60,557 nt of DNA from Candidatus Pacearchaeota archaeon (GCA_018304245.1 JAGVWO010000005.1:1-60557), one strand, 5' to 3'; counted from the stretch's first letter, positions 1-60,557 are shown. A program made the numbers and translations. Notes: generated from the letters alone by a model not told the origin.

Positions 1-75
1 CTTATATTTACCTGCTTCAACTATCTTTTCTGGTTGTGCGGTTTCCATATTCTCTTTAATAAACATCTCTTCCAT
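1..75 (-). CDS. partial ORF, only the first 25 codons in window (MEEMFIKENMETAQPEKIVEAGKYK...), product unknown
   Basis: ATG at 73-75 on the minus strand and the frame stays open to the window edge. Too short to assign a product. Confidence 0.25.
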   Translation of the reverse strand, partial: MEEMFIKENMETAQPEKIVEAGKYK

Positions 76-170
76 TTTTATAAAGATTGTTACAACTAAA
101 AACAACCTTTGAAAAACCTTAAATAGCAAGATATTTCTAAGATTATACGAGGGAAAAATAAAAAAAGAGA

Positions 171-947
171 ATGAAAATATCTGCACTGGCATCTGGGAGT
201 TCTGGAAATGCATTTTATGTTGAAAATAATAATTCTGCAATTTTAGTTGATGATGGTCTTTCTTTCAAGGAATTAAATCAAAGATTAAATTCAATCAAAA
301 AAAATACAGATAAAATAAAGGCAGTATTTATCACACACGAACATGGTGACCATATTAAAGGTGTTGATGTTCTTGCAAGACAATTGAATATTCCTATTTA
401 TTTGACAAAAGAAACTGCAAAAAATGCATTTATTTGTTCAGAAGAAAGTTTAATTAATTACATAAAAAATAATGAATCTTTTGAAATAGATGGGATAAAA
501 ATTACTGCATTCGCAAAATCTCATGATTGCGGAAACCCGGTTTCATATGTTATTGATTCAAAAAAAGATAAAAAAACTGTTGGGATAATTACAGACATTG
601 GTTGTCCTTGCAAAAATGTTGTCGAAAATATTTCCGAATCAGATTTCTTATTTTTAGAAGCAAATCATGATGAAAATATGTTAAAAAATGGACCTTATCC
701 CTATTTCCTAAAGAAAAGAATCCTCAGTGATAAAGGACACATCTCAAATTATCAATCTGCTGTTTCTGTTTTAGAGAATGCAAATCCCAAATTGAAAGCA
801 ATTGTTCTTTCACATTTAAGTGAGACAAACAATACTCCGGATATTGCGTCAAAAACCTATAAAAAGATAATCAAAGAAAGAAGTGATTTAAAACCGAGAG
901 TTTTTGTCTCAACACAAAATAGGGCTACGCCCTTATTTGATATTTAA
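171..947 (+). CDS. MBL-fold metallo-hydrolase (YycJ / RNase Z-like beta-lactamase fold)
   Basis: 258-aa ORF with the metallo-beta-lactamase motif ITHEHGDHIKG, an N-terminal LASGSSGNA strand, and later His/Asp ligand positions (SHDCGN, EANHD, SHLSE). Confidence 0.8.
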   Translation: MKISALASGSSGNAFYVENNNSAILVDDGLSFKELNQRLNSIKKNTDKIKAVFITHEHGDHIKGVDVLARQLNIPIYLTKETAKNAFICSEESLINYIKNNESFEIDGIKITAFAKSHDCGNPVSYVIDSKKDKKTVGIITDIGCPCKNVVENISESDFLFLEANHDENMLKNGPYPYFLKKRILSDKGHISNYQSAVSVLENANPKLKAIVLSHLSETNNTPDIASKTYKKIIKERSDLKPRVFVSTQNRATPLFDI

Positions 948-978
948 TTACACATTTATTCTTGTTCATGTTGTTTTA

Positions 979-1347
979 TTAAAAATAAAGAAATTCTTTT
1001 TCAAAAATTTCCTTGGGAAGGGAGAAGTATTTTCCAGGAATGCAAAAATTTTCTGCTTGTTCTCTTGAATTAAATTCTATTGTGTTAAATCCTTTTTTAT
1101 TTGTTGGAAAATATCTTCCAGTTATTTTTTCTTGCAATATTTTTATTTCTTTTTCATCAAAATTAAAAATTTGCAATGGGTCTGAAGGTAAATCCACAAT
1201 TTTTTCTATTTTTCCAATACGATGAAGAAAATGTAATAAACCAACACATTGACATAAAGAATATTGTGCAGAATATTGTTTTAGATTAAAAAGGCATCTT
1301 TTGGATTGTTCCAGATACTCTTGTATTTTTGCATAACTGTCTTCCAT
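979..1347 (-). CDS. hypothetical protein, tandem paralog 1
   Basis: 122-aa ORF. It aligns by eye with the adjacent 98-aa ORF (CVGLLHFLHRIGKIEKIVDLPSDPLQI versus CVELLYKAYNYGQIGSIELLPKDPLTI). No family recognised. Confidence 0.5.
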   Translation of the reverse strand: MEDSYAKIQEYLEQSKRCLFNLKQYSAQYSLCQCVGLLHFLHRIGKIEKIVDLPSDPLQIFNFDEKEIKILQEKITGRYFPTNKKGFNTIEFNSREQAENFCIPGKYFSLPKEIFEKEFLYF

Positions 1348-1376
1348 TTTTTTATATTATGATTCTATAAATAAAA

Positions 1377-1673
1377 TTAACATTGATATGAATGTTCTTG
1401 CCTGATTATCTCTGGAAAATCTTCTTCTAAAAGAAAAAAATCGTCATGCAGTATCTTTAATAAATCAGATGTTTCTTTTTTATCTGCATGTGAAATTGTT
1501 AATGGATCTTTTGGCAATAATTCTATAGAACCAATTTGTCCATAATTATATGCCTTATATAAAAGTTCAACACATTTCATTAATGGAATTCGCTGTTTAA
1601 AAAAATCTTCTGCTCGCAATGCTAAATCATAAAATTCTTCTGCTTGCTGATAAAAAGTTTTTTGTTCTTCCAT
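1377..1673 (-). CDS. hypothetical protein, tandem paralog 2
   Basis: 98-aa ORF sharing the core CVxLL...GxI..I.LPxDPLxI...D.KE with the ORF at 979-1347. Same strand, 29-bp spacer. Confidence 0.5.
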   Translation of the reverse strand: MEEQKTFYQQAEEFYDLALRAEDFFKQRIPLMKCVELLYKAYNYGQIGSIELLPKDPLTISHADKKETSDLLKILHDDFFLLEEDFPEIIRQEHSYQC

Positions 1674-1712
1674 TTTCCCCTTCCCCTATAGATTAATATA
1701 AACTAAATGAAT

Positions 1713-2600
1713 TTAAATTGTTAAAACTTCACAACCATTTTTTGTAACCAAAATAGTGTGTTCTGCTTGGCTGACCATACCATTTGAAGATTCGTTCAAA
1801 TGAGCAAATTGATACAAAATACCTTGCTGTTGTAACATGTTTAATGCTAATTGTGCTCTGTTTCCAAAAATATCTATAATCCATCTACCAGCAAAGGGGA
1901 GTGTTGCATAATTTTCCATAATGTGTTGAAGAATTTTTCTCGATTCTGTGTCTCTGATTGGATTATTTGCAATAAATTTGTAAATTCCAGATGGTCTTCC
2001 ATCTTTTACCATTCCCTTACCTGTTGTTGCAAAAGGTTCTATTGCAATAATCATTCCCTCTTTTAGTTTTGATCCAGAATTTGAATTATAATTTGGAATA
2101 GTTAATCCTGCATGCAAATTCCACAGTTTAATTTCATGACCAGAAAGATTTCTTATAGGGTTGTACCCCTTGTCTCTAATCTTAGATTCTATGGCTGCTC
2201 CAATCTCTGAAACAGTTATTCCTGGTTTAATTATTTTAATTGCTTCCCCCAATGCATCTTCTGCTGCCTTAATTAATTCAGAATATTCGTGATCTGGGGT
2301 TAAATCTATAGTAAATGCTGTATCTGCTAAATAACCCAGGTAATTGACACCAAGATCTACCTTAAGCAAACCTTCTGCGATGCTTGGGTCTGTTGCAGTT
2401 GGAGTATAATGTGCTGCTGTTTCATTAATGCTTAAATTTACTGGAAATGCGGGTTTTGCACCTAATTCATTTATTTTTAATTCGATTAAATCTGTTATTT
2501 GGCTTAAAGAAACGCCTTGCTGGATAATTGATTTTGCATATTCAGAAACATCCCTGGCAATTTGTCCTGCTTTTTTCCAATTTTCTATTTTCTCTGCCAT
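1713..2600 (-). CDS. map: methionine aminopeptidase, type 2 (archaeal/eukaryotic type)
   Basis: 295 aa with MetAP2-type metal-ligand blocks: ETAAHYTP, DLGVNYLGYLADTAFT, LSGHEI, IAIEPFAT, SQAEHTIL. Confidence 0.9.
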   Translation of the reverse strand: MAEKIENWKKAGQIARDVSEYAKSIIQQGVSLSQITDLIELKINELGAKPAFPVNLSINETAAHYTPTATDPSIAEGLLKVDLGVNYLGYLADTAFTIDLTPDHEYSELIKAAEDALGEAIKIIKPGITVSEIGAAIESKIRDKGYNPIRNLSGHEIKLWNLHAGLTIPNYNSNSGSKLKEGMIIAIEPFATTGKGMVKDGRPSGIYKFIANNPIRDTESRKILQHIMENYATLPFAGRWIIDIFGNRAQLALNMLQQQGILYQFAHLNESSNGMVSQAEHTILVTKNGCEVLTI

Positions 2601-2650
2601 ATCAAGAACAATTACTGTTGGTATTTAAATTTAGTTGTGCTCAAAAATAT

Positions 2651-3175
2651 CTATTTTTGGCCGGGAATTTTGTGATATTCAAAGGAACTAATTCTTCTTT
2701 CTTTTGGAAGATAATTGAGTAATTCATTTCCATTAAAAAGTCCAACACCCAATATCTCTTTATGTCTTGGTTCTTTTAAAATAATGAAACCCTTATCTAA
2801 TCCTTTTTTTTGTTCTTCTTCAAATAAAAGAGTGTATCCTAGAAATAAATCTTCAACTTGTTCTTCACTAAGCACCACAACATTTTTTCTTGCATATTTG
2901 CCAAACATTGTTGCTCCATCGAAACTTAATCTTGTATAACCATTTTCATTCTTGATTAAATAAAGGCCTGCATTTGAAACTACAATTTCTTTCTGTATTT
3001 TTGGGATATTTGCCAAATCTAATGCCCCAGAATAAATCCTTATTTTTTCTTTTCCAGAAGCAAAAAGTTGCATAGACATTATTTCTTTTATGAATTTTTC
3101 TTCCAGATCATAGAAATTTCTAAAATATTCAATTATCTTTTTCTTTTCATCTCTTCCAAGTATTTTAAATTCCAT
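2651..3175 (-). CDS. hypothetical protein, possibly NIP7-like pre-PUA/PUA RNA-binding protein
   Basis: 174 aa. Size and pattern (N-terminal helical part, then GLYLIK...RLSFDG...VVVLSEEQVEDLFLGYTL...ILGVGLF..N.LPKERR) resemble archaeal Nip7/UPF0113 proteins. It lies immediately downstream of the NOL1/NOP2/Sun methyltransferase on the same strand. Weak call. Confidence 0.35.
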   Translation of the reverse strand: MEFKILGRDEKKKIIEYFRNFYDLEEKFIKEIMSMQLFASGKEKIRIYSGALDLANIPKIQKEIVVSNAGLYLIKNENGYTRLSFDGATMFGKYARKNVVVLSEEQVEDLFLGYTLLFEEEQKKGLDKGFIILKEPRHKEILGVGLFNGNELLNYLPKERRISSFEYHKIPGQK

Positions 3176-3294
3176 TTTGAATATTAATAAATTGTTAATG
3201 GTTTATTTTCTTTTTAATTTCAATTCCGCCACATGACACAAACTTGGCGGTCAATATTATTATTGTATTATTTATTAGACTATTTGGCATCATT

Positions 3295-4281
3295 TTATTC
3301 AATCTTCCTTATCCTTGCAATAAAAAAACCCTCTGAACCATTATCCTGTGGCCAAAATTTTGCACAATTTAATATTTCCTTATCAAATTTTTTATTATCC
3401 CATTCTTTTAATCCGGATCTTGATTTTAATGGTAAGGAAATTTTTTCTACCTTAATTTGTTTTGGAAATTTATCTATTAAATATTGAATAACTTCTTCGT
3501 CCTCTTCAACTTCAAGAGTACATGTGCTATAAACTAATGTTCCACCAACAACCAGTGTATTAAAAGCAGATTCTATCAAACCTTTTTGAATTCTTGAGAA
3601 TTTTTTGATCATATTTGGATTCCATGTTCGAAGAATGCTTGGATCATTCATAATAGTTCCTTCTCCAGAACAAGGTGCATCTACTAGAATTTTATCGAAT
3701 AAATATTTATTTTCTCTAAAAAATTTACAAATTCTTAAGCCATCTGAATTTGTTACAATAGTGTTTGCTACACCGCATCTTTCTAAATTTGTGGAAAGAA
3801 TATTTACCCTGTCTTTTCTTACCTCATTTGCAAACAAAATCCCTTTGTTATTCATAAGTGCGGCAATTTGTGTGGTTTTTGAGCCAGGGGCAGCACACAA
3901 ATCTAGAACTTTTTCATTCTCTTGTGGATTCAAGGCTAATGCTGGAAGCATGCTTGTTATTTCTTGAATATAATAACCCCCAATATTGTGTTCAATTGTT
4001 TTTCCAAGCTCTCCTGGATTTAACTCTGTATCAATAATAAATGCCCCATTTAATCCAGGTATTTGTCTAAATTTCCATCCCCTTTCTTTAATTCTTTCTT
4101 TTATGTCTTCTGAATTAGCTTTTATTGTGTTAACCCTAAATGCTTTCCTAGTTCTTTGTTTAAATGTATCAAAAAACTTCTCAGCATCTCTCTTTCCTAT
4201 TTGTTTTTCTATTCTCTCTTTGAATTCTTTCTTCATTTCATACATATATAAAAAAGAATGAGAACGTTTAAATAATTTCAC
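3295..4281 (-). CDS. RNA cytosine-C5 methyltransferase, NOL1/NOP2/Sun family
   Basis: SAM motif DLCAAPGSKTTQIA, catalytic ILVDAPCSGEGTI (PC motif) and LVYSTCTLEVEEDE (TC motif). The start may be an internal Met (M13/M16 of the ORF). Confidence 0.85.
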   Translation of the reverse strand: MKLFKRSHSFLYMYEMKKEFKERIEKQIGKRDAEKFFDTFKQRTRKAFRVNTIKANSEDIKERIKERGWKFRQIPGLNGAFIIDTELNPGELGKTIEHNIGGYYIQEITSMLPALALNPQENEKVLDLCAAPGSKTTQIAALMNNKGILFANEVRKDRVNILSTNLERCGVANTIVTNSDGLRICKFFRENKYLFDKILVDAPCSGEGTIMNDPSILRTWNPNMIKKFSRIQKGLIESAFNTLVVGGTLVYSTCTLEVEEDEEVIQYLIDKFPKQIKVEKISLPLKSRSGLKEWDNKKFDKEILNCAKFWPQDNGSEGFFIARIRKIE

Positions 4282-4296
4282 ATCGCGAGAATAATC

Positions 4297-6174
4297 ATGC
4301 CCTGGAAGGAATATTTTCCTTATGATCCGAGATTAAATCAAGATAAAATCGCGAGTTTTGTCCTCGATGTAACAAAGGAACAAGGAATCGGAATAATTGA
4401 AGCACCCTATGGGATAGGAAAAAGTATAGCTATGCTTTCTGCTGCACTCGCTACTGGAAAAAAAATTGTTTTTGTTACTTGTAATAAGGCTGCACATAAT
4501 TCGATTGTTGATGAGGTTTTAAAGATAAATGAAAAATTAGGCAGAAATTTAAGAGTTGCAAGTTTAGTTGGTAAGGAAAGCTTGTGTGCTTTCGAAAATT
4601 CATTTAGTTATGACTATTGTGAATATCTTAGAAAAAATAATGAATGTGACTATTACAATGAATGTTTTTCAAAACAAAAATCCGATGAAGGAGAAAGAAA
4701 ATTTTCACAAAAGGCTAATCTTTTGATTCAATCCATTGAAAAAGAGATAATTAAAGAACCAAAAAAATTAATGGGTTTGAGTTTAGCGAAACATGTTAAG
4801 GAACGTGCATTGAAAAATGGAATGTGTCCTTATGAAATAACCGTGGGTTTAATAAGACGCGCAGAAGTTGTTATTTTAGATTACTTTCACATATTCAGTA
4901 GCATTTTTGCTGTAGCTAAAAATAAAATGGGTTTAAATCCAAGAGAGTGCATTCTTTTTGTTGATGAAGCAGATGAATTAAAGAATCGTATTTTATCCAT
5001 ATTAACAAAACAAATGTCCCTATTGGGATTATTAAGACTCCGAGAACAAGTTAGAAAGATTAATGGAATAACTGAAGAAGAAATAAAACTCATAAGTAAC
5101 TTTACAGATTCTTTTACTGAATTTTTTAGAGCAAAAAAAGAAAAAGGTGTCTTTGATGTAAAAAAAGAAGATTTCCTAAAATATCTAGATAATGAATTTG
5201 GAAATGTTGATGAATTAATCGTAAAATTAGAAAACATTATTTTAAAAGTATCTGAAGAATCTGAAAAAATATCTTCAAAACCAAATATTTTCTTAGAATC
5301 CTGGCAAAATCTAAATGAAAAATATTTCAGTTATGGGATTAAAGAACTAAATAAAGAAGCCCTAGCAATCGCACCATATGAATTAAAAGATATAACTATT
5401 TTGAAAGATCGCGAAGGAGAATATTTAATGAAAGATATTTTGGATTCATTTCATGCATCTTTCTTATTTTCAGCAACTATTGGAAATCACGAAATTTTCA
5501 AAGAAAATTTAGGAATAGAACATGCAATTTTTTATGCCTCCAATGAATTTAACACAAATAATTTTAAAGTAATCTTAAAAAAAGACATTTCATCCATCTA
5601 TAGTCAAAGAAAAGAAAATGCTCTTCGCGTTGCACGAGACATTTTATTTTGCAAAAGCCAAGTAAATGGGTTACTTGTGGCATTTCCATCATATTCTAGT
5701 TCACTCGATATTCTTCCCTTAATTAATGCGAAAAATATAGATGATGTAAAAGAATGTAACAAAGAAGGCATTTATTATGTCGTCCTTGGTGGTAAAGGAA
5801 GTAGGGGAATAAATAAGGCACATAATCTTGAAATGGTTTATGTTTATGGAATACAAATCCCAAAACCAGATGATTATTTTTTCATCAAGAGAAGAGATTT
5901 CCTTATAAAAAAATATGGTGAAGAAAAAGCATATAAAATAATTTATAGCAACACCATGAGTAAAACTTGTCAAGTTGCTGGAAGAATCTTTAGAACAAAA
6001 AATAAAAAAGGACTCGTTATCTTTGCAGATTCTCGATATAAGTATGATTTTAGATTAAAATCGTTTTTCTATGAATCCTTTCCAGAATATTTTAAAAGAA
6101 AAATGATAGAAACAAATACAGATAATGAATTCAAACTAGAGATCTCAACTTTTTGGGGAAAATTAGGATTTTAG
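4297..6174 (+). CDS. XPD/Rad3-family (DinG-like) ATP-dependent DNA helicase with putative 4Cys FeS domain
   Basis: Walker A APYGIGKS, motif II FVDEADEL, motif VI CQVAGRIFR. A four-Cys cluster, CAFENSFSYDYCEYLRKNNECDYYNEC, sits between motifs I and II as in XPD. Confidence 0.75.
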   Translation: MPWKEYFPYDPRLNQDKIASFVLDVTKEQGIGIIEAPYGIGKSIAMLSAALATGKKIVFVTCNKAAHNSIVDEVLKINEKLGRNLRVASLVGKESLCAFENSFSYDYCEYLRKNNECDYYNECFSKQKSDEGERKFSQKANLLIQSIEKEIIKEPKKLMGLSLAKHVKERALKNGMCPYEITVGLIRRAEVVILDYFHIFSSIFAVAKNKMGLNPRECILFVDEADELKNRILSILTKQMSLLGLLRLREQVRKINGITEEEIKLISNFTDSFTEFFRAKKEKGVFDVKKEDFLKYLDNEFGNVDELIVKLENIILKVSEESEKISSKPNIFLESWQNLNEKYFSYGIKELNKEALAIAPYELKDITILKDREGEYLMKDILDSFHASFLFSATIGNHEIFKENLGIEHAIFYASNEFNTNNFKVILKKDISSIYSQRKENALRVARDILFCKSQVNGLLVAFPSYSSSLDILPLINAKNIDDVKECNKEGIYYVVLGGKGSRGINKAHNLEMVYVYGIQIPKPDDYFFIKRRDFLIKKYGEEKAYKIIYSNTMSKTCQVAGRIFRTKNKKGLVIFADSRYKYDFRLKSFFYESFPEYFKRKMIETNTDNEFKLEISTFWGKLGF

Positions 6175-6189
6175 TTTTAACATGACCAT

Positions 6190-6573
6190 TTACTTACTCT
6201 TCCACAAACCATGAACATTACAATAGGCTCTTGCGATTATTTTCTTTGCGCTGATACAAAATTCTGCTTCTGGTTTCATTCCTGGTTTTAAAAATTGCCT
6301 GTAAGAAATTCTGTCTGCAATTAATTCGATCCATTCAATATAGTGCTCTTCTTTCATTGGATGTTCAATTTTTCCGACTTGAATCTTTATTCCTTCTTTT
6401 GTCTTGATAATAATTGGAATGTGTTTTTCTTTTACTAATTCAAAGGTATTTTCTTTAAGAAGTTGCATTGGCTGACCACAACAAACAAGTTCTCCTCCGC
6501 CAACATGATTTACCTCAACAATGTTACCGCAAATATTGCATTTGTAAACTTCACCTATTTTTGATACTTTCAT
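6190..6573 (-). CDS. dfx: desulfoferrodoxin (2Fe superoxide reductase)
   Basis: N-terminal desulforedoxin-type CxxC...CC ([12 protein letters not shown]...LVCCGQPM). The SOR centre II ligand blocks are also present: [31 protein letters not shown]. Confidence 0.85.
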
Positions 6574-6628
6574 TTTTGTTTAAAAGCTGATAATCTAAGG
6601 TTTAATAATCTAAGATTTAAATATATTT

Positions 6629-7153
6629 TTATAATAAGAAGTGTGCCATATGATGTGTATTATTTATTGAAATAATTATCATAACGATTCCGGTTTCAAT
6701 ATGCCAAAAAGTTAAAGTCTGCATTTGACCAAGGGTTAAACCATAGTTAAGATTTAAAATAAAAATTATGCTTGTTAGTGCACACCAAATAAAACTAATC
6801 AATAAAAGAATATTCCAAATCCTTCTATGAGTTAAAACAGATATTTTCCCTTTCTTTGAAAGAATAAATGTAGTAAAATAAAAAATTAATGAAACTAGAA
6901 TTACCGAAATAAAAGGGTATTTCTCTGAAAAAATATTTGTTGAAGTATTTTCTGTTGTTGTTTGAGTTGGCTGAATATCTTGAGATAAATCACAAATTCC
7001 ATCGCCATTTGTATCAATATATCTTGCACAATCACCCGGATAGGTATCATTAATTAAACCAAAAGGGCAATCTACTGCAAGAACAAAAACAGAACCGACT
7101 AATAAGAATAGTAATAATGCCAGAAATGAAAATACCATCCTGCCTTTTTTCAT
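6629..7153 (-). CDS. membrane protein with N-terminal signal/anchor, Cys-rich acidic extracytoplasmic motif and multi-TM C-terminal part
   Basis: Hydrophobic N-terminus (FSFLALLLFLLVGSVFVLA), then DCPFGLINDTYPGDCARYIDTNGDGICDLSQD, then about 4 hydrophobic helices with conserved-looking His residues. Confidence 0.5.
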   Translation of the reverse strand: MKKGRMVFSFLALLLFLLVGSVFVLAVDCPFGLINDTYPGDCARYIDTNGDGICDLSQDIQPTQTTTENTSTNIFSEKYPFISVILVSLIFYFTTFILSKKGKISVLTHRRIWNILLLISFIWCALTSIIFILNLNYGLTLGQMQTLTFWHIETGIVMIIISINNTHHMAHFLL

Positions 7154-7262
7154 ATTTAGATGTTCAAATTTTATTATTTAAATTTATCCAATTCAGATTG
7201 ATCACTTCAAACGTAATTGGGGCTATCGTTTTATTTATATAGTCTTTTTGTATTAAGATAAT

Positions 7263-7835
7263 ATGAATAAGAAATACTTAATGGTTTCTTTTGAAGATCC
7301 AAAAATCAAAAAGATATCAGAAATACTTGGGAATAATACCTGCAAAAAGATTTTAGACTTCTTAGCTGAAAAAGAATCAACTAAAACGGATATTTCTAAA
7401 GAATTGAAGATTCCGCTAAATACCGTAGAATATAATGTTAACAAATTAGATGAATCTGGTTTAATAGAAAAATCAAAAAACTATTTTTGGAGTACAAAAG
7501 GTAAAAAAATCTCTGTTTACAAGGTTTCAAACAAATCTATTGTAATCTCACCTAAAAATTCCAATAAGATGAAAAATATCCTCGCATTACTTGGAATTAG
7601 CGGATTAACAGCAATTCTAATAAAGCTTTTCTCAACTAACCCTCCCGAAATAATCTATGAAACAAAAGATTTTATGGGAAATACCTCTGATTTTACTCCT
7701 GAATTATTAACACGAGCAAGTTTAGCTGCACCAAGTACTGTTGAGTTAATTACAACACAACCATGGTTTTGGTTTTTGATTGGGGCTGTTGGAATCGGAA
7801 TCATTTTTTTAATACTAAATTGGAAAAAATTATGA
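7263..7835 (+). CDS. ArsR-type winged-helix transcription regulator fused to two predicted TM segments
   Basis: The N-terminal 100 aa show an ArsR/wHTH pattern (KILDFLAEKESTKTDISKELKIPLNTVEYNVNKLDESGLIE). Hydrophobic segments ILALLGISGLTAILIKLF and WFWFLIGAVGIGIIFLILNW follow. Confidence 0.6.
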   Translation: MNKKYLMVSFEDPKIKKISEILGNNTCKKILDFLAEKESTKTDISKELKIPLNTVEYNVNKLDESGLIEKSKNYFWSTKGKKISVYKVSNKSIVISPKNSNKMKNILALLGISGLTAILIKLFSTNPPEIIYETKDFMGNTSDFTPELLTRASLAAPSTVELITTQPWFWFLIGAVGIGIIFLILNWKKL

Positions 7836-7872
7836 AAAATTTAAATTTTGCAAAGGAGGTTAAAAAATTAAA

Positions 7873-8610
7873 ATGACAAACCAGATAAATGTAACTGCAA
7901 TAATCATTACGGCATTGGTTGTGCTAGGGGTAATCGGCGCAATTTATTTTGGAACAAATATTGGTAGAACAGATAATGAAAGAACTATAAGTGTTACGGG
8001 AAATTCTGAAATGACTGTTATGCCAGACCAAGTTGTTGTTTATTTGTTAATTCAAACAAATAATATCTCTGCTGATGTTGCAAAAGACGAAAATGCAAGA
8101 ATCTCAGATGCTGTTTTGACTGAATTATTGAAAATTGGCATAGAAAGGAAAGAAATTGAAACAGAAAATTTCAATATCTACCCAGAATATGATTGGATAA
8201 ATGGTGAACAGAAATTCAAGGATTATTCTGTCTCAAATTATGTGAAAATAACAACAACTAAGTTTGACTATGCAGGAAAAATTGTTGATGCCGCTGTTGA
8301 TAATGGAGCTATAGTTAGTTACATTAACTTTGAGCTTTCAAATGCAAAAACAAATGAGTATAAGGCTCTTGCTTTAACAAATGCTTCACAAGATGCAAAG
8401 AAGAAAGCAGAAGCAATTGCAGAGGGTTTAGGAAATAAACTTGGAGAACTTGTTTCTGTACAAACATCTGAATGGAACTACGGACCATATAGGCTCTATG
8501 ATATGGCGATGAGTTCGGATGCAGGTAGTGCAAAAGAAGCAACAACAAACATAATGCCAAAAAACCTAGACATTTCAGGAACAGTTACAGTAACATACAG
8601 GGTCAAATAA
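7873..8610 (+). CDS. SIMPL/DUF541-domain secreted protein
   Basis: N-terminal TM anchor. The start ISVTGNSEMTVMPDQVVVYL and the end NLDISGTVTVTYRV are typical of the SIMPL (26-kDa periplasmic immunogenic protein) family. A Shine-Dalgarno-like AGGAGGT lies about 15 nt upstream. Confidence 0.7.
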   Translation: MTNQINVTAIIITALVVLGVIGAIYFGTNIGRTDNERTISVTGNSEMTVMPDQVVVYLLIQTNNISADVAKDENARISDAVLTELLKIGIERKEIETENFNIYPEYDWINGEQKFKDYSVSNYVKITTTKFDYAGKIVDAAVDNGAIVSYINFELSNAKTNEYKALALTNASQDAKKKAEAIAEGLGNKLGELVSVQTSEWNYGPYRLYDMAMSSDAGSAKEATTNIMPKNLDISGTVTVTYRVK

Positions 8611-8650
8611 TTTTTATTTTCTTTTTATTTTTTTATTATTTGATTTTATC

Positions 8651-9337
8651 TTATTTATCAATTAATTTTGCCTTCTTGATTATAAAAATCCCCGAATTTC
8701 TATCCCATTTATTCTCAGAACTTGTAATTTCTATTCTCTTTTTGAAAAAAGGAGCATCCAAAACCGTTGTTTCTATTTCTCCGCCTTCTCCTGCTGGATT
8801 AGTTTGATATTTTTCTTTTAATTTAACCAATTTTTCTATGATTTCTCTATCTATTTTCTTTCCAAGCCATTTTTCATCAAGCGGATATGCAAAAACACCA
8901 GATATTATTACTTCAAATTTATTTTTTATGATTTCATTTAGAACATCTTCTTGATCTTTTTGCCAAAGAGGGTTAACACATTTTATTCTAAGTTTATCAC
9001 AAATTTTCTGTATTCTTGATGCCTGATAAACACTGGCTAATGCACCTGTAACAATTCCATCTAATTTGTATTTCTTCTTTACTTCTTTAATCACGTTTTC
9101 TAAATCCTCAAGCTCTTCTTCTTTAATTCCTTCTGTAATTTTTTGAACTAAAGGAATCTCTAATGCTTTTGCTTGTAATTTTGTTATCTCGATGTTTGGT
9201 GTATGAAACATAAAACTTTCTTTATTTTTTGATAGAATAGAAATTAAACAAACAATTGTATTTTCTTTTATCTCACTTGCTTTCATTAAAGCCAAACAAG
9301 AGTCTTTTCCACCTGAAAACAATACTCCAAGCCTCAT
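8651..9337 (-). CDS. PP-loop ATPase of the MJ0570/Dph6 family (diphthine-ammonia ligase-like)
   Basis: Start moved to the internal Met (MRLGVLFSGGKDSCLAL, an SGGKDS PP-loop). C-terminal NPAGEGGEIETTVLDAPFF block. The 57-codon upstream extension in the ORF track is low-complexity and would overlap the smc start. Confidence 0.7.
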   Translation of the reverse strand: MRLGVLFSGGKDSCLALMKASEIKENTIVCLISILSKNKESFMFHTPNIEITKLQAKALEIPLVQKITEGIKEEELEDLENVIKEVKKKYKLDGIVTGALASVYQASRIQKICDKLRIKCVNPLWQKDQEDVLNEIIKNKFEVIISGVFAYPLDEKWLGKKIDREIIEKLVKLKEKYQTNPAGEGGEIETTVLDAPFFKKRIEITSSENKWDRNSGIFIIKKAKLIDK

Positions 9338-9501
9338 AAAGTCTAAGAGAATTTTATTATTTAAATAACTTCTGGGTTCAAATATCAAAAATATCGACGC
9401 TAAATCAAAAATCTTAATGAAAAACCTTATAAAACTAGTTCTTCTATAATATTTGTAAGATTTGGGATATTTTAGAATATTGATAAAAAACGAGGTAACA
9501 T

Positions 9502-12423
9502 ATGCCATTTATAAAGAAACTTGAGATGCATGGATTTAAATCCTTCGCGAAACATACCGAAATCTTATTTGAAAAAGGATTAAATGTGGTTGTCGGTCCA
9601 AATGGCTCTGGAAAAAGCAATGTTACCGAATCTATATGTTTTGTTCTTGGAAGATTAAGTGCAAAAAGTATGAGGGCTGCAAAATCTGCAAATTTAATTT
9701 ATAATGGGGGGAAAGAACATAAACCAGCGCATGAAGCGAAGGTTGGAATTGTTTTTGATAATTCTGATGGTGCTTTTTCACTCGGAACAAAGGAAGTTGA
9801 AATTACCAGATTTTTAAAAAAAGATGGAACAAGCGTATATAAAATTAATAATGAAACCAAAACCCGTCAAGAAATCCTTGAGATGCTTGCTCAAGCATCT
9901 ATTGACCCAGAAGGATTCAATATAATTCTTCAGTCAGAAATAGATAGCTTCATTAAAATGCATCCAGAAGAAAGAAGAGAAATAATCGAAGAAATTGCGG
10001 GAATTTCGATATATGAAAATAGAAAAGAAAAATCTCTTAATGAGCTTGAGAAAACCGAAGTTAGATTAAAAGAAATTAAAACAGTTCTTACAGAACGTTC
10101 TGCTTATCTAAATAATCTTGAAAAAGAAAGAGAGCAGGCATTAAAAGCAGAAACATTGCAAAAAGATATCGCAAAAGAGAAAGCCTCTGTAATTTCAAGA
10201 CATATAGAAGATAAAAAGAAAATTGTGAATAAAACGAATAATGAGATTAGCGAAAGAAAAACCAATATCGACAAAATAAAAACGAAAATAGAAAATTATA
10301 GGTTTGAAATTTCTAGTTTGAACCAAAAAATTAGGGAAATTGAAGATAAAATAGAAAAACAAACCGGAGTGGAGCAAGAAAATTTAAGATCAGATGTTGT
10401 CAATTTAAAAACCGAACTTGCGACATTAAGGTTGAAAAGGGATAATTTGAATGATCAAATAAATAGTATTTATACAAGAGAACAAAACCTAATTGAAACA
10501 ATATCTCGAGCAAAACAAGAAATCGAAGATCTTGAAAAAAATTATCAACAAAAAATTTCTTCAAGCGAAAAAGAAAGATATAAACAAATAAATGAAGAGA
10601 TCTCAAAAATAAAAACACGAAACCAAGAACTTGAAACAAAAAGAGAAACATATCATGTTGCAAAAACAGAAATCGCTAGAAGGGAATCTAGATTGGGGGA
10701 ACTTGAAAAAAATTACCTCAAACTTAAAGAAGACCTATATAATTTAGCTAAGGAAATAACATCTATAAAAGAAAGTATGAAAAAACTTAGTGAGAAGGGA
10801 ATTGGTGAAGGAATCAAAACAAAGAAAAAAGAACATGAACAAGAACTTGAAAGAAAAAGAAATGACAGAACCTTAATTGAGAAAGAAATTATTTCCTTGA
10901 TAACAAAGAAAGATATTCAAAAGCAAAATATAGACGAGGTTTTGGAATTAAACAAATGCCCAACATGTAAACAAATCGTTACAAAAGAATACAAAGATAA
11001 TCTAAAAAAAGAGCTTAAAGAAATTATAGAAATCATAGAGAAAGATCTTCATTTAAAAAATAAAAATAAAGACAATATTGAAAAAGAAATTCAAAAAACA
11101 GTTGACTATGTCTCTGAACTTTTAGAAAAAGAAAGAGAATTAAATATCCTAAATAATTTCCAAAGAACACTTGAAGAAAAAGAAAATCATTTTGCTAAGG
11201 ACAAAACAAATGAGTCTTTACTTAATCAAGAAATCGCTGCATTAAAAATAGATCTTGAAAATTCTATAAAAACAATTGTAAATATAGAAAATATAGAAAA
11301 TATGCTTCTTGAAAATCAAGAAAAAGTTGAAAAATTAAAAGAAGAACTTATGAAATTAAGAAATACAAAACCGGAATTTATAGACGCTGAAAAGGACAAA
11401 AAAGTTGAAATTGCTATGAAAAAACAAGAAATCGAAAGAACAGAGCTAATAATAAAAAATGGGAAAAGAGATAAAATAGAATTAGAATCAAAACATAAAG
11501 AATCGATAGGGGAAATAGAACGTAAAGAAAAAGATTTAGATAGAAAACAAAAGAAACAAGAAGAAATCGATCAAAAATTTAAATCACAATTAGAAGAAAA
11601 ATCAAAGCTTCAAGAAAAAATTCATGAAAATGAAAATGTTATCCGGGATCAGCAAACAAAACAAATGACCTTTGAATCTGAAATGAATGAATTGAAAATA
11701 CAAAAAGCTGGTTTTGACGCAGAAATTTCTACATTGGACCTTGAATTCAGACAATTTGGGGAAATTGAAGTTCTTAAAATGCCTGTTGAAGAGTTAGAGA
11801 GAAGAATAAGGAAACATGAAGGAGAACTACAAAACATTGGATCTGTTAATATGCGTGCATTAGAGGTTTATGACAAAGTTAAAGAAGAATATGATTTCAT
11901 TGAACAACAAGTCAAGAAATTAGAAGAAGAAAAAATGGAAATCCTTAAACTGATTGAAGAAATTGACAAAAAGAAGAAAAGAGCATTTATGCAAGCATTT
12001 GACGCAATTAATGAATCTTTCTCAAGGAATTTTATGATGCTTTCTAATAAAGGAGAAGCATTCATGGATTTAGAGAACAAACAAGATCCCTTTGAAAGCG
12101 GTTTAAACGTTATTATAAGGCTCGCCAAAGGAAAATATATGGATGCGGAATCATTATCTGGTGGAGAAAAGACAATCGTTGCCCTAGCCATGATTTTTGC
12201 AATCCAGAAGTATAAGCCATATTCTTTTTACATTTTTGATGAAATTGATGCGGCATTAGATAAAAGAAATTCTGAAAGACTAGCAGAATTGATGAAACAG
12301 AATATAAAATCCTCTCAGTACATCATTATTTCCCATAATGACTATATTATCCAACATGCACAAGTATTATATGGAACCAGTATGCAGGAAGGTGTTAGTA
12401 AAATTGTTAGTTTGAAGTTTTAA
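9502..12423 (+). CDS. smc: SMC-family chromosome-maintenance ATPase, short (973 aa), hinge not recognisable, central CxxC
   Basis: N-terminal head HGFKSFAKHT...VGPNGSGKSN. C-terminal head LSGGEKTIVALAMIFAIQ...FYIFDEIDAALD...IISHN. Residues ~170-800 are uninterrupted K/E/I/L-rich coiled-coil-like sequence. GAGGT lies 8 nt upstream of the ATG. Confidence 0.85.
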   Translation: MPFIKKLEMHGFKSFAKHTEILFEKGLNVVVGPNGSGKSNVTESICFVLGRLSAKSMRAAKSANLIYNGGKEHKPAHEAKVGIVFDNSDGAFSLGTKEVEITRFLKKDGTSVYKINNETKTRQEILEMLAQASIDPEGFNIILQSEIDSFIKMHPEERREIIEEIAGISIYENRKEKSLNELEKTEVRLKEIKTVLTERSAYLNNLEKEREQALKAETLQKDIAKEKASVISRHIEDKKKIVNKTNNEISERKTNIDKIKTKIENYRFEISSLNQKIREIEDKIEKQTGVEQENLRSDVVNLKTELATLRLKRDNLNDQINSIYTREQNLIETISRAKQEIEDLEKNYQQKISSSEKERYKQINEEISKIKTRNQELETKRETYHVAKTEIARRESRLGELEKNYLKLKEDLYNLAKEITSIKESMKKLSEKGIGEGIKTKKKEHEQELERKRNDRTLIEKEIISLITKKDIQKQNIDEVLELNKCPTCKQIVTKEYKDNLKKELKEIIEIIEKDLHLKNKNKDNIEKEIQKTVDYVSELLEKERELNILNNFQRTLEEKENHFAKDKTNESLLNQEIAALKIDLENSIKTIVNIENIENMLLENQEKVEKLKEELMKLRNTKPEFIDAEKDKKVEIAMKKQEIERTELIIKNGKRDKIELESKHKESIGEIERKEKDLDRKQKKQEEIDQKFKSQLEEKSKLQEKIHENENVIRDQQTKQMTFESEMNELKIQKAGFDAEISTLDLEFRQFGEIEVLKMPVEELERRIRKHEGELQNIGSVNMRALEVYDKVKEEYDFIEQQVKKLEEEKMEILKLIEEIDKKKKRAFMQAFDAINESFSRNFMMLSNKGEAFMDLENKQDPFESGLNVIIRLAKGKYMDAESLSGGEKTIVALAMIFAIQKYKPYSFYIFDEIDAALDKRNSERLAELMKQNIKSSQYIIISHNDYIIQHAQVLYGTSMQEGVSKIVSLKF
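10957..10968 (+). other. CPTC codons (Cys486/Cys489) at the midpoint of the SMC-like protein: candidate zinc-hook
   Basis: tgc cca aca tgt read directly from the sequence. Residue 486 of 973. Flanked on both sides by heptad-like sequence. Confidence 0.5.
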
Positions 12424-12425
12424 AA

Positions 12426-12674
12426 CTAATTATTTCTAAGAATATAGGCTAAAGAATTCTTTTTACCTTTTTGAGTACCCTTTACCTTTCCTTGTCTTTC
12501 TAAATCTACAAGTGTTTTATTAATGTGATCTAAATATGTTTGTCCCAGATTATACACTGTAAACCCCTGTAATTCTAATTCAAAATAAATCTCGTTTAAG
12601 GTTTTGGGTGTCTCCTCTTCAAGAACTCCCAAAATTTCTAGAGAATTAATTTTAGTTATTGGTCCCGTTGACAT
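12426..12674 (-). CDS. small hypothetical protein (possible winged-helix fold)
   Basis: 82-aa ORF convergent with smc. The pattern LNEIYFELELQGF...INKTLVDLERQGKV resembles a wHTH recognition helix plus wing. Weak call. Confidence 0.3.
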   Translation of the reverse strand: MSTGPITKINSLEILGVLEEETPKTLNEIYFELELQGFTVYNLGQTYLDHINKTLVDLERQGKVKGTQKGKKNSLAYILRNN

Positions 12675-12693
12675 TTTAAAAGATTAAAAAATT

Positions 12694-15213
12694 TTACTTC
12701 TCTTCGTCGTCTTCTGCAAAGAAATCAACTACCTTCTTTCCTGCACCACTTAGAACTATTGCAAGAATTACAATCACGATAATTGCTGCAATAATATAAT
12801 ATTTGTATAAATCAAAAAAGTTTGTCGTGTTAGTTGTTATCTTTTCTTCTTTGATTACTGTTGTAGGGTTATCGTTTACTGAAACATTAAATTTGTTTGA
12901 AGCAGTTATTTCTTTCCCATTTGAAGCATAAAAGGTCATGTCAACTATTCCCGAATAATTTGCGACTGGAACTATTGTTGCTTTTGAATTATTTATTTGA
13001 ACCTCAAAATTTGATGGTTTTATTGTTACAAAAGTTAATTTTTCATTTTGTGGATCTTCAAAATATGTACTTAAATCAAGGACAATTTGTTCCCCTTTCT
13101 TAATATTTAAACTTGGGATTTGCTTATTTAAAATTGGAGCTGTTTGATTTAATATTGGTTGTATTGTTTCTTTTGTAGTATTCTTTGTAACATTTGTTAT
13201 AGTAGTGTTTACTTCAGTTGTATTGGTTGTTGTAATGTTTGTAGTATTTACAGGCAAGGTTGTATTTGTTGTGTTTGTTGTATTTGTAATCGTATTTCCT
13301 GTAATTGAAGTATTTGTTGTTACTTTTGCTGTGCTTGTTGTGTTAACTGTTGCATTTGTGCTTAAATTGGTGGTATTTACTGGTTTAGTTGTGTTTGTTA
13401 TTGGTTTTGAAATATTTGTATTATTTGAAACAGTTTTGTTTTCGATTTGTGTTTTTGGTGCTGTTGGCTGGAATATTGACACAAACCAATCGCCTATTTT
13501 TTGGAAGAAATTTCTTTCTGTTGTTTTTACTGTTTGATTTGTTTCATTTGTTATTGGTTTTACACCAACTTCCTTTGTTACAAAAACATTAAGGTTCTTT
13601 GTAGATACAATAGTGGTATCTTTTAATCTTGCTGAAACAGTCAAACTATAATTTCCAAGTTGTACTTCTGGGCTTGGTGATAAATATAAATATACTGTTT
13701 GTGCTTTTGCTGGTTTAATTGTTACTGTTCCTGGATTTAATTCTGCAAATTGTGTTGCGGTTCCTGAAACTTCAAGGGTGTAATTTGCTTCATTTATTCC
13801 CTTATTTTCTATTACAAAGATTACTGTTCCAGTGCTATCTCTTGCAATATCTATCTCATCTAGTTGTGAACTTATTTGTGGTTTATAACAATCTTCAACG
13901 GAAATTGTTGATAGACTCAATGAATGTGATGCACTATAGTTGCTGATTTTATCTATTGCGATTATCTTTATTTCACTTGTTGCAGGTAATGAATTATATG
14001 GTGGGTGAACATCTAATGTAATTTGTTTTTCTCCAGATGTATTTAATGTGAAATGCTTCTCAGAAAGTGTTACCCAATTTGGAGCATCTAAAACAAGGTC
14101 ATATGTGTTTTGGAATTTTCCTGTATTTTTTATTAAAACAGAGTATGTCTTTGTCAATGCATTACACATTCTATCTTTTGTTGATTGTATCTCTGTATAA
14201 ACACCATAACAGTTTTTACTTTCTATTGTTATCTCTTGTTTCTTTATTATTTTCCCTTCTGTACTTAAAACATCGATTTTTGCAGTATAATTTCCAATTG
14301 TTTTGAATGGTGGTTGCACGAGAAGGTTTAATGTTTTTGAAGAATTAACTGGGATGTTTAATTCTTTTTGATCAATTGTTGCCCATGTTGGTGCATCTAA
14401 GTTAATTTTATAATTATTATTTTTGACCCCATTATTAGCCAGAGTAATTGGGACAACCAATTTTTCATTTTCGCAAACTGAATAGAAATATTTTTCTGGG
14501 ATAACTGTGTAATCATAACAAGAAACTGTATTAAATGAAGATTTTGCATTTGTTTGAGAATATTCTGATTCGGATTTTGCAACAACGTTCAATTCATAAC
14601 GCCCAATGGTATTACATGGTGTTGAGATATAAGCAAAAAATTCTCTGCTAGAATTTCCTGGAATAGTTAATTCAGTTAAACTTAGATTAGTCCATGCTGC
14701 TGCAATGCCGTCTGCGCTTATTTTATAATTTTCTATATATTTTCCTTTATTATATAATGTGTATTTTACAAATTTTTGTTCACATGAACAGATTGTCTGT
14801 GTTGTTGGTTCTGCTATTAATTCAGTATTATGGCAATTTTCAACTACAATTAATTGATGTGAGGTCCTAACCTGACCATTACTTGCAATTTGTAAATCTA
14901 AGTAATATAATCCTGGGGAAAATTTTGTTGAAGGTGTAAGATAAGTATATACTATATTATTTTGATATGGCTCTAAATAGAATCCACTTGGGACTGTTGT
15001 TGCAAAATTTGCTGCTGATCCAGATTGTGTTACTGTAAATGCTCCTGGTGTTGTTGTAGAAACAGAAGTTGTTAAAACAATTGTATTTGATGGGCAAACT
15101 GTGTTTGTTGTAATGTTTGTTGCAATGTAAAACTCTGCATTTGCGTATCCCACAAAAGCCAAGGCTAAAAATAAGAATGATACGAAAACTAAAATATTTT
15201 TTGTTAAATTCAT
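12694..15213 (-). CDS. large cell-surface protein: signal peptide, four ~100-aa CARDB/COG1361-like repeats, Thr/Asn-rich linker, Ig-like domain, C-terminal TM anchor
   Basis: N-terminal signal (FLFLALAFVGYANA). Four repeats each open with a Cys pair (ENCH..CSC, SCYDY..C, KNCYG..C, EDCYKP). C-terminal hydrophobic YYIIAAIIVIVILAIVL is followed by a charged tail. Confidence 0.7.
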   Translation of the reverse strand: MNLTKNILVFVSFLFLALAFVGYANAEFYIATNITTNTVCPSNTIVLTTSVSTTTPGAFTVTQSGSAANFATTVPSGFYLEPYQNNIVYTYLTPSTKFSPGLYYLDLQIASNGQVRTSHQLIVVENCHNTELIAEPTTQTICSCEQKFVKYTLYNKGKYIENYKISADGIAAAWTNLSLTELTIPGNSSREFFAYISTPCNTIGRYELNVVAKSESEYSQTNAKSSFNTVSCYDYTVIPEKYFYSVCENEKLVVPITLANNGVKNNNYKINLDAPTWATIDQKELNIPVNSSKTLNLLVQPPFKTIGNYTAKIDVLSTEGKIIKKQEITIESKNCYGVYTEIQSTKDRMCNALTKTYSVLIKNTGKFQNTYDLVLDAPNWVTLSEKHFTLNTSGEKQITLDVHPPYNSLPATSEIKIIAIDKISNYSASHSLSLSTISVEDCYKPQISSQLDEIDIARDSTGTVIFVIENKGINEANYTLEVSGTATQFAELNPGTVTIKPAKAQTVYLYLSPSPEVQLGNYSLTVSARLKDTTIVSTKNLNVFVTKEVGVKPITNETNQTVKTTERNFFQKIGDWFVSIFQPTAPKTQIENKTVSNNTNISKPITNTTKPVNTTNLSTNATVNTTSTAKVTTNTSITGNTITNTTNTTNTTLPVNTTNITTTNTTEVNTTITNVTKNTTKETIQPILNQTAPILNKQIPSLNIKKGEQIVLDLSTYFEDPQNEKLTFVTIKPSNFEVQINNSKATIVPVANYSGIVDMTFYASNGKEITASNKFNVSVNDNPTTVIKEEKITTNTTNFFDLYKYYIIAAIIVIVILAIVLSGAGKKVVDFFAEDDEEK
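13168..13551 (-). repeat. coding low-complexity Thr/Asn-rich linker, dense in N-x-S/T sequons
   Basis: Residues ~555-682 of the surface protein (…NTTKPVNTTNLSTNATVNTTSTAK…NTTNTTNTTLPVNTTNITTTNTTEVNTTITNVTKNTT). I count roughly twenty N-x-S/T sites by eye. Confidence 0.7.
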
Positions 15214-15356
15214 TTCGACCCTTGCCTTTTACTTAAGATTAAAAGAAAAACATCTTTTAAAAGCATTATGGTACTCAAAAAGTTATTTTCAAAAAAGCTA
15301 TTTTGAATATTAAAATCCAAAACATTTATAATTAAAAAAAATTTCTAAAAAAGACA

Positions 15357-15644
15357 ATGACTTTAAGATTAGAAGGGGAATTTGCTTTATGTCCACTTGG
15401 AAAATTTAAGATACATGCCCATAATAATTATTGTTTTGATGATCGTGCTTCTGAATATTGTTTAAATTGTTTTTATGGAAATTATGCAGAAGGCCCAAAT
15501 TTATTTAAGGTTTGCAAAGCCTCAGATAAAAAAACAAAAGAAGAGCTATTAGACTTAGTTGAAACATATAAAAAAACAGATGGTAAGTTAGCTCCTACGC
15601 CTTTTCAAGAATTCTTAGTAAAAAATGAACTGAACCCAGAATAG
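15357..15644 (+). CDS. hypothetical Cys-rich small protein
   Basis: 95-aa ORF with CPLG...H.HNNYC...YCLNC...C spacing. No family recognised. Confidence 0.35.
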   Translation: MTLRLEGEFALCPLGKFKIHAHNNYCFDDRASEYCLNCFYGNYAEGPNLFKVCKASDKKTKEELLDLVETYKKTDGKLAPTPFQEFLVKNELNPE

Positions 15645-15700
15645 TTCTCACTAATTTCTAAAGAAAAAAAGAAAGAAAAAAATAAAAAAATTAAAAATTC

Positions 15701-17038
15701 TTAATAGTAGCTTTCTTCTACTTTTGCACTTGACTTTTTGGCTAATAAGACAATAAGCAAGATTACAATTGCAATTGCTAAAACTATTCCGACAAACATT
15801 AAGATTGTCTTTAAGTCCCAGTTTGCTGATGTTTTATCAACATCTGCAGTTAAGTTAATTTGCTTAGCTAAGTTTTCTGAGGAAGCCTTAACTGTGAAAA
15901 TATGCTCGCCTGCAATTGCATTTTCTTTTATAACCAAATAGACTGTTGCGGTTTTTGATTCTCCAGGTGCTAATGTGAAAACGCTTGGATTGACTTGGCT
16001 TGAAGCAAAGTCTTCTGTTCCCAATGTAGCTAAAGTTACAGTCATTGCGCTTGAACCTGTGTTTGAAACAAGTACGCTAAATGCTGTGCCTTTTCCGGAT
16101 TCTGCATCAACCTTTGCATTGTATGCTGAAAGTTCCAATCCTGATACAGAAATTACTGTTTCTGGTTGAGATAATGCTGTTGATTTTTCAACATAAATCA
16201 TCTTTGTAACCTTGTCAGTTGTTTCATCGCTAAATGCTTCTATTTCAAGCAAATAAGTTCCTGATGCTGCATTTTCTGGAATTGTAAGAGCAAGTCTTAC
16301 AACTTGCGCATCTTCTTCATCACAGCCACTTGAACAATCTTCATCAGCAACTAAATCGCCAACATAAACTGTTCTACTTATGCCTAATTCTTTTATTGAA
16401 GCTTTAACAAAGATGTCATCAAGATCGTGGTTTCCCATGTTCTTTACAACAACATCTGCATAGATTGTACTTCCTGCTTTCAAAGTGCTTGAACTTCCAA
16501 AGAAATCAGCGTTCAAAATTTTCAAATTGTTTGCTAATCTTTGTACAGTTGTATCAATATTTGCACTTTCTATTCCAGTTAACGTATTTTTGTATGTTAC
16601 TTGGACATGCAAGGTGTATGTATCTTTTGCATCTAAGTCAGAAGGCAATTCTAAATTCAATCTTTTTGTGTAAACATTTCCTTCAAAAACATCGAATTTT
16701 GCAGTTTCTACCTCAACGTCATCATGGTATCCTGAGATCCATGCTCTTACTTCAAGGCTTGACATATCTTTTCCAGGAGTTAAAACAACTTTAACTTCTG
16801 TATTTGATCCTCTTTCCAATGCTGGAACGATGATCTGTTCTGTATTACAATTCCAGTAACTTAATCCTGGTACTTGAACACAGCTACCGTCAAAAACTGC
16901 GTTGCCATCAACATAGACAGTCATTTGGTCAATGCCTGGTTCACTTGTAACATTCCATGAATCTGCTAGTACACCAGCTAAACTCAAGATTGAAACAATT
17001 GCCAAAGCAAATGCGAAAAACCAAATTTTACTTTTCAT
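15701..17038 (-). CDS. cell-surface protein with CARDB-like domains and C-terminal TM anchor
   Basis: Signal peptide (FFAFALAIVSILSLAGVLA). CARDB-like segments (VVVKNMGNHDLDDIFVKA..., FSVLVSNTGSSAMTVTLA...LAPGESKTATVYL). C-terminal ILMFVGIVLAIAIVILLIVLLAKK anchor. Confidence 0.65.
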   Translation of the reverse strand: MKSKIWFFAFALAIVSILSLAGVLADSWNVTSEPGIDQMTVYVDGNAVFDGSCVQVPGLSYWNCNTEQIIVPALERGSNTEVKVVLTPGKDMSSLEVRAWISGYHDDVEVETAKFDVFEGNVYTKRLNLELPSDLDAKDTYTLHVQVTYKNTLTGIESANIDTTVQRLANNLKILNADFFGSSSTLKAGSTIYADVVVKNMGNHDLDDIFVKASIKELGISRTVYVGDLVADEDCSSGCDEEDAQVVRLALTIPENAASGTYLLEIEAFSDETTDKVTKMIYVEKSTALSQPETVISVSGLELSAYNAKVDAESGKGTAFSVLVSNTGSSAMTVTLATLGTEDFASSQVNPSVFTLAPGESKTATVYLVIKENAIAGEHIFTVKASSENLAKQINLTADVDKTSANWDLKTILMFVGIVLAIAIVILLIVLLAKKSSAKVEESYY

Positions 17039-17264
17039 TTTTGTGTGTTAATTTAAATTTAATTTGAATAGAAAAAAGCCCCTTAGCCTTTCCTATTCTC
17101 TTTCTTTAGTTTAGTTTCCTTTAAAAATCTTCTCATTTATCGACGGTGTTGTTACTAGTTGCGGGTAAATCAGTGAAAAATAAAGAATTGAACTTGTTAA
17201 TAGAATAAATCTATGGTCTTAATCGCCAGTTTGATTTCAGGGCGAGCAAACATCGATTATAAAA

Positions 17265-18059
17265 TTATTTATTAATTTCATCCCAGAGTTTTTTTCCTTT
17301 TATTGCATCATTCCAATTATCTGGGCTTTCATTTATGATTACACCAGAAAAATTATGTTTGTTAAATAATTCAAGAATCTGTTTCCAATCTTCTTTTGAT
17401 GTTGGAATATGCTTTTTTTCCCCTTTTTCTGTGAATTCAATTCCAGAAAAATGCGCTTGAATTTTTGTAATATTGTTCTTTTTTAATTTTTCAAAGATCT
17501 CATTATAATCTACCTTACCATTATATCTTGCTTTTAGGTGTGCAAAATCAATACATAAAAAACAATCTGTTTCTTTATGTAATCTTATTAATTCATCTAT
17601 ATCTCCAAATTGACTTGGTTTTCCTGTTGTTTCTGGAGCAAGAATAATTTTCCATCCTTTTTCTTTAATAATTTGCTGCATAGATTCAATTTCTTTTTTT
17701 ACTCTTTGATAAACTTCTTCTTTTGAATCTTTAAAATAAAATGCGGGATGAAAAACAACATATTTTGCCCCCATATGGTGTGCCCTCTCACAAGAATCAA
17801 GAATTCTTTTTTTACTCATGAAAATTTTCTGTCTTTCTTCTGCGTTAAGATTAATATAATAAGGTGCATGAATGCTTAATTGAATGTAGTGTTTTTTTGC
17901 AAGCTCGCCTAATCTTTTAGATTCTTCATTTGTAAGATTAACCCCATAGGTAAATTCAATCTCTGCTGCCGACAAATCATCTTTTTCTAATTTTGGAAAT
18001 GCTTCTTCTGCTGGCATACCAAATCCACCTGGTCCGAATTTAATTTCTGTTTTAGTCAT
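17265..18059 (-). CDS. nfo: endonuclease IV-like AP endonuclease (xylose-isomerase-like TIM barrel)
   Basis: Blocks SIHAPYYINL, YVVFHPAFY, ILAPETTGK, CIDFAHLKA, HFSGIEF...KHIP match the metal-ligand layout of the Nfo family. Confidence 0.7.
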   Translation of the reverse strand: MTKTEIKFGPGGFGMPAEEAFPKLEKDDLSAAEIEFTYGVNLTNEESKRLGELAKKHYIQLSIHAPYYINLNAEERQKIFMSKKRILDSCERAHHMGAKYVVFHPAFYFKDSKEEVYQRVKKEIESMQQIIKEKGWKIILAPETTGKPSQFGDIDELIRLHKETDCFLCIDFAHLKARYNGKVDYNEIFEKLKKNNITKIQAHFSGIEFTEKGEKKHIPTSKEDWKQILELFNKHNFSGVIINESPDNWNDAIKGKKLWDEINK

Positions 18060-18072
18060 TTTAGAATATGAT

Positions 18073-19833
18073 TTATTTTCCCAAGCCTATTGTTTTAACT
18101 CTTGTTTGCATTTTAAACAAACTAATTATTTCATCTGTGTCTGTTGCATCTTCTGGATTTTTATCACGAACCCATCCTTGAATTCTTGGGAATCTTAATG
18201 CATAACCAATATCTCCGCCTTTTCTTTTTCCGGCAGTGTGAATTGGGCTTTTTGTAATTTCATCTGCCATCACTGTAAAAACATATTTTGGTGAGCAATA
18301 AACATCTGGTTCAATTATTGTATCAACTCTTGCAGGTTTTCTTTCAACTCTAAGTTTATCAAGCATTTTTCTAATTTCAACCCATTTTTCTTCACTTAAA
18401 CCTGAACCAATTTTTGCGAGACTCTTGAATGTGTCTTCTTTTTTATCATAAGCTGCACCAAGTAATGCCCCTATTCCAAATTTGGCCCGCATTCCCTTTC
18501 CCTTAAAATATCCAATAATAACTAAATCGACAGTATCTTTTAATTCCCCCTTATAACTCCTCTTTAATTTTATCCAATTGAAATTTCTTCCACCTGCCTG
18601 ATATGGTGAATCTAAACGTTTAGCCATTATTCCTTCTGTTCCTTTCTCAATATTTTCCTCAAAGAATTTCTCTACTTTTTTTGGATCATCAGTAATTATT
18701 TTTTCGGCTTCACGAATAGTGAATCCTTTCTTGATTATTTTTGCAAGTTTCTCTTTTCTAATTAGATAGGGTTCTCCAGTAAAATCCTTACCATCGAGAT
18801 AAAGTAAATCAAATGAAAACAAAACTAATGGTTTGTCTTTTGCTGATGCCTCAATATCATATTTTCTTTTTCTAGTGATTGTGACTTGAAATGGAAAAAA
18901 TTCTCCTGTTTCTTCATTAAATGCAACTGCTTCACCTTCTCCAATTGCAGATTTTGCTTTAATTTGTTCTTTTATTCCCTTAACTAAATCTGGAAACATG
19001 TGTGTCATTCTTTCAAGATTCCGAGAAAATATTTCAACATTGTTATTTTCTAAGTGCCATTGTATTCTTAATCCATCATATTTTGTTTCAATTGCACATT
19101 TTCCGATTTTTTTAATAATCTCTTCTGAATTTGGAAGTCTTTCTGCCAATGCCATTCTAATTGGGGAAAATACCTTGGCCTTAAAATCTTTTATTCCTTT
19201 TTCTCCTTTTTCATATAATGTCTTTGCAACCAACCCTAAATCAGAACATAAATTGTATGCTTTTTCTATTTCTCCCCTTAATGTTCTATCTTCTCTGAAA
19301 ACTTTACTAAGCGAATCCATAATTGTTGGATCGCCAACGCCCAATCTTAAACTTCCTAAAACAAATCTAATAATATATTTTGCATCTTTTCCCTGCACAC
19401 TGATAAGTAGGCCTGTAAGCATCTCAATTTTTCTTGAAGAACTCCCTTCTCCAGATGTTTTTGCTATTTTTGATAATGATTGGTAGACTTCATCAATTGT
19501 GGGGGCTTTTGGTTTAAACAAAACCGCTATTTTTTTTGATAAAACCTCTTCTGCAACTAATCCAAAATCTCCTTTTTTCTTGTAAAGTTGCTCAATTTTT
19601 TCTTGAGAAGTATTTGATGCTTTTGCTATGGCTTTTTCGACCATCTTTTCAGCTAATCCTAATTCTAATCCATAAAAACTTGGAAGAATATGCTCTTGTA
19701 ATAAATAAATTATTTTGTCTATTTCCTCTTTATTCGTTTCTTTTAAAAGATCACTTAAAATATCAAACATTTCCAACCTTTTTGTCGTGGCCTCAAGCCT
19801 TTCAAAAGTTTCTGTTAATTGTGAAAAAAGCAT
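18073..19833 (-). CDS. lig: ATP-dependent DNA ligase
   Basis: 586 aa. Adenylation motif I AIETKYDGLRIQ (KxDG), EGIMAKRLDSPYQAGGR, and the WIKLK motif. Confidence 0.9.
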   Translation of the reverse strand: MLFSQLTETFERLEATTKRLEMFDILSDLLKETNKEEIDKIIYLLQEHILPSFYGLELGLAEKMVEKAIAKASNTSQEKIEQLYKKKGDFGLVAEEVLSKKIAVLFKPKAPTIDEVYQSLSKIAKTSGEGSSSRKIEMLTGLLISVQGKDAKYIIRFVLGSLRLGVGDPTIMDSLSKVFREDRTLRGEIEKAYNLCSDLGLVAKTLYEKGEKGIKDFKAKVFSPIRMALAERLPNSEEIIKKIGKCAIETKYDGLRIQWHLENNNVEIFSRNLERMTHMFPDLVKGIKEQIKAKSAIGEGEAVAFNEETGEFFPFQVTITRKRKYDIEASAKDKPLVLFSFDLLYLDGKDFTGEPYLIRKEKLAKIIKKGFTIREAEKIITDDPKKVEKFFEENIEKGTEGIMAKRLDSPYQAGGRNFNWIKLKRSYKGELKDTVDLVIIGYFKGKGMRAKFGIGALLGAAYDKKEDTFKSLAKIGSGLSEEKWVEIRKMLDKLRVERKPARVDTIIEPDVYCSPKYVFTVMADEITKSPIHTAGKRKGGDIGYALRFPRIQGWVRDKNPEDATDTDEIISLFKMQTRVKTIGLGK

Positions 19834-19917
19834 ATTTTACTGAGGGGCGTTTGGTTTTTAATATTTACTATCTCTTTCTTGGGAAACATTTTTATATAAC
19901 TTAAAATTAAATTAAAC

Positions 19918-20295
19918 ATGGAATTGGATAAGGCAATCGAAAAAAGAAGATATGTTCTAATTATCTGTAATGAAATTTCTTTGTTAAAAAAAGGATATGG
20001 GGGCTTTGCAGAGACCTATTGCAAACAGCAAGCAGGAGCAGCAATTCAAAATATGTTATTAAAAATTACAGAAAAAGGTTTGGCAGGTTGTTGGATTGGT
20101 GCATTTGAAGAAGAAGAAATAAAAAGAATTCTGAAAATACCAGACAATATAAGGGTAGAAGCTCTTCTTCCAATTGCAATACCCTTCCCTAAATTGAAAA
20201 TTCCGGAAAAAAGAAAACCTGATTTGAAAAATATTTCTTTCTTTAACACCTGGGGTAAAAAATATACTGAAAAAAGACCAATGCCTGCATTGTAA
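19918..20295 (+). CDS. nitroreductase-family remnant (N-terminal FMN-binding segment apparently deleted in frame)
   Basis: The C-terminal two thirds look like a nitroreductase (AGAAIQNMLLKITEKGLAGCWIGAF...IPDNIRVEALLPIAIP). However, MELDKAIEKRR runs directly into the mid-protein strand YVLIICNE, skipping the usual RS[VI]RKF...P[ST]..N.QPW region. Confidence 0.5.
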   Translation: MELDKAIEKRRYVLIICNEISLLKKGYGGFAETYCKQQAGAAIQNMLLKITEKGLAGCWIGAFEEEEIKRILKIPDNIRVEALLPIAIPFPKLKIPEKRKPDLKNISFFNTWGKKYTEKRPMPAL

Positions 20296-20368
20296 TTATT
20301 CTAAGATTATATTAAATTCAGTACAATAAAATTTAAAAAGTACAAGCGGGTATCCAATTTAATAAAAA

Positions 20369-21028
20369 ATGGTGCTTAACAAACAAGAACTTATTTCAGG
20401 AATGTTAAAATATAATACTCCTGAGAGAAAGATAGAATATCTTGAAGTCGAAATTCGAAAAGGGCTTTCTCAAGAATTAAAAAAAGATGCGTGTGTTCTG
20501 ATCGCACAATTATATGAATCAAAAAAATGGTGGGGAAATTCTGCAAAAAATTATCAAATTGCGGCAGATTTGGCTGTATTAATCCCTGAAAAAATGAATC
20601 TGTTATTCAAAACTGGTGAACTGTATATGATGGCAGAAGATTATTTTAGTTCTGATGATTATTTTAGAAGGGCGATGGGTCAGGCCTCTTCCAGAGAAAG
20701 GGCAGATATGCAAAAGAAAATATTCTCTATGTATTTATCAATGGCTCAACAATACGAGTCAACTAAAAATAACACTAAAGCAATTACAATTTACAATAGG
20801 ATTTTATCATTGCCAGGGTATCCATTTTCAGAATGTCAAAAAATCAGAGATAAATTAATTGTTCTTTATGAAAAAATTGGAAAACCCTTTGAAGCAAACC
20901 AAATAAGGAGTCATATTAAAAATCAAGATGCAATGGCAGAAAAAGCAAAACAAGATGCAAGGCAAAGATTAGAAGAAGCAAAACAACAAAAATCTAATGA
21001 TGGTTTTTATGAAATTGATTTTGGTTAA
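20369..21028 (+). CDS. hypothetical helical-repeat (TPR-like) protein with Lys/Gln-rich C-terminus
   Basis: 219-aa ORF, predicted all-helical with repeated A..Y/F..A spacing. No family recognised. Confidence 0.4.
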   Translation: MVLNKQELISGMLKYNTPERKIEYLEVEIRKGLSQELKKDACVLIAQLYESKKWWGNSAKNYQIAADLAVLIPEKMNLLFKTGELYMMAEDYFSSDDYFRRAMGQASSRERADMQKKIFSMYLSMAQQYESTKNNTKAITIYNRILSLPGYPFSECQKIRDKLIVLYEKIGKPFEANQIRSHIKNQDAMAEKAKQDARQRLEEAKQQKSNDGFYEIDFG

Positions 21029-21057
21029 TTTAAAATTCTTTTAAAATATTTTTATCC

Positions 21058-21630
21058 CTAAGTCCAATATAATTTTTTAGAATCATATCTAAAATGTTCT
21101 TCTGCAACATTCAAAAGGGCCTTTGTTGAAACTATATGTGGTGCATTTGCAAATCTTCCTCTTTTTGATATCCAAACAGATTTTCTTATTGCGTGATCAT
21201 ACACAAAAACATTCCAACCATATGATTCATAGAAACTTTTTACTTCATCTACTTGGGTTTTTTTTCTTTCATGAAATTCTATAACATTTAAATCTGGATA
21301 AAATTCCCCTTCAGATTTTCCCTCTGGACTAAATAAATGTCTTGAAGAATTTATCAAACCATACACTTTTCCAACCTTCGTCATCTGTTGGTATAAAAAT
21401 AAATTTCTAAAAATTTTTGTTTTTTCTTTTGTTAATCCAAAATCTTGAACATCTGGTGTCTTCTTATAATTTTCATATTTTGGATCAAAAATTACAAAAG
21501 AATTATAATCTTTTATTGTCATTTCCGTATAAATCTTTGCAACTTCTTCTGCAAATTTTCCCTTATAGATTTCTCCTGGAATGCAAAATAAAAAAATTGA
21601 ATTTCTCTTAGCCATAAAATTTCTGTACAA
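21058..21630 (-). CDS. hypothetical protein
   Basis: 190-aa ORF with no recognisable motif. The start may be Met6 (MAKRNS...). Confidence 0.4.
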   Translation of the reverse strand: MYRNFMAKRNSIFLFCIPGEIYKGKFAEEVAKIYTEMTIKDYNSFVIFDPKYENYKKTPDVQDFGLTKEKTKIFRNLFLYQQMTKVGKVYGLINSSRHLFSPEGKSEGEFYPDLNVIEFHERKKTQVDEVKSFYESYGWNVFVYDHAIRKSVWISKRGRFANAPHIVSTKALLNVAEEHFRYDSKKLYWT

Positions 21631-21682
21631 AGAACATACTTAAGTCTTTGGAATCTCAGAGCTCTCGCTTAATATTAATTAA

Positions 21683-21701
21683 GCCGGCCTTGAGGGCCGG
21701 C
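21683..21701. other. GC-only hairpin GCCGGCC-ttgag-GGCCGGC in an AT-rich spacer
   Basis: Perfect 7-bp G/C stem read directly from the sequence. It lies about 50 nt upstream of the start of the 21058-21630 gene. Confidence 0.4.
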
Positions 21702-21854
21702 CAGAAATCTATTATTTCTTTAAAGGCTAAGGGGAATATAAATTAGATAAGTTAATTAAATGATCTTGTTGATAATCGAATAAGTTTCCACCATCTGCCT
21801 CTTTTTTACATAAATTATTAGAAAATAGTATTAATAAATGTTTCTGGAATTGTA

Positions 21855-21882
21855 TTTTTATACACATTCGTGTGTATAAAAA
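21855..21882. other. perfect 12-bp hairpin TTTTTATACACA-ttcg-TGTGTATAAAAA
   Basis: Inverted repeat with a 4-nt loop (UUCG on the plus strand, CGAA on the minus strand), read directly from the sequence. Confidence 0.4.
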
Positions 21883-21940
21883 AATTAAAAGAAAAAATTT
21901 TCTGGATATTCAAAAATTAAAAGAAAAAATAAAAAGCAAA

Positions 21941-21954
21941 GGGGCTTTCGCCCC
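21941..21954 (-). terminator. candidate ftsZ terminator hairpin (GGGGC-gaaa-GCCCC on the minus strand) followed by a T-rich tract
   Basis: It starts about 10 nt after the ftsZ stop codon. On the transcribed strand the stem is followed by TTTGCTTTTTATTTTTTCTTTT. Confidence 0.45.
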
Positions 21955-21963
21955 CTTAGCAAT

Positions 21964-23043
21964 TTATCTGTAGAAGTCTACACCGATGTCAGCCATGTGG
22001 CCGCTTGATGCGTAAACGTCTTCTCTCTTTTGAGATCCAAGGACATATGGAGATTTAACACCAGTTATGATGGTAATAACTCTTACTCTTCCTTTGAAAT
22101 CTCTGTTGATTCTTGCTCCAATGATAACTTGTGCATCTGGACTCAAGTTTTCAGTAATTAATTGACCAATGTTGTTCAATTCTTCTAACTTCAAGTCTTC
22201 ACCACAAATTACGTGGATCAATGAACCTGTTGCACCCTTATAGTCGATGTCCAATAATGGATGACTCAAAGCTTGCTTTACAGCTTCTTCAACTCTGTTT
22301 TGAGTGTCGCTTTCTCCGATACCGATTACTGCAACATCTCCGTTCTTCATAATTGAAGAAACGTCTGCATAATCTAGGTTGATCAAAGATGGAATTGTAA
22401 TTGTTTCTACAATACCTTTAATCATTGTTGCAATTAATTCATTTGCAACTGCGAAAGCTTGTTCAACTGGCAAGTTACCTGCGATATCAACTAGTCTGTT
22501 GTTATCGATTACGATTACTGTGTCAGCTGCTTCTCTCAACTGTTGTAAACCAAATTCAGCTTTTTCGATTCTTGCTCTTTCTGTTTCGAAAGGCATTGTG
22601 ACAACTCCGATTGTTACTGCACCTACTTCTTTTGAAAGTTGTGCAACAACTGGTGCAGAACCTGTTCCTGTTCCCCCACCCATACCTGCAACCAAGAATA
22701 CCATATCTGCGCCGGAGACTGCTCTTTTCAAGTCGACCATTGCTTCTTTAGCTGCTTCTCTACCTTTTTCAGGGTAACCACCACATCCTAATCCTCTAGT
22801 TAATTCCTTTCCGATTAAGATTTTTTCGTCTGCTTTACATACACTCAAATGAAGTGCGTCTGTATTTGCTGCGAAAACGGTTGCTCCCGTAATTCCTTTA
22901 TTATATAGCCATGTGATTGCGTTACATCCAGCACCACCAAGTCCGATAACTTTAATGCTTGCTTTTCCTGCTTTAAGTTCTTCGAAGTTGATACCGTATT
23001 TGCCTACGCCTTCAATAGCTTCTTTTGCAAAATCTAATGCCAT
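21964..23043 (-). CDS. ftsZ: cell division GTPase FtsZ
   Basis: Tubulin/FtsZ signature VAGMGGGTGTGSAPVVA, N-terminal GLGGAGCNA, NTDALHL. Confidence 0.95.
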   Translation of the reverse strand: MALDFAKEAIEGVGKYGINFEELKAGKASIKVIGLGGAGCNAITWLYNKGITGATVFAANTDALHLSVCKADEKILIGKELTRGLGCGGYPEKGREAAKEAMVDLKRAVSGADMVFLVAGMGGGTGTGSAPVVAQLSKEVGAVTIGVVTMPFETERARIEKAEFGLQQLREAADTVIVIDNNRLVDIAGNLPVEQAFAVANELIATMIKGIVETITIPSLINLDYADVSSIMKNGDVAVIGIGESDTQNRVEEAVKQALSHPLLDIDYKGATGSLIHVICGEDLKLEELNNIGQLITENLSPDAQVIIGARINRDFKGRVRVITIITGVKSPYVLGSQKREDVYASSGHMADIGVDFYR

Positions 23044-23392
23044 TTTTTCCTCTGTTTTTTATTTATTTTATTTTAGTAAGCGCCATAAAATTAGAAATCT
23101 TTAAATACTAATCCTATGTGCTTTAAGTTAAAGAAAAAGAGAGATAACTTTTAGTTATTTTTCAATAAGAACTCATTTCCCCCGATTGTATTGCCTTAAT
23201 TAAATTAAAGCATTGATTCTTCCTTTAAAAATATTTGCCTTTTAATAAATCTCTTAATTTTTGCAGAAATTTCTGATGATACTAAAAAACAGAAAACTGT
23301 TTTTGGTATCCCGAAATCAGAAAAGATTTCGTGATTTTTAAAAATATTAAAAAAATAACAAAAACAGAATTCAATATAAAATTAAAATAATT

Positions 23393-23758
23393 TTAATTCT
23401 GCTTTTTATGTAAAAAGACACCGTGTTTCCAAAGCAATTTATCTGGATTGAATAATTCTCTTTGCTCTTGGACTTTTTTCATTGCATTAAATGCTGGAAG
23501 ATCCATTGCAACAAATGCACCGGTTTTTGAATCGAGAAGTTTTGATTCAATAAATCCAATGAATGTATTGAAATCATCTGCAGGATATTCTTTGCATTGT
23601 TCATCGAAATTTAAAACACCACTGCCTTTATCCAAATTCCATTGTTTAAATTTTTCTGCATATAACAAAAACACAGATTTTTCTTTCAAACCCGTTAGCT
23701 CTGGGACAGAAACAAGCAAATAAGATGCTTCTGGAAGTGTTCTTTCAGGATATACCAT
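23393..23758 (-). CDS. hypothetical protein
   Basis: 121-aa ORF, no motif recognised. Confidence 0.4.
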   Translation of the reverse strand: MVYPERTLPEASYLLVSVPELTGLKEKSVFLLYAEKFKQWNLDKGSGVLNFDEQCKEYPADDFNTFIGFIESKLLDSKTGAFVAMDLPAFNAMKKVQEQRELFNPDKLLWKHGVFLHKKQN

Positions 23759-23893
23759 TTTTACCTCGTTTTTTTATTTAATATGAATCATTTACTCTAA
23801 TTATTTGAAAAAATTCTTTATAAATATTTTGATAGTTTAGTATACACTAGATAAATAAGAAAGTTTTTTATATGAAATAAAAGTAGTTAATAT

Positions 23894-25336
23894 ATGAAGA
23901 AAGTGGTGAAATTAAAGAAAGTTGAGAAAACAAAAACCCAAGAAATTCAGAAAATTTCTGGGTCCCGAAATTTCAAAGAAATTTCGAGGCTTGCAAAAAA
24001 ATCAAATTTGGATTATTCTATTGGGGATAAGATAAATGTAATTGCAGATAAAGAATATGATGGAATCGTCTTTGAATCCTACGATCCTAAAATTATCCTT
24101 ATAAAATTAAAAAGTGGATATAATGTTGGTGTAGAAAAATCGAAAATAAAACAAATTAAAATTCTTGAAAAAGCAAAAATAAAACCTGAAATGAAAATAA
24201 AAACCCACGGAAACAAAGTTTCCGGGGCGCAGAAAGCAAGGCTTTCTAGCGAAGTCCCTTATAATCCAAACTTGAAAAAAATTATTGTTTTACATACTGG
24301 TGGAACAATTGCATCTAAATTAGATTATCAGTCTGGTGGGGTTGTTGCTAAATTTTCTGCAGAAGATTTAATCGAAATGGTCCCTGAGATTGCAAAAATT
24401 GCAAATATTGAAACAGAATTAATCTCAAATTTTATGTCAGAAGATATGATGTTTTCAGATTATCAAAAAATAATTTCTGCGATTAAGAAACACGAACACA
24501 AATGCGATGGAATAATTATTGGACATGGAACAGATACCCTTGGATATACTTCTGCGGCATTAGCTTTTGCATGTCAAGATATTAACATTCCAATTATATT
24601 AATTGGAAGCCAGAGAAGTTCTGACAGAGGTAGTAGTGATGCTAATTCAAATTTATTATCTGCAGCAACATTTATCGCAAAATCAGATTTTGTTGGTGTT
24701 GCTATTTGTATGCACAATTTGAGTAGCGATGATATTTGTGCAATCTTGCCTCCAACAAAAACAAGAAAAATGCACACAACCAGAAGAGATGCATTCAAGG
24801 CAATTAATGATACACCTATTGCTTTAGTTAATTCTAGAAATGGAGAAATTTTATATTTTAAAAATCATGATAAAAAAACAGGGCATGGAAAGGGAATATT
24901 TTTAGATAAATTTGATGAGGGTGTTGGCTTATTAAAAACCCATCCAAATATGAAAAATTCTTTGTTTGAATTCTATACAAAAAATTACAAGGCAATTGTC
25001 ATTGAAGCAACTGGATTGGGACATACACCAACAAATCTTGGAAAAAATCTGAAAAATTATGAAACTCTAAAAAAATTTATCAAGAAAGGGGGAATCGTTG
25101 CAATAACTTCTCAATGTATTTATGGACGAGTCAATCAATATGTTTATACAAACCTTAGAAGATTGTCAGATATTGGCTGTATTTTCTGCGGAGACATGCT
25201 CTCTGAAACAGCATTCATAAAACTTTCCTGGCTTTTAGGAAATTACAAAAAAGATGAAGCGCAAAAATTACTTATCCGAAACTTGCGTGGAGAACTTAAT
25301 GAAAAAAGTTTGTATAAAGAAGATTTTGTAGAATAA
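23894..25336 (+). CDS. gatD: Glu-tRNA(Gln) amidotransferase subunit D (asparaginase-fold)
   Basis: N-terminal GatD-type domain (LKSGYNVGV). Asparaginase motifs VLHTGGTIAS and IIGHGTDTLGYTSAAL. Confidence 0.85.
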   Translation: MKKVVKLKKVEKTKTQEIQKISGSRNFKEISRLAKKSNLDYSIGDKINVIADKEYDGIVFESYDPKIILIKLKSGYNVGVEKSKIKQIKILEKAKIKPEMKIKTHGNKVSGAQKARLSSEVPYNPNLKKIIVLHTGGTIASKLDYQSGGVVAKFSAEDLIEMVPEIAKIANIETELISNFMSEDMMFSDYQKIISAIKKHEHKCDGIIIGHGTDTLGYTSAALAFACQDINIPIILIGSQRSSDRGSSDANSNLLSAATFIAKSDFVGVAICMHNLSSDDICAILPPTKTRKMHTTRRDAFKAINDTPIALVNSRNGEILYFKNHDKKTGHGKGIFLDKFDEGVGLLKTHPNMKNSLFEFYTKNYKAIVIEATGLGHTPTNLGKNLKNYETLKKFIKKGGIVAITSQCIYGRVNQYVYTNLRRLSDIGCIFCGDMLSETAFIKLSWLLGNYKKDEAQKLLIRNLRGELNEKSLYKEDFVE

Positions 25337-25343
25337 AAATAAA

Positions 25344-25676
25344 ATGGAATATCTTATTATCTTGGCATTGTTTTTATTTAGTGCAATTATCTTAGAATAC
25401 CAATTTCATATTCATCTTTATAATTCTCGAAAAGAAAGAATACTAATACCGTTAATATTTCTTGTTGCCGGAACTGCCTGGGATAGCTTTGCTATATGGC
25501 GTGGGCACTGGTCCTTTCAAGGTCCTGGATTGATTGGAATTGAAATTGGTTTAATGCCCTTAGAAGAATATCTTTTTTTATTGATAATCCCTTTTTGGAT
25601 TATAACAATATACAAATTATTGGATAAAAAATTAAATTATAAAAAACAAAAACATGACAATAAAAATAGATTATAA
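25344..25676 (+). CDS. small membrane protein with lycopene-cyclase-domain-like features
   Basis: 110 aa with three hydrophobic helices and a PLEEYLF motif resembling the PxE(E/D) motif of CrtYc/CrtYd-type lycopene cyclase domains. Confidence 0.45.
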   Translation: MEYLIILALFLFSAIILEYQFHIHLYNSRKERILIPLIFLVAGTAWDSFAIWRGHWSFQGPGLIGIEIGLMPLEEYLFLLIIPFWIITIYKLLDKKLNYKKQKHDNKNRL

Positions 25677-25863
25677 AAAATGCTGTTGGCGCGATGGTAA
25701 ATGTTCTTCTTGCTCATGCGGGGGTAAATGTGTTGGTTGTGTTGAAGCTTGCCCTATTGGTGCATTAACTCGAAAAAAGAAATTAGAAGTAGATACTGAA
25801 AAATGCATTAATTGCGGTGCATGTGTTATCGCATGCAAGCATGGCGCGCTTTCTTTAGAATAA
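25654..25863 (+). CDS. 2x[4Fe-4S] ferredoxin
   Basis: CVGCVEACP and CINCGACVIAC cluster motifs. Overlaps the preceding gene by 23 nt. Confidence 0.8.
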   Translation: MTIKIDYKKCCWRDGKCSSCSCGGKCVGCVEACPIGALTRKKKLEVDTEKCINCGACVIACKHGALSLE

Positions 25864-25864
25864 A

Positions 25865-26356
25865 TTAATTATCGTCATCACCTTGTGTTTGTTGATGTAA
25901 TAAATTTTGATATTTCTCTTGCAATTCCTTAAAGAAATTTTTTAAGAAATCTGTATCTTGTATTTCTATTTGTTCTCCTTGAATTATTTTTTGAAGATTA
26001 AAATACATTGATTTAAACAAAGGGAGTATTCTTTCTTGGTCATTTATTATTTCTAAATTCACCTTCCCTGTTTGAGCAAAATATTTTAAGATTTCTAAAC
26101 CATCCCCATATAATTCCACACCTTCACTTGTTAAAGAAAAAATTTCTTCCTTAGATTTATCTCCACTAATTAATTTCGCACCACCTATTAATTTAGCAAC
26201 TAAGTCTGAACCACGCTTAAGAGTATCCGTCTCTGAATTATCTATTTTATTTCCTTCAGAATATTTAGACAAAACAGAAACCATTGTGTTTGATAACATA
26301 GCTATTGGGAAGGGGTTTACTTCCCTATTTGTTTTAACATAATCTGGTCCAACCAT
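25865..26356 (-). CDS. hypothetical protein (acidic C-terminus)
   Basis: 163-aa ORF, no motif recognised. Confidence 0.4.
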   Translation of the reverse strand: MVGPDYVKTNREVNPFPIAMLSNTMVSVLSKYSEGNKIDNSETDTLKRGSDLVAKLIGGAKLISGDKSKEEIFSLTSEGVELYGDGLEILKYFAQTGKVNLEIINDQERILPLFKSMYFNLQKIIQGEQIEIQDTDFLKNFFKELQEKYQNLLHQQTQGDDDN

Positions 26357-26432
26357 GCCTCTAATAAATTATTTAGATATTTAAGCATTATTGTACTAAA
26401 AGTCAAAGAAAATAAAAAAAAGAAAAAAGGAC

Positions 26433-27746
26433 CTAAAGTCCAATCAATCTGATTTTTTCACTTGTTGCTGAGAAGTTCTTTGCTGCAATTGCACTTACTC
26501 CAACTTGTTCTGCTGTAGCCAATAGTTTTGATGTAATTGTTCCATCAACAATCAAAACATCAATTCTCTTTCCTCTTCTATTGGATCCATACAAAGAAGT
26601 TACAACTTTTGCATAAGTTGTTTTTTCAAATGCTTCTATTTTTTTACCTTCTTTAACAGCAAACAATGCATGTTTGGTTCCATCAATTTCTTTGAAGAGT
26701 TTTTCTATTTCTTTTACATCAGAATCTGTTATCTTAACTTGTTCAAATGCAGTTGGTTGTGGTTGTTCTCGAGAGTAGTATGCTCCTCTTGAACTTGTTC
26801 TTTCTCCATTTCCTTCATTACTACTTGTTCCACGACTTGTTGGTCTTCTATCCTCATATGGCCTGTCCCTAGAATCTCGATTGCCGTATCCTCTAGAGTC
26901 TCCTGTTTCTCTTGAATTCAAATATTTATCAAGAAATTCAGATGCAGGCATTTTATTTCTTAAACAAGCTACTGCTTCTTTTTCAACAAGTTCTTCGACT
27001 TCTTTTCCATCTGGAGCCACTGCAACATTTTTGATTCTTATAGAACCAATTACGTTTTTTGCAATTAATAATCCGCCCCTGTCTCCATCAACAAAAAGAG
27101 TTACTTCTTTTTCCTTAGACATATCTGCGACAATCTTTGGAATTTTTGTTCCATTCATTGCAATTGCATTTTTTATTCCCGCCTTAAGAAGATTGACAAC
27201 GTCTGCTCTTCCTTCAACAACAATTATCTCATTGCTGATTTCTACGTCAGGACCTGCTGCTATTTTTTCATCTCCAATTTCTCTGACTCTTACTGTCTTT
27301 GAATGGTCAATAACAGATTGTTCCATTTCTCTTATTTCTGGAGTGCCTGAGCTTAATTTTTCCATTAATGCTTTGGCTCTTTCAAGAATAAAATCTCTCT
27401 TACTTGTTCTAACATCTTCGATTCCTTCTATTTCGAATTTTGCATCGCATGGTCCTACTCTGTCGATTGTTTCGACTGCTGCTGCAATTAATGTTGTTTC
27501 TGCTTTATCAATAGAAGTTGGAATAGTTACGATTCCTGTTGTCATGCTTTCTTTAACATCCATTTCTGCGTCTATTCTTCCTATCTTTCCTTTTTTTTGA
27601 AGTTCTCTTAATTCTAATTCTTCCCCAAGTAATCCTTCTGTCTGTCCGAAAATTGCACCTATTACATCTGGTTTTTCAACCATACCTGTAGCAGTGAACT
27701 TTGCCTTAATGACATACTTAATTGATGGGGGACTTACTTTTCCCAT
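26433..27746 (-). CDS. dnaG: archaeal DnaG (Toprim-domain primase-like / exosome-associated protein)
   Basis: Conserved archaeal DnaG N-terminus KYVIKAKFTATGMVEKPDVIGAIFGQTEGLLG. Toprim block IIVVEGRADVVNLLKAGIKNAIAMNGT...FVDGDRGG. Confidence 0.9.
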   Translation of the reverse strand: MGKVSPPSIKYVIKAKFTATGMVEKPDVIGAIFGQTEGLLGEELELRELQKKGKIGRIDAEMDVKESMTTGIVTIPTSIDKAETTLIAAAVETIDRVGPCDAKFEIEGIEDVRTSKRDFILERAKALMEKLSSGTPEIREMEQSVIDHSKTVRVREIGDEKIAAGPDVEISNEIIVVEGRADVVNLLKAGIKNAIAMNGTKIPKIVADMSKEKEVTLFVDGDRGGLLIAKNVIGSIRIKNVAVAPDGKEVEELVEKEAVACLRNKMPASEFLDKYLNSRETGDSRGYGNRDSRDRPYEDRRPTSRGTSSNEGNGERTSSRGAYYSREQPQPTAFEQVKITDSDVKEIEKLFKEIDGTKHALFAVKEGKKIEAFEKTTYAKVVTSLYGSNRRGKRIDVLIVDGTITSKLLATAEQVGVSAIAAKNFSATSEKIRLIGL

Positions 27747-27971
27747 TTTAATTTACCTCCTGTAAATTTTATCGCCGAAAATATTGGATTTTCTAGCGAA
27801 TTGATATTAATATCGAACAGAATTCATTTAGCCCATGATAGGCATAAGTATAATCCTGTGATACGTGATATTTGATATCAAGTGATTTAATTAATGATAT
27901 ATTACAAACTCTTCGAGGATATTTAAAGGTTTTGGATTGATGGGGGAATGTCGCAGATTCGGGAATCTTAA

Positions 27972-28340
27972 TTAATTCTCTACTTCTTGTTGCACTTCTG
28001 GAAGTTTATACTTAATTTCAACCCTTATACTCAAATGATTTAAACATCTCCTTGTTTGTCCCCTACCCATACTTTCGTATCCACCACAAGAAATTATCTT
28101 TTCTTTAGATGTTTCTTTTTTATGATACATTTCAGAAATAAAATCCCCTAATTTTACACCATATCCTTTGTCTTTACAAAGAGGATTACTACAAGAAATT
28201 CCCCATGTTTTTTTATTTAAGGAAAGCTTATTTCTTTGCGCAATATCTCCTTCTGTTCCTTCAATTTTAATTTCTTCTATCTCGGGGAATGCTTCTTCAA
28301 AACTTACCGGATTTCCTCTAAAAAAATATCCTTTTGTCAT
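27972..28340 (-). CDS. hypothetical protein
   Basis: 122-aa ORF downstream of the HNH gene on the same strand. Scattered Cys residues (CSNPLC...SCGG...C). No family recognised. Confidence 0.4.
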   Translation of the reverse strand: MTKGYFFRGNPVSFEEAFPEIEEIKIEGTEGDIAQRNKLSLNKKTWGISCSNPLCKDKGYGVKLGDFISEMYHKKETSKEKIISCGGYESMGRGQTRRCLNHLSIRVEIKYKLPEVQQEVEN

Positions 28341-28393
28341 ATCTTAATTAACAGAAAATTCCTTTTATATTTTACTCTATTTAAACTAGATTT

Positions 28394-29032
28394 TTATTTT
28401 TGTTTAAACCGATTTTTTCTACCATAATTTTCTGTTTTTTTATGACATTCATTACAAAGAGTTATTCCATTTTCTACTGAAAATCTTAAATCGGGGTAAT
28501 CTGAAAATGATTTTATATGGTGTGCTTCTAATTTTCTACCTCTTTGTTTACAAATATAACAAGTCCAGTTATCTCTTTTAAAAACAGCAGTTCTCCAATT
28601 TTTAAAAGGTAATGAGGTTCTTATTTTTGCATTTATTGGTGTAATTCCCCCTTTCCATAAATGTGATTTTTCTCCTGCCATAAATCCAATTAAATTTTTA
28701 TTCCAGGCTTTTCTTCCAATCATCTTTCTTTTTGTTTCTTCTGAAAGTTTTTTTCCTTTTCTTGCCCTACTAATTTTTAATTTTGTTTCAGCATACATTT
28801 TTTTGCCTTTCCAGTAATTTATTGGATTTTTTTTACGAGATTCACTCATTTTTATTAATTCTTCTTTAGAAAATCCGTGTCCCTTTTGAAATTGTCCTCC
28901 CTTTAGATATTTTGCTTTACAGCTAACTGAGCAAAATTTTAATTTATTTTTTCTTTGTGATATATATGCTAAAAAATCCTTATTGCAATTATCACAATTA
29001 AATTTTGTTTTTGACATATCCAAACAAATCAA
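28394..29032 (-). CDS. free-standing HNH endonuclease with NUMOD3-like DNA-binding repeats (homing-endonuclease type)
   Basis: C-terminal HNH core WTCYICKQRGRKLEAHHIKSF...NGITLCNECHKK. Upstream repeats of the G..[SF]SxExxxKxS type (GHGFSKEELIKMSESRKKN, GKKLSEETKRKMIGRKAWN). N-terminal CDNC...CSVSC. Confidence 0.8.
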   Translation of the reverse strand: MICLDMSKTKFNCDNCNKDFLAYISQRKNKLKFCSVSCKAKYLKGGQFQKGHGFSKEELIKMSESRKKNPINYWKGKKMYAETKLKISRARKGKKLSEETKRKMIGRKAWNKNLIGFMAGEKSHLWKGGITPINAKIRTSLPFKNWRTAVFKRDNWTCYICKQRGRKLEAHHIKSFSDYPDLRFSVENGITLCNECHKKTENYGRKNRFKQK

Positions 29033-29147
29033 TTCAAAAATTTAAACTTTCCTCTAAAGAAAATTTCATTTAAGAAACATAATGAAATAAAAGAAATAAA
29101 AAAAAGAAAAAAAGAAAAAGAAAAAAATTAGAAAATTAAATAAAAAA

Positions 29148-30434
29148 TTAAATTTTCTTTGCTACTAGGTCGATACAGACACCTGCTGCGACTGTTGAAC
29201 CTGCATCTCTGATTGCGAATCTTGCCATGTGTGGATTTACACTCTGCTTCTCGATTACAAGTGGTTTTACTGGCCTCATCTTAACAATAGCAACATCTCC
29301 GTTCTTTAGGAACTCTGGATGTTCTTGTGTTACTTGCCCAGTTTTTGGATCTATCTTCTTTACAAGTTCAGTAAATTGTACTGGTACTTGTGCAGTGTGG
29401 ATGTGCATAACTGGTGTATACCCTTGTGCGATAACAGTTGGATGATTAATAACAGCGATTTGTGCTGTGATTTCTTCAGCCATACTTGGCGGACTGTCAA
29501 CATGTGCAATAACGTCTCCTCTTGCGATATCTGTTTTATTGATTCCTCTCAAATTAAGTCCAACATTATCTCCAGCTAATCCTTCTTTCAAAGCTTCGTG
29601 GTGCATTTCTACAGTTTTAATTTCACCGATGACGCCTTTTCCAGTTTTTGCTGGCAAAATGATGATCTTATCTCCAGGTTTCATGATACCGGTTTCGATC
29701 TTTCCTACTGGTACTGTTCCAACTCCAGTGATTGTATAAACATCCTGGATAGGCATTCTCATAGGTAGGTCTGTTGGTTTCTTTGGTTCTTCGAATAAAT
29801 CGAATTGTTCCAAAAGAGTTGGTCCATTATACCATTTAAGTTTGTCAGTTCTCTTTGTGATATTCTCACCTTCGATAGCGCTTGCTGGAATAAAGTTGAT
29901 AGTTTCAACCTTGTAACCTGCAGTTTTCAAAAGAACAGACAATTCTTCTTTTACCTTTGTGTATTTTGCTTGGTCATAGTTAACTACGTCTATTTTGTTA
30001 ACTAAAACAGCTATTTGCGAAACGCCCATTGTTCTACATAACCATACGTGTTCTTTTGTCTGTGCCATTACTCCTTCTGCAGCTGATACAGTCAAAATTG
30101 CAGCGTCTGCTTGTGATGTCCCTGTAATCATGTTCTTAATAAAGTCCTTGTGACCAGGTGCATCAATAATTGTTACGTTGAACTTCTTTGTTGGAAGTTT
30201 CTTGTAAGATAGATCAATGGTGACTCCACGTTCTCTTTCTTCCTTCAAGTGGTCCATAGCGAAAGCGAATTCGAAACCCTTCTTACCCAGCTTTTCAGCT
30301 AAGTCTTTCATCTTTGCTAATTCTTGTTCTGTAAACTTTCCAGTTTCATACAAAAGTCTTCCAATTGAAGTACTCTTTCCGTGGTCAACGTGTCCAATAA
30401 AGACAATGTTAAAGTTTGGTTTTTCTCCTGCCAT
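29148..30434 (-). CDS. tuf: translation elongation factor EF-1 alpha
   Basis: G1 GHVDHGKST, G3 DAPGHKDF, G4 NKID. Full-length 428 aa. Confidence 0.97.
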   Translation of the reverse strand: MAGEKPNFNIVFIGHVDHGKSTSIGRLLYETGKFTEQELAKMKDLAEKLGKKGFEFAFAMDHLKEERERGVTIDLSYKKLPTKKFNVTIIDAPGHKDFIKNMITGTSQADAAILTVSAAEGVMAQTKEHVWLCRTMGVSQIAVLVNKIDVVNYDQAKYTKVKEELSVLLKTAGYKVETINFIPASAIEGENITKRTDKLKWYNGPTLLEQFDLFEEPKKPTDLPMRMPIQDVYTITGVGTVPVGKIETGIMKPGDKIIILPAKTGKGVIGEIKTVEMHHEALKEGLAGDNVGLNLRGINKTDIARGDVIAHVDSPPSMAEEITAQIAVINHPTVIAQGYTPVMHIHTAQVPVQFTELVKKIDPKTGQVTQEHPEFLKNGDVAIVKMRPVKPLVIEKQSVNPHMARFAIRDAGSTVAAGVCIDLVAKKI

Positions 30435-30522
30435 TTTTATCTATAGATAAATTTATATCTAGAAGAAAAATCCAGGGAATATTTATAAACCTTTCGTACC
30501 GGTTTTTGATTATTTAATAAGA

Positions 30523-31281
30523 TTATTTTTTAATTGCTGTTACATACCAATCCCACATTTTGGGCATGCCATAAAAGTCTTCAAAATCCCCACACCCCTT
30601 ACCCCAAGGATATAACACTTTTTTGAACTTAATTTTTTTAAATGATGCTTTTTTCAGTCTGTTTCTAAGTTCAAATTGATAATAATTTTTTTGTTTTTCA
30701 CCATTATCATCAAATACCCCCATAATAAAATTATATTTTTTTCTTTCAGAGATTTTTTTTGTATCTTTTAATGCTCGTTTTTCATTTTTAACCTTAGAAT
30801 ATTCCCTTTCATAGACAAGCATAAAATTGTATAATATAGATTCCATTGCCGGAAAAATCCCTATAAAAATACCTCCTTCTTTCAATGAACCAGATATTTG
30901 TTCAAAAGATTTTTCTACTTGCTCAAAAGAAGGACCCAATATAGAATTTACAGAAATAATCATATTCAATTTTAAATCCAAATCAACAAGTTTTCTTAAA
31001 TCAGCTTCTTTAAATATAATGTTGTTAACTAAGGAATTCCTTTGTTTTGCTATTTTTAACATTTTTTTAGAAAAATCTATAGCATAAACTTTTTTGAAAT
31101 TTTGTGATAAAAAAGGTAAAAGATCCCCAATACCTGTACCAACATCTGCTACAATTAATTTTTTCCTGTTGGCTATTTTTAAAATATCTGAAAAAAGAGG
31201 ATTTATTACTTTTTTTTGAAGAGGACTTATAATTTCCTTATGATAATTTTTCGCATATTTATCCCATTGTTTTCTTTCCAT
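30523..31281 (-). CDS. class I SAM-dependent methyltransferase
   Basis: Motif I VADVGTGIGD, motif II VYAIDFS, post-I acidic residue. Substrate unknown. Confidence 0.75.
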   Translation of the reverse strand: MERKQWDKYAKNYHKEIISPLQKKVINPLFSDILKIANRKKLIVADVGTGIGDLLPFLSQNFKKVYAIDFSKKMLKIAKQRNSLVNNIIFKEADLRKLVDLDLKLNMIISVNSILGPSFEQVEKSFEQISGSLKEGGIFIGIFPAMESILYNFMLVYEREYSKVKNEKRALKDTKKISERKKYNFIMGVFDDNGEKQKNYYQFELRNRLKKASFKKIKFKKVLYPWGKGCGDFEDFYGMPKMWDWYVTAIKK

Positions 31282-31443
31282 TTTTAATTAAGAAAATATT
31301 TTATTCACTACAATTGATTAAAATTAATCAAATTATTTTTATTTTTTTGGCTTATGAGATAAATCTACATAGCCTAAATATCTCATTTTCACCATCTAAT
31401 ATTAATATTTTATTTAAGAAAATTATATTTATAAGTATTGTTA

Positions 31444-31779
31444 TTATTTTTCATTAATTGAACAGCCAATATATGTATGAAATATTCCTCTATCTCTTAT
31501 CCTGTTTTCATCAGGCCCATATCCATCTATTTTACAAAAATATTCCACAAACAATTTATGGGTTAAAAATTTCCTTGATAACTCGCAATAATCTCCATGA
31601 TTGCAATATTTTTGCTTGCATTTTCCTAAACCAGTCATTTTAAGAAACATCATCCTAATAAATTCAGGATAATAAGTAATTGTTTCAAAGGTAAAAGAAG
31701 ATAAATCCCTTGTCAATGAATCTTTTAAAAATTTTGTTAATTTAGATTCTTTTTTTTGTTTATCTATTTGAATTTCCAT
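31444..31779 (-). CDS. hypothetical Cys/His-rich small protein
   Basis: 111-aa ORF with CKQKYCNHGDYC...H...C...H..GC. Confidence 0.4.
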   Translation of the reverse strand: MEIQIDKQKKESKLTKFLKDSLTRDLSSFTFETITYYPEFIRMMFLKMTGLGKCKQKYCNHGDYCELSRKFLTHKLFVEYFCKIDGYGPDENRIRDRGIFHTYIGCSINEK

Positions 31780-31791
31780 TTTACTTTCAGT

Positions 31792-32349
31792 TTATTTGCA
31801 TGCGAGAATTGCTGCTTCCTTGCATGTTTCTTCTAATCCAGAAAAGATCTTTATGTTTGGGTCATCTTTTGTTAAGGTATTCGCCAAAGATCTTTCTCCA
31901 AAAAATCCCGGTTCAATTCCTACTGCAATTTTTATTTTTTTATCTTGTCTTTGTAAAATAGAATATCTACCAATCTGTGTTGTTGCGCTATGTGCATAAA
32001 TTTTGAATTGTGGTGAGAATGAAATTGGCTTAGTTTGTTTTGCAAACCAGAAAAGAATACATCCTTTTTTTTGTGCCCTTTCCCTATGATAATTTTCCCA
32101 TTCGTTTTGCTCTTCTCCATTTTTTGCACCAAGGGGCTTTATTCCCTCTATAAATTCCTTATCTAACCTCCCACTTGGGCATGCAATATATACATCAGGA
32201 CTGTAAAAACGAATTCTTTTAATTGCTTCTTCATGCCAATTTGGTGCACCAGTAATTGGACCAAAAAGATAAATCAGAGAAGCGTTTATTTTTTCACTTT
32301 CTAATTTACTAAAATAATTTGGTGGTACAATTAATCCCTGTATAGCCAT
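31792..32349 (-). CDS. hypothetical protein, possibly nucleoside 2-deoxyribosyltransferase-like Rossmann fold
   Basis: 185 aa. The N-terminal LIYLFGPITGAPNW resembles the first strand-loop of NDT-like proteins. Weak, unverified. Confidence 0.3.
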   Translation of the reverse strand: MAIQGLIVPPNYFSKLESEKINASLIYLFGPITGAPNWHEEAIKRIRFYSPDVYIACPSGRLDKEFIEGIKPLGAKNGEEQNEWENYHRERAQKKGCILFWFAKQTKPISFSPQFKIYAHSATTQIGRYSILQRQDKKIKIAVGIEPGFFGERSLANTLTKDDPNIKIFSGLEETCKEAAILACK

Positions 32350-32410
32350 CTTTCTTTCTATTAAACCACTTTTAAAAATCTTTGGAATTGGATTTAAAAA
32401 ATAAAGAATA

Positions 32411-32578
32411 CGGGCTTATGAGGCACTTAGGAAATTTTTAATTTCCTGTGCACCGAAAACGCTCAAAAATCTTTAGATTTTTGGCGCACAAAAATTTATT
32501 AAATTTTTAGTGTTTCTCGAATCGAACCTCGATCTGGCGGTCCGAAGCCGCCTGTTCTATCCGTTAAACTATAAGCCC
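32411..32578 (-). tRNA. candidate tRNA-Arg (anticodon UCG) interrupted by a ~96-nt insertion between the T-loop and the 3' T-stem strand
   Basis: The minus strand reads GGGCTTA-TA-GTTT-AACGGATA-GAAC-A-GGCGG-CTTCGGA-CCGCC-AGAT-CGAGG-TTCGATT from 32578 to 32520. The matching CCTCA-TAAGCCC-G lies at 32423-32411. The acceptor stem is 7/7 paired. A TATA-like box lies 21-31 nt upstream. There is one T-stem mismatch (C49:A65). Confidence 0.55.
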
Positions 32579-32598
32579 GTAAAAATCATTGGAAAACT

Positions 32599-32609
32599 TA
32601 TTTAAAATA
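32599..32609 (-). promoter_or_regulatory. TATA-like box for the tRNA-Arg candidate
   Basis: Plus-strand TATTTAAAATA (TATTTTAAATA on the transcribed minus strand), 21-31 nt upstream of the predicted 5' end. Confidence 0.35.
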
Positions 32610-32642
32610 GTTTTTCATTGCATATTAGAGTATAAAATCAAA

Positions 32643-33764
32643 ATGAAAGGAGGTGTATTGCTTGCAGGAATAGCCACCCTTGCAGGAACAATGATTGGAG
32701 CAGGAATTCTAGGAATGCCCTATGCTATTTCTAAATCTGGATTTTTGGTTGGATTGTTATTCATATTATTTCTTGGATTGATTAATCTAAACATGCACCT
32801 TTATTTAGGGGAGGTTTCATTAAGAACAAAAGGAGATCATCAACTTACAGGGTATGCTGAAAAATACCTTGGAAAAACTGGAAAATATATTATGCTTTTT
32901 TCTGTGATCTTTGGGATATATTCTGCATTAATTGCATATCTCATTGCAGAAGGCCAAAGCCTTAGTTTTATTTTGTTTGAAAATCTTAATGCTAGTTTTT
33001 ACTTAACCCTTTTATTTTTTATCTTTGCTTGTTTATTTGTATTTTTGGGATTGGATGCAGTAAAAAAAGAAGTTAGTATTGGTGTAATTTCCTTAATTGT
33101 TATTGTAGTTATAATTGCCTTGTTCTTTATTCCAAAAATTGATTCAATTAATCTCAGCTACATGGGGGATAATTTTAGTGATTTAGTTTTCCCTTATGGT
33201 GTTGTTTTTTTTGCAATGCTGGGATATTCTGCCTTGCCTGAACTTAAACAAGAATTAAAGAAAAATGAAAAATTGATGAAAAAATGTATTATTTGGGGAA
33301 CACTTATCCCAATTATTCTCTACATTTTATTTACATTTGTTATCCTTGGTTTTATGGGAAAATCCACTCCAGAGATAGCAACATTCTCGTTAGGAAAATT
33401 ACCCACACTCTTAGGGGTTGTTGGAATGTTAAATGCATTCATAATTTTAAGTACTGCATTAAAAGACACATACCATCTCGATTTAAAGCTCAACAAAATC
33501 CTATCTTTTGCTTTGGCTTGTTTTATTCCATTGATTATTTTCTTGATTGTTTATTTTTTTAATTTTGGTTCATTTGTTACATTTTTAGAATTGAGTGGAG
33601 GTATTTCAGGAGGCATCACTGGAATTCTTGCTTTACTCATGTTGTACAAAGCAAAAAAAGAAGGTGATAGAAAACCAGAATATTCTATGCCATTACCAAT
33701 TTGGATTATGGTTTTCTTAACAATATTATTTATGTTAGGGATAATTTACGTTCTTGTTTTTTAA
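32643..33764 (+). CDS. amino acid permease (Trp/Tyr-permease / Aa_trans-like, ~11 TM)
   Basis: Start moved to the internal Met (MKGGVLLAGIATLAGTMIGAGILGMPYAISKSG, the typical N-terminal motif). Hydrophobic throughout. Confidence 0.7.
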   Translation: MKGGVLLAGIATLAGTMIGAGILGMPYAISKSGFLVGLLFILFLGLINLNMHLYLGEVSLRTKGDHQLTGYAEKYLGKTGKYIMLFSVIFGIYSALIAYLIAEGQSLSFILFENLNASFYLTLLFFIFACLFVFLGLDAVKKEVSIGVISLIVIVVIIALFFIPKIDSINLSYMGDNFSDLVFPYGVVFFAMLGYSALPELKQELKKNEKLMKKCIIWGTLIPIILYILFTFVILGFMGKSTPEIATFSLGKLPTLLGVVGMLNAFIILSTALKDTYHLDLKLNKILSFALACFIPLIIFLIVYFFNFGSFVTFLELSGGISGGITGILALLMLYKAKKEGDRKPEYSMPLPIWIMVFLTILFMLGIIYVLVF

Positions 33765-33779
33765 TTTTTATCTAAATTT

Positions 33780-34631
33780 CTACCTAGTTAATTTTAGTTC
33801 TAAAACCCAATGATTATTCCCCGGTGAAAAACTTTTAACAAAATGTTTAGAATATGAAAATCTGAATTTTTCTTTTTCTGCATCTTTTTTTAAGTGTAAA
33901 AGAAGTTTATCTAAATCTTTCTTTTCTTTTTCCGGATATTTTGAAAGAAGACAATGAAATAAAATGCGTGTGTTTAATTTTGCAAGTTTTAATGCATATT
34001 TGAAAAAACTAATCGGGGTTGGGATGTAACCCATACTGATTATATCTGCCTTAATTCCTTTTTTTGCGAGAATTATTAATTCTTTTTTTGAATCCCCATG
34101 GGTTGCAACAAGATTTTTATCTACCTTATTTAATTTAGAATTTTTAACAAGATATCTGTAAGAGTCTTTAGCTAATTCAATTGCATAAACTTTTGCTCCT
34201 TGTTTTGCAAAAGGAATTGAAAAATAACCAATTCCTGCAAACATGTCTACAATTATTTCATTTTTTAAAATATTTTTAGAAAGTCGGTGTCTCTCAAATA
34301 AATTTCCTTGAGAAAACATTGCTTTTTTTACATCAATTTGATACAAACACCTTCCCTCATGATGGATTGTTTCTGTTTCTTTTCCAAGAATAATCCTTAC
34401 TCTTGGCTTTCTTAATTTTCCAATAATTTTCCCTTCACGAATGCAAATCGTTTTTACAGATGGAAATAGTTTCTTGATAGCAAGTGCAATTTGCTTTTCT
34501 TTTCGCTTTACTTTATTATCTAAATTAATGATGATTATATCTCCAATTCTCTGATAACCTGCTGGGAGAAATTCTTTTTCTTTGTCGCTAAATTTTAATT
34601 CTTTATTGAGAAGTTCTCTGAATTTGCTCAT
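33780..34631 (-). CDS. Trm5/Taw2 (Met-10+) family tRNA methyltransferase / aminocarboxypropyl-transferase
   Basis: FSQGNLFERHRL, SAM motif VDMFAGIGYFSIPFAK, VYAIELAKDS, MGYIPT. Confidence 0.8.
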   Translation of the reverse strand: MSKFRELLNKELKFSDKEKEFLPAGYQRIGDIIIINLDNKVKRKEKQIALAIKKLFPSVKTICIREGKIIGKLRKPRVRIILGKETETIHHEGRCLYQIDVKKAMFSQGNLFERHRLSKNILKNEIIVDMFAGIGYFSIPFAKQGAKVYAIELAKDSYRYLVKNSKLNKVDKNLVATHGDSKKELIILAKKGIKADIISMGYIPTPISFFKYALKLAKLNTRILFHCLLSKYPEKEKKDLDKLLLHLKKDAEKEKFRFSYSKHFVKSFSPGNNHWVLELKLTR

Positions 34632-34646
34632 CTTATTTTATGTTAC

Positions 34647-35247
34647 TCACCAAGAAATCTTTGTTTGATTTGTGATATTATATTTTGAAGAAAGCCCGCC
34701 ATTTATTTCTATGACATACCTAGCAGGGCCTGTGGAAGAATAAAATTCGCAATCAAGGGATTTGCAAGGTTGCGCATTTTTAATTATATTCACGATCTTA
34801 AAATCTTTATCAAGAAAAATCATATCTAATGGGATAATTGTGTTTTTCATCCAAAATTCCCTTTTTCTTTCACTATCAAAAATAAAAAGCATTCCCTGAT
34901 CTTCTGGAAGATTTGTTCTATTCATTAGACCAATTGCTTGTTTCCAAATAGTATCTGCGACTTCTGCTTTTATCTCTAAAATCTGTTTATCGCCATTATA
35001 AAATCTAATTGGGAGTAAATTGGTATCTGTCGAGGTTTTATTTATACATTAATGTCCAACTAGATGAAATAATATTTTGATTAAAAAGTTGATATGGTGC
35101 AACCATTGTTTCTAGGGGGTTGCATGGAGTCCTTATGCATTGAATTTGATTTAATGCTGGTATTGTTGGTAAAAAGAAAAATACGAATATTAAAATCAAA
35201 GTTAATATCCCCCTTTGCCATGTTGGTTTCAATGAATAATCCATCAC
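34647..35247 (-). pseudogene. DUF192-family gene apparently split by a frameshift (TM leader ORF plus DUF192 domain ORF)
   Basis: The DUF192 core (AIGLMNRTNLPEDQGMLFIF...IPLDMIFLD...VIEINGG) stays open upstream of its first ATG as far as 35048 with no start codon. A 69-aa ORF with an N-terminal TM segment ends at 35038 in another frame. The two frames overlap in the A-rich run 35041-35048. Confidence 0.5.
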
Positions 35248-35294
35248 ATAAAAAGAAAAGTTAGTTATTTAAAGCTTATCCCGTTGATATTAAA

Positions 35295-36260
35295 ATGATA
35301 AAATTTCCTAAGTTAAATGGTAAATGTATCTTAGCGCCAATGGCAGGAATTACCGATCCAGCATTTAGAGAATTGTGCAAAAAATACGGTGCAGCCCTTA
35401 CATATACTGAAATGGTTTCTGCAAATGCACTCGCAAGAAGTGGTAAAGCTGCAAAAATTCTTATTAAAAAAGCAGAAAATGAAAAAAATATCGGGTTACA
35501 ATTATTTGGACAAAATACTGAAAATTTTGTGAGATCAATAAAAGATCACCAAGATCTCTTTAATGTAATTGATATTAATTTTGGATGTCCTGCAAAAGCC
35601 ATTGTTAAACAGGGTGCGGGCTCTGCATTATTAATAAGAAAAAATAAAATCAAGGAAATAATTGAAGAATGTGTTAAGGTTTCAAATGTCCCAATAACTG
35701 CAAAGATTAGATTGGGTCCGGATGAAAATAAACTTAATTTTCTTGAAATAGGAAAAACAATAGAAGAAGCAGGAGCATCGGCGATAACATTACATGCAAG
35801 AACAGTAAAACAAGCATATGGTGGAAAATCTGATTGGAATGCAATTAAACAATTAAAACAAGAATTAAAAATTCCTGTTATTGGAAATGGAGATATTAAC
35901 AATCCTGAAGATGCAAAAAAAATGCTAGAAGAAACCGGGTGCGATTATATTATGATTGGGCGAGCTACAAGGGGAAATCCGAGAATTTTTCAAGAAATAA
36001 AAGATTATTTTAAAACAGGAAAATATTATATTTCAACGCCAGAACAAAGGATAGAACAATTATTAGAATATCTCAAATTAGCTGAAGAAAACAATGTTGG
36101 TTTTGGAACAATTAAAGCAAATTCAATTTATTTTACCAAAGGTTTATTGGGTGGTACAAAACTAAGATTAAAATTAAACCATGTTAGAACAATTCAAGAA
36201 ATCGCGAAATTATTTATCTCATTTCGAGATGCCGAAAATGCGCAGCATTTTCAAGCATAA
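35295..36260 (+). CDS. dus: tRNA-dihydrouridine synthase
   Basis: LAPMAGITDPAFR, INFGCPA, ITLHARTVKQ, GNGDI motifs. Confidence 0.9.
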   Translation: MIKFPKLNGKCILAPMAGITDPAFRELCKKYGAALTYTEMVSANALARSGKAAKILIKKAENEKNIGLQLFGQNTENFVRSIKDHQDLFNVIDINFGCPAKAIVKQGAGSALLIRKNKIKEIIEECVKVSNVPITAKIRLGPDENKLNFLEIGKTIEEAGASAITLHARTVKQAYGGKSDWNAIKQLKQELKIPVIGNGDINNPEDAKKMLEETGCDYIMIGRATRGNPRIFQEIKDYFKTGKYYISTPEQRIEQLLEYLKLAEENNVGFGTIKANSIYFTKGLLGGTKLRLKLNHVRTIQEIAKLFISFRDAENAQHFQA

Positions 36261-36279
36261 AAGATATATTTGAAAAAAA

Positions 36280-37260
36280 ATGAAAAGTAAAAAAGAAAAT
36301 AAAAGCACCGAATTGATTCCAATAAAGCTGCAAGAACAATTTAAAAAACAACATTATGGTTTAGTTGGTAAACATTCTGCTGTTCAAATTTGTATGTGGA
36401 CAAAAAGATCATTAAAAGATGAAGGGTCTTGTTACAAACAACAATTTTATGGAATTAAGAGTCATAGATGCTGTCAAATGTCTCCAAGTATTTCATGGTG
36501 TCAGCACAGATGTCTTTTTTGTTGGAGAGCTATTGAAAACACGCTTGGAGAAAAGATGCCTATAAACAATCTGGATGATCCGAAAACAATTATTGAAGGA
36601 TGTATAAGGGAACAAAGAAAATTGCTAGCCGGATTTGGGGGCAATGAAAAAGTTAACAAAAAAAGATTTCAAGAGGCTCAAGAACCAATGCATTTCGCAA
36701 TCTCTTTAGCAGGGGAACCTACTCTTTATCCTAAAATTTCAGATTTGATTAAAGAATTAAAAAAAATTGGAAAAACTTCTTTCTTAGTTACAAATGGAGA
36801 ATGCCCTGATATTCTGGCAAAAATATGTCCACCAACACAACTATATGTTTCATTGGATGCCCCAAATGAAAAAGTTTACAAGATTATTAATCAACCACAA
36901 ATAAAAAATGGTTGGAAAAATTTAATGAAAACCTTAGATATTGTAAAAAAACTCAAGAAAAAAACAAGAACCGTATTAAGATTAACATTGGTCAAAAATA
37001 TTAACATGATTGGTGAAGTAGATTATGCTAAACTTGTCAAAAAAGCAGATCCGATGTTTGTAGAAATAAAAGCATATATGGCTGTTGGATTTTCTCGAAA
37101 CAGACTTGGATTAAATTTCATGCCCCTTCATGAAGAAGTTAGGGAATTCGCAAATAAAATAGGAAAACTTTGCAAATACAAAATAATTGATGAGAAAAAA
37201 GATTCTAGGGTTGTGTTGTTGATGAAACGAGATACTAAGAAAAGAATTATGAAATTCTAA
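36280..37260 (+). CDS. taw1: 4-demethylwyosine synthase Taw1/TYW1 (radical SAM)
   Basis: Radical-SAM CQHRCLFCWR plus upstream Cys residues (C..CYK...RCCQ). Size and C-terminal pattern are typical of archaeal Taw1. Confidence 0.85.
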   Translation: MKSKKENKSTELIPIKLQEQFKKQHYGLVGKHSAVQICMWTKRSLKDEGSCYKQQFYGIKSHRCCQMSPSISWCQHRCLFCWRAIENTLGEKMPINNLDDPKTIIEGCIREQRKLLAGFGGNEKVNKKRFQEAQEPMHFAISLAGEPTLYPKISDLIKELKKIGKTSFLVTNGECPDILAKICPPTQLYVSLDAPNEKVYKIINQPQIKNGWKNLMKTLDIVKKLKKKTRTVLRLTLVKNINMIGEVDYAKLVKKADPMFVEIKAYMAVGFSRNRLGLNFMPLHEEVREFANKIGKLCKYKIIDEKKDSRVVLLMKRDTKKRIMKF

Positions 37261-37935
37261 TTATTTCCCTTTCTCTAAAATTTCTGCCTTGGTTCCTTTT
37301 TCTTCACAGAATTTGACAAAGTTTTCGGCATCTGTTCTTGAACCAACAATTGTTCCGTAATGCATAGGGATTGCAAGTGTTGGTTTGATTAATGAAGCTG
37401 CTTCTGCAGCTTCTTCTGAATTCATTGTAAAATTTCCACCGACTGGAAGAAGAATGATAAATTGATTATCTTTTTTTGCATAACCTGTTAATTTTTCCAT
37501 TTCTTTTATCTTATCTGTATCTCCTGCATGATAGATAACAAGGCCGTTTGATTGAATCAAATATCCCACCCAATACTCGCTTTTTGGATGAAATTGTTTT
37601 TTCTCATTATATGCTTCGATTGTTTTTATTTTAATATCCGCTATATTAAACTCTCTTCCGGGTTCTGCTAACATTAAATTAAGTTTTGCGTTTAATCTTG
37701 TTGCTTTACTCTGAGAATCTGGTGTGCAAATCAACGTTGTTCCATCCCTAATGATTTTATCTAAATCTTGTTGTGAAAAATGGTCATAGTGGCTATGTGT
37801 TATTAAAATAATATCTGCTTTTTCCTTTTCATTTTCAGATATTTGAAATGGATCAATATAAATTATTTTTTCATTTAATTTTATTTTAAACCCAGAATGC
37901 CCCAACCAAATAATTTCAGAATTTCCTAACTTCAT
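37261..37935 (-). CDS. MBL-fold metal-dependent hydrolase (UPF0173-like)
   Basis: IIWLGHSGFKIK, ILITHSHYDHF, HAGDT. Confidence 0.8.
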   Translation of the reverse strand: MKLGNSEIIWLGHSGFKIKLNEKIIYIDPFQISENEKEKADIILITHSHYDHFSQQDLDKIIRDGTTLICTPDSQSKATRLNAKLNLMLAEPGREFNIADIKIKTIEAYNEKKQFHPKSEYWVGYLIQSNGLVIYHAGDTDKIKEMEKLTGYAKKDNQFIILLPVGGNFTMNSEEAAEAASLIKPTLAIPMHYGTIVGSRTDAENFVKFCEEKGTKAEILEKGK

Positions 37936-37948
37936 TTATTGCCCCTGA

Positions 37949-38347
37949 TTAATACCTAAATTTTAATGTCTTTGAATAAAATATGCTTGCTAAAATCCCC
38001 ATAATAAAAGAATCTATCCTAAATGTAATTAATGAAATTATAGAAACTATTAAAAGAACAACCCATAAACACTTTGTTCCTTTTAAAAAGAATAAGGAAA
38101 AAGCTAAAATTAATGCTAATGCAATCCAAATAACAACAACAAGATCCACTAGAATAGGTATTGTGTGTATTGTCTGCAAAGATATATTTGGGTTGAGTTT
38201 TAATTCTGATACAAATCGTTGTTTATTTACCTCTAAATAAACTGAATTAATAATAAGAAACAAAATTGCTGCTACAGACAAAGCCATCGCAAGTGTTAGA
38301 TATGTTTTCTGTTTGCTTTCCTCTTTTCCATAACGCCTCTTTTGCAT
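37949..38347 (-). CDS. hypothetical membrane protein (4 TM)
   Basis: 132-aa ORF with four hydrophobic segments. Confidence 0.45.
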   Translation of the reverse strand: MQKRRYGKEESKQKTYLTLAMALSVAAILFLIINSVYLEVNKQRFVSELKLNPNISLQTIHTIPILVDLVVVIWIALALILAFSLFFLKGTKCLWVVLLIVSIISLITFRIDSFIMGILASIFYSKTLKFRY

Positions 38348-38393
38348 ATTTCTGATTGTGTTTTAGAATTTATAAATATATTGAAGAAAAAAA

Positions 38394-39692
38394 TTAGGGT
38401 GTAAATCGATTCATTGTCCTAGGGAATGCAATTGTGTCCTTCACATTATCTACACCGGTTATCCATTTGATTACTCTCTCTGTACCCATACCAAAACCTG
38501 CATGTGGGATGCTCCCATACTTTCTTGTATCTAGATAATAACTATAATCTTCTATTTTTTCTCCCTTACTTTTCAAAGTTTTTGTTAATTCTTCTATACT
38601 TGTGTCTCTTTCACTTCCACCCATAATTTCATGATTTCCCTCTGGTCCTAGTAAATCAAAACAAACAGCAACTTTTGGATTTTTTGGATCTCTTGGTTTA
38701 TAAAAAGCCATGATTTCTTTTGGATAATGGGTTACAAATAAAGGAACGTCATAAAGTTCCATTAATTTATCTTCTTCGAGTGTTCTGAGATCTTTTCCCC
38801 AAGGAACATTCATTTTGCATTTTTCTTTCAATAATTTTAATGCTTCGTCATAAGTAATTCTTGGAAATTTCTTTTTTAATGTTGGTTCTAATTTTTTTGG
38901 ATCTCTTCCCAAGATTTTTAATTCTTCTTGATTATTTTCTAAAACTCGCTTAATTATATGTTTAATTAATTCTTCTGCATAATCCATTAATTCATCTAAA
39001 CCAATCCATGCAACCTCCATCTCTTGCATCCAAAATTCAGTTAAGTGTCTAGAAGTTTTACTTTTTTCTGCTCTGAATGTTGGGGCCATTGTATAAATTT
39101 TTTCAAGAGCAAACATTGCAGGTTCTGCATAAAGTTGCCATGTTTGAGTTAAATAAGCTTTTTTGCCAAAATAATTTACTTCAAATAATGTTGGTCCTTC
39201 TTCTGCACCACCTGGAATAATTACTGGACTTTGAAATTCATAAAATCCCTTACCCCTGTAATATTCATGAACTGCTCCGAACACCGTACTTCTAATTTTC
39301 ATTATTGCAGTCATCTTTCTGCTTCTTAACCATAAATGTCTCCTATCTAATAATAAATCCTCGTTTAATTCTTGAGTAATTGGATATGCTTCAGAATAAC
39401 CCACAACATTTAATTTCTTAACATCTATTTCATACCCTGTTGGGGCTCTTTTATCTTCTTTTATATCTCCTTCTATTTCCATTGAACTTTCAATTAGGAT
39501 TTTTTGTAATGCTTCCCATTCTTTTTTAGAAACATGTTCTTCCTTAACAACACATTGAATTATCTCTGAAGAATCTCTTAAAACAACGAATGCTTTATCT
39601 TTCATCTTTCTTTCACGATAAACCCATCCACGAATAGCAATATTTCCTTTACCTTTTTTTATTGCTTCTTTAATTGAAATGAATTTTTCCAT
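38394..39692 (-). CDS. asnS: asparagine--tRNA ligase
   Basis: Class IIb OB-fold N-terminus. Motif 2 FRAEKSKTSRHLTEFWMQEMEVAW (AsnRS-type). Motif 3 GFGMGTERV...AFPRT..R..P. Confidence 0.88.
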   Translation of the reverse strand: MEKFISIKEAIKKGKGNIAIRGWVYRERKMKDKAFVVLRDSSEIIQCVVKEEHVSKKEWEALQKILIESSMEIEGDIKEDKRAPTGYEIDVKKLNVVGYSEAYPITQELNEDLLLDRRHLWLRSRKMTAIMKIRSTVFGAVHEYYRGKGFYEFQSPVIIPGGAEEGPTLFEVNYFGKKAYLTQTWQLYAEPAMFALEKIYTMAPTFRAEKSKTSRHLTEFWMQEMEVAWIGLDELMDYAEELIKHIIKRVLENNQEELKILGRDPKKLEPTLKKKFPRITYDEALKLLKEKCKMNVPWGKDLRTLEEDKLMELYDVPLFVTHYPKEIMAFYKPRDPKNPKVAVCFDLLGPEGNHEIMGGSERDTSIEELTKTLKSKGEKIEDYSYYLDTRKYGSIPHAGFGMGTERVIKWITGVDNVKDTIAFPRTMNRFTP

Positions 39693-39781
39693 TTTGATTA
39701 TCCCTTTTTTTCTAATTTATTAAGATATTTGTGTTTTAAAAGATTACTAGTCAAAAGAATTTAAATCTATTCCAATGACCT

Positions 39782-41164
39782 TTAGTCATTAGAAACTACC
39801 AAAACTCTATTAGAGCTTGCATATTTCCTCTTATCTCTTTGATTCAAATAGTGAACAACTGTTTCTGGAAGAATCATTGTCCCTATAGGTCTTACCTTTG
39901 AATAAATAACATATGAAACGATTATTTCTTCTCCTGGAAGAACTGTTCCAAATCTCCAAGTCAACCTATTTCCTTCTATCTTTTCTGGCTTTGCTGCGCC
40001 GAATTTTTCATATAATTGTGTGACTCCTGGAATTTGATCAATCATTGTTACCTCTTTTGCTTCTTGTGAAATGTTCTTTGCAAATAAAATTACCTTTACT
40101 GCAAATTCTCCACCTTTTGTTTGCATTTTTATTGCTTTCTTCCTCACAATGAGTCTTGGCCTTCTAACAATTATTAAGGAAATTGTTGAAATAATTAACA
40201 ATGCTAAGATGATTATTGGTATAGTGTAGTCCGTTGATGCCTCTACAATTAAAGATTCACCAGGTTTAAGCTCTTTTTCCCATGTTTGTTCTATAAACCA
40301 TGCATTTTCACCTTCAGATGTTGGTGCAAGATTGTATGATGTAAATGCTCTTTCAAACCGATTCTTGGTTAATTCTGCAGAAACTAATTTGATTGTATTC
40401 CCATCATTTTTCTTTGTGATTATTGTCTTGAATCCAAAAAATCCTCTTTTAACGGTTTCTGAAGAAGTAATTGTTGAAATCTCTGTTACTGTCGCATTTA
40501 CACCAACAGTATAATTATATTCCTTGTTTAAATAGAATGTTACTCTTATTGGATATTTTCCTGCAACTATTGTCTTGATATCTGATGTGAATGGGACATT
40601 AATTGTCTTAGATTCTTTTACTGGCATTGAATCTGTTTTTGAAATTTTTCCCAATTCTGATTCAATATAAATTGTTGCATTTCCCAAATCTATGTTTTCT
40701 GGAACGCTGATATTCAATCCAATTGCAATGTCGTCTCTTGCAATATCTGCAACAGTAATTCGGATTATGTCTTTTAATGGAAGAACCTTAAGTTCAACAA
40801 GGTCTTGCATTGCGCCAGCTTTTTCTCCTTTAATATAATAACCATATGCAAATTTCCCTTTTTGGTCTGCTCTCTCTAATGGTAAGGCACTAAAAATAAA
40901 ATTGTAAACTTCAAGACTTTTTACTGGAAAAGGGGTTAAAGGGAGTGTCTTTATGTTAACTAGGCTATATACTTTAAAATAATCTTCTCCTCCGGTATTA
41001 ACTAATGTAAAATTATATGTTGCTGGAATGCTTAGTTCAGATGCAACTACGTCATGGATTGGTGTTTTTTCAAAACTGAATGCAGATGCATTTAATGTTA
41101 ACGATACAAAAAATATAGCAAAGAACAATGCTAAAAGACTCTTTTTCATGAAAAAGCTATACAA
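39782..41164 (-). CDS. secreted/membrane protein with DUF11-like C-terminal domain after a TM segment
   Basis: Signal peptide (LLALFFAIFFVSLTLNASA). TM IPIIILALLIISTISLIIV. C-terminal LTWRFGTVLPGEEIIVSYVIY pattern. The start may be Met6. Confidence 0.5.
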   Translation of the reverse strand: MYSFFMKKSLLALFFAIFFVSLTLNASAFSFEKTPIHDVVASELSIPATYNFTLVNTGGEDYFKVYSLVNIKTLPLTPFPVKSLEVYNFIFSALPLERADQKGKFAYGYYIKGEKAGAMQDLVELKVLPLKDIIRITVADIARDDIAIGLNISVPENIDLGNATIYIESELGKISKTDSMPVKESKTINVPFTSDIKTIVAGKYPIRVTFYLNKEYNYTVGVNATVTEISTITSSETVKRGFFGFKTIITKKNDGNTIKLVSAELTKNRFERAFTSYNLAPTSEGENAWFIEQTWEKELKPGESLIVEASTDYTIPIIILALLIISTISLIIVRRPRLIVRKKAIKMQTKGGEFAVKVILFAKNISQEAKEVTMIDQIPGVTQLYEKFGAAKPEKIEGNRLTWRFGTVLPGEEIIVSYVIYSKVRPIGTMILPETVVHYLNQRDKRKYASSNRVLVVSND

Positions 41165-41271
41165 AAGGTCATTTAAATATTTTTTCCTTTTAGAAATTAC
41201 TATTTAGTTGTAGAAAATTAAATTTTTGATATTTTTGCCTACTTTTTAATCAACTATTTTTTAATAATCTT

Positions 41272-43341
41272 TTAAACACTTACGTGTGTTTCATGTCCTT
41301 CTTTTTTTAGATAAATTATTTTTTCGACAAAATTTTCTATTTGTGCTTCATGACTTACAATTATAAGTTGTTTAACTTTTATTTCATTAAGAACTTGACG
41401 CATTTTTTCAAGTTGTTTTGAACTAAACCCTTCTGTTGGTTCATCTAAAATCAAAAGTTCTCTTGTTTTTATTCCGGTCAACATTGAGTTTATTACTTGA
41501 TTTAATGCAAGACGATATGCTAGGGCTAGGGCTGTTCTTTCTCCCCCACTTAAATATTTGTAACTAATATCATGCCCTGCTTGTTCAATCATTGGACTAA
41601 ATTCCTCATCAATTCTTGCTTGCATGTTCTCATTTTCAATTAACATTGAACTCCAATTCTTGAAAAGAGAATTAAATTCATAATTTAATTTTAACATAAC
41701 TTGTTTCTCTATATTAGATAAAATCTCTGAAAAATTCTTTGAAAAGAAATCCTGTAATTTTTGAATTTTGCTTATTTGATCAACAATGTTTCTTTTTCGC
41801 CCTATTTCTAATTCATACTCTTTGATGGCTCTTTCAAGATCTATCGTCCTTTGACTTAAAGAAGTCTTTTCAATTATCGCATTTCTTTCAGTAATCTCTT
41901 TTTCCCTAAATTCTTGTTTTAATTTATTCAAATCTAATTCAAGATTTAAAAAAACCCCTATTTTATCTGCGTTTTCGCCTATTTGTTTTTCAAATTCTGC
42001 AATATTTTTTTCTAAGATTTTTATTTGTTCTTTTAATAGGGTTTCTCTTTTTTCTTTTTCTGAAATATTTTGAAGTTTTAACTCATTTAATTCAAAACAT
42101 CTTTCTCTTTCTTTTAATATCTTTATTTCTTTCTCAATAATGTTTGCTTTTTCTTGCAATTCGTGTATTTGTTTTTGATTTAATTCTAAAGCAGAAGAAA
42201 AACCCTGTATTTTTTCTAAAATTTCTGATGAAATTTTTTCCTTGTGTTTATCATCAACTTCTTGTTTACAAACAGGACATTGTTTTAGTTCTGAAAAATT
42301 CTTTAGGTTATTTAGAAGATCTTCTCTTTTTGATTTTATTTGAGCTGAATTTAATTCAAATGTTCTATGTTTTTTTTCTGTTTGCTCTAATTCATCTTCC
42401 TTGTCAGAAATTATTTTTTTAATATTTTGAATATTTTCATTAAATTCTTCTTGTTTAATTTGCCCCTTAAGTGTCTTGATATTTAATTCGAGTTCAGACA
42501 ATTCTAAAATTTTTTCCTTAAGAGAACCCTTTTTTTCCCTTAATGAAGATTCTATTGATGCTGTCTTCTCTTTAATTTCCCTTATTTTTTTTATCTCGTT
42601 CTCTTTTGTCTCGACTAATTTTCTCTTTTCTTCTAATTCTTTTTCTATAACAATGAGTTTTTTGTTTGCAATTTCAAAACCCTCTTTTACCCTTGAATTT
42701 TCTTCCTTTTTCAAGATAATTTCTTTTTCTTTAATTGGAAGATCGAATACCTGTCCTTCTTTCTCTTTCTTTTTTTCTCTTAATTTTAAAAGAAAAATTT
42801 CACTCGCATTTAAAATTCTTTTATATTTATCTATATCAAAAACTTTTCTCAAAGTATCTATTCTTTCTTCCTTATCTTCTATCAGGATTTTTTTCATTTC
42901 TTCCTGTGGAGTATATACTGTATATCTATAAACCAAATTTTGTTTGTTGATAAGTTGAGAAGGATATCCTAAAATATCAATAACAAATGTTTTCAATTCT
43001 TTTGTAGATAATTCTTTTTTAATTCCATTAAAACTCAAGAAGCAATTTTCTTGAGAAATGCTCCCTTTTGAATCTCTTTTCAAATTCCTACTTACAGTAT
43101 ACTCTGTTCCATTGATATCAAAAACCAATTCTATCTTGCCTTCTTTTTCTCCATTTCTTAAAAGGGCGCTTCCTTCAATAATTCCTTTTTGCAATCCAAA
43201 TAAGGCAAATTCTAAAGATAGAAGCAAGGTCGTTTTTCCTGAACCAATATCCCCACTTAAAAGGCTTTTTCCTTCTGAAAAATTAATTTCTTGTTCTAGA
43301 TAGCTTCTTATATTTTTTAGTGAAATTTTTTTTATTATCAT
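41272..43341 (-). CDS. rad50: DNA double-strand break repair ATPase Rad50 (short, 689 aa)
   Basis: Walker A SGDIGSGKTT, central zinc hook CPVCKQ (Cys355/358), signature LSGGERTALALA, Walker B LLILDEPTEG. Immediately downstream of mre11. Confidence 0.9.
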   Translation of the reverse strand: MIIKKISLKNIRSYLEQEINFSEGKSLLSGDIGSGKTTLLLSLEFALFGLQKGIIEGSALLRNGEKEGKIELVFDINGTEYTVSRNLKRDSKGSISQENCFLSFNGIKKELSTKELKTFVIDILGYPSQLINKQNLVYRYTVYTPQEEMKKILIEDKEERIDTLRKVFDIDKYKRILNASEIFLLKLREKKKEKEGQVFDLPIKEKEIILKKEENSRVKEGFEIANKKLIVIEKELEEKRKLVETKENEIKKIREIKEKTASIESSLREKKGSLKEKILELSELELNIKTLKGQIKQEEFNENIQNIKKIISDKEDELEQTEKKHRTFELNSAQIKSKREDLLNNLKNFSELKQCPVCKQEVDDKHKEKISSEILEKIQGFSSALELNQKQIHELQEKANIIEKEIKILKERERCFELNELKLQNISEKEKRETLLKEQIKILEKNIAEFEKQIGENADKIGVFLNLELDLNKLKQEFREKEITERNAIIEKTSLSQRTIDLERAIKEYELEIGRKRNIVDQISKIQKLQDFFSKNFSEILSNIEKQVMLKLNYEFNSLFKNWSSMLIENENMQARIDEEFSPMIEQAGHDISYKYLSGGERTALALAYRLALNQVINSMLTGIKTRELLILDEPTEGFSSKQLEKMRQVLNEIKVKQLIIVSHEAQIENFVEKIIYLKKEGHETHVSV
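42268..42279 (-). other. Rad50 zinc-hook codons (CPVC)
   Basis: The minus strand reads TGT CCT GTT TGT. This is residue 355 of 689. Confidence 0.8.
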
Positions 43342-43342
43342 T

Positions 43343-44605
43343 TTAACTCCAAATTTCCTTTAAATCCAATATGGCAACAAGATCATTTGTTATTCTCGTA
43401 GCAAAAGTGTCATTTGTTTCACCCTCTATTTTTTCAGTGTCCATGGTTTTCATTAAAACCGTGAGCCTTTCTTTTTCATCAAGTGAAATTGCTTTTTGTT
43501 CTAATGCAGAATTGATTACATGACTTTCTATCTCCTCCATTGTTTTGCCCTCACTTTCATCTATTTGCATTTCAAATTCTTTGCTTTCTAATTTGGAAAT
43601 ATTTCTTAATAAACAGTAGATATTACGAGATTCAAAATAAGTTTCTATTTCATCAAAAGAAATGTCTGAAATTTTTCCATTTTCCATTATTCCTTGAATC
43701 TTTATTGCAACTATTTTATTTTCTAAATCTAAATTTTTAGCTTCAGAGAAAATTTTCTCCCTTAATGAAATTGGATTTAAACCATCTGCCCTTACATCTA
43801 TGAATTGTACTTTTTTTGTCTCTATTGGGATTTCCCTTATATCTGAAATCTTTGTATCTTCTCCTTCATTAAAATTAACAATAAGGAAATTTCCTCTTTT
43901 ATTTTCAACAAGTTCTGAAAAATTATTTGGGAATAATGCCCCGGGATAAGCAAAAACCTCTCCTTTAATCTCTTTAATAAGTGGGTTATGAATGTGGCCT
44001 AATGCAAAATAATTGAATTTTTTTAATTTTTCATTTTTTAAAATTTCTTCTGCTGAAATTGCATTGATGTTACCTTTTTCAACTTGATTGAGCATTGATT
44101 CTGGAAGAAGTTCTTTTATTGTTGTATGCAATCCTAGGATGTTAAATTTGCTCTCATTAACTTCTCCATTAAATTCCAAAAGATCTTGTTGTTCTAACCC
44201 TAATTTTTTCCCAGCTAAACCTGAAAGAAAATAAGGTTTATCAAAAAATACTTTTTCAGATAGTTTGTTTAGATTAGAAAGATTATAAGAAATATTAATA
44301 CATAAACCAGCCTTTTCCAAAACTGTTATCATTGTTTTGCCACTTGCAGAAAAATCATGGGAACCGGGAATAATATAACAGGGAATTTGTTGCTCTTTTA
44401 GTTCTTTTAAATTTTCTGCACAAGATGCAATAATTTCTATGCTTGGAATAGCTGTATCAAACAAATCTCCTCCAATCAATATGAAGTCTACTTTTTCTTT
44501 TATGCTAATTTCTATTGCTTGTTTAAATGAATTCAAATTAAGTTCTTGCATCTTTGGTTCTCTCCAAGAACCTAAATGGCAATCTGCAATATGTGAAAAT
44601 TTCAT
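43343..44605 (-). CDS. mre11: DNA double-strand break repair nuclease Mre11
   Basis: Phosphoesterase motifs HIADCHLG, GGDLFD, IIPGSHD, ALGHIH. Start set at MKFSHIADCHLG (the ORF track offers Met six codons upstream). Confidence 0.9.
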   Translation of the reverse strand: MKFSHIADCHLGSWREPKMQELNLNSFKQAIEISIKEKVDFILIGGDLFDTAIPSIEIIASCAENLKELKEQQIPCYIIPGSHDFSASGKTMITVLEKAGLCINISYNLSNLNKLSEKVFFDKPYFLSGLAGKKLGLEQQDLLEFNGEVNESKFNILGLHTTIKELLPESMLNQVEKGNINAISAEEILKNEKLKKFNYFALGHIHNPLIKEIKGEVFAYPGALFPNNFSELVENKRGNFLIVNFNEGEDTKISDIREIPIETKKVQFIDVRADGLNPISLREKIFSEAKNLDLENKIVAIKIQGIMENGKISDISFDEIETYFESRNIYCLLRNISKLESKEFEMQIDESEGKTMEEIESHVINSALEQKAISLDEKERLTVLMKTMDTEKIEGETNDTFATRITNDLVAILDLKEIWS

Positions 44606-44674
44606 AATAAAAAACAGAATCAAAGATATTTAAGAATTGTTATTGTTCTCTAGTCTGTTTATAGTCTCTTAAGA

Positions 44675-44857
44675 TTATTTGTTAAAGAAAGGAATTTTTA
44701 ATGAAAATTTTTTTTGTGTTTCTTGAATTTTTTCTGCTGCTTCTTCTACATCTTGGGAATTATATCCTGCATTTAATAGACTTATTTTTGCTAATTCTAT
44801 GGACTCTCCTCTTTCCATTGCATTTTTTATTGCCCAAATAAGATCCTCTTTTACCAT
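44675..44857 (-). CDS. small hypothetical protein
   Basis: 60-aa ORF between the RNase J and mre11 genes on the same strand. No motif recognised. Confidence 0.3.
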   Translation of the reverse strand: MVKEDLIWAIKNAMERGESIELAKISLLNAGYNSQDVEEAAEKIQETQKKFSLKIPFFNK

Positions 44858-44868
44858 TTTTTTAATTT

Positions 44869-46212
44869 TTAATTAAGATTTATACTATCGCCATTAGACA
44901 TCAAATGAATATCTTTGTTGACTGCATATCCTACCTCTGTAGCAAGCTCTGCTAATGCTTTTCTTCTTCCAATTTCTGCATGTGCTGGAATTATGTGCTG
45001 TGGATTTAACATAGTTATTAAATCTCTAAGATCCTCTCTGCTACAATGTCCAGAAACGTGCACATCTGTAAAAATTCTTACTCCTTTTTCTTTTAATCTT
45101 TTATCTACAACCCCCCTATTTTCGAAATTTATTGGGGTTGGGATAATCTTAGATGAAAAAACAACATGGTCACTATGTCCAAGCCGATATGGAAGTCCCC
45201 CTCTAGACATTCTTTCAAGAATACTCCCTGGTTCTCCTTGATGACCTGTACAAACAAGAAGCCAATCTTTTTTATTTTGATTTGCTTTTTTCAACTTTCT
45301 TTCAAGTTGATCTCTAAAAGTTACTAAATTAATATCTTGCATGAATGGAACAAGTTTAGCATTATTTGCTGCACTAACATATTTATGTAATGATCTTCCA
45401 ACAAATAAAATCTTCCTATTCAGTTGTTTTGCACAATCAACTATGCTCTTTAATCTCGCGATATGGCTCGAAAAAGTAGTTACAACAATGCCCTGTCCTT
45501 TATTTTCTGTTGTCAATAAAACATCTTCTAATAAACCTCGTGCAATTTTTTCACTTGGTGTTTTCCCCTCATGATCTGCATATAATGACTCTACAATTAA
45601 AGCTAATACTCCTTGTTTTCCAATTTCCCTCAATCGGTCGTAATCGGGTCTCTTTCCAATGATAGGGTTATTATCAAATTTAAAATCATTAGCATAAACT
45701 ATTGCCCCTTTTGGTGTATGAACTACTATTAAAGATGCTTGCGGAGTAGAATGTGTAATATTCAAAAATTCTACCTCATATTTTTTACCTTGTGTCATAA
45801 ATGAAGAATTGGGGGTTACCCTCCTTATAGGGTTAAGTTTTGGTCTATTTTGTCTATTTTCTCTATCTTTTAATAATGAATTTAAAACTTCTATAGTGTA
45901 TGGTGTTCCTGCAACTTCTGCATTGTAATGATTCCCAATATAGGGAATTGCCCCAACATGATCTAAATGTGCATGAGATAAACAAATAGTTTTAATTTTC
46001 TTTTTAACATCTAAACTTAATTTGTCATCTTCAGGAAGGGCTCCAATTTTCCTTAATCCTTGTTCTGAAACAAATTTTTTCTCTTTTTCTTCAAGTTCAA
46101 CTATTGGTGGAAGATAAACACCCATATCAAAAGCTATTGCTTCGTTACCCAAGTCTATGACTGACATGTTTTTTCCAACTTCATTATATCCGCTAACTGA
46201 ATGAAATTTCAT
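44869..46212 (-). CDS. rnj: beta-CASP ribonuclease, archaeal RNase J type
   Basis: MBL motif CLSHAHLDHVGAIPYI. beta-CASP blocks (TFSSH, CTGHQGEPGS) and C-terminal HVSGH. Length of ~450 aa is typical of archaeal RNase J. Confidence 0.85.
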   Translation of the reverse strand: MKFHSVSGYNEVGKNMSVIDLGNEAIAFDMGVYLPPIVELEEKEKKFVSEQGLRKIGALPEDDKLSLDVKKKIKTICLSHAHLDHVGAIPYIGNHYNAEVAGTPYTIEVLNSLLKDRENRQNRPKLNPIRRVTPNSSFMTQGKKYEVEFLNITHSTPQASLIVVHTPKGAIVYANDFKFDNNPIIGKRPDYDRLREIGKQGVLALIVESLYADHEGKTPSEKIARGLLEDVLLTTENKGQGIVVTTFSSHIARLKSIVDCAKQLNRKILFVGRSLHKYVSAANNAKLVPFMQDINLVTFRDQLERKLKKANQNKKDWLLVCTGHQGEPGSILERMSRGGLPYRLGHSDHVVFSSKIIPTPINFENRGVVDKRLKEKGVRIFTDVHVSGHCSREDLRDLITMLNPQHIIPAHAEIGRRKALAELATEVGYAVNKDIHLMSNGDSINLN

Positions 46213-46284
46213 TTTATTCTCTTAATTCTCCTTATATTATTAATAAAAAAGGCTTTTATAATCTTATCTGCATTAGAGATAATG

Positions 46285-46333
46285 CTTTATTGTCACTCAT
46301 TAGTAGGTATAAAACAAAAGCTTTAAATAGTTT
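46285..46333 (+). promoter_or_regulatory. 49-bp upstream element, copy A (identical to 48246-48294), contains TATA-like CTTTAAATAG
   Basis: CTTTATTGTCACTCATTAGTAGGTATAAAACAAAAGCTTTAAATAGTTT. It ends 17 nt before the ATG at 46351. Confidence 0.6.
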
Positions 46334-46350
46334 CTAACAGTAAAGATAAT

Positions 46351-46881
46351 ATGGGAAAATTAAAGACAATTACCTTTGTGGGACTAACATTATTATTAGC
46401 TGGGACATCATTCCTATCATGTAATAAAAAATCAAAAAAAAGTGTTGAAGTCTATCAAGCAGAATTATTAAACAGAGAAATTGATAATGTTTGCAATCAT
46501 TTTGCATTTGAAGGAAGATTAAATAGAAATAATCTGGAAGGTTTACAGAAACTCGATAAAGATCGTGTACCTTCTTATTATGCCCTTTATGATTCTTGCT
46601 TAGATTATCTTGCCATGGGTATTATTAAAGAAGCTCAAGGAAAAAACGATTCTGCTGCTCTTTTTTATTCTCAATGTATGAATGAAATGGATAAGGAAAA
46701 GGAAGATTCATTTATTTCAAAACATGGTGGGGCGTCTTTAGTTGCTTTTGGACCCTTAAGATTTTATAATGAAAAAGTTTCAGAACAAGATAGTGTTCAA
46801 AAATATATTTTAAAAGCAAAACAATTAGAAAATAATTATACTCCAAAAAAAGTTAAAGAATATCTTGATTCTTTTGAATAA
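46351..46881 (+). CDS. secreted/lipoprotein-like helical-repeat protein, paralog A
   Basis: N-terminal MGKLKTITFVGLTLLLAGTSFLSC (signal plus possible lipobox Cys). Distantly similar along its length to the ORF at 48312-49007. Confidence 0.5.
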   Translation: MGKLKTITFVGLTLLLAGTSFLSCNKKSKKSVEVYQAELLNREIDNVCNHFAFEGRLNRNNLEGLQKLDKDRVPSYYALYDSCLDYLAMGIIKEAQGKNDSAALFYSQCMNEMDKEKEDSFISKHGGASLVAFGPLRFYNEKVSEQDSVQKYILKAKQLENNYTPKKVKEYLDSFE

Positions 46882-46882
46882 T

Positions 46883-48148
46883 TTAACTTGTTTTTATAAG
46901 TCCAATATCATCTGCATTATTTATATAAGCAACTTCAATATTCTGATATTTGTTGTTTATCTCCAGGATTTCTTCATTTTCTTCAGATAATACTGGAATA
47001 TTATAATTGTCTTTTCCATTTTCTGTATAAGCTAGTTTGTCTACCTGAATTTCATTGTTTTCTGCTACTGTAAAAGAGGGAATGCTTCCGTCAATTAGAT
47101 TAATACATTGTCTAGATACCTTCTGTCCATCGATTGTAAATCCTCCTGAAAGAGAACATAAATATCCCCCTAGTTTTTCATTTGAATTTGCATAAAGATT
47201 AAAATAACGATATGATGGAGCAAAAGTATAGTCTTTTACATCATTGGTTGAACATTGATCAAAAGACATCATAAATTGTGAGTCGCTATTGATACATAAA
47301 TCATCACTTTTTGAAGCATATTCTCCCAGGATTTTTCGAGCTAGACTATTATCTTTAAGCCAGGTTAAAAAGGTACCTTGTGGGGCAACCCCTATGATTG
47401 TTCTCCAAATCCTTCTTAATGGGTAAAATTCTTCTAAATATTTTGAATTGCACGTTGCTATTGATGTTGTAGAAAAAGGGATTCTTATTGCCCCATTCCT
47501 ATCAATACTTTTTACATTTATCTTATCTGCAATTATTAAAACATTATTTTCATTTATACACTTGATTTTAAAATTATTTTTAGAATATTTGTCACCATTT
47601 GTAAGAATTATTTCTCCTGAATCAAAATTGATTGTGCCAATCATGTTTACTATTGGTACGGATATATCTTTAGAATAAATAATTCTGCCAACATCTATCT
47701 GATCAGATTTTACATCTATTCTTCCAGAAATAATTTCATTTTTACTGTTAATTATTAATTCCCTATTTTCCCCATAAGGGTCTATTGCTATATTATTTTT
47801 AATTTGAATGAGTGGATTATAAATTCTATTAAAAAAATCGCTATTTATTGGAATCATATTATTATTACTAATTATTACTCCCCAATAACCATCTTGAGAT
47901 GTCCCACACCCGGTTAAATATTGTGCATTATCTGTACAAAATGCTACGCCACCTATGCTTGGTGCCCATGCAGAATTTCCTGCTGCTCCTGGAACATAAA
48001 CTTTCAAATTATTTCCCTCTTTTAATATATGGACGTTATTTCTGTCTTCGAAATCTGGATTGGAAATATCTCCTGCATCTGATAATTGCACGAAGAAAAT
48101 TGAAATTAATAAGAAAGAAAGGATAAATACGAATATTCTTTTTTTCAT
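46883..48148 (-). CDS. secreted hypothetical protein (421 aa)
   Basis: Sec-type signal peptide (IFVFILSFLLISIFFVQLSDA). Asn/Ile-rich beta-type sequence. Its stop abuts the stop of the convergent gene with a 1-nt gap. Confidence 0.5.
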   Translation of the reverse strand: MKKRIFVFILSFLLISIFFVQLSDAGDISNPDFEDRNNVHILKEGNNLKVYVPGAAGNSAWAPSIGGVAFCTDNAQYLTGCGTSQDGYWGVIISNNNMIPINSDFFNRIYNPLIQIKNNIAIDPYGENRELIINSKNEIISGRIDVKSDQIDVGRIIYSKDISVPIVNMIGTINFDSGEIILTNGDKYSKNNFKIKCINENNVLIIADKINVKSIDRNGAIRIPFSTTSIATCNSKYLEEFYPLRRIWRTIIGVAPQGTFLTWLKDNSLARKILGEYASKSDDLCINSDSQFMMSFDQCSTNDVKDYTFAPSYRYFNLYANSNEKLGGYLCSLSGGFTIDGQKVSRQCINLIDGSIPSFTVAENNEIQVDKLAYTENGKDNYNIPVLSEENEEILEINNKYQNIEVAYINNADDIGLIKTS

Positions 48149-48245
48149 TTTTTAACGATTTTTGTATTTGCTATTTATTTATTATTTTTATATAAAAATA
48201 AACAAGATATTTATAATTATCTACAATTAATTTTATTAATTTAAC

Positions 48246-48294
48246 CTTTATTGTCACTCATTAGTAGGTATAAAACAAAAGCTTTAAATAGTTT
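48246..48294 (+). promoter_or_regulatory. 49-bp upstream element, copy B (identical to 46285-46333)
   Basis: The same 49-mer. It ends 17 nt before the ATG at 48312. Confidence 0.6.
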
Positions 48295-48311
48295 TAGTTA
48301 TTAAGGATAAC

Positions 48312-49007
48312 ATGGGAAAATTAAAAGCAATTGGCATTACGGGATTGGCATTATTGCTAGCTGGAGTTCTTGCTTCAAAAGGTGATTGCCAAGATAAAAA
48401 AAACAGCAGGGGTTTTATAATACCAACAGAAGATGTTGCTGAGACCTGTATTATGGGGTATTGCACTCATGCAAATTCAAAATTTAATAAATCAAATGCC
48501 TTGATTGAAATAAGTCAAATAAAAAGTAATGGGGTCGAGGAAAGGTTTGAAAAAAATTTGCTATTTTATTTAGCAAATATGCCCGATTCAAGTATAAAAT
48601 ATTCTACAGTTTTAAAGACAGATGCTCCTGTCGAAAAAATGTTATTATATACATTAAAAGGATTATCTTTTGAAAAAAGTGGAAATTTGAAAAAAGCCAG
48701 GGATTTTTATAAAGAGGCCGATAAAGAAAGAAAAAAAGCAAAATTTTTTAAGCTCATTGGTGGAGAAGAAGCTATTTTTAGTCCAAATTATTTTCTCGGT
48801 AAAAGCTATTTTTCTGGAGATAAGAGGGATATAAGAAAAGGATTAAAAATATGGGAGAAAGAATATTTCCAATCTGAAAGAGATATTGGAAGCTATAGTT
48901 CTGCCCTATTAAAATTAAGCGGAGAAATTTCTGGTTTATATTTTGAATTAGGTAATTTTGAACAAGGAGAAAAATGGTTGTTTGAAAGATCTAAATATCT
49001 CAAATAA
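48312..49007 (+). CDS. secreted/lipoprotein-like helical-repeat (TPR-like) protein, paralog B
   Basis: N-terminal MGKLKAIGITGLALLLAG. The first 14 coding nt are identical to paralog A. Later similarity is weak (…ARDFYKEADKERKK…GGEEAIFSPNYF versus …AALFYSQCMNEMDKEKED…GGASLVAFGPLRF). Confidence 0.5.
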   Translation: MGKLKAIGITGLALLLAGVLASKGDCQDKKNSRGFIIPTEDVAETCIMGYCTHANSKFNKSNALIEISQIKSNGVEERFEKNLLFYLANMPDSSIKYSTVLKTDAPVEKMLLYTLKGLSFEKSGNLKKARDFYKEADKERKKAKFFKLIGGEEAIFSPNYFLGKSYFSGDKRDIRKGLKIWEKEYFQSERDIGSYSSALLKLSGEISGLYFELGNFEQGEKWLFERSKYLK

Positions 49008-50456
49008 TTATGCTCTTAATTCTTTTAAAAAATTATCTTCATTTGATGGAAAAATTAAGGCAAAATTTTTCCCAATTAAGCTAAATCCAGAATCTATTTT
49101 TTCTATTTTAAAATTTTCAGAGTCGAGTCCAAAATCGCTATTTTCTAATGAAAAATCTAATAAATTTGCTAAAGATTCTGAAGAAATATATGTGTTGTCG
49201 TTTGCTAATTTTAATTGCACGTTTCGGCTTCCTAACTGCCCCCCATATTCGGTTATTGCACCTGTGCTATCTATATTCGCTGTAGCAAGCCCTCCTTGAG
49301 GTCTTAACCTTAATTCATTATTTCCAGATTTGACATAAATATTTGCCCCAGAAATTAAATTTGTTCCACCATCTCTTTCATCTAAAACAAGAAGTGCTCT
49401 TTCTGGATTATTTCTGTTCTCTTCAAAACCAACAGTTACAAAATAAGCCCTATCTTGTTTTGGAGTAACTCTTATAAATCCGAGGTTATCTTGAGGATAA
49501 AGTCTTGAAACAAATACGTTCTCATTAGTATAATAAAGTCGCGAAATATGCCCAAAGTATTTATCTGAAGTTTGATATTTGGTTATCACATCTCCTGAAG
49601 AAGGTATCCCATTATCAAAAAATGAAATTACCAAAAAACCATTTCCTCTAAGATTTTTTCTACCGCCATTAAATGAAATTCTCGTTTCCTTGTCTGTAGG
49701 TTTAATTACAATTTCGCTTTGAGGTAATTTAATATTGTTTACATATCCAATATAACTATTTGTTTTTAAATAATATCCTGCATAAATTTCGTTTTTTTCT
49801 CCAGAAGGGTAAATAATTTCCCCAGAAACAATTTCGGGCGCAAAAATATTTTGACCATATAAATTTACATTAGTATTTTCTTGAAGAAGGTTTTCATTAA
49901 GAAGTGCAGAATAGATTATAGGTGTATTGATTCTCGCATTAAAATCACTCCTATCAAATAAAAAATTATCTAAAATATAAAGTCCGGGATAAAAATTTCC
50001 GCTAGATCCCGATTCTATTAATCTTTTTTCTAACTCTTCCCCTATTTCACTTATTTTTTTTATTTTTGTTTCTCCCAATTCAACATATGTTATTTCATTT
50101 ACCCTTAAATTCTGTAAATTGATGCAATACGTAGAACTAATTCCCCCTGCAATGTTTTGGTTGATTGGTTGTCCAAAATATCTTTCTAAGACGTTATTTA
50201 CAAGATTATTTTGATCTATTGCGGTTCTTTCAGTACCCATCTTAAACAAAAAACTAATATGCACATTATTAGAATCTACTTGATTGATAATTGTATTTCC
50301 AGAAGTAAACTCAACATCTCCTTCTTGCACAACACATTGAGCAAGAGAAAAAATTGGTGAAATTAATAATGCAATCAAAATTACAAAAATTATTTTGCTA
50401 AAAAATTTCTTTGAAATTTTTAGCATCCCAAAATTAGATAATTTTGTGATTTTCAT
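49008..50456 (-). CDS. secreted hypothetical protein (482 aa)
   Basis: N-terminal hydrophobic segment IIFVILIALLISPIFSLAQC. The stop codon directly abuts the stop of the convergent gene at 48312-49007. The start lies 1 nt after the stop of the upstream pilin-like gene. Confidence 0.5.
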   Translation of the reverse strand: MKITKLSNFGMLKISKKFFSKIIFVILIALLISPIFSLAQCVVQEGDVEFTSGNTIINQVDSNNVHISFLFKMGTERTAIDQNNLVNNVLERYFGQPINQNIAGGISSTYCINLQNLRVNEITYVELGETKIKKISEIGEELEKRLIESGSSGNFYPGLYILDNFLFDRSDFNARINTPIIYSALLNENLLQENTNVNLYGQNIFAPEIVSGEIIYPSGEKNEIYAGYYLKTNSYIGYVNNIKLPQSEIVIKPTDKETRISFNGGRKNLRGNGFLVISFFDNGIPSSGDVITKYQTSDKYFGHISRLYYTNENVFVSRLYPQDNLGFIRVTPKQDRAYFVTVGFEENRNNPERALLVLDERDGGTNLISGANIYVKSGNNELRLRPQGGLATANIDSTGAITEYGGQLGSRNVQLKLANDNTYISSESLANLLDFSLENSDFGLDSENFKIEKIDSGFSLIGKNFALIFPSNEDNFLKELRA

Positions 50457-50457
50457 T

Positions 50458-51213
50458 TTAATTTTTTATTGCAAATCTCCAGGAAATGTTTTGTTCGTAA
50501 AATTGTTCTTTTATTAAAAACCATGACTCCTTGATTGTTTGATTATCAATTATTGGTAACATTGAAATAAAAACATTATTGTTCTCTGCGATACTATTTA
50601 TACAATTTAAGCAGACATATGGTTTGTTTGAATTATATTCATTAATTAAATTTCTTGACATATTTAATTTTTTTACAATATTATAATCTATATTAAAGTT
50701 ATATGTATTCTTTTCTGGGAGTTTTGATGAAAATGCCCCTTTGTTTATTTGGATAGGGCAATCAAAGGTAATTTTTATTTTATCTGAAACAATGACTTTT
50801 GATGAACAATTGATTTTTACGATTTGATAATCTTTTAATGCTGTTGGAAAAGTAAAACAGTAATCTATCTGTTTATCTATTTCTTTTGCTAATTCTGTTT
50901 CGATTAAATTGATTGGGGGAATTCCGGTTTTATTATCTATAGAATAATATGCTGTTTTTTCATCATAAAAAACGGCTAGACTATACTTTTGTAAATCGCT
51001 ATATCCTGCTTGTGATGCAACAATAGTTACCGCATATTTTGATTTATCTAAAAAACATTGTGAAAAATAATTATTTATTGGCGTTAAATTATCTTCCTGT
51101 AATTTTAATCCGAACCAACCATTAGGGATTGCTACAAAAAAGATTAATGCAACTATAGCAATTATTAAAATTGCAATAATAATAAATATAGTAACCTGGC
51201 CTCTTTTTTGCAT
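50458..51213 (-). CDS. protein with class III (archaeal type IV pilin-like) signal peptide
   Basis: N-terminus MQKRGQVTIFIIIAILIIAIVALIFFVA: a short basic region, Gly, then an uninterrupted hydrophobic helix, as in archaeal prepilin substrates. Confidence 0.45.
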   Translation of the reverse strand: MQKRGQVTIFIIIAILIIAIVALIFFVAIPNGWFGLKLQEDNLTPINNYFSQCFLDKSKYAVTIVASQAGYSDLQKYSLAVFYDEKTAYYSIDNKTGIPPINLIETELAKEIDKQIDYCFTFPTALKDYQIVKINCSSKVIVSDKIKITFDCPIQINKGAFSSKLPEKNTYNFNIDYNIVKKLNMSRNLINEYNSNKPYVCLNCINSIAENNNVFISMLPIIDNQTIKESWFLIKEQFYEQNISWRFAIKN

Positions 51214-51298
51214 ATTTCTTATTGTCTTTCTTGTTTTAAAAATCTTCTCTCTTTTTTTGATTTTAACCAGTTAGGATAAATTCATTTTTGACATAAGT

Positions 51299-51306
51299 TT
51301 TAAATA
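51299..51306 (+). promoter_or_regulatory. TATA box for tRNA-Phe
   Basis: TTTAAATA ends 25 nt upstream of the tRNA 5' end. Confidence 0.45.
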
Positions 51307-51330
51307 TCCTCTTTTGATATTTTTCCTAGT

Positions 51331-51403
51331 GGGGCGGTAGCTCAGCTGGGAGAGCACACGGCTGAAGACCGTGGTGTCGGGGGTTCGAGTCCCTCCCGCC
51401 CCA
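51331..51403 (+). tRNA. tRNA-Phe (anticodon GAA), no encoded CCA
   Basis: GGGGCGG-TA-GCTC-AGCTGGGA-GAGC-A-CACGG-CTGAAGA-CCGTG-GTGTC-GGGGG-TTCGAGT-CCCTC-CCGCCCC-A. This is a full cloverleaf, GC-rich against an AT-rich background. Confidence 0.95.
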
Positions 51404-51459
51404 TATGCGTAATATTTATAAAATAGAAAAAAGATATACCATTAGAAAAAGAGGCTGAA

Positions 51460-52041
51460 ATGATTACAAAAAACAAAAAAGGTTTTGAGATGTCTATTAA
51501 TACCATTGTTATTCTTGTCATTGCAGTTACCATGTTAATTCTCGGAATTGTTCTTGTAAAAACAATAATGTGCGGAGCAATGAATTTAGCTGCTTCAACA
51601 AACGAAGGTGCACAAGCACAAATTGACAAATTATTTGGAGAAGAAAAAGGAGATGTTGTAAGTTGTATGGGTATAAGCACGCCAATAGATATCATTCCTG
51701 GAGAATACAATATTATTGGTTGTGGATTTAAGGCAAGTTCAACTGCAAATTATGTATATACTTATACTATCTTAAGTGCAAATAAAAATACTGTTAAAAC
51801 CTGGATACCTGAGGCAGATGCTAGTGGTGTTATTAAGGGGGAAATTACTGTTCCTGCAGGGCAGATAGGTTATGGAACATTCACGATAAAACCAGATGAT
51901 TTTGCAGATGAAGAATTAATAACTATCAAGTTAACAGTCTCTAGAAAAGATGCTGGGGGTGTTCTTAAACCGGTTGCTGCAGATCAGACAATCAGATTGA
52001 ATATTAAGAGAGCAAGCTTTATTCAAAAGGGTGTTTGTTAA
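51460..52041 (+). CDS. small secreted protein with pilin-like (class III) N-terminus
   Basis: MITKNKKGFEMSINTIVILVIAVTMLILGIVLV: a basic stretch, Gly-Phe, then a hydrophobic helix. The remainder is beta-rich. Confidence 0.45.
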   Translation: MITKNKKGFEMSINTIVILVIAVTMLILGIVLVKTIMCGAMNLAASTNEGAQAQIDKLFGEEKGDVVSCMGISTPIDIIPGEYNIIGCGFKASSTANYVYTYTILSANKNTVKTWIPEADASGVIKGEITVPAGQIGYGTFTIKPDDFADEELITIKLTVSRKDAGGVLKPVAADQTIRLNIKRASFIQKGVC

Positions 52042-52138
52042 TAGCAAACTTTTATAAAATAATTTCTTTTTTATACTAAACAAAAGATAAGAACTATCTA
52101 AAAAATATAAAATAAAAGACGTAAAAAATAATAAAAAA

Positions 52139-53554
52139 ATGTTAAAATTATATAATACCTTAACAAGAAAGAAAGAAGATTTTGAACCTATTTTAAAAAG
52201 ACAGGCCGGAATTTATACCTGTGGTCCAACTGTTTATAATTATGCACATATTGGAAATCTCAGAACATATATCTTCGAGGATCTTCTAAAAAGAGTTCTT
52301 CTTTATGATGGTTTTAATGTAAAACATGTTATGAATATTACAGATGTTGGACATTTGCAAGGCGATACAGATGAGGGTGAAGATAAGGTTGAAATGTCTG
52401 CAAGAAAAGAGAAAAAAAGTGCATGGGATATTGCAAGAGCTTATGAAGAAGCTTTCAAAAATGACCTTGTTTTACTTAATATTCAGGAACCAGATATTTG
52501 GTGTAGGGCTACAGAACACATAAAAGAACAAATCGAATTAATAAAAAAACTCGAGGAAAAAGGATATACTTACAAAATTGAAAATGATGGAATTTATTTT
52601 GATACATCTAAATTAAAAGATTATGGGAAACTCGCAAAATTAAAAAAACAGAATTTAAAAGCTGGAGCAAGGATTGCCTTTGCTTCTGGAAAAAGAAATA
52701 TTACTGATTTTGCTTTATGGAAATTTTCTCCAGAAGATTCTAAAAGACAAATGGAATGGCCCTCACCATGGGGAATCGGTTTTCCAGGCTGGCATGTTGA
52801 ATGTTCTGCCATGTCTATGAAATACCTTGGAGAAACCTTTGATATTCATTGTGGGGGAATTGATCATATCCCGGTTCATCACGCTAATGAAATTGCTCAA
52901 AGTGAAGTAGCCACCGGTAAACCTTTTGTTAATTATTGGCTTCATGGAAATTTCCTTGTACTAAATAAGGGAAAAATGGCAAAATCTTCTGGGGCTTTCT
53001 TAAAATTACAAAGCCTTTTAGAGAAAGGTTATGAACCACTATCTTACAGATATTTTTGTTTAACTGCACATTATAGAAATGAACTTGTGTTTTCATGGGA
53101 AAATTTAGATGCTGCAAATGCGGCTTTCAAAAATTTAAAAAACAAAATTAGGGAAATTAAATCAAATCTTTGTGGTAGTGCAAGAAGTTCACACGTTCAA
53201 GAATATAAACAACAATTTATAGAAGCAATTAATGAGGACTTAGATATTCCAAAAGCATTGGTAATATTCTGGAAAGCGCTAAAAGATAATGAATTGAGTA
53301 ATACAGAGAAATACGGACTTATTATTGATTTTGATAAGATATTTGGTTTAGGGTTGGATAGCATAAAAGAAGAAGAGGTTATAATTAATGAAGAACTTAA
53401 GGAACTTATTGCAGAAAGAGAAAAATCCAGAAAAGATAAAAAATGGAAAAAAGCTGACGAAATCAGAGATAAAATAAAAAAATTGGGTTTTATTGTAGAA
53501 GATTCTGAAGATGGTCCAAAACTTAAAAGATTCTCTCAAGATTCTTTAATCTAA
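52139..53554 (+). CDS. cysS: cysteine--tRNA ligase
   Basis: Class I HIGH (AHIGNLRT) and KMSKS (KMAKSSG) motifs. Zn-binding CGP...C...HC..H pattern. Confidence 0.95.
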
Positions 53555-53610
53555 AAAATTAGAAAAACAAAAACTTAAAACATCTTTTTTCCTTAATAAT
53601 CTAACAAAAT

Positions 53611-54189
53611 ATGAAATCTCGAGAAATCAATTACGAAAAATTTAGGTGGTTCTTTACTTCAAATAATCTTTTGGTTATTGGTGGAAAAAGTGCCGAACAG
53701 AATGAAGAAACAATTCCCTTAGCTGAAAAAGGCGATATGGTAGTACATACTAAACTCCCTGGAAGCCCTTTTTGTATTATTAAATCAGAAGGACAAAAAA
53801 TAACAGATTCAGACATTAAAGAAACTGCTGTTTTTTGCGCAAGTTTTTCACAACAATGGAAGAAAAATAAAAAGGAAGTTGAAATTCATGTTTTTTCTCC
53901 AAATCAAATATTTAAAGATATTAAAACAAAAAAAGGAACATTCACAGTGGTTGGAAAATCCAAGACAATTAAAGTTAAACCAGAATTATGGTTAACAATT
54001 CAAGAGAAAAAATTGAGGGCTGTTCCAGAGGGTGCTGCACAAGAAAAATTTTTCAGAATTAAACCAGGGGATATTCCAAAAGAAAAATTCGCAAGGATTT
54101 TAAGAGAAAAATTAAGGGGGATGGAAATTAATTTCTCTGAAGAAAATATCTTAAGTGCAATCCCAAGTGGGGGATTTGCAGAAGTTTAA
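53611..54189 (+). CDS. stand-alone NFACT-R1 (DUF814) domain protein
   Basis: FFTSNNLLVIGGKSAEQNEE...GDMVVHTKLPGSPFCIIK...AVFCASFS pattern typical of DUF814. Confidence 0.7.
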   Translation: MKSREINYEKFRWFFTSNNLLVIGGKSAEQNEETIPLAEKGDMVVHTKLPGSPFCIIKSEGQKITDSDIKETAVFCASFSQQWKKNKKEVEIHVFSPNQIFKDIKTKKGTFTVVGKSKTIKVKPELWLTIQEKKLRAVPEGAAQEKFFRIKPGDIPKEKFARILREKLRGMEINFSEENILSAIPSGGFAEV

Positions 54190-54231
54190 AATAGAATAAT
54201 ATTAAAAGATTAAATAAATTAAACAAACAAA

Positions 54232-54486
54232 ATGTCAAATACAATTTCCTTTCAAATTGGAAAAAAAGGATTAACTAAAGAATTTATAGAAGGACTGGCA
54301 AAAACATTTAAAAAGCACGATTTGGTTAAAATTAGTGTACTGAAAAGTGCTCTCAGAGACCGAGAAGCCCTTAAAAAAATGGCTGAAAATCTCTGTTTTG
54401 AATTAAAGGCTTTAGAGAAAAAAGATTTTACATATAAAGCAATAGGGTATACCCTAGTTATCAAAAAATGGCGAAAAGCATTATAA
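54232..54486 (+). CDS. YhbY/CRM-domain RNA-binding protein
   Basis: IGKKGLTKEFIEGLAKTFKKHDLVKISVLKS...GYTLVIKK. Confidence 0.75.
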   Translation: MSNTISFQIGKKGLTKEFIEGLAKTFKKHDLVKISVLKSALRDREALKKMAENLCFELKALEKKDFTYKAIGYTLVIKKWRKAL

Positions 54487-54905
54487 TACCACAAGAAATC
54501 GATGCAGCAAAGTTTATTGCGGCTTTAGCTGAAGAATTAAAAAAAATCGATGATATGAAAGCTCCAAAATGGACTGATTTTGTTAAAACAAGTCCTTCAA
54601 AAATGAGGCCTCCTGAAAATGAAGATTGGTGGTATGTTCGTGCAGCAAGCATTCTTAGACAAGTTTATATTAAAGGAGTAGTCGGAGTAAGCAAATTAAG
54701 AACAAAATATGGTTCACGAAAAAAACGAGGAGTTGCCCCTGAAAAATTCAAAAGAAGTGGTGGAAAAATTATAAGAACAATATTACAACAATCAGAAAAA
54801 TCTGGTTTAACTGAAAAAGTAAAAGAGAAAAATGCGGGAAGGAGATTAACAAAAAAAGGAAAAGAACTTCTAGAAAAATTAGCCCAAAATTTAAAAAATA
54901 AATAA
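54468..54905 (+). CDS. rps19e: 30S ribosomal protein S19e
   Basis: PPENEDWWYVRAASILRQVYIKGVVGVSKLRTKYGSRKKRG...SGGKIIRTILQQSEKSGL. Confidence 0.9.
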   Translation: MAKSIIIPQEIDAAKFIAALAEELKKIDDMKAPKWTDFVKTSPSKMRPPENEDWWYVRAASILRQVYIKGVVGVSKLRTKYGSRKKRGVAPEKFKRSGGKIIRTILQQSEKSGLTEKVKEKNAGRRLTKKGKELLEKLAQNLKNK

Positions 54906-54939
54906 GACAATAAATTTTCAATAAATAATAGATTACAAA

Positions 54940-55170
54940 ATGGCAAAATATAAACCAGCTGCAAAAAAGACAAGACTGGGAACACAAAGAAAAAGAACCA
55001 AATGGGCACCGTATTGGACTGTTCTTAAGGTTTTTGGAAAAGGAAAAAGAATACATCCATCAAGATTAACAAGGGTAAAAAGACATTGGAGAAGAAATAA
55101 AATAAAAACCAGTATCAAGGTAAATCAAATAACAAAACCAAGAACAAAGAAGGTTTTAAGAAAATATTAA
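54940..55170 (+). CDS. rpl39e: 50S ribosomal protein L39e (extended)
   Basis: Core KRTKWAPYWTVLKVFGKGKRIHPSRLTRVKRHWRRNKI, plus extra basic residues at both ends. Confidence 0.85.
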   Translation: MAKYKPAAKKTRLGTQRKRTKWAPYWTVLKVFGKGKRIHPSRLTRVKRHWRRNKIKTSIKVNQITKPRTKKVLRKY

Positions 55171-55197
55171 ACTTATTTAAAAAATTTATAAAAAACA

Positions 55198-55659
55198 ATG
55201 GCAGATTTAGAACGAACATACACCATCCCATTAAAGAGAGAAGTATCTAAGGTTGCATATCACAAGAGGGCAAAAAAAGCTGTAAAAGCTGTAAAAGAAT
55301 TTTTAGCAAAACATATGAAGGTTAATAATCGAGATCTTAACAAAATCAAACTTAGCGATGAAATTAATAGGGCTGTTTGGAGCAGGGGAATAAAAAGCCC
55401 TCCACAAAAAATAACTGTTAAAGCAACAAAAGACAAAGACGGTATTGTAAAGGTTGAATTTGCTGGTCTTCCAAAAAAATTCAAAATAGAAGAGCAAAAG
55501 ATAAAGAAAGGTATGGAAAAGAAAGCAAAGAAAATTGCAGAAAAAGTTAAAACTAAAAAAGTGAAAGAACAGAAGACAGAAAGCACAGAACAAAAAGTAG
55601 AAACAAAACCTTCTAGCGAAAAAGAATTAAAGCCTGAGAAAAAAGTCAAAAAGGTATAA
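55198..55659 (+). CDS. rpl31e: 50S ribosomal protein L31e with long Lys/Glu-rich C-terminal extension
   Basis: Core ERTYTIPLKR...RAKKAVKAVKEFLAKHMK...IKLSDEINRAVWSRGIKSPPQKITV, followed by a ~60-aa K/E-rich tail. Confidence 0.9.
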   Translation: MADLERTYTIPLKREVSKVAYHKRAKKAVKAVKEFLAKHMKVNNRDLNKIKLSDEINRAVWSRGIKSPPQKITVKATKDKDGIVKVEFAGLPKKFKIEEQKIKKGMEKKAKKIAEKVKTKKVKEQKTESTEQKVETKPSSEKELKPEKKVKKV

Positions 55660-55683
55660 AAATTCAAGATTTCTTAGATATTT

Positions 55684-56283
55684 ATGATTCAAAATCAAAA
55701 GTTAAATGGATTTATTCTTCTTAATAAACCCAAGGGGAAAACTAGTTCTGATGTTTGCATAGAAATAAAAGAATTTTTTAATGCAAAAAAAGTCGGTCAT
55801 GCTGGAACTCTTGACCTAAATGTTGATGGAGTTTTGATTATTGCCATAAATGATTCAACCAAATTAATGCCTTTTGTGAATAAACTTGACAAAGAATATG
55901 TTGGAAAAGCAAAAGCTCACAAAAATATTTCAAAAAAAGAATTAGAAAATGTGATGAAAAAATTTATTGGAAATATTAAACAACTCCCACCAAGAAAAAG
56001 TCATGTTAAAAGGGAAGAAAGAACAAGAAAAATTTATGATTTTAAATTATTAAATCTTGATGATAAAACAAGGGTGTTTGAATTTTTTGTCAAGTGCGAA
56101 GCAGGCACATATATCCGGAAATTGATTTTTGATATTGGAGAGAAAATCGGCGGGAGTCACATGATCCAATTAACTAGAATAAAACAAGGGCCATTTAAGA
56201 TAGAAGAAACTATATCTATAAAAGATATTTCACAAAATAAAATTATTTCTAATTTAAAGATTCTAGAAAGATTAAAAACCTAA
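55684..56283 (+). CDS. TruB/Cbf5-family pseudouridine synthase, short form lacking a PUA domain
   Basis: GFILLNKPKGKTSSDV...VGHAGTLDLNVDGVLIIAIN (catalytic Asp block), KEYVG, CEAGTYIRKLIFDIGEKIGG. The protein ends ~35 aa after this block (199 aa in total). Confidence 0.75.
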   Translation: MIQNQKLNGFILLNKPKGKTSSDVCIEIKEFFNAKKVGHAGTLDLNVDGVLIIAINDSTKLMPFVNKLDKEYVGKAKAHKNISKKELENVMKKFIGNIKQLPPRKSHVKREERTRKIYDFKLLNLDDKTRVFEFFVKCEAGTYIRKLIFDIGEKIGGSHMIQLTRIKQGPFKIEETISIKDISQNKIISNLKILERLKT

Positions 56284-56895
56284 TCAATCAGAAAAAGTCA
56301 ATTTGATCTGTGAAGAATATGAATCTATTCTTTGTTTAAAATCATATTCTTGTCCTGCAATTTTTTGTTTACCATGATAAAAATTAAATCCACTATTTGG
56401 ACCAATATATTTTCCTTTAATTATCCCACCTGTTTTTAATTTTATTTCTGTGATTTCTCCAGCGGATTTTGTATATATTGAAGAAATTTTGTCAAAAGAT
56501 AATGAAATTGCTGAACCATTAATTTCCAGCATAATATTCTTCTCTTTAAAAAATTCTACAAATTTATTTGGTGCAATTACTTTTCTTTTCTTAAAAAGAA
56601 TAGTTATATCTCTCAATTGGGTTTTTTCATTTTTAGATATATTTTCAATAATCCCGTTATATGTCTTATCTACATTCTCTTCAAAAATCGTGCCATATTC
56701 CCATTCTGGATCTGAAAATTTATCTTCACCAATTAATTTAAGCAAATTTTTTGTTGCTTCGCCGTCTATTTGAATCGTTTTATATTTTTTACTCGAAGAT
56801 TGCTGGGCATCAATATTTTTTATAGAAGAAGTATATAAAAATGTACATAACAGTAAAGATAATCCGAGCACACCTGCCTTAATCCCTTTTTTCAT
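56284..56895 (-). CDS. secreted hypothetical protein
   Basis: Signal peptide MKKGIKAGVLGLSLLLCTF. Its stop abuts the stop of the convergent truB-like gene. Confidence 0.45.
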   Translation of the reverse strand: MKKGIKAGVLGLSLLLCTFLYTSSIKNIDAQQSSSKKYKTIQIDGEATKNLLKLIGEDKFSDPEWEYGTIFEENVDKTYNGIIENISKNEKTQLRDITILFKKRKVIAPNKFVEFFKEKNIMLEINGSAISLSFDKISSIYTKSAGEITEIKLKTGGIIKGKYIGPNSGFNFYHGKQKIAGQEYDFKQRIDSYSSQIKLTFSD

Positions 56896-56950
56896 AGGAT
56901 TTTTAAGATATAAAACTTTAAAAACTTTTTTGGGCTAATTAAATAACAAA

Positions 56951-57541
56951 ATGAGGGACTTTTTTTATTTTTCGCGAAATGCTAGAACATCAGGGAATTT
57001 TGATGATTTGATGGGGGCAGGTAGAATCGATATTGCACTACACATAATCATTATGTCTTTCTTTGTTTCAAATGCCACTAGAGATAATGTAAAGTTGCAT
57101 TTATTTTTTTATGGACAACCAGATCCACCAAAGCATCTGGAACTTGGTCCATTCAAAAATGAAGAAGATATTCAAGGTATCAGTAAAAAAGATCTTTCTG
57201 GATTGTTAAAAAGAATGCTTTACAAATACAAAAAAGGAATAAAAAATGAAGCATTTAAAAATTGCTGGATAGAAAAAAAAGATATTTTCAAAGAACTAAA
57301 TGAATTAAAAAAACAAAATAGAAAGATATACATTCTCGACGATAAAGGTGAAGATATAAGGAAAATCCAAATCGGAGAAAATCCTATTTTTGTTTTGGGT
57401 GATCAAGAGGGGTTTAATAAAAAAGAAATGAAAGAGCTGGAACAAATAGGGCAAAAAATTAGTATTGGAAAAATAACATATTTCGCGAGTCAAACCCTTG
57501 CAATAATACAGAATGAACTAGACCGACAAAAGATAGAATAA
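56951..57541 (+). CDS. trmY: tRNA (pseudouridine54-N1)-methyltransferase TrmY (SPOUT, DUF358)
   Basis: N-terminal ARTSGNFDDLMGAGRIDIALHIIIMSFFVSNATRDNVKLHLFFYG and C-terminal FVLGDQEGF...ISIG pattern of the MJ1640 family. Confidence 0.8.
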   Translation: MRDFFYFSRNARTSGNFDDLMGAGRIDIALHIIIMSFFVSNATRDNVKLHLFFYGQPDPPKHLELGPFKNEEDIQGISKKDLSGLLKRMLYKYKKGIKNEAFKNCWIEKKDIFKELNELKKQNRKIYILDDKGEDIRKIQIGENPIFVLGDQEGFNKKEMKELEQIGQKISIGKITYFASQTLAIIQNELDRQKIE

Positions 57542-57569
57542 TTTTAAAAAGAATTTAAGAAAATTTAAA

Positions 57570-58013
57570 ATGGCAAAGAAAAAAGAGGTATTTATTAAAA
57601 AATATCATAATGGGAATAGGGAGAAAAACCAACAAATAATTTTCTTAAGAATGCAAGCAATTCGAGAAGAAAGGGGATTGGTTTCTAGAATTGATGTTAG
57701 AGATAATCTTTCTAAAGAAGATGTACGAATTGATGATTACCGAGATATATATGGTTCTTTTGCCCATATAACTTACTTAACCAAAATTCCTTTATCTAGA
57801 AAAAATTCCCACAAAAGGGCAAGAACCCCAAGACCTGCATATGATTTATCTATAAGATTGAGGGGTGAAAAAAGAAAAACTAATCAAAAATATAGGAATC
57901 ATGCAGAACTAAAAATACAAGAATCACATACACAACCTCGTAAGGTTTCACAAATGCCCTATTCTGTATACATCACACAAAAATATATGCCGCCTTGTTG
58001 GAAAGATAATTAA
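57570..58013 (+). CDS. hypothetical basic protein
   Basis: 147-aa Arg/Lys-rich ORF, no motif recognised. Confidence 0.35.
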   Translation: MAKKKEVFIKKYHNGNREKNQQIIFLRMQAIREERGLVSRIDVRDNLSKEDVRIDDYRDIYGSFAHITYLTKIPLSRKNSHKRARTPRPAYDLSIRLRGEKRKTNQKYRNHAELKIQESHTQPRKVSQMPYSVYITQKYMPPCWKDN

Positions 58014-58122
58014 TCCGATTAAACGAAAATCATAAACAACTAACCTATTTACCCTTCAAGGCATTTTAGTCAATTTATCCTCGATGGGTTAAGTATTTAA
58101 ATCATTATTACCTGTTAAAAAT

Positions 58123-59700
58123 ATGTCAAGAGAGGATGAGATTTTTAAATCTAGAATTGCGAAGATAGAAGAACTTAGAAGCAAAAATATTAATCCCTAC
58201 ACAAACAGATTTGAAAGAACACATTCATCGAAACAAATTCTCGACAAATATTCAAATTTAAAAGTAGAAGAAAAAACAAAAGATATTGTTAAAATTGCTG
58301 GAAGGGTGATGACCTTAAGAAATCTTGGAAAGATTAATTTCTCAACAATTCAAGATTTCAATGGAAAAATACAATTAGTTGTCCAAGAAGATGAATCTGG
58401 AAAAATATTAAATGATTTTTTCTTGAATAATGTTGATTCTGGAGATTTTATAGGTGTTGAGGGAATTGTTTTCAGAACAAAAAGAGGAGAAATAAGTATT
58501 TTAGCTAAAAAAATAGAAATTTTAACAAAATCCTTAAGTCCATTACCTGAGAAATATCATGGTTTGCAAGATTCTGAAGAAAAATTAAGACGAAGATATC
58601 TTGATATTATTATGAATCCAGAAATTAAAGACTTATTTTTAAAAAAAGCAAAATTCTGGCAAACTGTTCGAAATTTTTTACTTGAAAAAGGATTTATAGA
58701 GGTTGAAACCCCTGTTTTAGAACCAACTGCAGGTGGAGCAGCAGCTACCCCATTTAAAACACACCATAATTCACTCAATATGGATTTATATTTGAGAATT
58801 TCCATGGGAGAACTTTGGCAAAAAAAATTGATGGTTGCTGGATTTGAAAAAACATTTGAGATTGGAAGACAATTCAGAAATGAAGGAATTGATATGGAGC
58901 ATTTACAAGATTACACCCAAATGGAATTTTATTGGGCCTATGCAGATTACAAAGATGGAATGAAATTAGTAGAAGAAATGTATAAAAAAATTGCTATAGA
59001 TGTTATTGGAACCCTAAAATTCAAAACACATGACTATGAAATTGATTTGGGAAAGAAATGGGAAACCTATGATTACGAATCTTTAATTAAAGAAAAAACA
59101 AAAATCGATATTTACAAAGATGATGAAACTAAAATAAAAAAGAAATTGGATGAATTAAAAATGGAATATGATAAACGCGTCGATAAATGGCGATTGATTG
59201 ATATTTTATGGAAATACTGCAGAAAACAGTTGTCTGGTCCTGGATTTTTAGTAAATCAACCAGTTGAAATTTCTCCATTAGCAAAAAGACAAGAATCTGA
59301 TAAAAGGAAGGTTCAACAATTTCAAGTTATTCTTGCGGGGACAGAAATGGGCAATGGTTATTCTGAATTAAATGATCCCATTGATCAAAGGGAAAGATTT
59401 AAGAGGCAGATGGGATTAAAAGCAAAAGGTGATACAGAGGCTCAGGAACATGATGAATCATTCCTTGAAGCATTAGAATATGGGATGCCACCAACTTGTG
59501 GATTTGGCTTCTCAGAAAGATTATTTTCATGTTTAATGGATAGACCTGTTCGAGAGTGTGTAATTTTCCCATTAATGCGACCTGAAGCAAAAAAAGAAGA
59601 AAAAGTAGTAGAAAAAGAAATTAAAAATAACCCAAATACTCAAAAATCTAATAAAAATAAAATAAAACCCAAATCTAAATTTAGAAAAAAATCAAAATAG
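58123..59700 (+). CDS. lysS: lysine--tRNA ligase, class II, with Lys-rich C-terminal tail
   Basis: OB-fold N-domain. Motif 1/2 FIEVETPVLEP...GGAAATPFKTHHNSLNMDLYLRISMGELWQKKLMVAGFEKTFEIGRQFRNEG. Motif 3 GFGFSERL. Tail ...KSNKNKIKPKSKFRKKSK. Confidence 0.95.
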   Translation: MSREDEIFKSRIAKIEELRSKNINPYTNRFERTHSSKQILDKYSNLKVEEKTKDIVKIAGRVMTLRNLGKINFSTIQDFNGKIQLVVQEDESGKILNDFFLNNVDSGDFIGVEGIVFRTKRGEISILAKKIEILTKSLSPLPEKYHGLQDSEEKLRRRYLDIIMNPEIKDLFLKKAKFWQTVRNFLLEKGFIEVETPVLEPTAGGAAATPFKTHHNSLNMDLYLRISMGELWQKKLMVAGFEKTFEIGRQFRNEGIDMEHLQDYTQMEFYWAYADYKDGMKLVEEMYKKIAIDVIGTLKFKTHDYEIDLGKKWETYDYESLIKEKTKIDIYKDDETKIKKKLDELKMEYDKRVDKWRLIDILWKYCRKQLSGPGFLVNQPVEISPLAKRQESDKRKVQQFQVILAGTEMGNGYSELNDPIDQRERFKRQMGLKAKGDTEAQEHDESFLEALEYGMPPTCGFGFSERLFSCLMDRPVRECVIFPLMRPEAKKEEKVVEKEIKNNPNTQKSNKNKIKPKSKFRKKSK

Positions 59701-59720
59701 ATCTTGGGAAGGAGAATAAA

Positions 59721-59999
59721 ATGGTAAAAGCAAGATGTATGAAATGTAAAAAAGAAATTGAAGCAAAAGACCCACAAGATGTGGAAATAAAACCAGGTAC
59801 GTGGGCTGTCAAGGGAGTTTGTCCTGATTGTGGAACAAAAGTTTTCAGAATTACAGGAAAAAAGAAGTCTTCAGAATTACAGGAAAAAAGAAGTCTTCAG
59901 AATTACAGGAAAAATAAACGAGTCAATAAAATAAATTATAGGGTAGGGTCATTCCTACTTCCTATATTTATACTCAAAAATTTAAAATGGTTGATTTAA
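59721..59999 (+). CDS. DUF5679-like zinc-ribbon protein, 3' end remodelled by a tandem repeat
   Basis: CMKCKKEIEAKD...VKGVCPDCGTKVFRI zinc ribbon. The tail after FRITGK derives from the 26-nt repeat. AAGGAG lies ~8 nt upstream of the ATG. Confidence 0.6.
   Translation: MVKARCMKCKKEIEAKDPQDVEIKPGTWAVKGVCPDCGTKVFRITGKKKSSELQEKRSLQNYRKNKRVNKINYRVGSFLLPIFILKNLKWLI
59844..59914 (+). repeat. 26-nt direct tandem repeat, ~2.7 copies (TTCAGAATTACAGGAAAAAAGAAGTC)
   Basis: Copies at 59844-59869 and 59870-59895 are identical. A 19-nt partial third copy lies at 59896-59914. Confidence 0.9.
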
Positions 60000-60157
60000 T
60001 TGTAAAAAATAAAATAAAAGAGGTTCTTCCAAAAGAGCTTAGGATTTCTAGTGATTTGGCAGAGGAATTAAATAAAAAGATAGAGCAAATCATCAAACAA
60101 GCGGCAGAAAGAGCAAAAGCAAATAAACGAACTACAATAATGCCACAAGACCTCTAA
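59987..60157 (+). CDS. 56-aa histone-fold protein (DUF1931-like)
   Basis: Not in the ORF track (under 60 aa). MVDLIVKNKIKEVLPKELRISSDLAEELNKKIEQIIKQAAERAKANKRTTIMPQDL matches the ...R.S.D....L.......I..A...A....R.T....D. pattern of histone-fold/DUF1931 proteins. Confidence 0.5.
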   Translation: MVDLIVKNKIKEVLPKELRISSDLAEELNKKIEQIIKQAAERAKANKRTTIMPQDL

Positions 60158-60177
60158 GTATCCACGGATAAAGACAA

Positions 60178-60557
60178 ATGGGAAATAAAAAAAGAGGAAC
60201 TGCTGCAGAGCGTGAATTGTTACATATGTTCTGGGATGAAGGTTATGCTTGCTGTAGGGTTGCTGGATCGGGAAGTATTCCAGAACCAAGTTGTGATTTA
60301 CTTGCAGGGAACTCTATTGAGAAAATGGCAATAGAAGTTAAATTATCTAGGGAAACCACAAAATATCTTAAGAAAGATCAAATGGATGAGTTCAAAAAAT
60401 TTGCAGATATGTTCGGACTTTCCCCAATCGTTGCAATAAAATTTGTAAGAAAAGGTTGGTGGTTAATTAACCCAAAACAATTAACAAAAACAAACAAAGG
60501 ATATTCTATTTCATTAGAAGATATAAAGAAAAAAGGTCTTTCTTTTGATGATTTTAT
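60178..60557 (+). CDS. hjc: Holliday junction resolvase Hjc (3' end outside the window)
   Basis: GTAAERELLHMFWDEGYACCRVAGSG...CDLLAG...MAIEVKLS: the archaeal Hjc E...D...ExK nuclease layout. The frame is open to the window end. Confidence 0.85.
   Translation, partial: MGNKKRGTAAERELLHMFWDEGYACCRVAGSGSIPEPSCDLLAGNSIEKMAIEVKLSRETTKYLKKDQMDEFKKFADMFGLSPIVAIKFVRKGWWLINPKQLTKTNKGYSISLEDIKKKGLSFDDF

Follow-up and report, generated by a model that had tools for sequence, protein, structure and literature searches.

A hinge-less SMC protein of a Pacearchaeota lineage carries a Rad50-type apex with a predicted zinc hook

The stretch of DNA analyzed here (hereafter, the window) comprises 60,557 nucleotides from Candidatus Pacearchaeota archaeon (GCA_018304245.1 JAGVWO010000005.1:1-60557). 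It encodes an SMC protein of 973 aa at 9502..12423 (+), deposited as MBS3073332.1 and annotated 'chromosome segregation protein SMC [Candidatus Pacearchaeota archaeon]', an automated annotation that hides the architecture described below. The immediate neighbors are a diphthamide-synthase-like gene and a small ORF without a family. The downstream region (12694..23043, - strand) encodes an 839-aa surface protein, a 445-aa protein, an AP endonuclease, a DNA ligase, two + strand genes, and FtsZ. A separate, genuine Rad50 (689 aa) is encoded roughly 29 kb away at 41272..43341 (-), with its hook CPVC at nucleotides 42268-42279 (residues 355-358). Immediately upstream on the same strand, at 43343..44623 (-), lies a 426-aa ORF that we read as Mre11 from its translation and position, so the rad50-mre11 pair is separate from the smc gene.

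The SMC protein has only three cysteines (C46, C486, and C489), two of which form a CPTC at residues 486-489 of 973 (fraction 0.499; nucleotides 10957-10968). More than 130 homologs from independent NCBI, JGI, ENA, and Logan assemblies, annotated as Candidatus Pacearchaeota (DPANN) where named, share this architecture. CPxC sits at fraction ~0.50 in ~105 of the 120 best homologs, down to 41% identity, and in every one of the closest full-length 50%-identity clusters of ~945-1023 aa, a pattern far beyond chance, and no hinge-bearing SMC that we examined has it. In a 99-sequence family alignment, C486, P487, and C489 are the only invariant residues in the arm. This breadth of homologs, together with the absence of DNA similarity to the window's own rad50, excludes misassembly.

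Both halves of the ATPase head are of SMC type, and the SMC motifs that an earlier note had read in each half are all present. The N-terminal half (residues 1-170; 9502..10011, + strand) carries the Walker A GPNGSGKS at residues 32-39 (nucleotides 9595-9618). The C-terminal half (residues 805-973; 11914..12423, + strand) carries the signature LSGGE at 885-889 (nucleotides 12154-12168) and the Walker B FYIFDE at 909-914 (nucleotides 12226-12243), followed by the SMC-type C-terminal tail. Invariant across the 99 sequences are Walker A residues G32/N34/G35/G37/K38/S39, R58, Q144 of the Q-loop, signature residues S886-G887-G888, Walker B residues D913-E914, D920 of the D-loop, and H945 of the H-loop. 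Pfam SMC_N matches residues 3-965 (155.5 bits, 1.8e-45). The SMC models TIGR02169 and TIGR02168 score 538.9 and 505.3 bits respectively, below their cutoffs of 729.4 and 567.35, each in two stretches that skip the middle of the model, while the best Rad50 model scores 103.4 bits against cutoffs of 700-1087. Smc heads in the PDB are hit at 2.5e-104, as opposed to 6e-13 for Rad50. In a phylogeny of the heads, the family nests among hinge-bearing SMCs, albeit with only 68/100 neighbor-joining bootstrap support, at distances of 0.58-0.88 to hinge-bearing SMCs and 1.87 to the window's Rad50.

No hinge domain was detected. Pfam reports neither SMC_hinge (PF06470) nor Rad50_zn_hook on the whole protein even at E<=1, although the same hinge model scores 101-121 bits in the nearest hinge-bearing relatives at 37-41% identity. 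Moreover, a local hinge HMM searched at maximum sensitivity (E<=10) hits 0 of 132 hook-class proteins; hinge and hook are mutually exclusive. An AF2 model of the full-length protein (pLDDT 81) predicts a long antiparallel coiled coil, with helices at residues 168-481 and 495-847 that reverse at 482-494, and a separate model of the apex (pLDDT 92.4) places the fold-back at the CPTC, with a loop at 483-494. The arm is not uninterrupted, contrary to what the earlier note had suggested: predicted helix breaks occur at 209-219, 348-353, 431-436, 482-494, 592-594, 622-630, 751-761, and 777-785, mirror-symmetric about residues 487/488.

The apex matches a Rad50 zinc hook at the profile level, and not merely as a CxxC. 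The two best hits of the apex profile in the whole PDB are the Pyrococcus furiosus Rad50 hooks 6zff (1.7e-7) and 1l8d (1.7e-6), aligned in register, with noise starting at 4e-4. Rad50_zn_hook (PF04423) is the Pfam family matched by most apex fragments (21 of 31, best E 1.2e-5), although on the apex fragment of the window protein itself it remains sub-threshold (14.2 bits, E=0.039, cutoff 24.3). A 37-column HMM of the hook core scores 18.6-45.8 bits on 119 DPANN Rad50s, but at most 3.5 bits on 108 hinge-bearing SMCs and decoys. The CPTC, the predicted zinc-hook cysteines, lies within the extended motif LNKCPTCKQIVTKEYK, and the extended Rad50 hook signature CPxC-x3-[IV]-[TS]-x-E-[HY] is conserved. 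A Foldseek search with the apex model gave no hit at E<=0.001, as expected for a helical hairpin; Rad50 hooks rank 2, 6, 7, and 13 among generic coiled-coil hairpins, which is not decisive.

The earlier note had proposed that the apex was possibly exchanged with rad50. Profile comparisons support this suggestion, and the exchanged segment is larger than proposed. Residues 1-347 align at the same residue numbers with hinge-bearing SMCs (100% probability for the head), including the N-side head-proximal strand (residues 171-347; 10012..10542, + strand). The SMC register ends at 347, and after a junction zone (residues 348-358; 10543..10575, + strand) the Rad50 register begins at ~359. Residues ~359-620 (10576..11361, + strand), consisting of two ~127-aa coiled-coil strands plus the hook, are collinear with DPANN Rad50 residues ~228-489 at a constant offset of 131. 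The Rad50 register ends at ~615-622, and beyond a second junction zone (residues 621-630; 11362..11391, + strand) the SMC register resumes at 631, with the C-side head-proximal strand (residues 631-804; 11392..11913, + strand) matching hinge-bearing SMC residues 813-986 (offset +182). Both junctions coincide with predicted helix breaks (348-353 and 622-630), are symmetric about the hook, and pair with each other across the antiparallel coil. An attempt to equate the junctions with the boundaries of the crystallized P. yayanosii Smc middle fragment (5xg2, residues 345-468/694-814) by sequence search gave no match, so this stays a numerical coincidence.

Because coiled-coil profiles cross-match, the similarity of the distal arm to Rad50 could be convergent or an artifact, with only a short hook motif arising de novo or being transferred after the hinge was lost. 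Indeed, control comparisons of unrelated arm segments still reach hhalign scores of 31-53 and probabilities of up to 94.7%, individual hookless windows score only 27-43, and the probabilities of individual 50-aa windows are modest (41-93%), so the argument rests on the constancy of their register. Twenty-two overlapping 50-aa windows (residues 341-480 and 541-650) all pick the same offset of 131 out of ~690 possible positions, whereas against hinge-bearing SMCs the same windows show inconsistent offsets and probabilities of 0.5-38%. Apex aligned against apex gives 99.75% probability (E 2.5e-27), and with the hook core deleted the profiles still align end to end in register with a score of 89. 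In an ungapped comparison of the window's own two proteins, offset 131 ranks first of 419 (z=5.7), and still first when the hook core is removed (z=4.1). We therefore consider convergence very unlikely. Gene conversion between smc and rad50 within one genome is rejected: SMC/Rad50 pairs from contigs of matching length (taken as the same contig), plus the window's own pair, are no more alike than random pairs (rank 18-46 of 119), and there is no DNA-level similarity.

The gene sits at the same chromosomal position as the hinge-bearing smc of Woesearchaeota, and is thus a positional ortholog. A search for related loci returned only one partial hook-type locus (L001), but the search supplied the Woesearchaeota loci used for the synteny test. 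Homologs of the two downstream genes follow the hinge-bearing smc in two Woesearchaeota loci, L005 and L006 (E 4e-78 and 2e-26), and one of them does so in a Nanoarchaeota locus, L002; the downstream order also follows the hook-SMC in other Pacearchaeota. No ScpA or ScpB was found among 29 ORFs of the window scanned with Pfam or within +/-10 kb of related smc loci. An archaeal ScpA family that we derived from genes downstream of smc in eight loci, and confirmed as PF02616, likewise yielded nothing in the window or in Pacearchaeota/Woesearchaeota flanks, nor did a broader HMM; a database search returned mainly Thermoplasmata-type ScpA and said nothing about Pacearchaeota.

Synteny also bears on whether the protein is instead an accessory paralog that coexists with a hinge-bearing Smc, such as an archaea-specific SMC-related protein (ASRP) of the ClsN/Sph type or the Lamassu defense ATPase LmuB. 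ASRPs, which include ClsN/coalescin and Sph1/2, and many LmuB proteins have a CPxC-type hook (Yoshinaga et al., 2022, PMC9389158; PMC10586767). However, the ASRP model (NF045487, length 593) gives only 116.5 bits in three partial stretches, against a cutoff of 300, and the best LmuB hit (PADLOC, 88.5 bits) covers only residues 4-429. The LmuB and mad3 hits cover generic head regions only, no LmuA-like neighbor is present, and E914, the Walker B glutamate that LmuB usually lacks through an E-to-Q substitution, is intact. The neighbors are housekeeping genes, among them DNA ligase, FtsZ, and an rRNA methyltransferase. Membership in a defense system is thus rejected, and an accessory role more generally seems unlikely, although the rest of the genome could not be searched for another SMC.

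With the sum of this evidence, we consider it likely that this is the lineage's own chromosomal SMC, in which the hinge domain and the distal third of both arm strands (~465 aa in a hinge-bearing relative) were replaced by the apex module of a DPANN-type Rad50 (~262 aa), while the SMC heads and head-proximal arms were retained. The swap was probably a single ancient event in the ancestor of this Pacearchaeota clade. By homology with Rad50, we infer that two protomers dimerize through a zinc hook at the apex, as the earlier note had suggested, by sharing one Zn2+ ion held tetrahedrally by C486 and C489 of each chain, which would give a dimer with arms of roughly canonical length (316 residues from head to hook). 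Such a dimer would then carry out the usual SMC job of ATP-driven DNA entrapment or loop extrusion with a kleisin, without any hinge. Alternatively, the CPxC turn may be an intramolecular metal site or simply a tight turn, and the protein may act as a monomer or dimerize only through its heads or arm-arm contacts. We regard this as improbable: a single CxxC supplies only two ligands, so tetrahedral zinc coordination needs a second chain, as in Rad50 (Hopfner, 2002, as cited in PMC5344682), and the absolute invariance of C, P, and C over more than 130 sequences, in an otherwise freely drifting coiled coil, indicates strong selection on this site.

No description of a natural hook-bearing SMC was found in the literature that we searched, and current reviews define SMC proteins by a hinge and Rad50 by a zinc hook (PMC10586767). 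The same design principle is known from artificial constructs. An engineered Bacillus subtilis Smc in which the P. furiosus Rad50 zinc hook replaces the hinge supports growth and keeps arm-arm association (Burmann et al., 2017, PMC5344682), and, reciprocally, yeast Rad50 carrying the MukB hinge functions in DNA repair (Tatebe et al., 2020, PMC6969161). The chimera described here differs in being natural, conserved across a lineage, and inclusive of a long stretch of Rad50 coiled coil, with junctions ~130 residues from the hook. Whether the hinge does more than hold the dimer together, for example by acting as a DNA entry gate, binding DNA, or transmitting conformational change, is a long-running question, and here an entire archaeal lineage appears to run its positional-ortholog SMC on a Rad50 apex. 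This natural experiment, with many independent sequences, defines which parts of the arm are chassis and which are exchangeable, gives exact junctions for designing chimeras, and shows that domain shuffling occurred between the two oldest branches of the SMC superfamily.

The SMC and the Rad50 of the same cell carry homologous hooks and flanking coils, with SMC-Rad50 identity over 37 residues of 0.32, compared with 0.39-0.41 within each family. It is possible, though doubtful on present evidence, that the two proteins form mixed zinc-bridged pairs that physically couple the chromosome-folding motor to the double-strand-break sensor. Equally speculative is the broader notion that the SMC arm has a defined cassette boundary at ~348/~630, at which hinge, hook, or a minimal hairpin apex can be exchanged in nature, in which case an SMC could work with neither hinge nor hook. 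Related mini-SMCs of ~800 aa from a sister group, found at the same locus and followed by the same downstream genes, carry a third, unrelated apex at the same junctions, with neither hinge nor hook, so some members of this clade apparently manage without either recognizable apex dimerizer. 'Hinge-less' environmental SMC variants of marine Actinobacteria (PMC12153180, 2025), which are bacterial and explicitly lack the CXXC zinc-hook motif, resemble these mini-SMCs more than they resemble the hook form.

The window holds a 973-aa ORF at 9502..12423 (+), and its translation carries the SMC head motifs described for it in the earlier note. The protein has three cysteines in total, C46, C486 and C489, placing the CPTC at fraction 0.499 of the chain (nt 10957-10968). 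A Pfam scan reports SMC_N (1.8e-45, spanning residues 3-965) but neither SMC_hinge nor Rad50_zn_hook, even at E<=1. The best NCBIfam model is SMC_prok_A (TIGR02169) at 538.9 bits, which is below the 729.4-bit cutoff, and the match comes in two stretches, the first covering residues 3-480 against model positions 1-482 of 1165; Rad50 models reach about 100 bits and ASRP reaches 116.5 bits. Against PDB sequences, the best hits are Smc heads (5xei, 2.5e-104), with Rad50 heads far behind at 6e-13. The Rad50 hook to which the earlier note compared the CPTC (42268-42279) is the CPVC of a 689-aa Rad50 at 41272..43341 (-), next to an ORF read as Mre11 (the two together occupy 41272-44623 (-)). This genuine Rad50 is short, as in ~120 DPANN relatives of 664-699 aa, with its hook at fraction 0.51, and scores below the Pfam Rad50_zn_hook cutoff (20.6 against 24.3 bits). 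Standard annotation can therefore miss hooks in this lineage, and most relatives are named only 'AAA family ATPase'.

The architecture is neither a chance occurrence nor an artefact. The protein is in NCBI as MBS3073332.1, 'chromosome segregation protein SMC [Candidatus Pacearchaeota archaeon]', and is seen on three contigs. Its 120 best homologues come from NCBI, JGI, ENA and Logan assemblies; all but one, which carries an intein insertion, are 797-1006 aa, none has a precomputed hinge domain, and about 105 of them have C-P-x-C at fraction ~0.50, down to 41% identity. In an exhaustive search of 50%-identity representatives, every full-length cluster of ~945-1023 aa among the closest hits has the mid-chain CPxC, whereas the hinge-bearing SMCs that follow never do. 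As a positive control, the Pfam hinge model scores 101-121 bits in the nearest hinge-bearing relatives at 37-41% identity. Moreover, a local hinge HMM run without filters hits 0 of 132 hook-class proteins at E<=10, but finds a hinge in all 108 proteins classed as hinge-bearing, none of which has CPxC. In a 99-sequence alignment, C486, P487 and C489 are the only invariant columns between residues 214 and 728. Many DPANN SMCs carry, in addition, a ~500-550-aa insertion close to the N-terminus; the query match starts only at residues 21-38, around the Walker A loop. These include homologues of the hook type (P0024, P0133 and P0137, ~1480-1490 aa) and of the hinge type (P0146, P0157, P0159, P0161, P0165-P0167, P0180, P0185 and P0228, ~1660-1800 aa). 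P0024 has precomputed intein/LAGLIDADG domains (PF14528, PF14890), and the insertions are probably inteins in or near the P-loop of SMC, present in both hook and hinge forms.

An AlphaFold2 model built with the 99-sequence alignment (mean pLDDT 81) has SMC-like head elements, a helix to residue 481, a loop at 482-494 that contains CPTC, and a helix from 495. The predicted helix interruptions are mirror-symmetric about residues 487/488: 209-219 pairs with 751-761, and 348-353 pairs with 622-630. An apex-only model (residues 400-575) is a helical hairpin with pLDDT 92.4. A Foldseek search of the PDB with this model gives no hit at E<=0.001, as expected for a bare hairpin, although Rad50 hooks are among the best matches: 5gox at rank 2, 1l8d at ranks 6-7 (TM 0.81-0.82 normalised to the target, rmsd 2.5-2.7 A), and 7zqy at rank 13.

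Sequence profiles show that the apex is a Rad50 hook and not merely a CxxC. The family motif is h-x-x-[LIM]-[DN]-x-C-P-x-C-K-x-K-[IV]-[TS]-x-E-[HY]. When 31 apex fragments were scanned against Pfam, Rad50_zn_hook was the family matched by most members (21 of 31, best E 1.2e-5), although the window's own fragment is sub-threshold at 14.2 bits (E=0.039). A profile of the apex searched against all PDB sequences puts the two P. furiosus Rad50 hook entries first (6zff 1.7e-7, 1l8d 1.7e-6), with the cysteines in register and CPxC-x3-[IL]-T-x-E-H shared; the next hits, at 4e-4 and weaker, are generic coiled coils. To examine this relationship further, we built a 37-column hook-core HMM from the SMC family, which scores 26.9 bits on the window's Rad50 hook and 17.3 bits on P. 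furiosus Rad50, but at most 3.5 bits on 108 hinge-bearing SMCs, their reversed sequences, and 26 proteins with neither hinge nor hook. On 119 DPANN Rad50s, the same HMM scores 18.6-45.8 bits (median 32.8). The consensus sequences of the two families are nearly the same (Rad50, xxIKxKIxKLxxCPxCKQxVxxEHKxxIxxEEDxKIx; SMC, EKIKxQIxKLDICPLCKxKITKEHKxxxxKExxEKIx).

The protein is a chimera with defined junctions. Profile-profile comparison of the +/-88-residue apex of the SMC family with that of DPANN Rad50 gives 99.75% probability (E 2.5e-27), end to end in register, and with the hook core deleted still gives a score of 89 in register, whereas coiled-coil controls score 31-53. In sliding windows of 80 aa, residues 1-360 match hinge-bearing SMCs at identical residue numbers (95-100%), and residues 641-973 match hinge-bearing SMC residues 823-1157 in register (97-100%). 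In contrast, residues 361-640 match DPANN Rad50 residues 230-491 with one constant offset of 131 (92-99%), and reach only 18-50%, out of register, against hinge-bearing SMCs. Windows of 50 aa refine these limits: the SMC register ends at 347, the Rad50 register runs from ~359 to ~615-622, and the SMC register resumes at 631. Importantly, windows with no hook residues keep the same offset. The two switch points coincide with the predicted helix breaks at 348-353 and 622-630 and are symmetric about the hook, as a graft into an antiparallel coil requires.

The result holds for the window's two proteins alone. When SMC residues 359-620 are slid ungapped along Rad50, offset 131 ranks first of 419 (53/262 identities, z=5.7), and it still ranks first (z=4.1) without the hook core. 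There is no DNA-level similarity between the two genes, so this is neither an assembly chimera nor a recent conversion. In a hinge-bearing relative (homologue P0145, 1157 aa), the replaced part is about residues 348-812, that is, the hinge plus the distal arm. The arm remains ~316 residues per strand.

A neighbour-joining tree of the concatenated head halves places the hook forms, together with a group of ~800-aa forms, in one clade, with limited support (68/100 bootstrap). That clade sits next to 12 hinge-bearing SMCs, of which the one checked for a source name (P0143) is annotated Candidatus Woesearchaeota, and the window's Rad50 lies far outside. Synteny settles orthology. In the window, smc is followed on the minus strand by an 839-aa surface protein and a 445-aa protein (12694-17038 (-)). 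Homologues of both follow the hinge-bearing smc in two Woesearchaeota loci, L005 and L006 (E 4e-78 and 2e-26), and one follows it in a Nanoarchaeota locus, L002. These large, Thr/Asn-rich, membrane-anchored surface proteins, which show faint CARDB/NPCBM_assoc-type Ig-like hits in relatives, are tightly linked to smc across Pacearchaeota, Woesearchaeota and Nanoarchaeota (e.g., L005, 13459-16830; the related locus L081, 12946-16934). Within Pacearchaeota the neighbourhood is conserved over eight downstream genes: surface protein, 445-aa protein, AP endonuclease, DNA ligase, nitroreductase, a 200-aa protein and FtsZ. An 82-aa ORF without a Pfam family (12426-12674 (-)) lies convergent with smc in the window, starting 3 nt after the smc stop codon, but is absent from the equivalent position in L081 and in L084, where the surface-protein gene follows directly. 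On the other side, the longest reading of a diphthamide-synthase-like ORF (8651-9508 (-)) overlaps the smc start codon (9502 (+)) by 7 nt, head to head; its Pfam domain begins only at residue 57, so the true start is probably further in, and the two genes would then share a short divergent promoter region. PADLOC gives only generic SMC-head matches for the protein.

We also looked for the partners of the SMC. No ScpA or ScpB was found among 29 mid-sized ORFs of the window. An archaeal ScpA HMM, derived from genes downstream of smc and confirmed as PF02616, likewise found nothing in the window or within +/-10 kb of related loci.

Taken together, these data show an SMC chassis with intact ATPase motifs, a Rad50-type distal arm and hook under strong purifying selection, and an orthologous position. 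From the established chemistry of Rad50 hooks, we infer that two protomers share one Zn2+ ion through C486 and C489 of each chain, and that this constitutive apex dimer replaces the hinge, with the complex otherwise working as an SMC. Such a mechanism is plausible because B. subtilis Smc carrying the P. furiosus Rad50 hook supports growth and keeps arm-arm association (PMC5344682). In addition, yeast Rad50 carrying the MukB hinge functions in repair (PMC6969161).

Reviews define SMC by a hinge and Rad50 by a hook (PMC10586767), and the protein described here differs from SMCs so defined in carrying a Rad50-type hook in place of the hinge. Zinc hooks are already known in ASRP/ClsN/Sph (PMC9389158) and in LmuB (PMC10586767), but this protein does not satisfy the criteria for membership of either group. 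'Hinge-less' SMCs reported from marine Actinobacteria explicitly lack CXXC (PMC12153180). Full-text searches found no description of a natural hook-bearing SMC, although this is absence of evidence within a single collection of papers.

About a dozen homologues of ~800 aa, which we refer to as mini-SMCs, represent a further form (P0038, P0050, P0059, P0064, P0076, P0083, P0087, P0090, P0103, P0104, P0110, P0112, P0130, P0139 and P0140, ~780-810 aa; locus L084, 1125-3518). Found in Pacearchaeota-type contigs, they share the heads of the hook-SMC (50-58% identity) and, for P0104, the same chromosomal locus, and have neither hinge nor CxxC. The P0038 subgroup, which was mapped, keeps the SMC register up to ~348 and again from ~629 (in hook-SMC numbering), and in between carries ~100 residues that match neither Rad50, hinge-bearing SMC nor hook-SMC. 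The same two junctions therefore carry three different apex types. Because the mini-SMCs fall inside the hook clade in the head tree, they may be secondary replacements of the Rad50 module. Other archaeal lineages have short SMCs (~820-850 aa) that keep the hinge but have much shorter arms (an Aenigmatarchaeota locus, L011, 9992-13289; and homologues P0192, P0197, P0205, P0207, P0223, P0224, P0232, P0236 and P0241, 810-850 aa), and in L011 the short SMC is followed directly by scpA. Arm length, as well as apex type, is therefore unusually variable in small-genome archaea. Elsewhere in the window, a free-standing HNH/NUMOD3 homing-endonuclease-like ORF (211 aa) lies at 28394-29032 (-).
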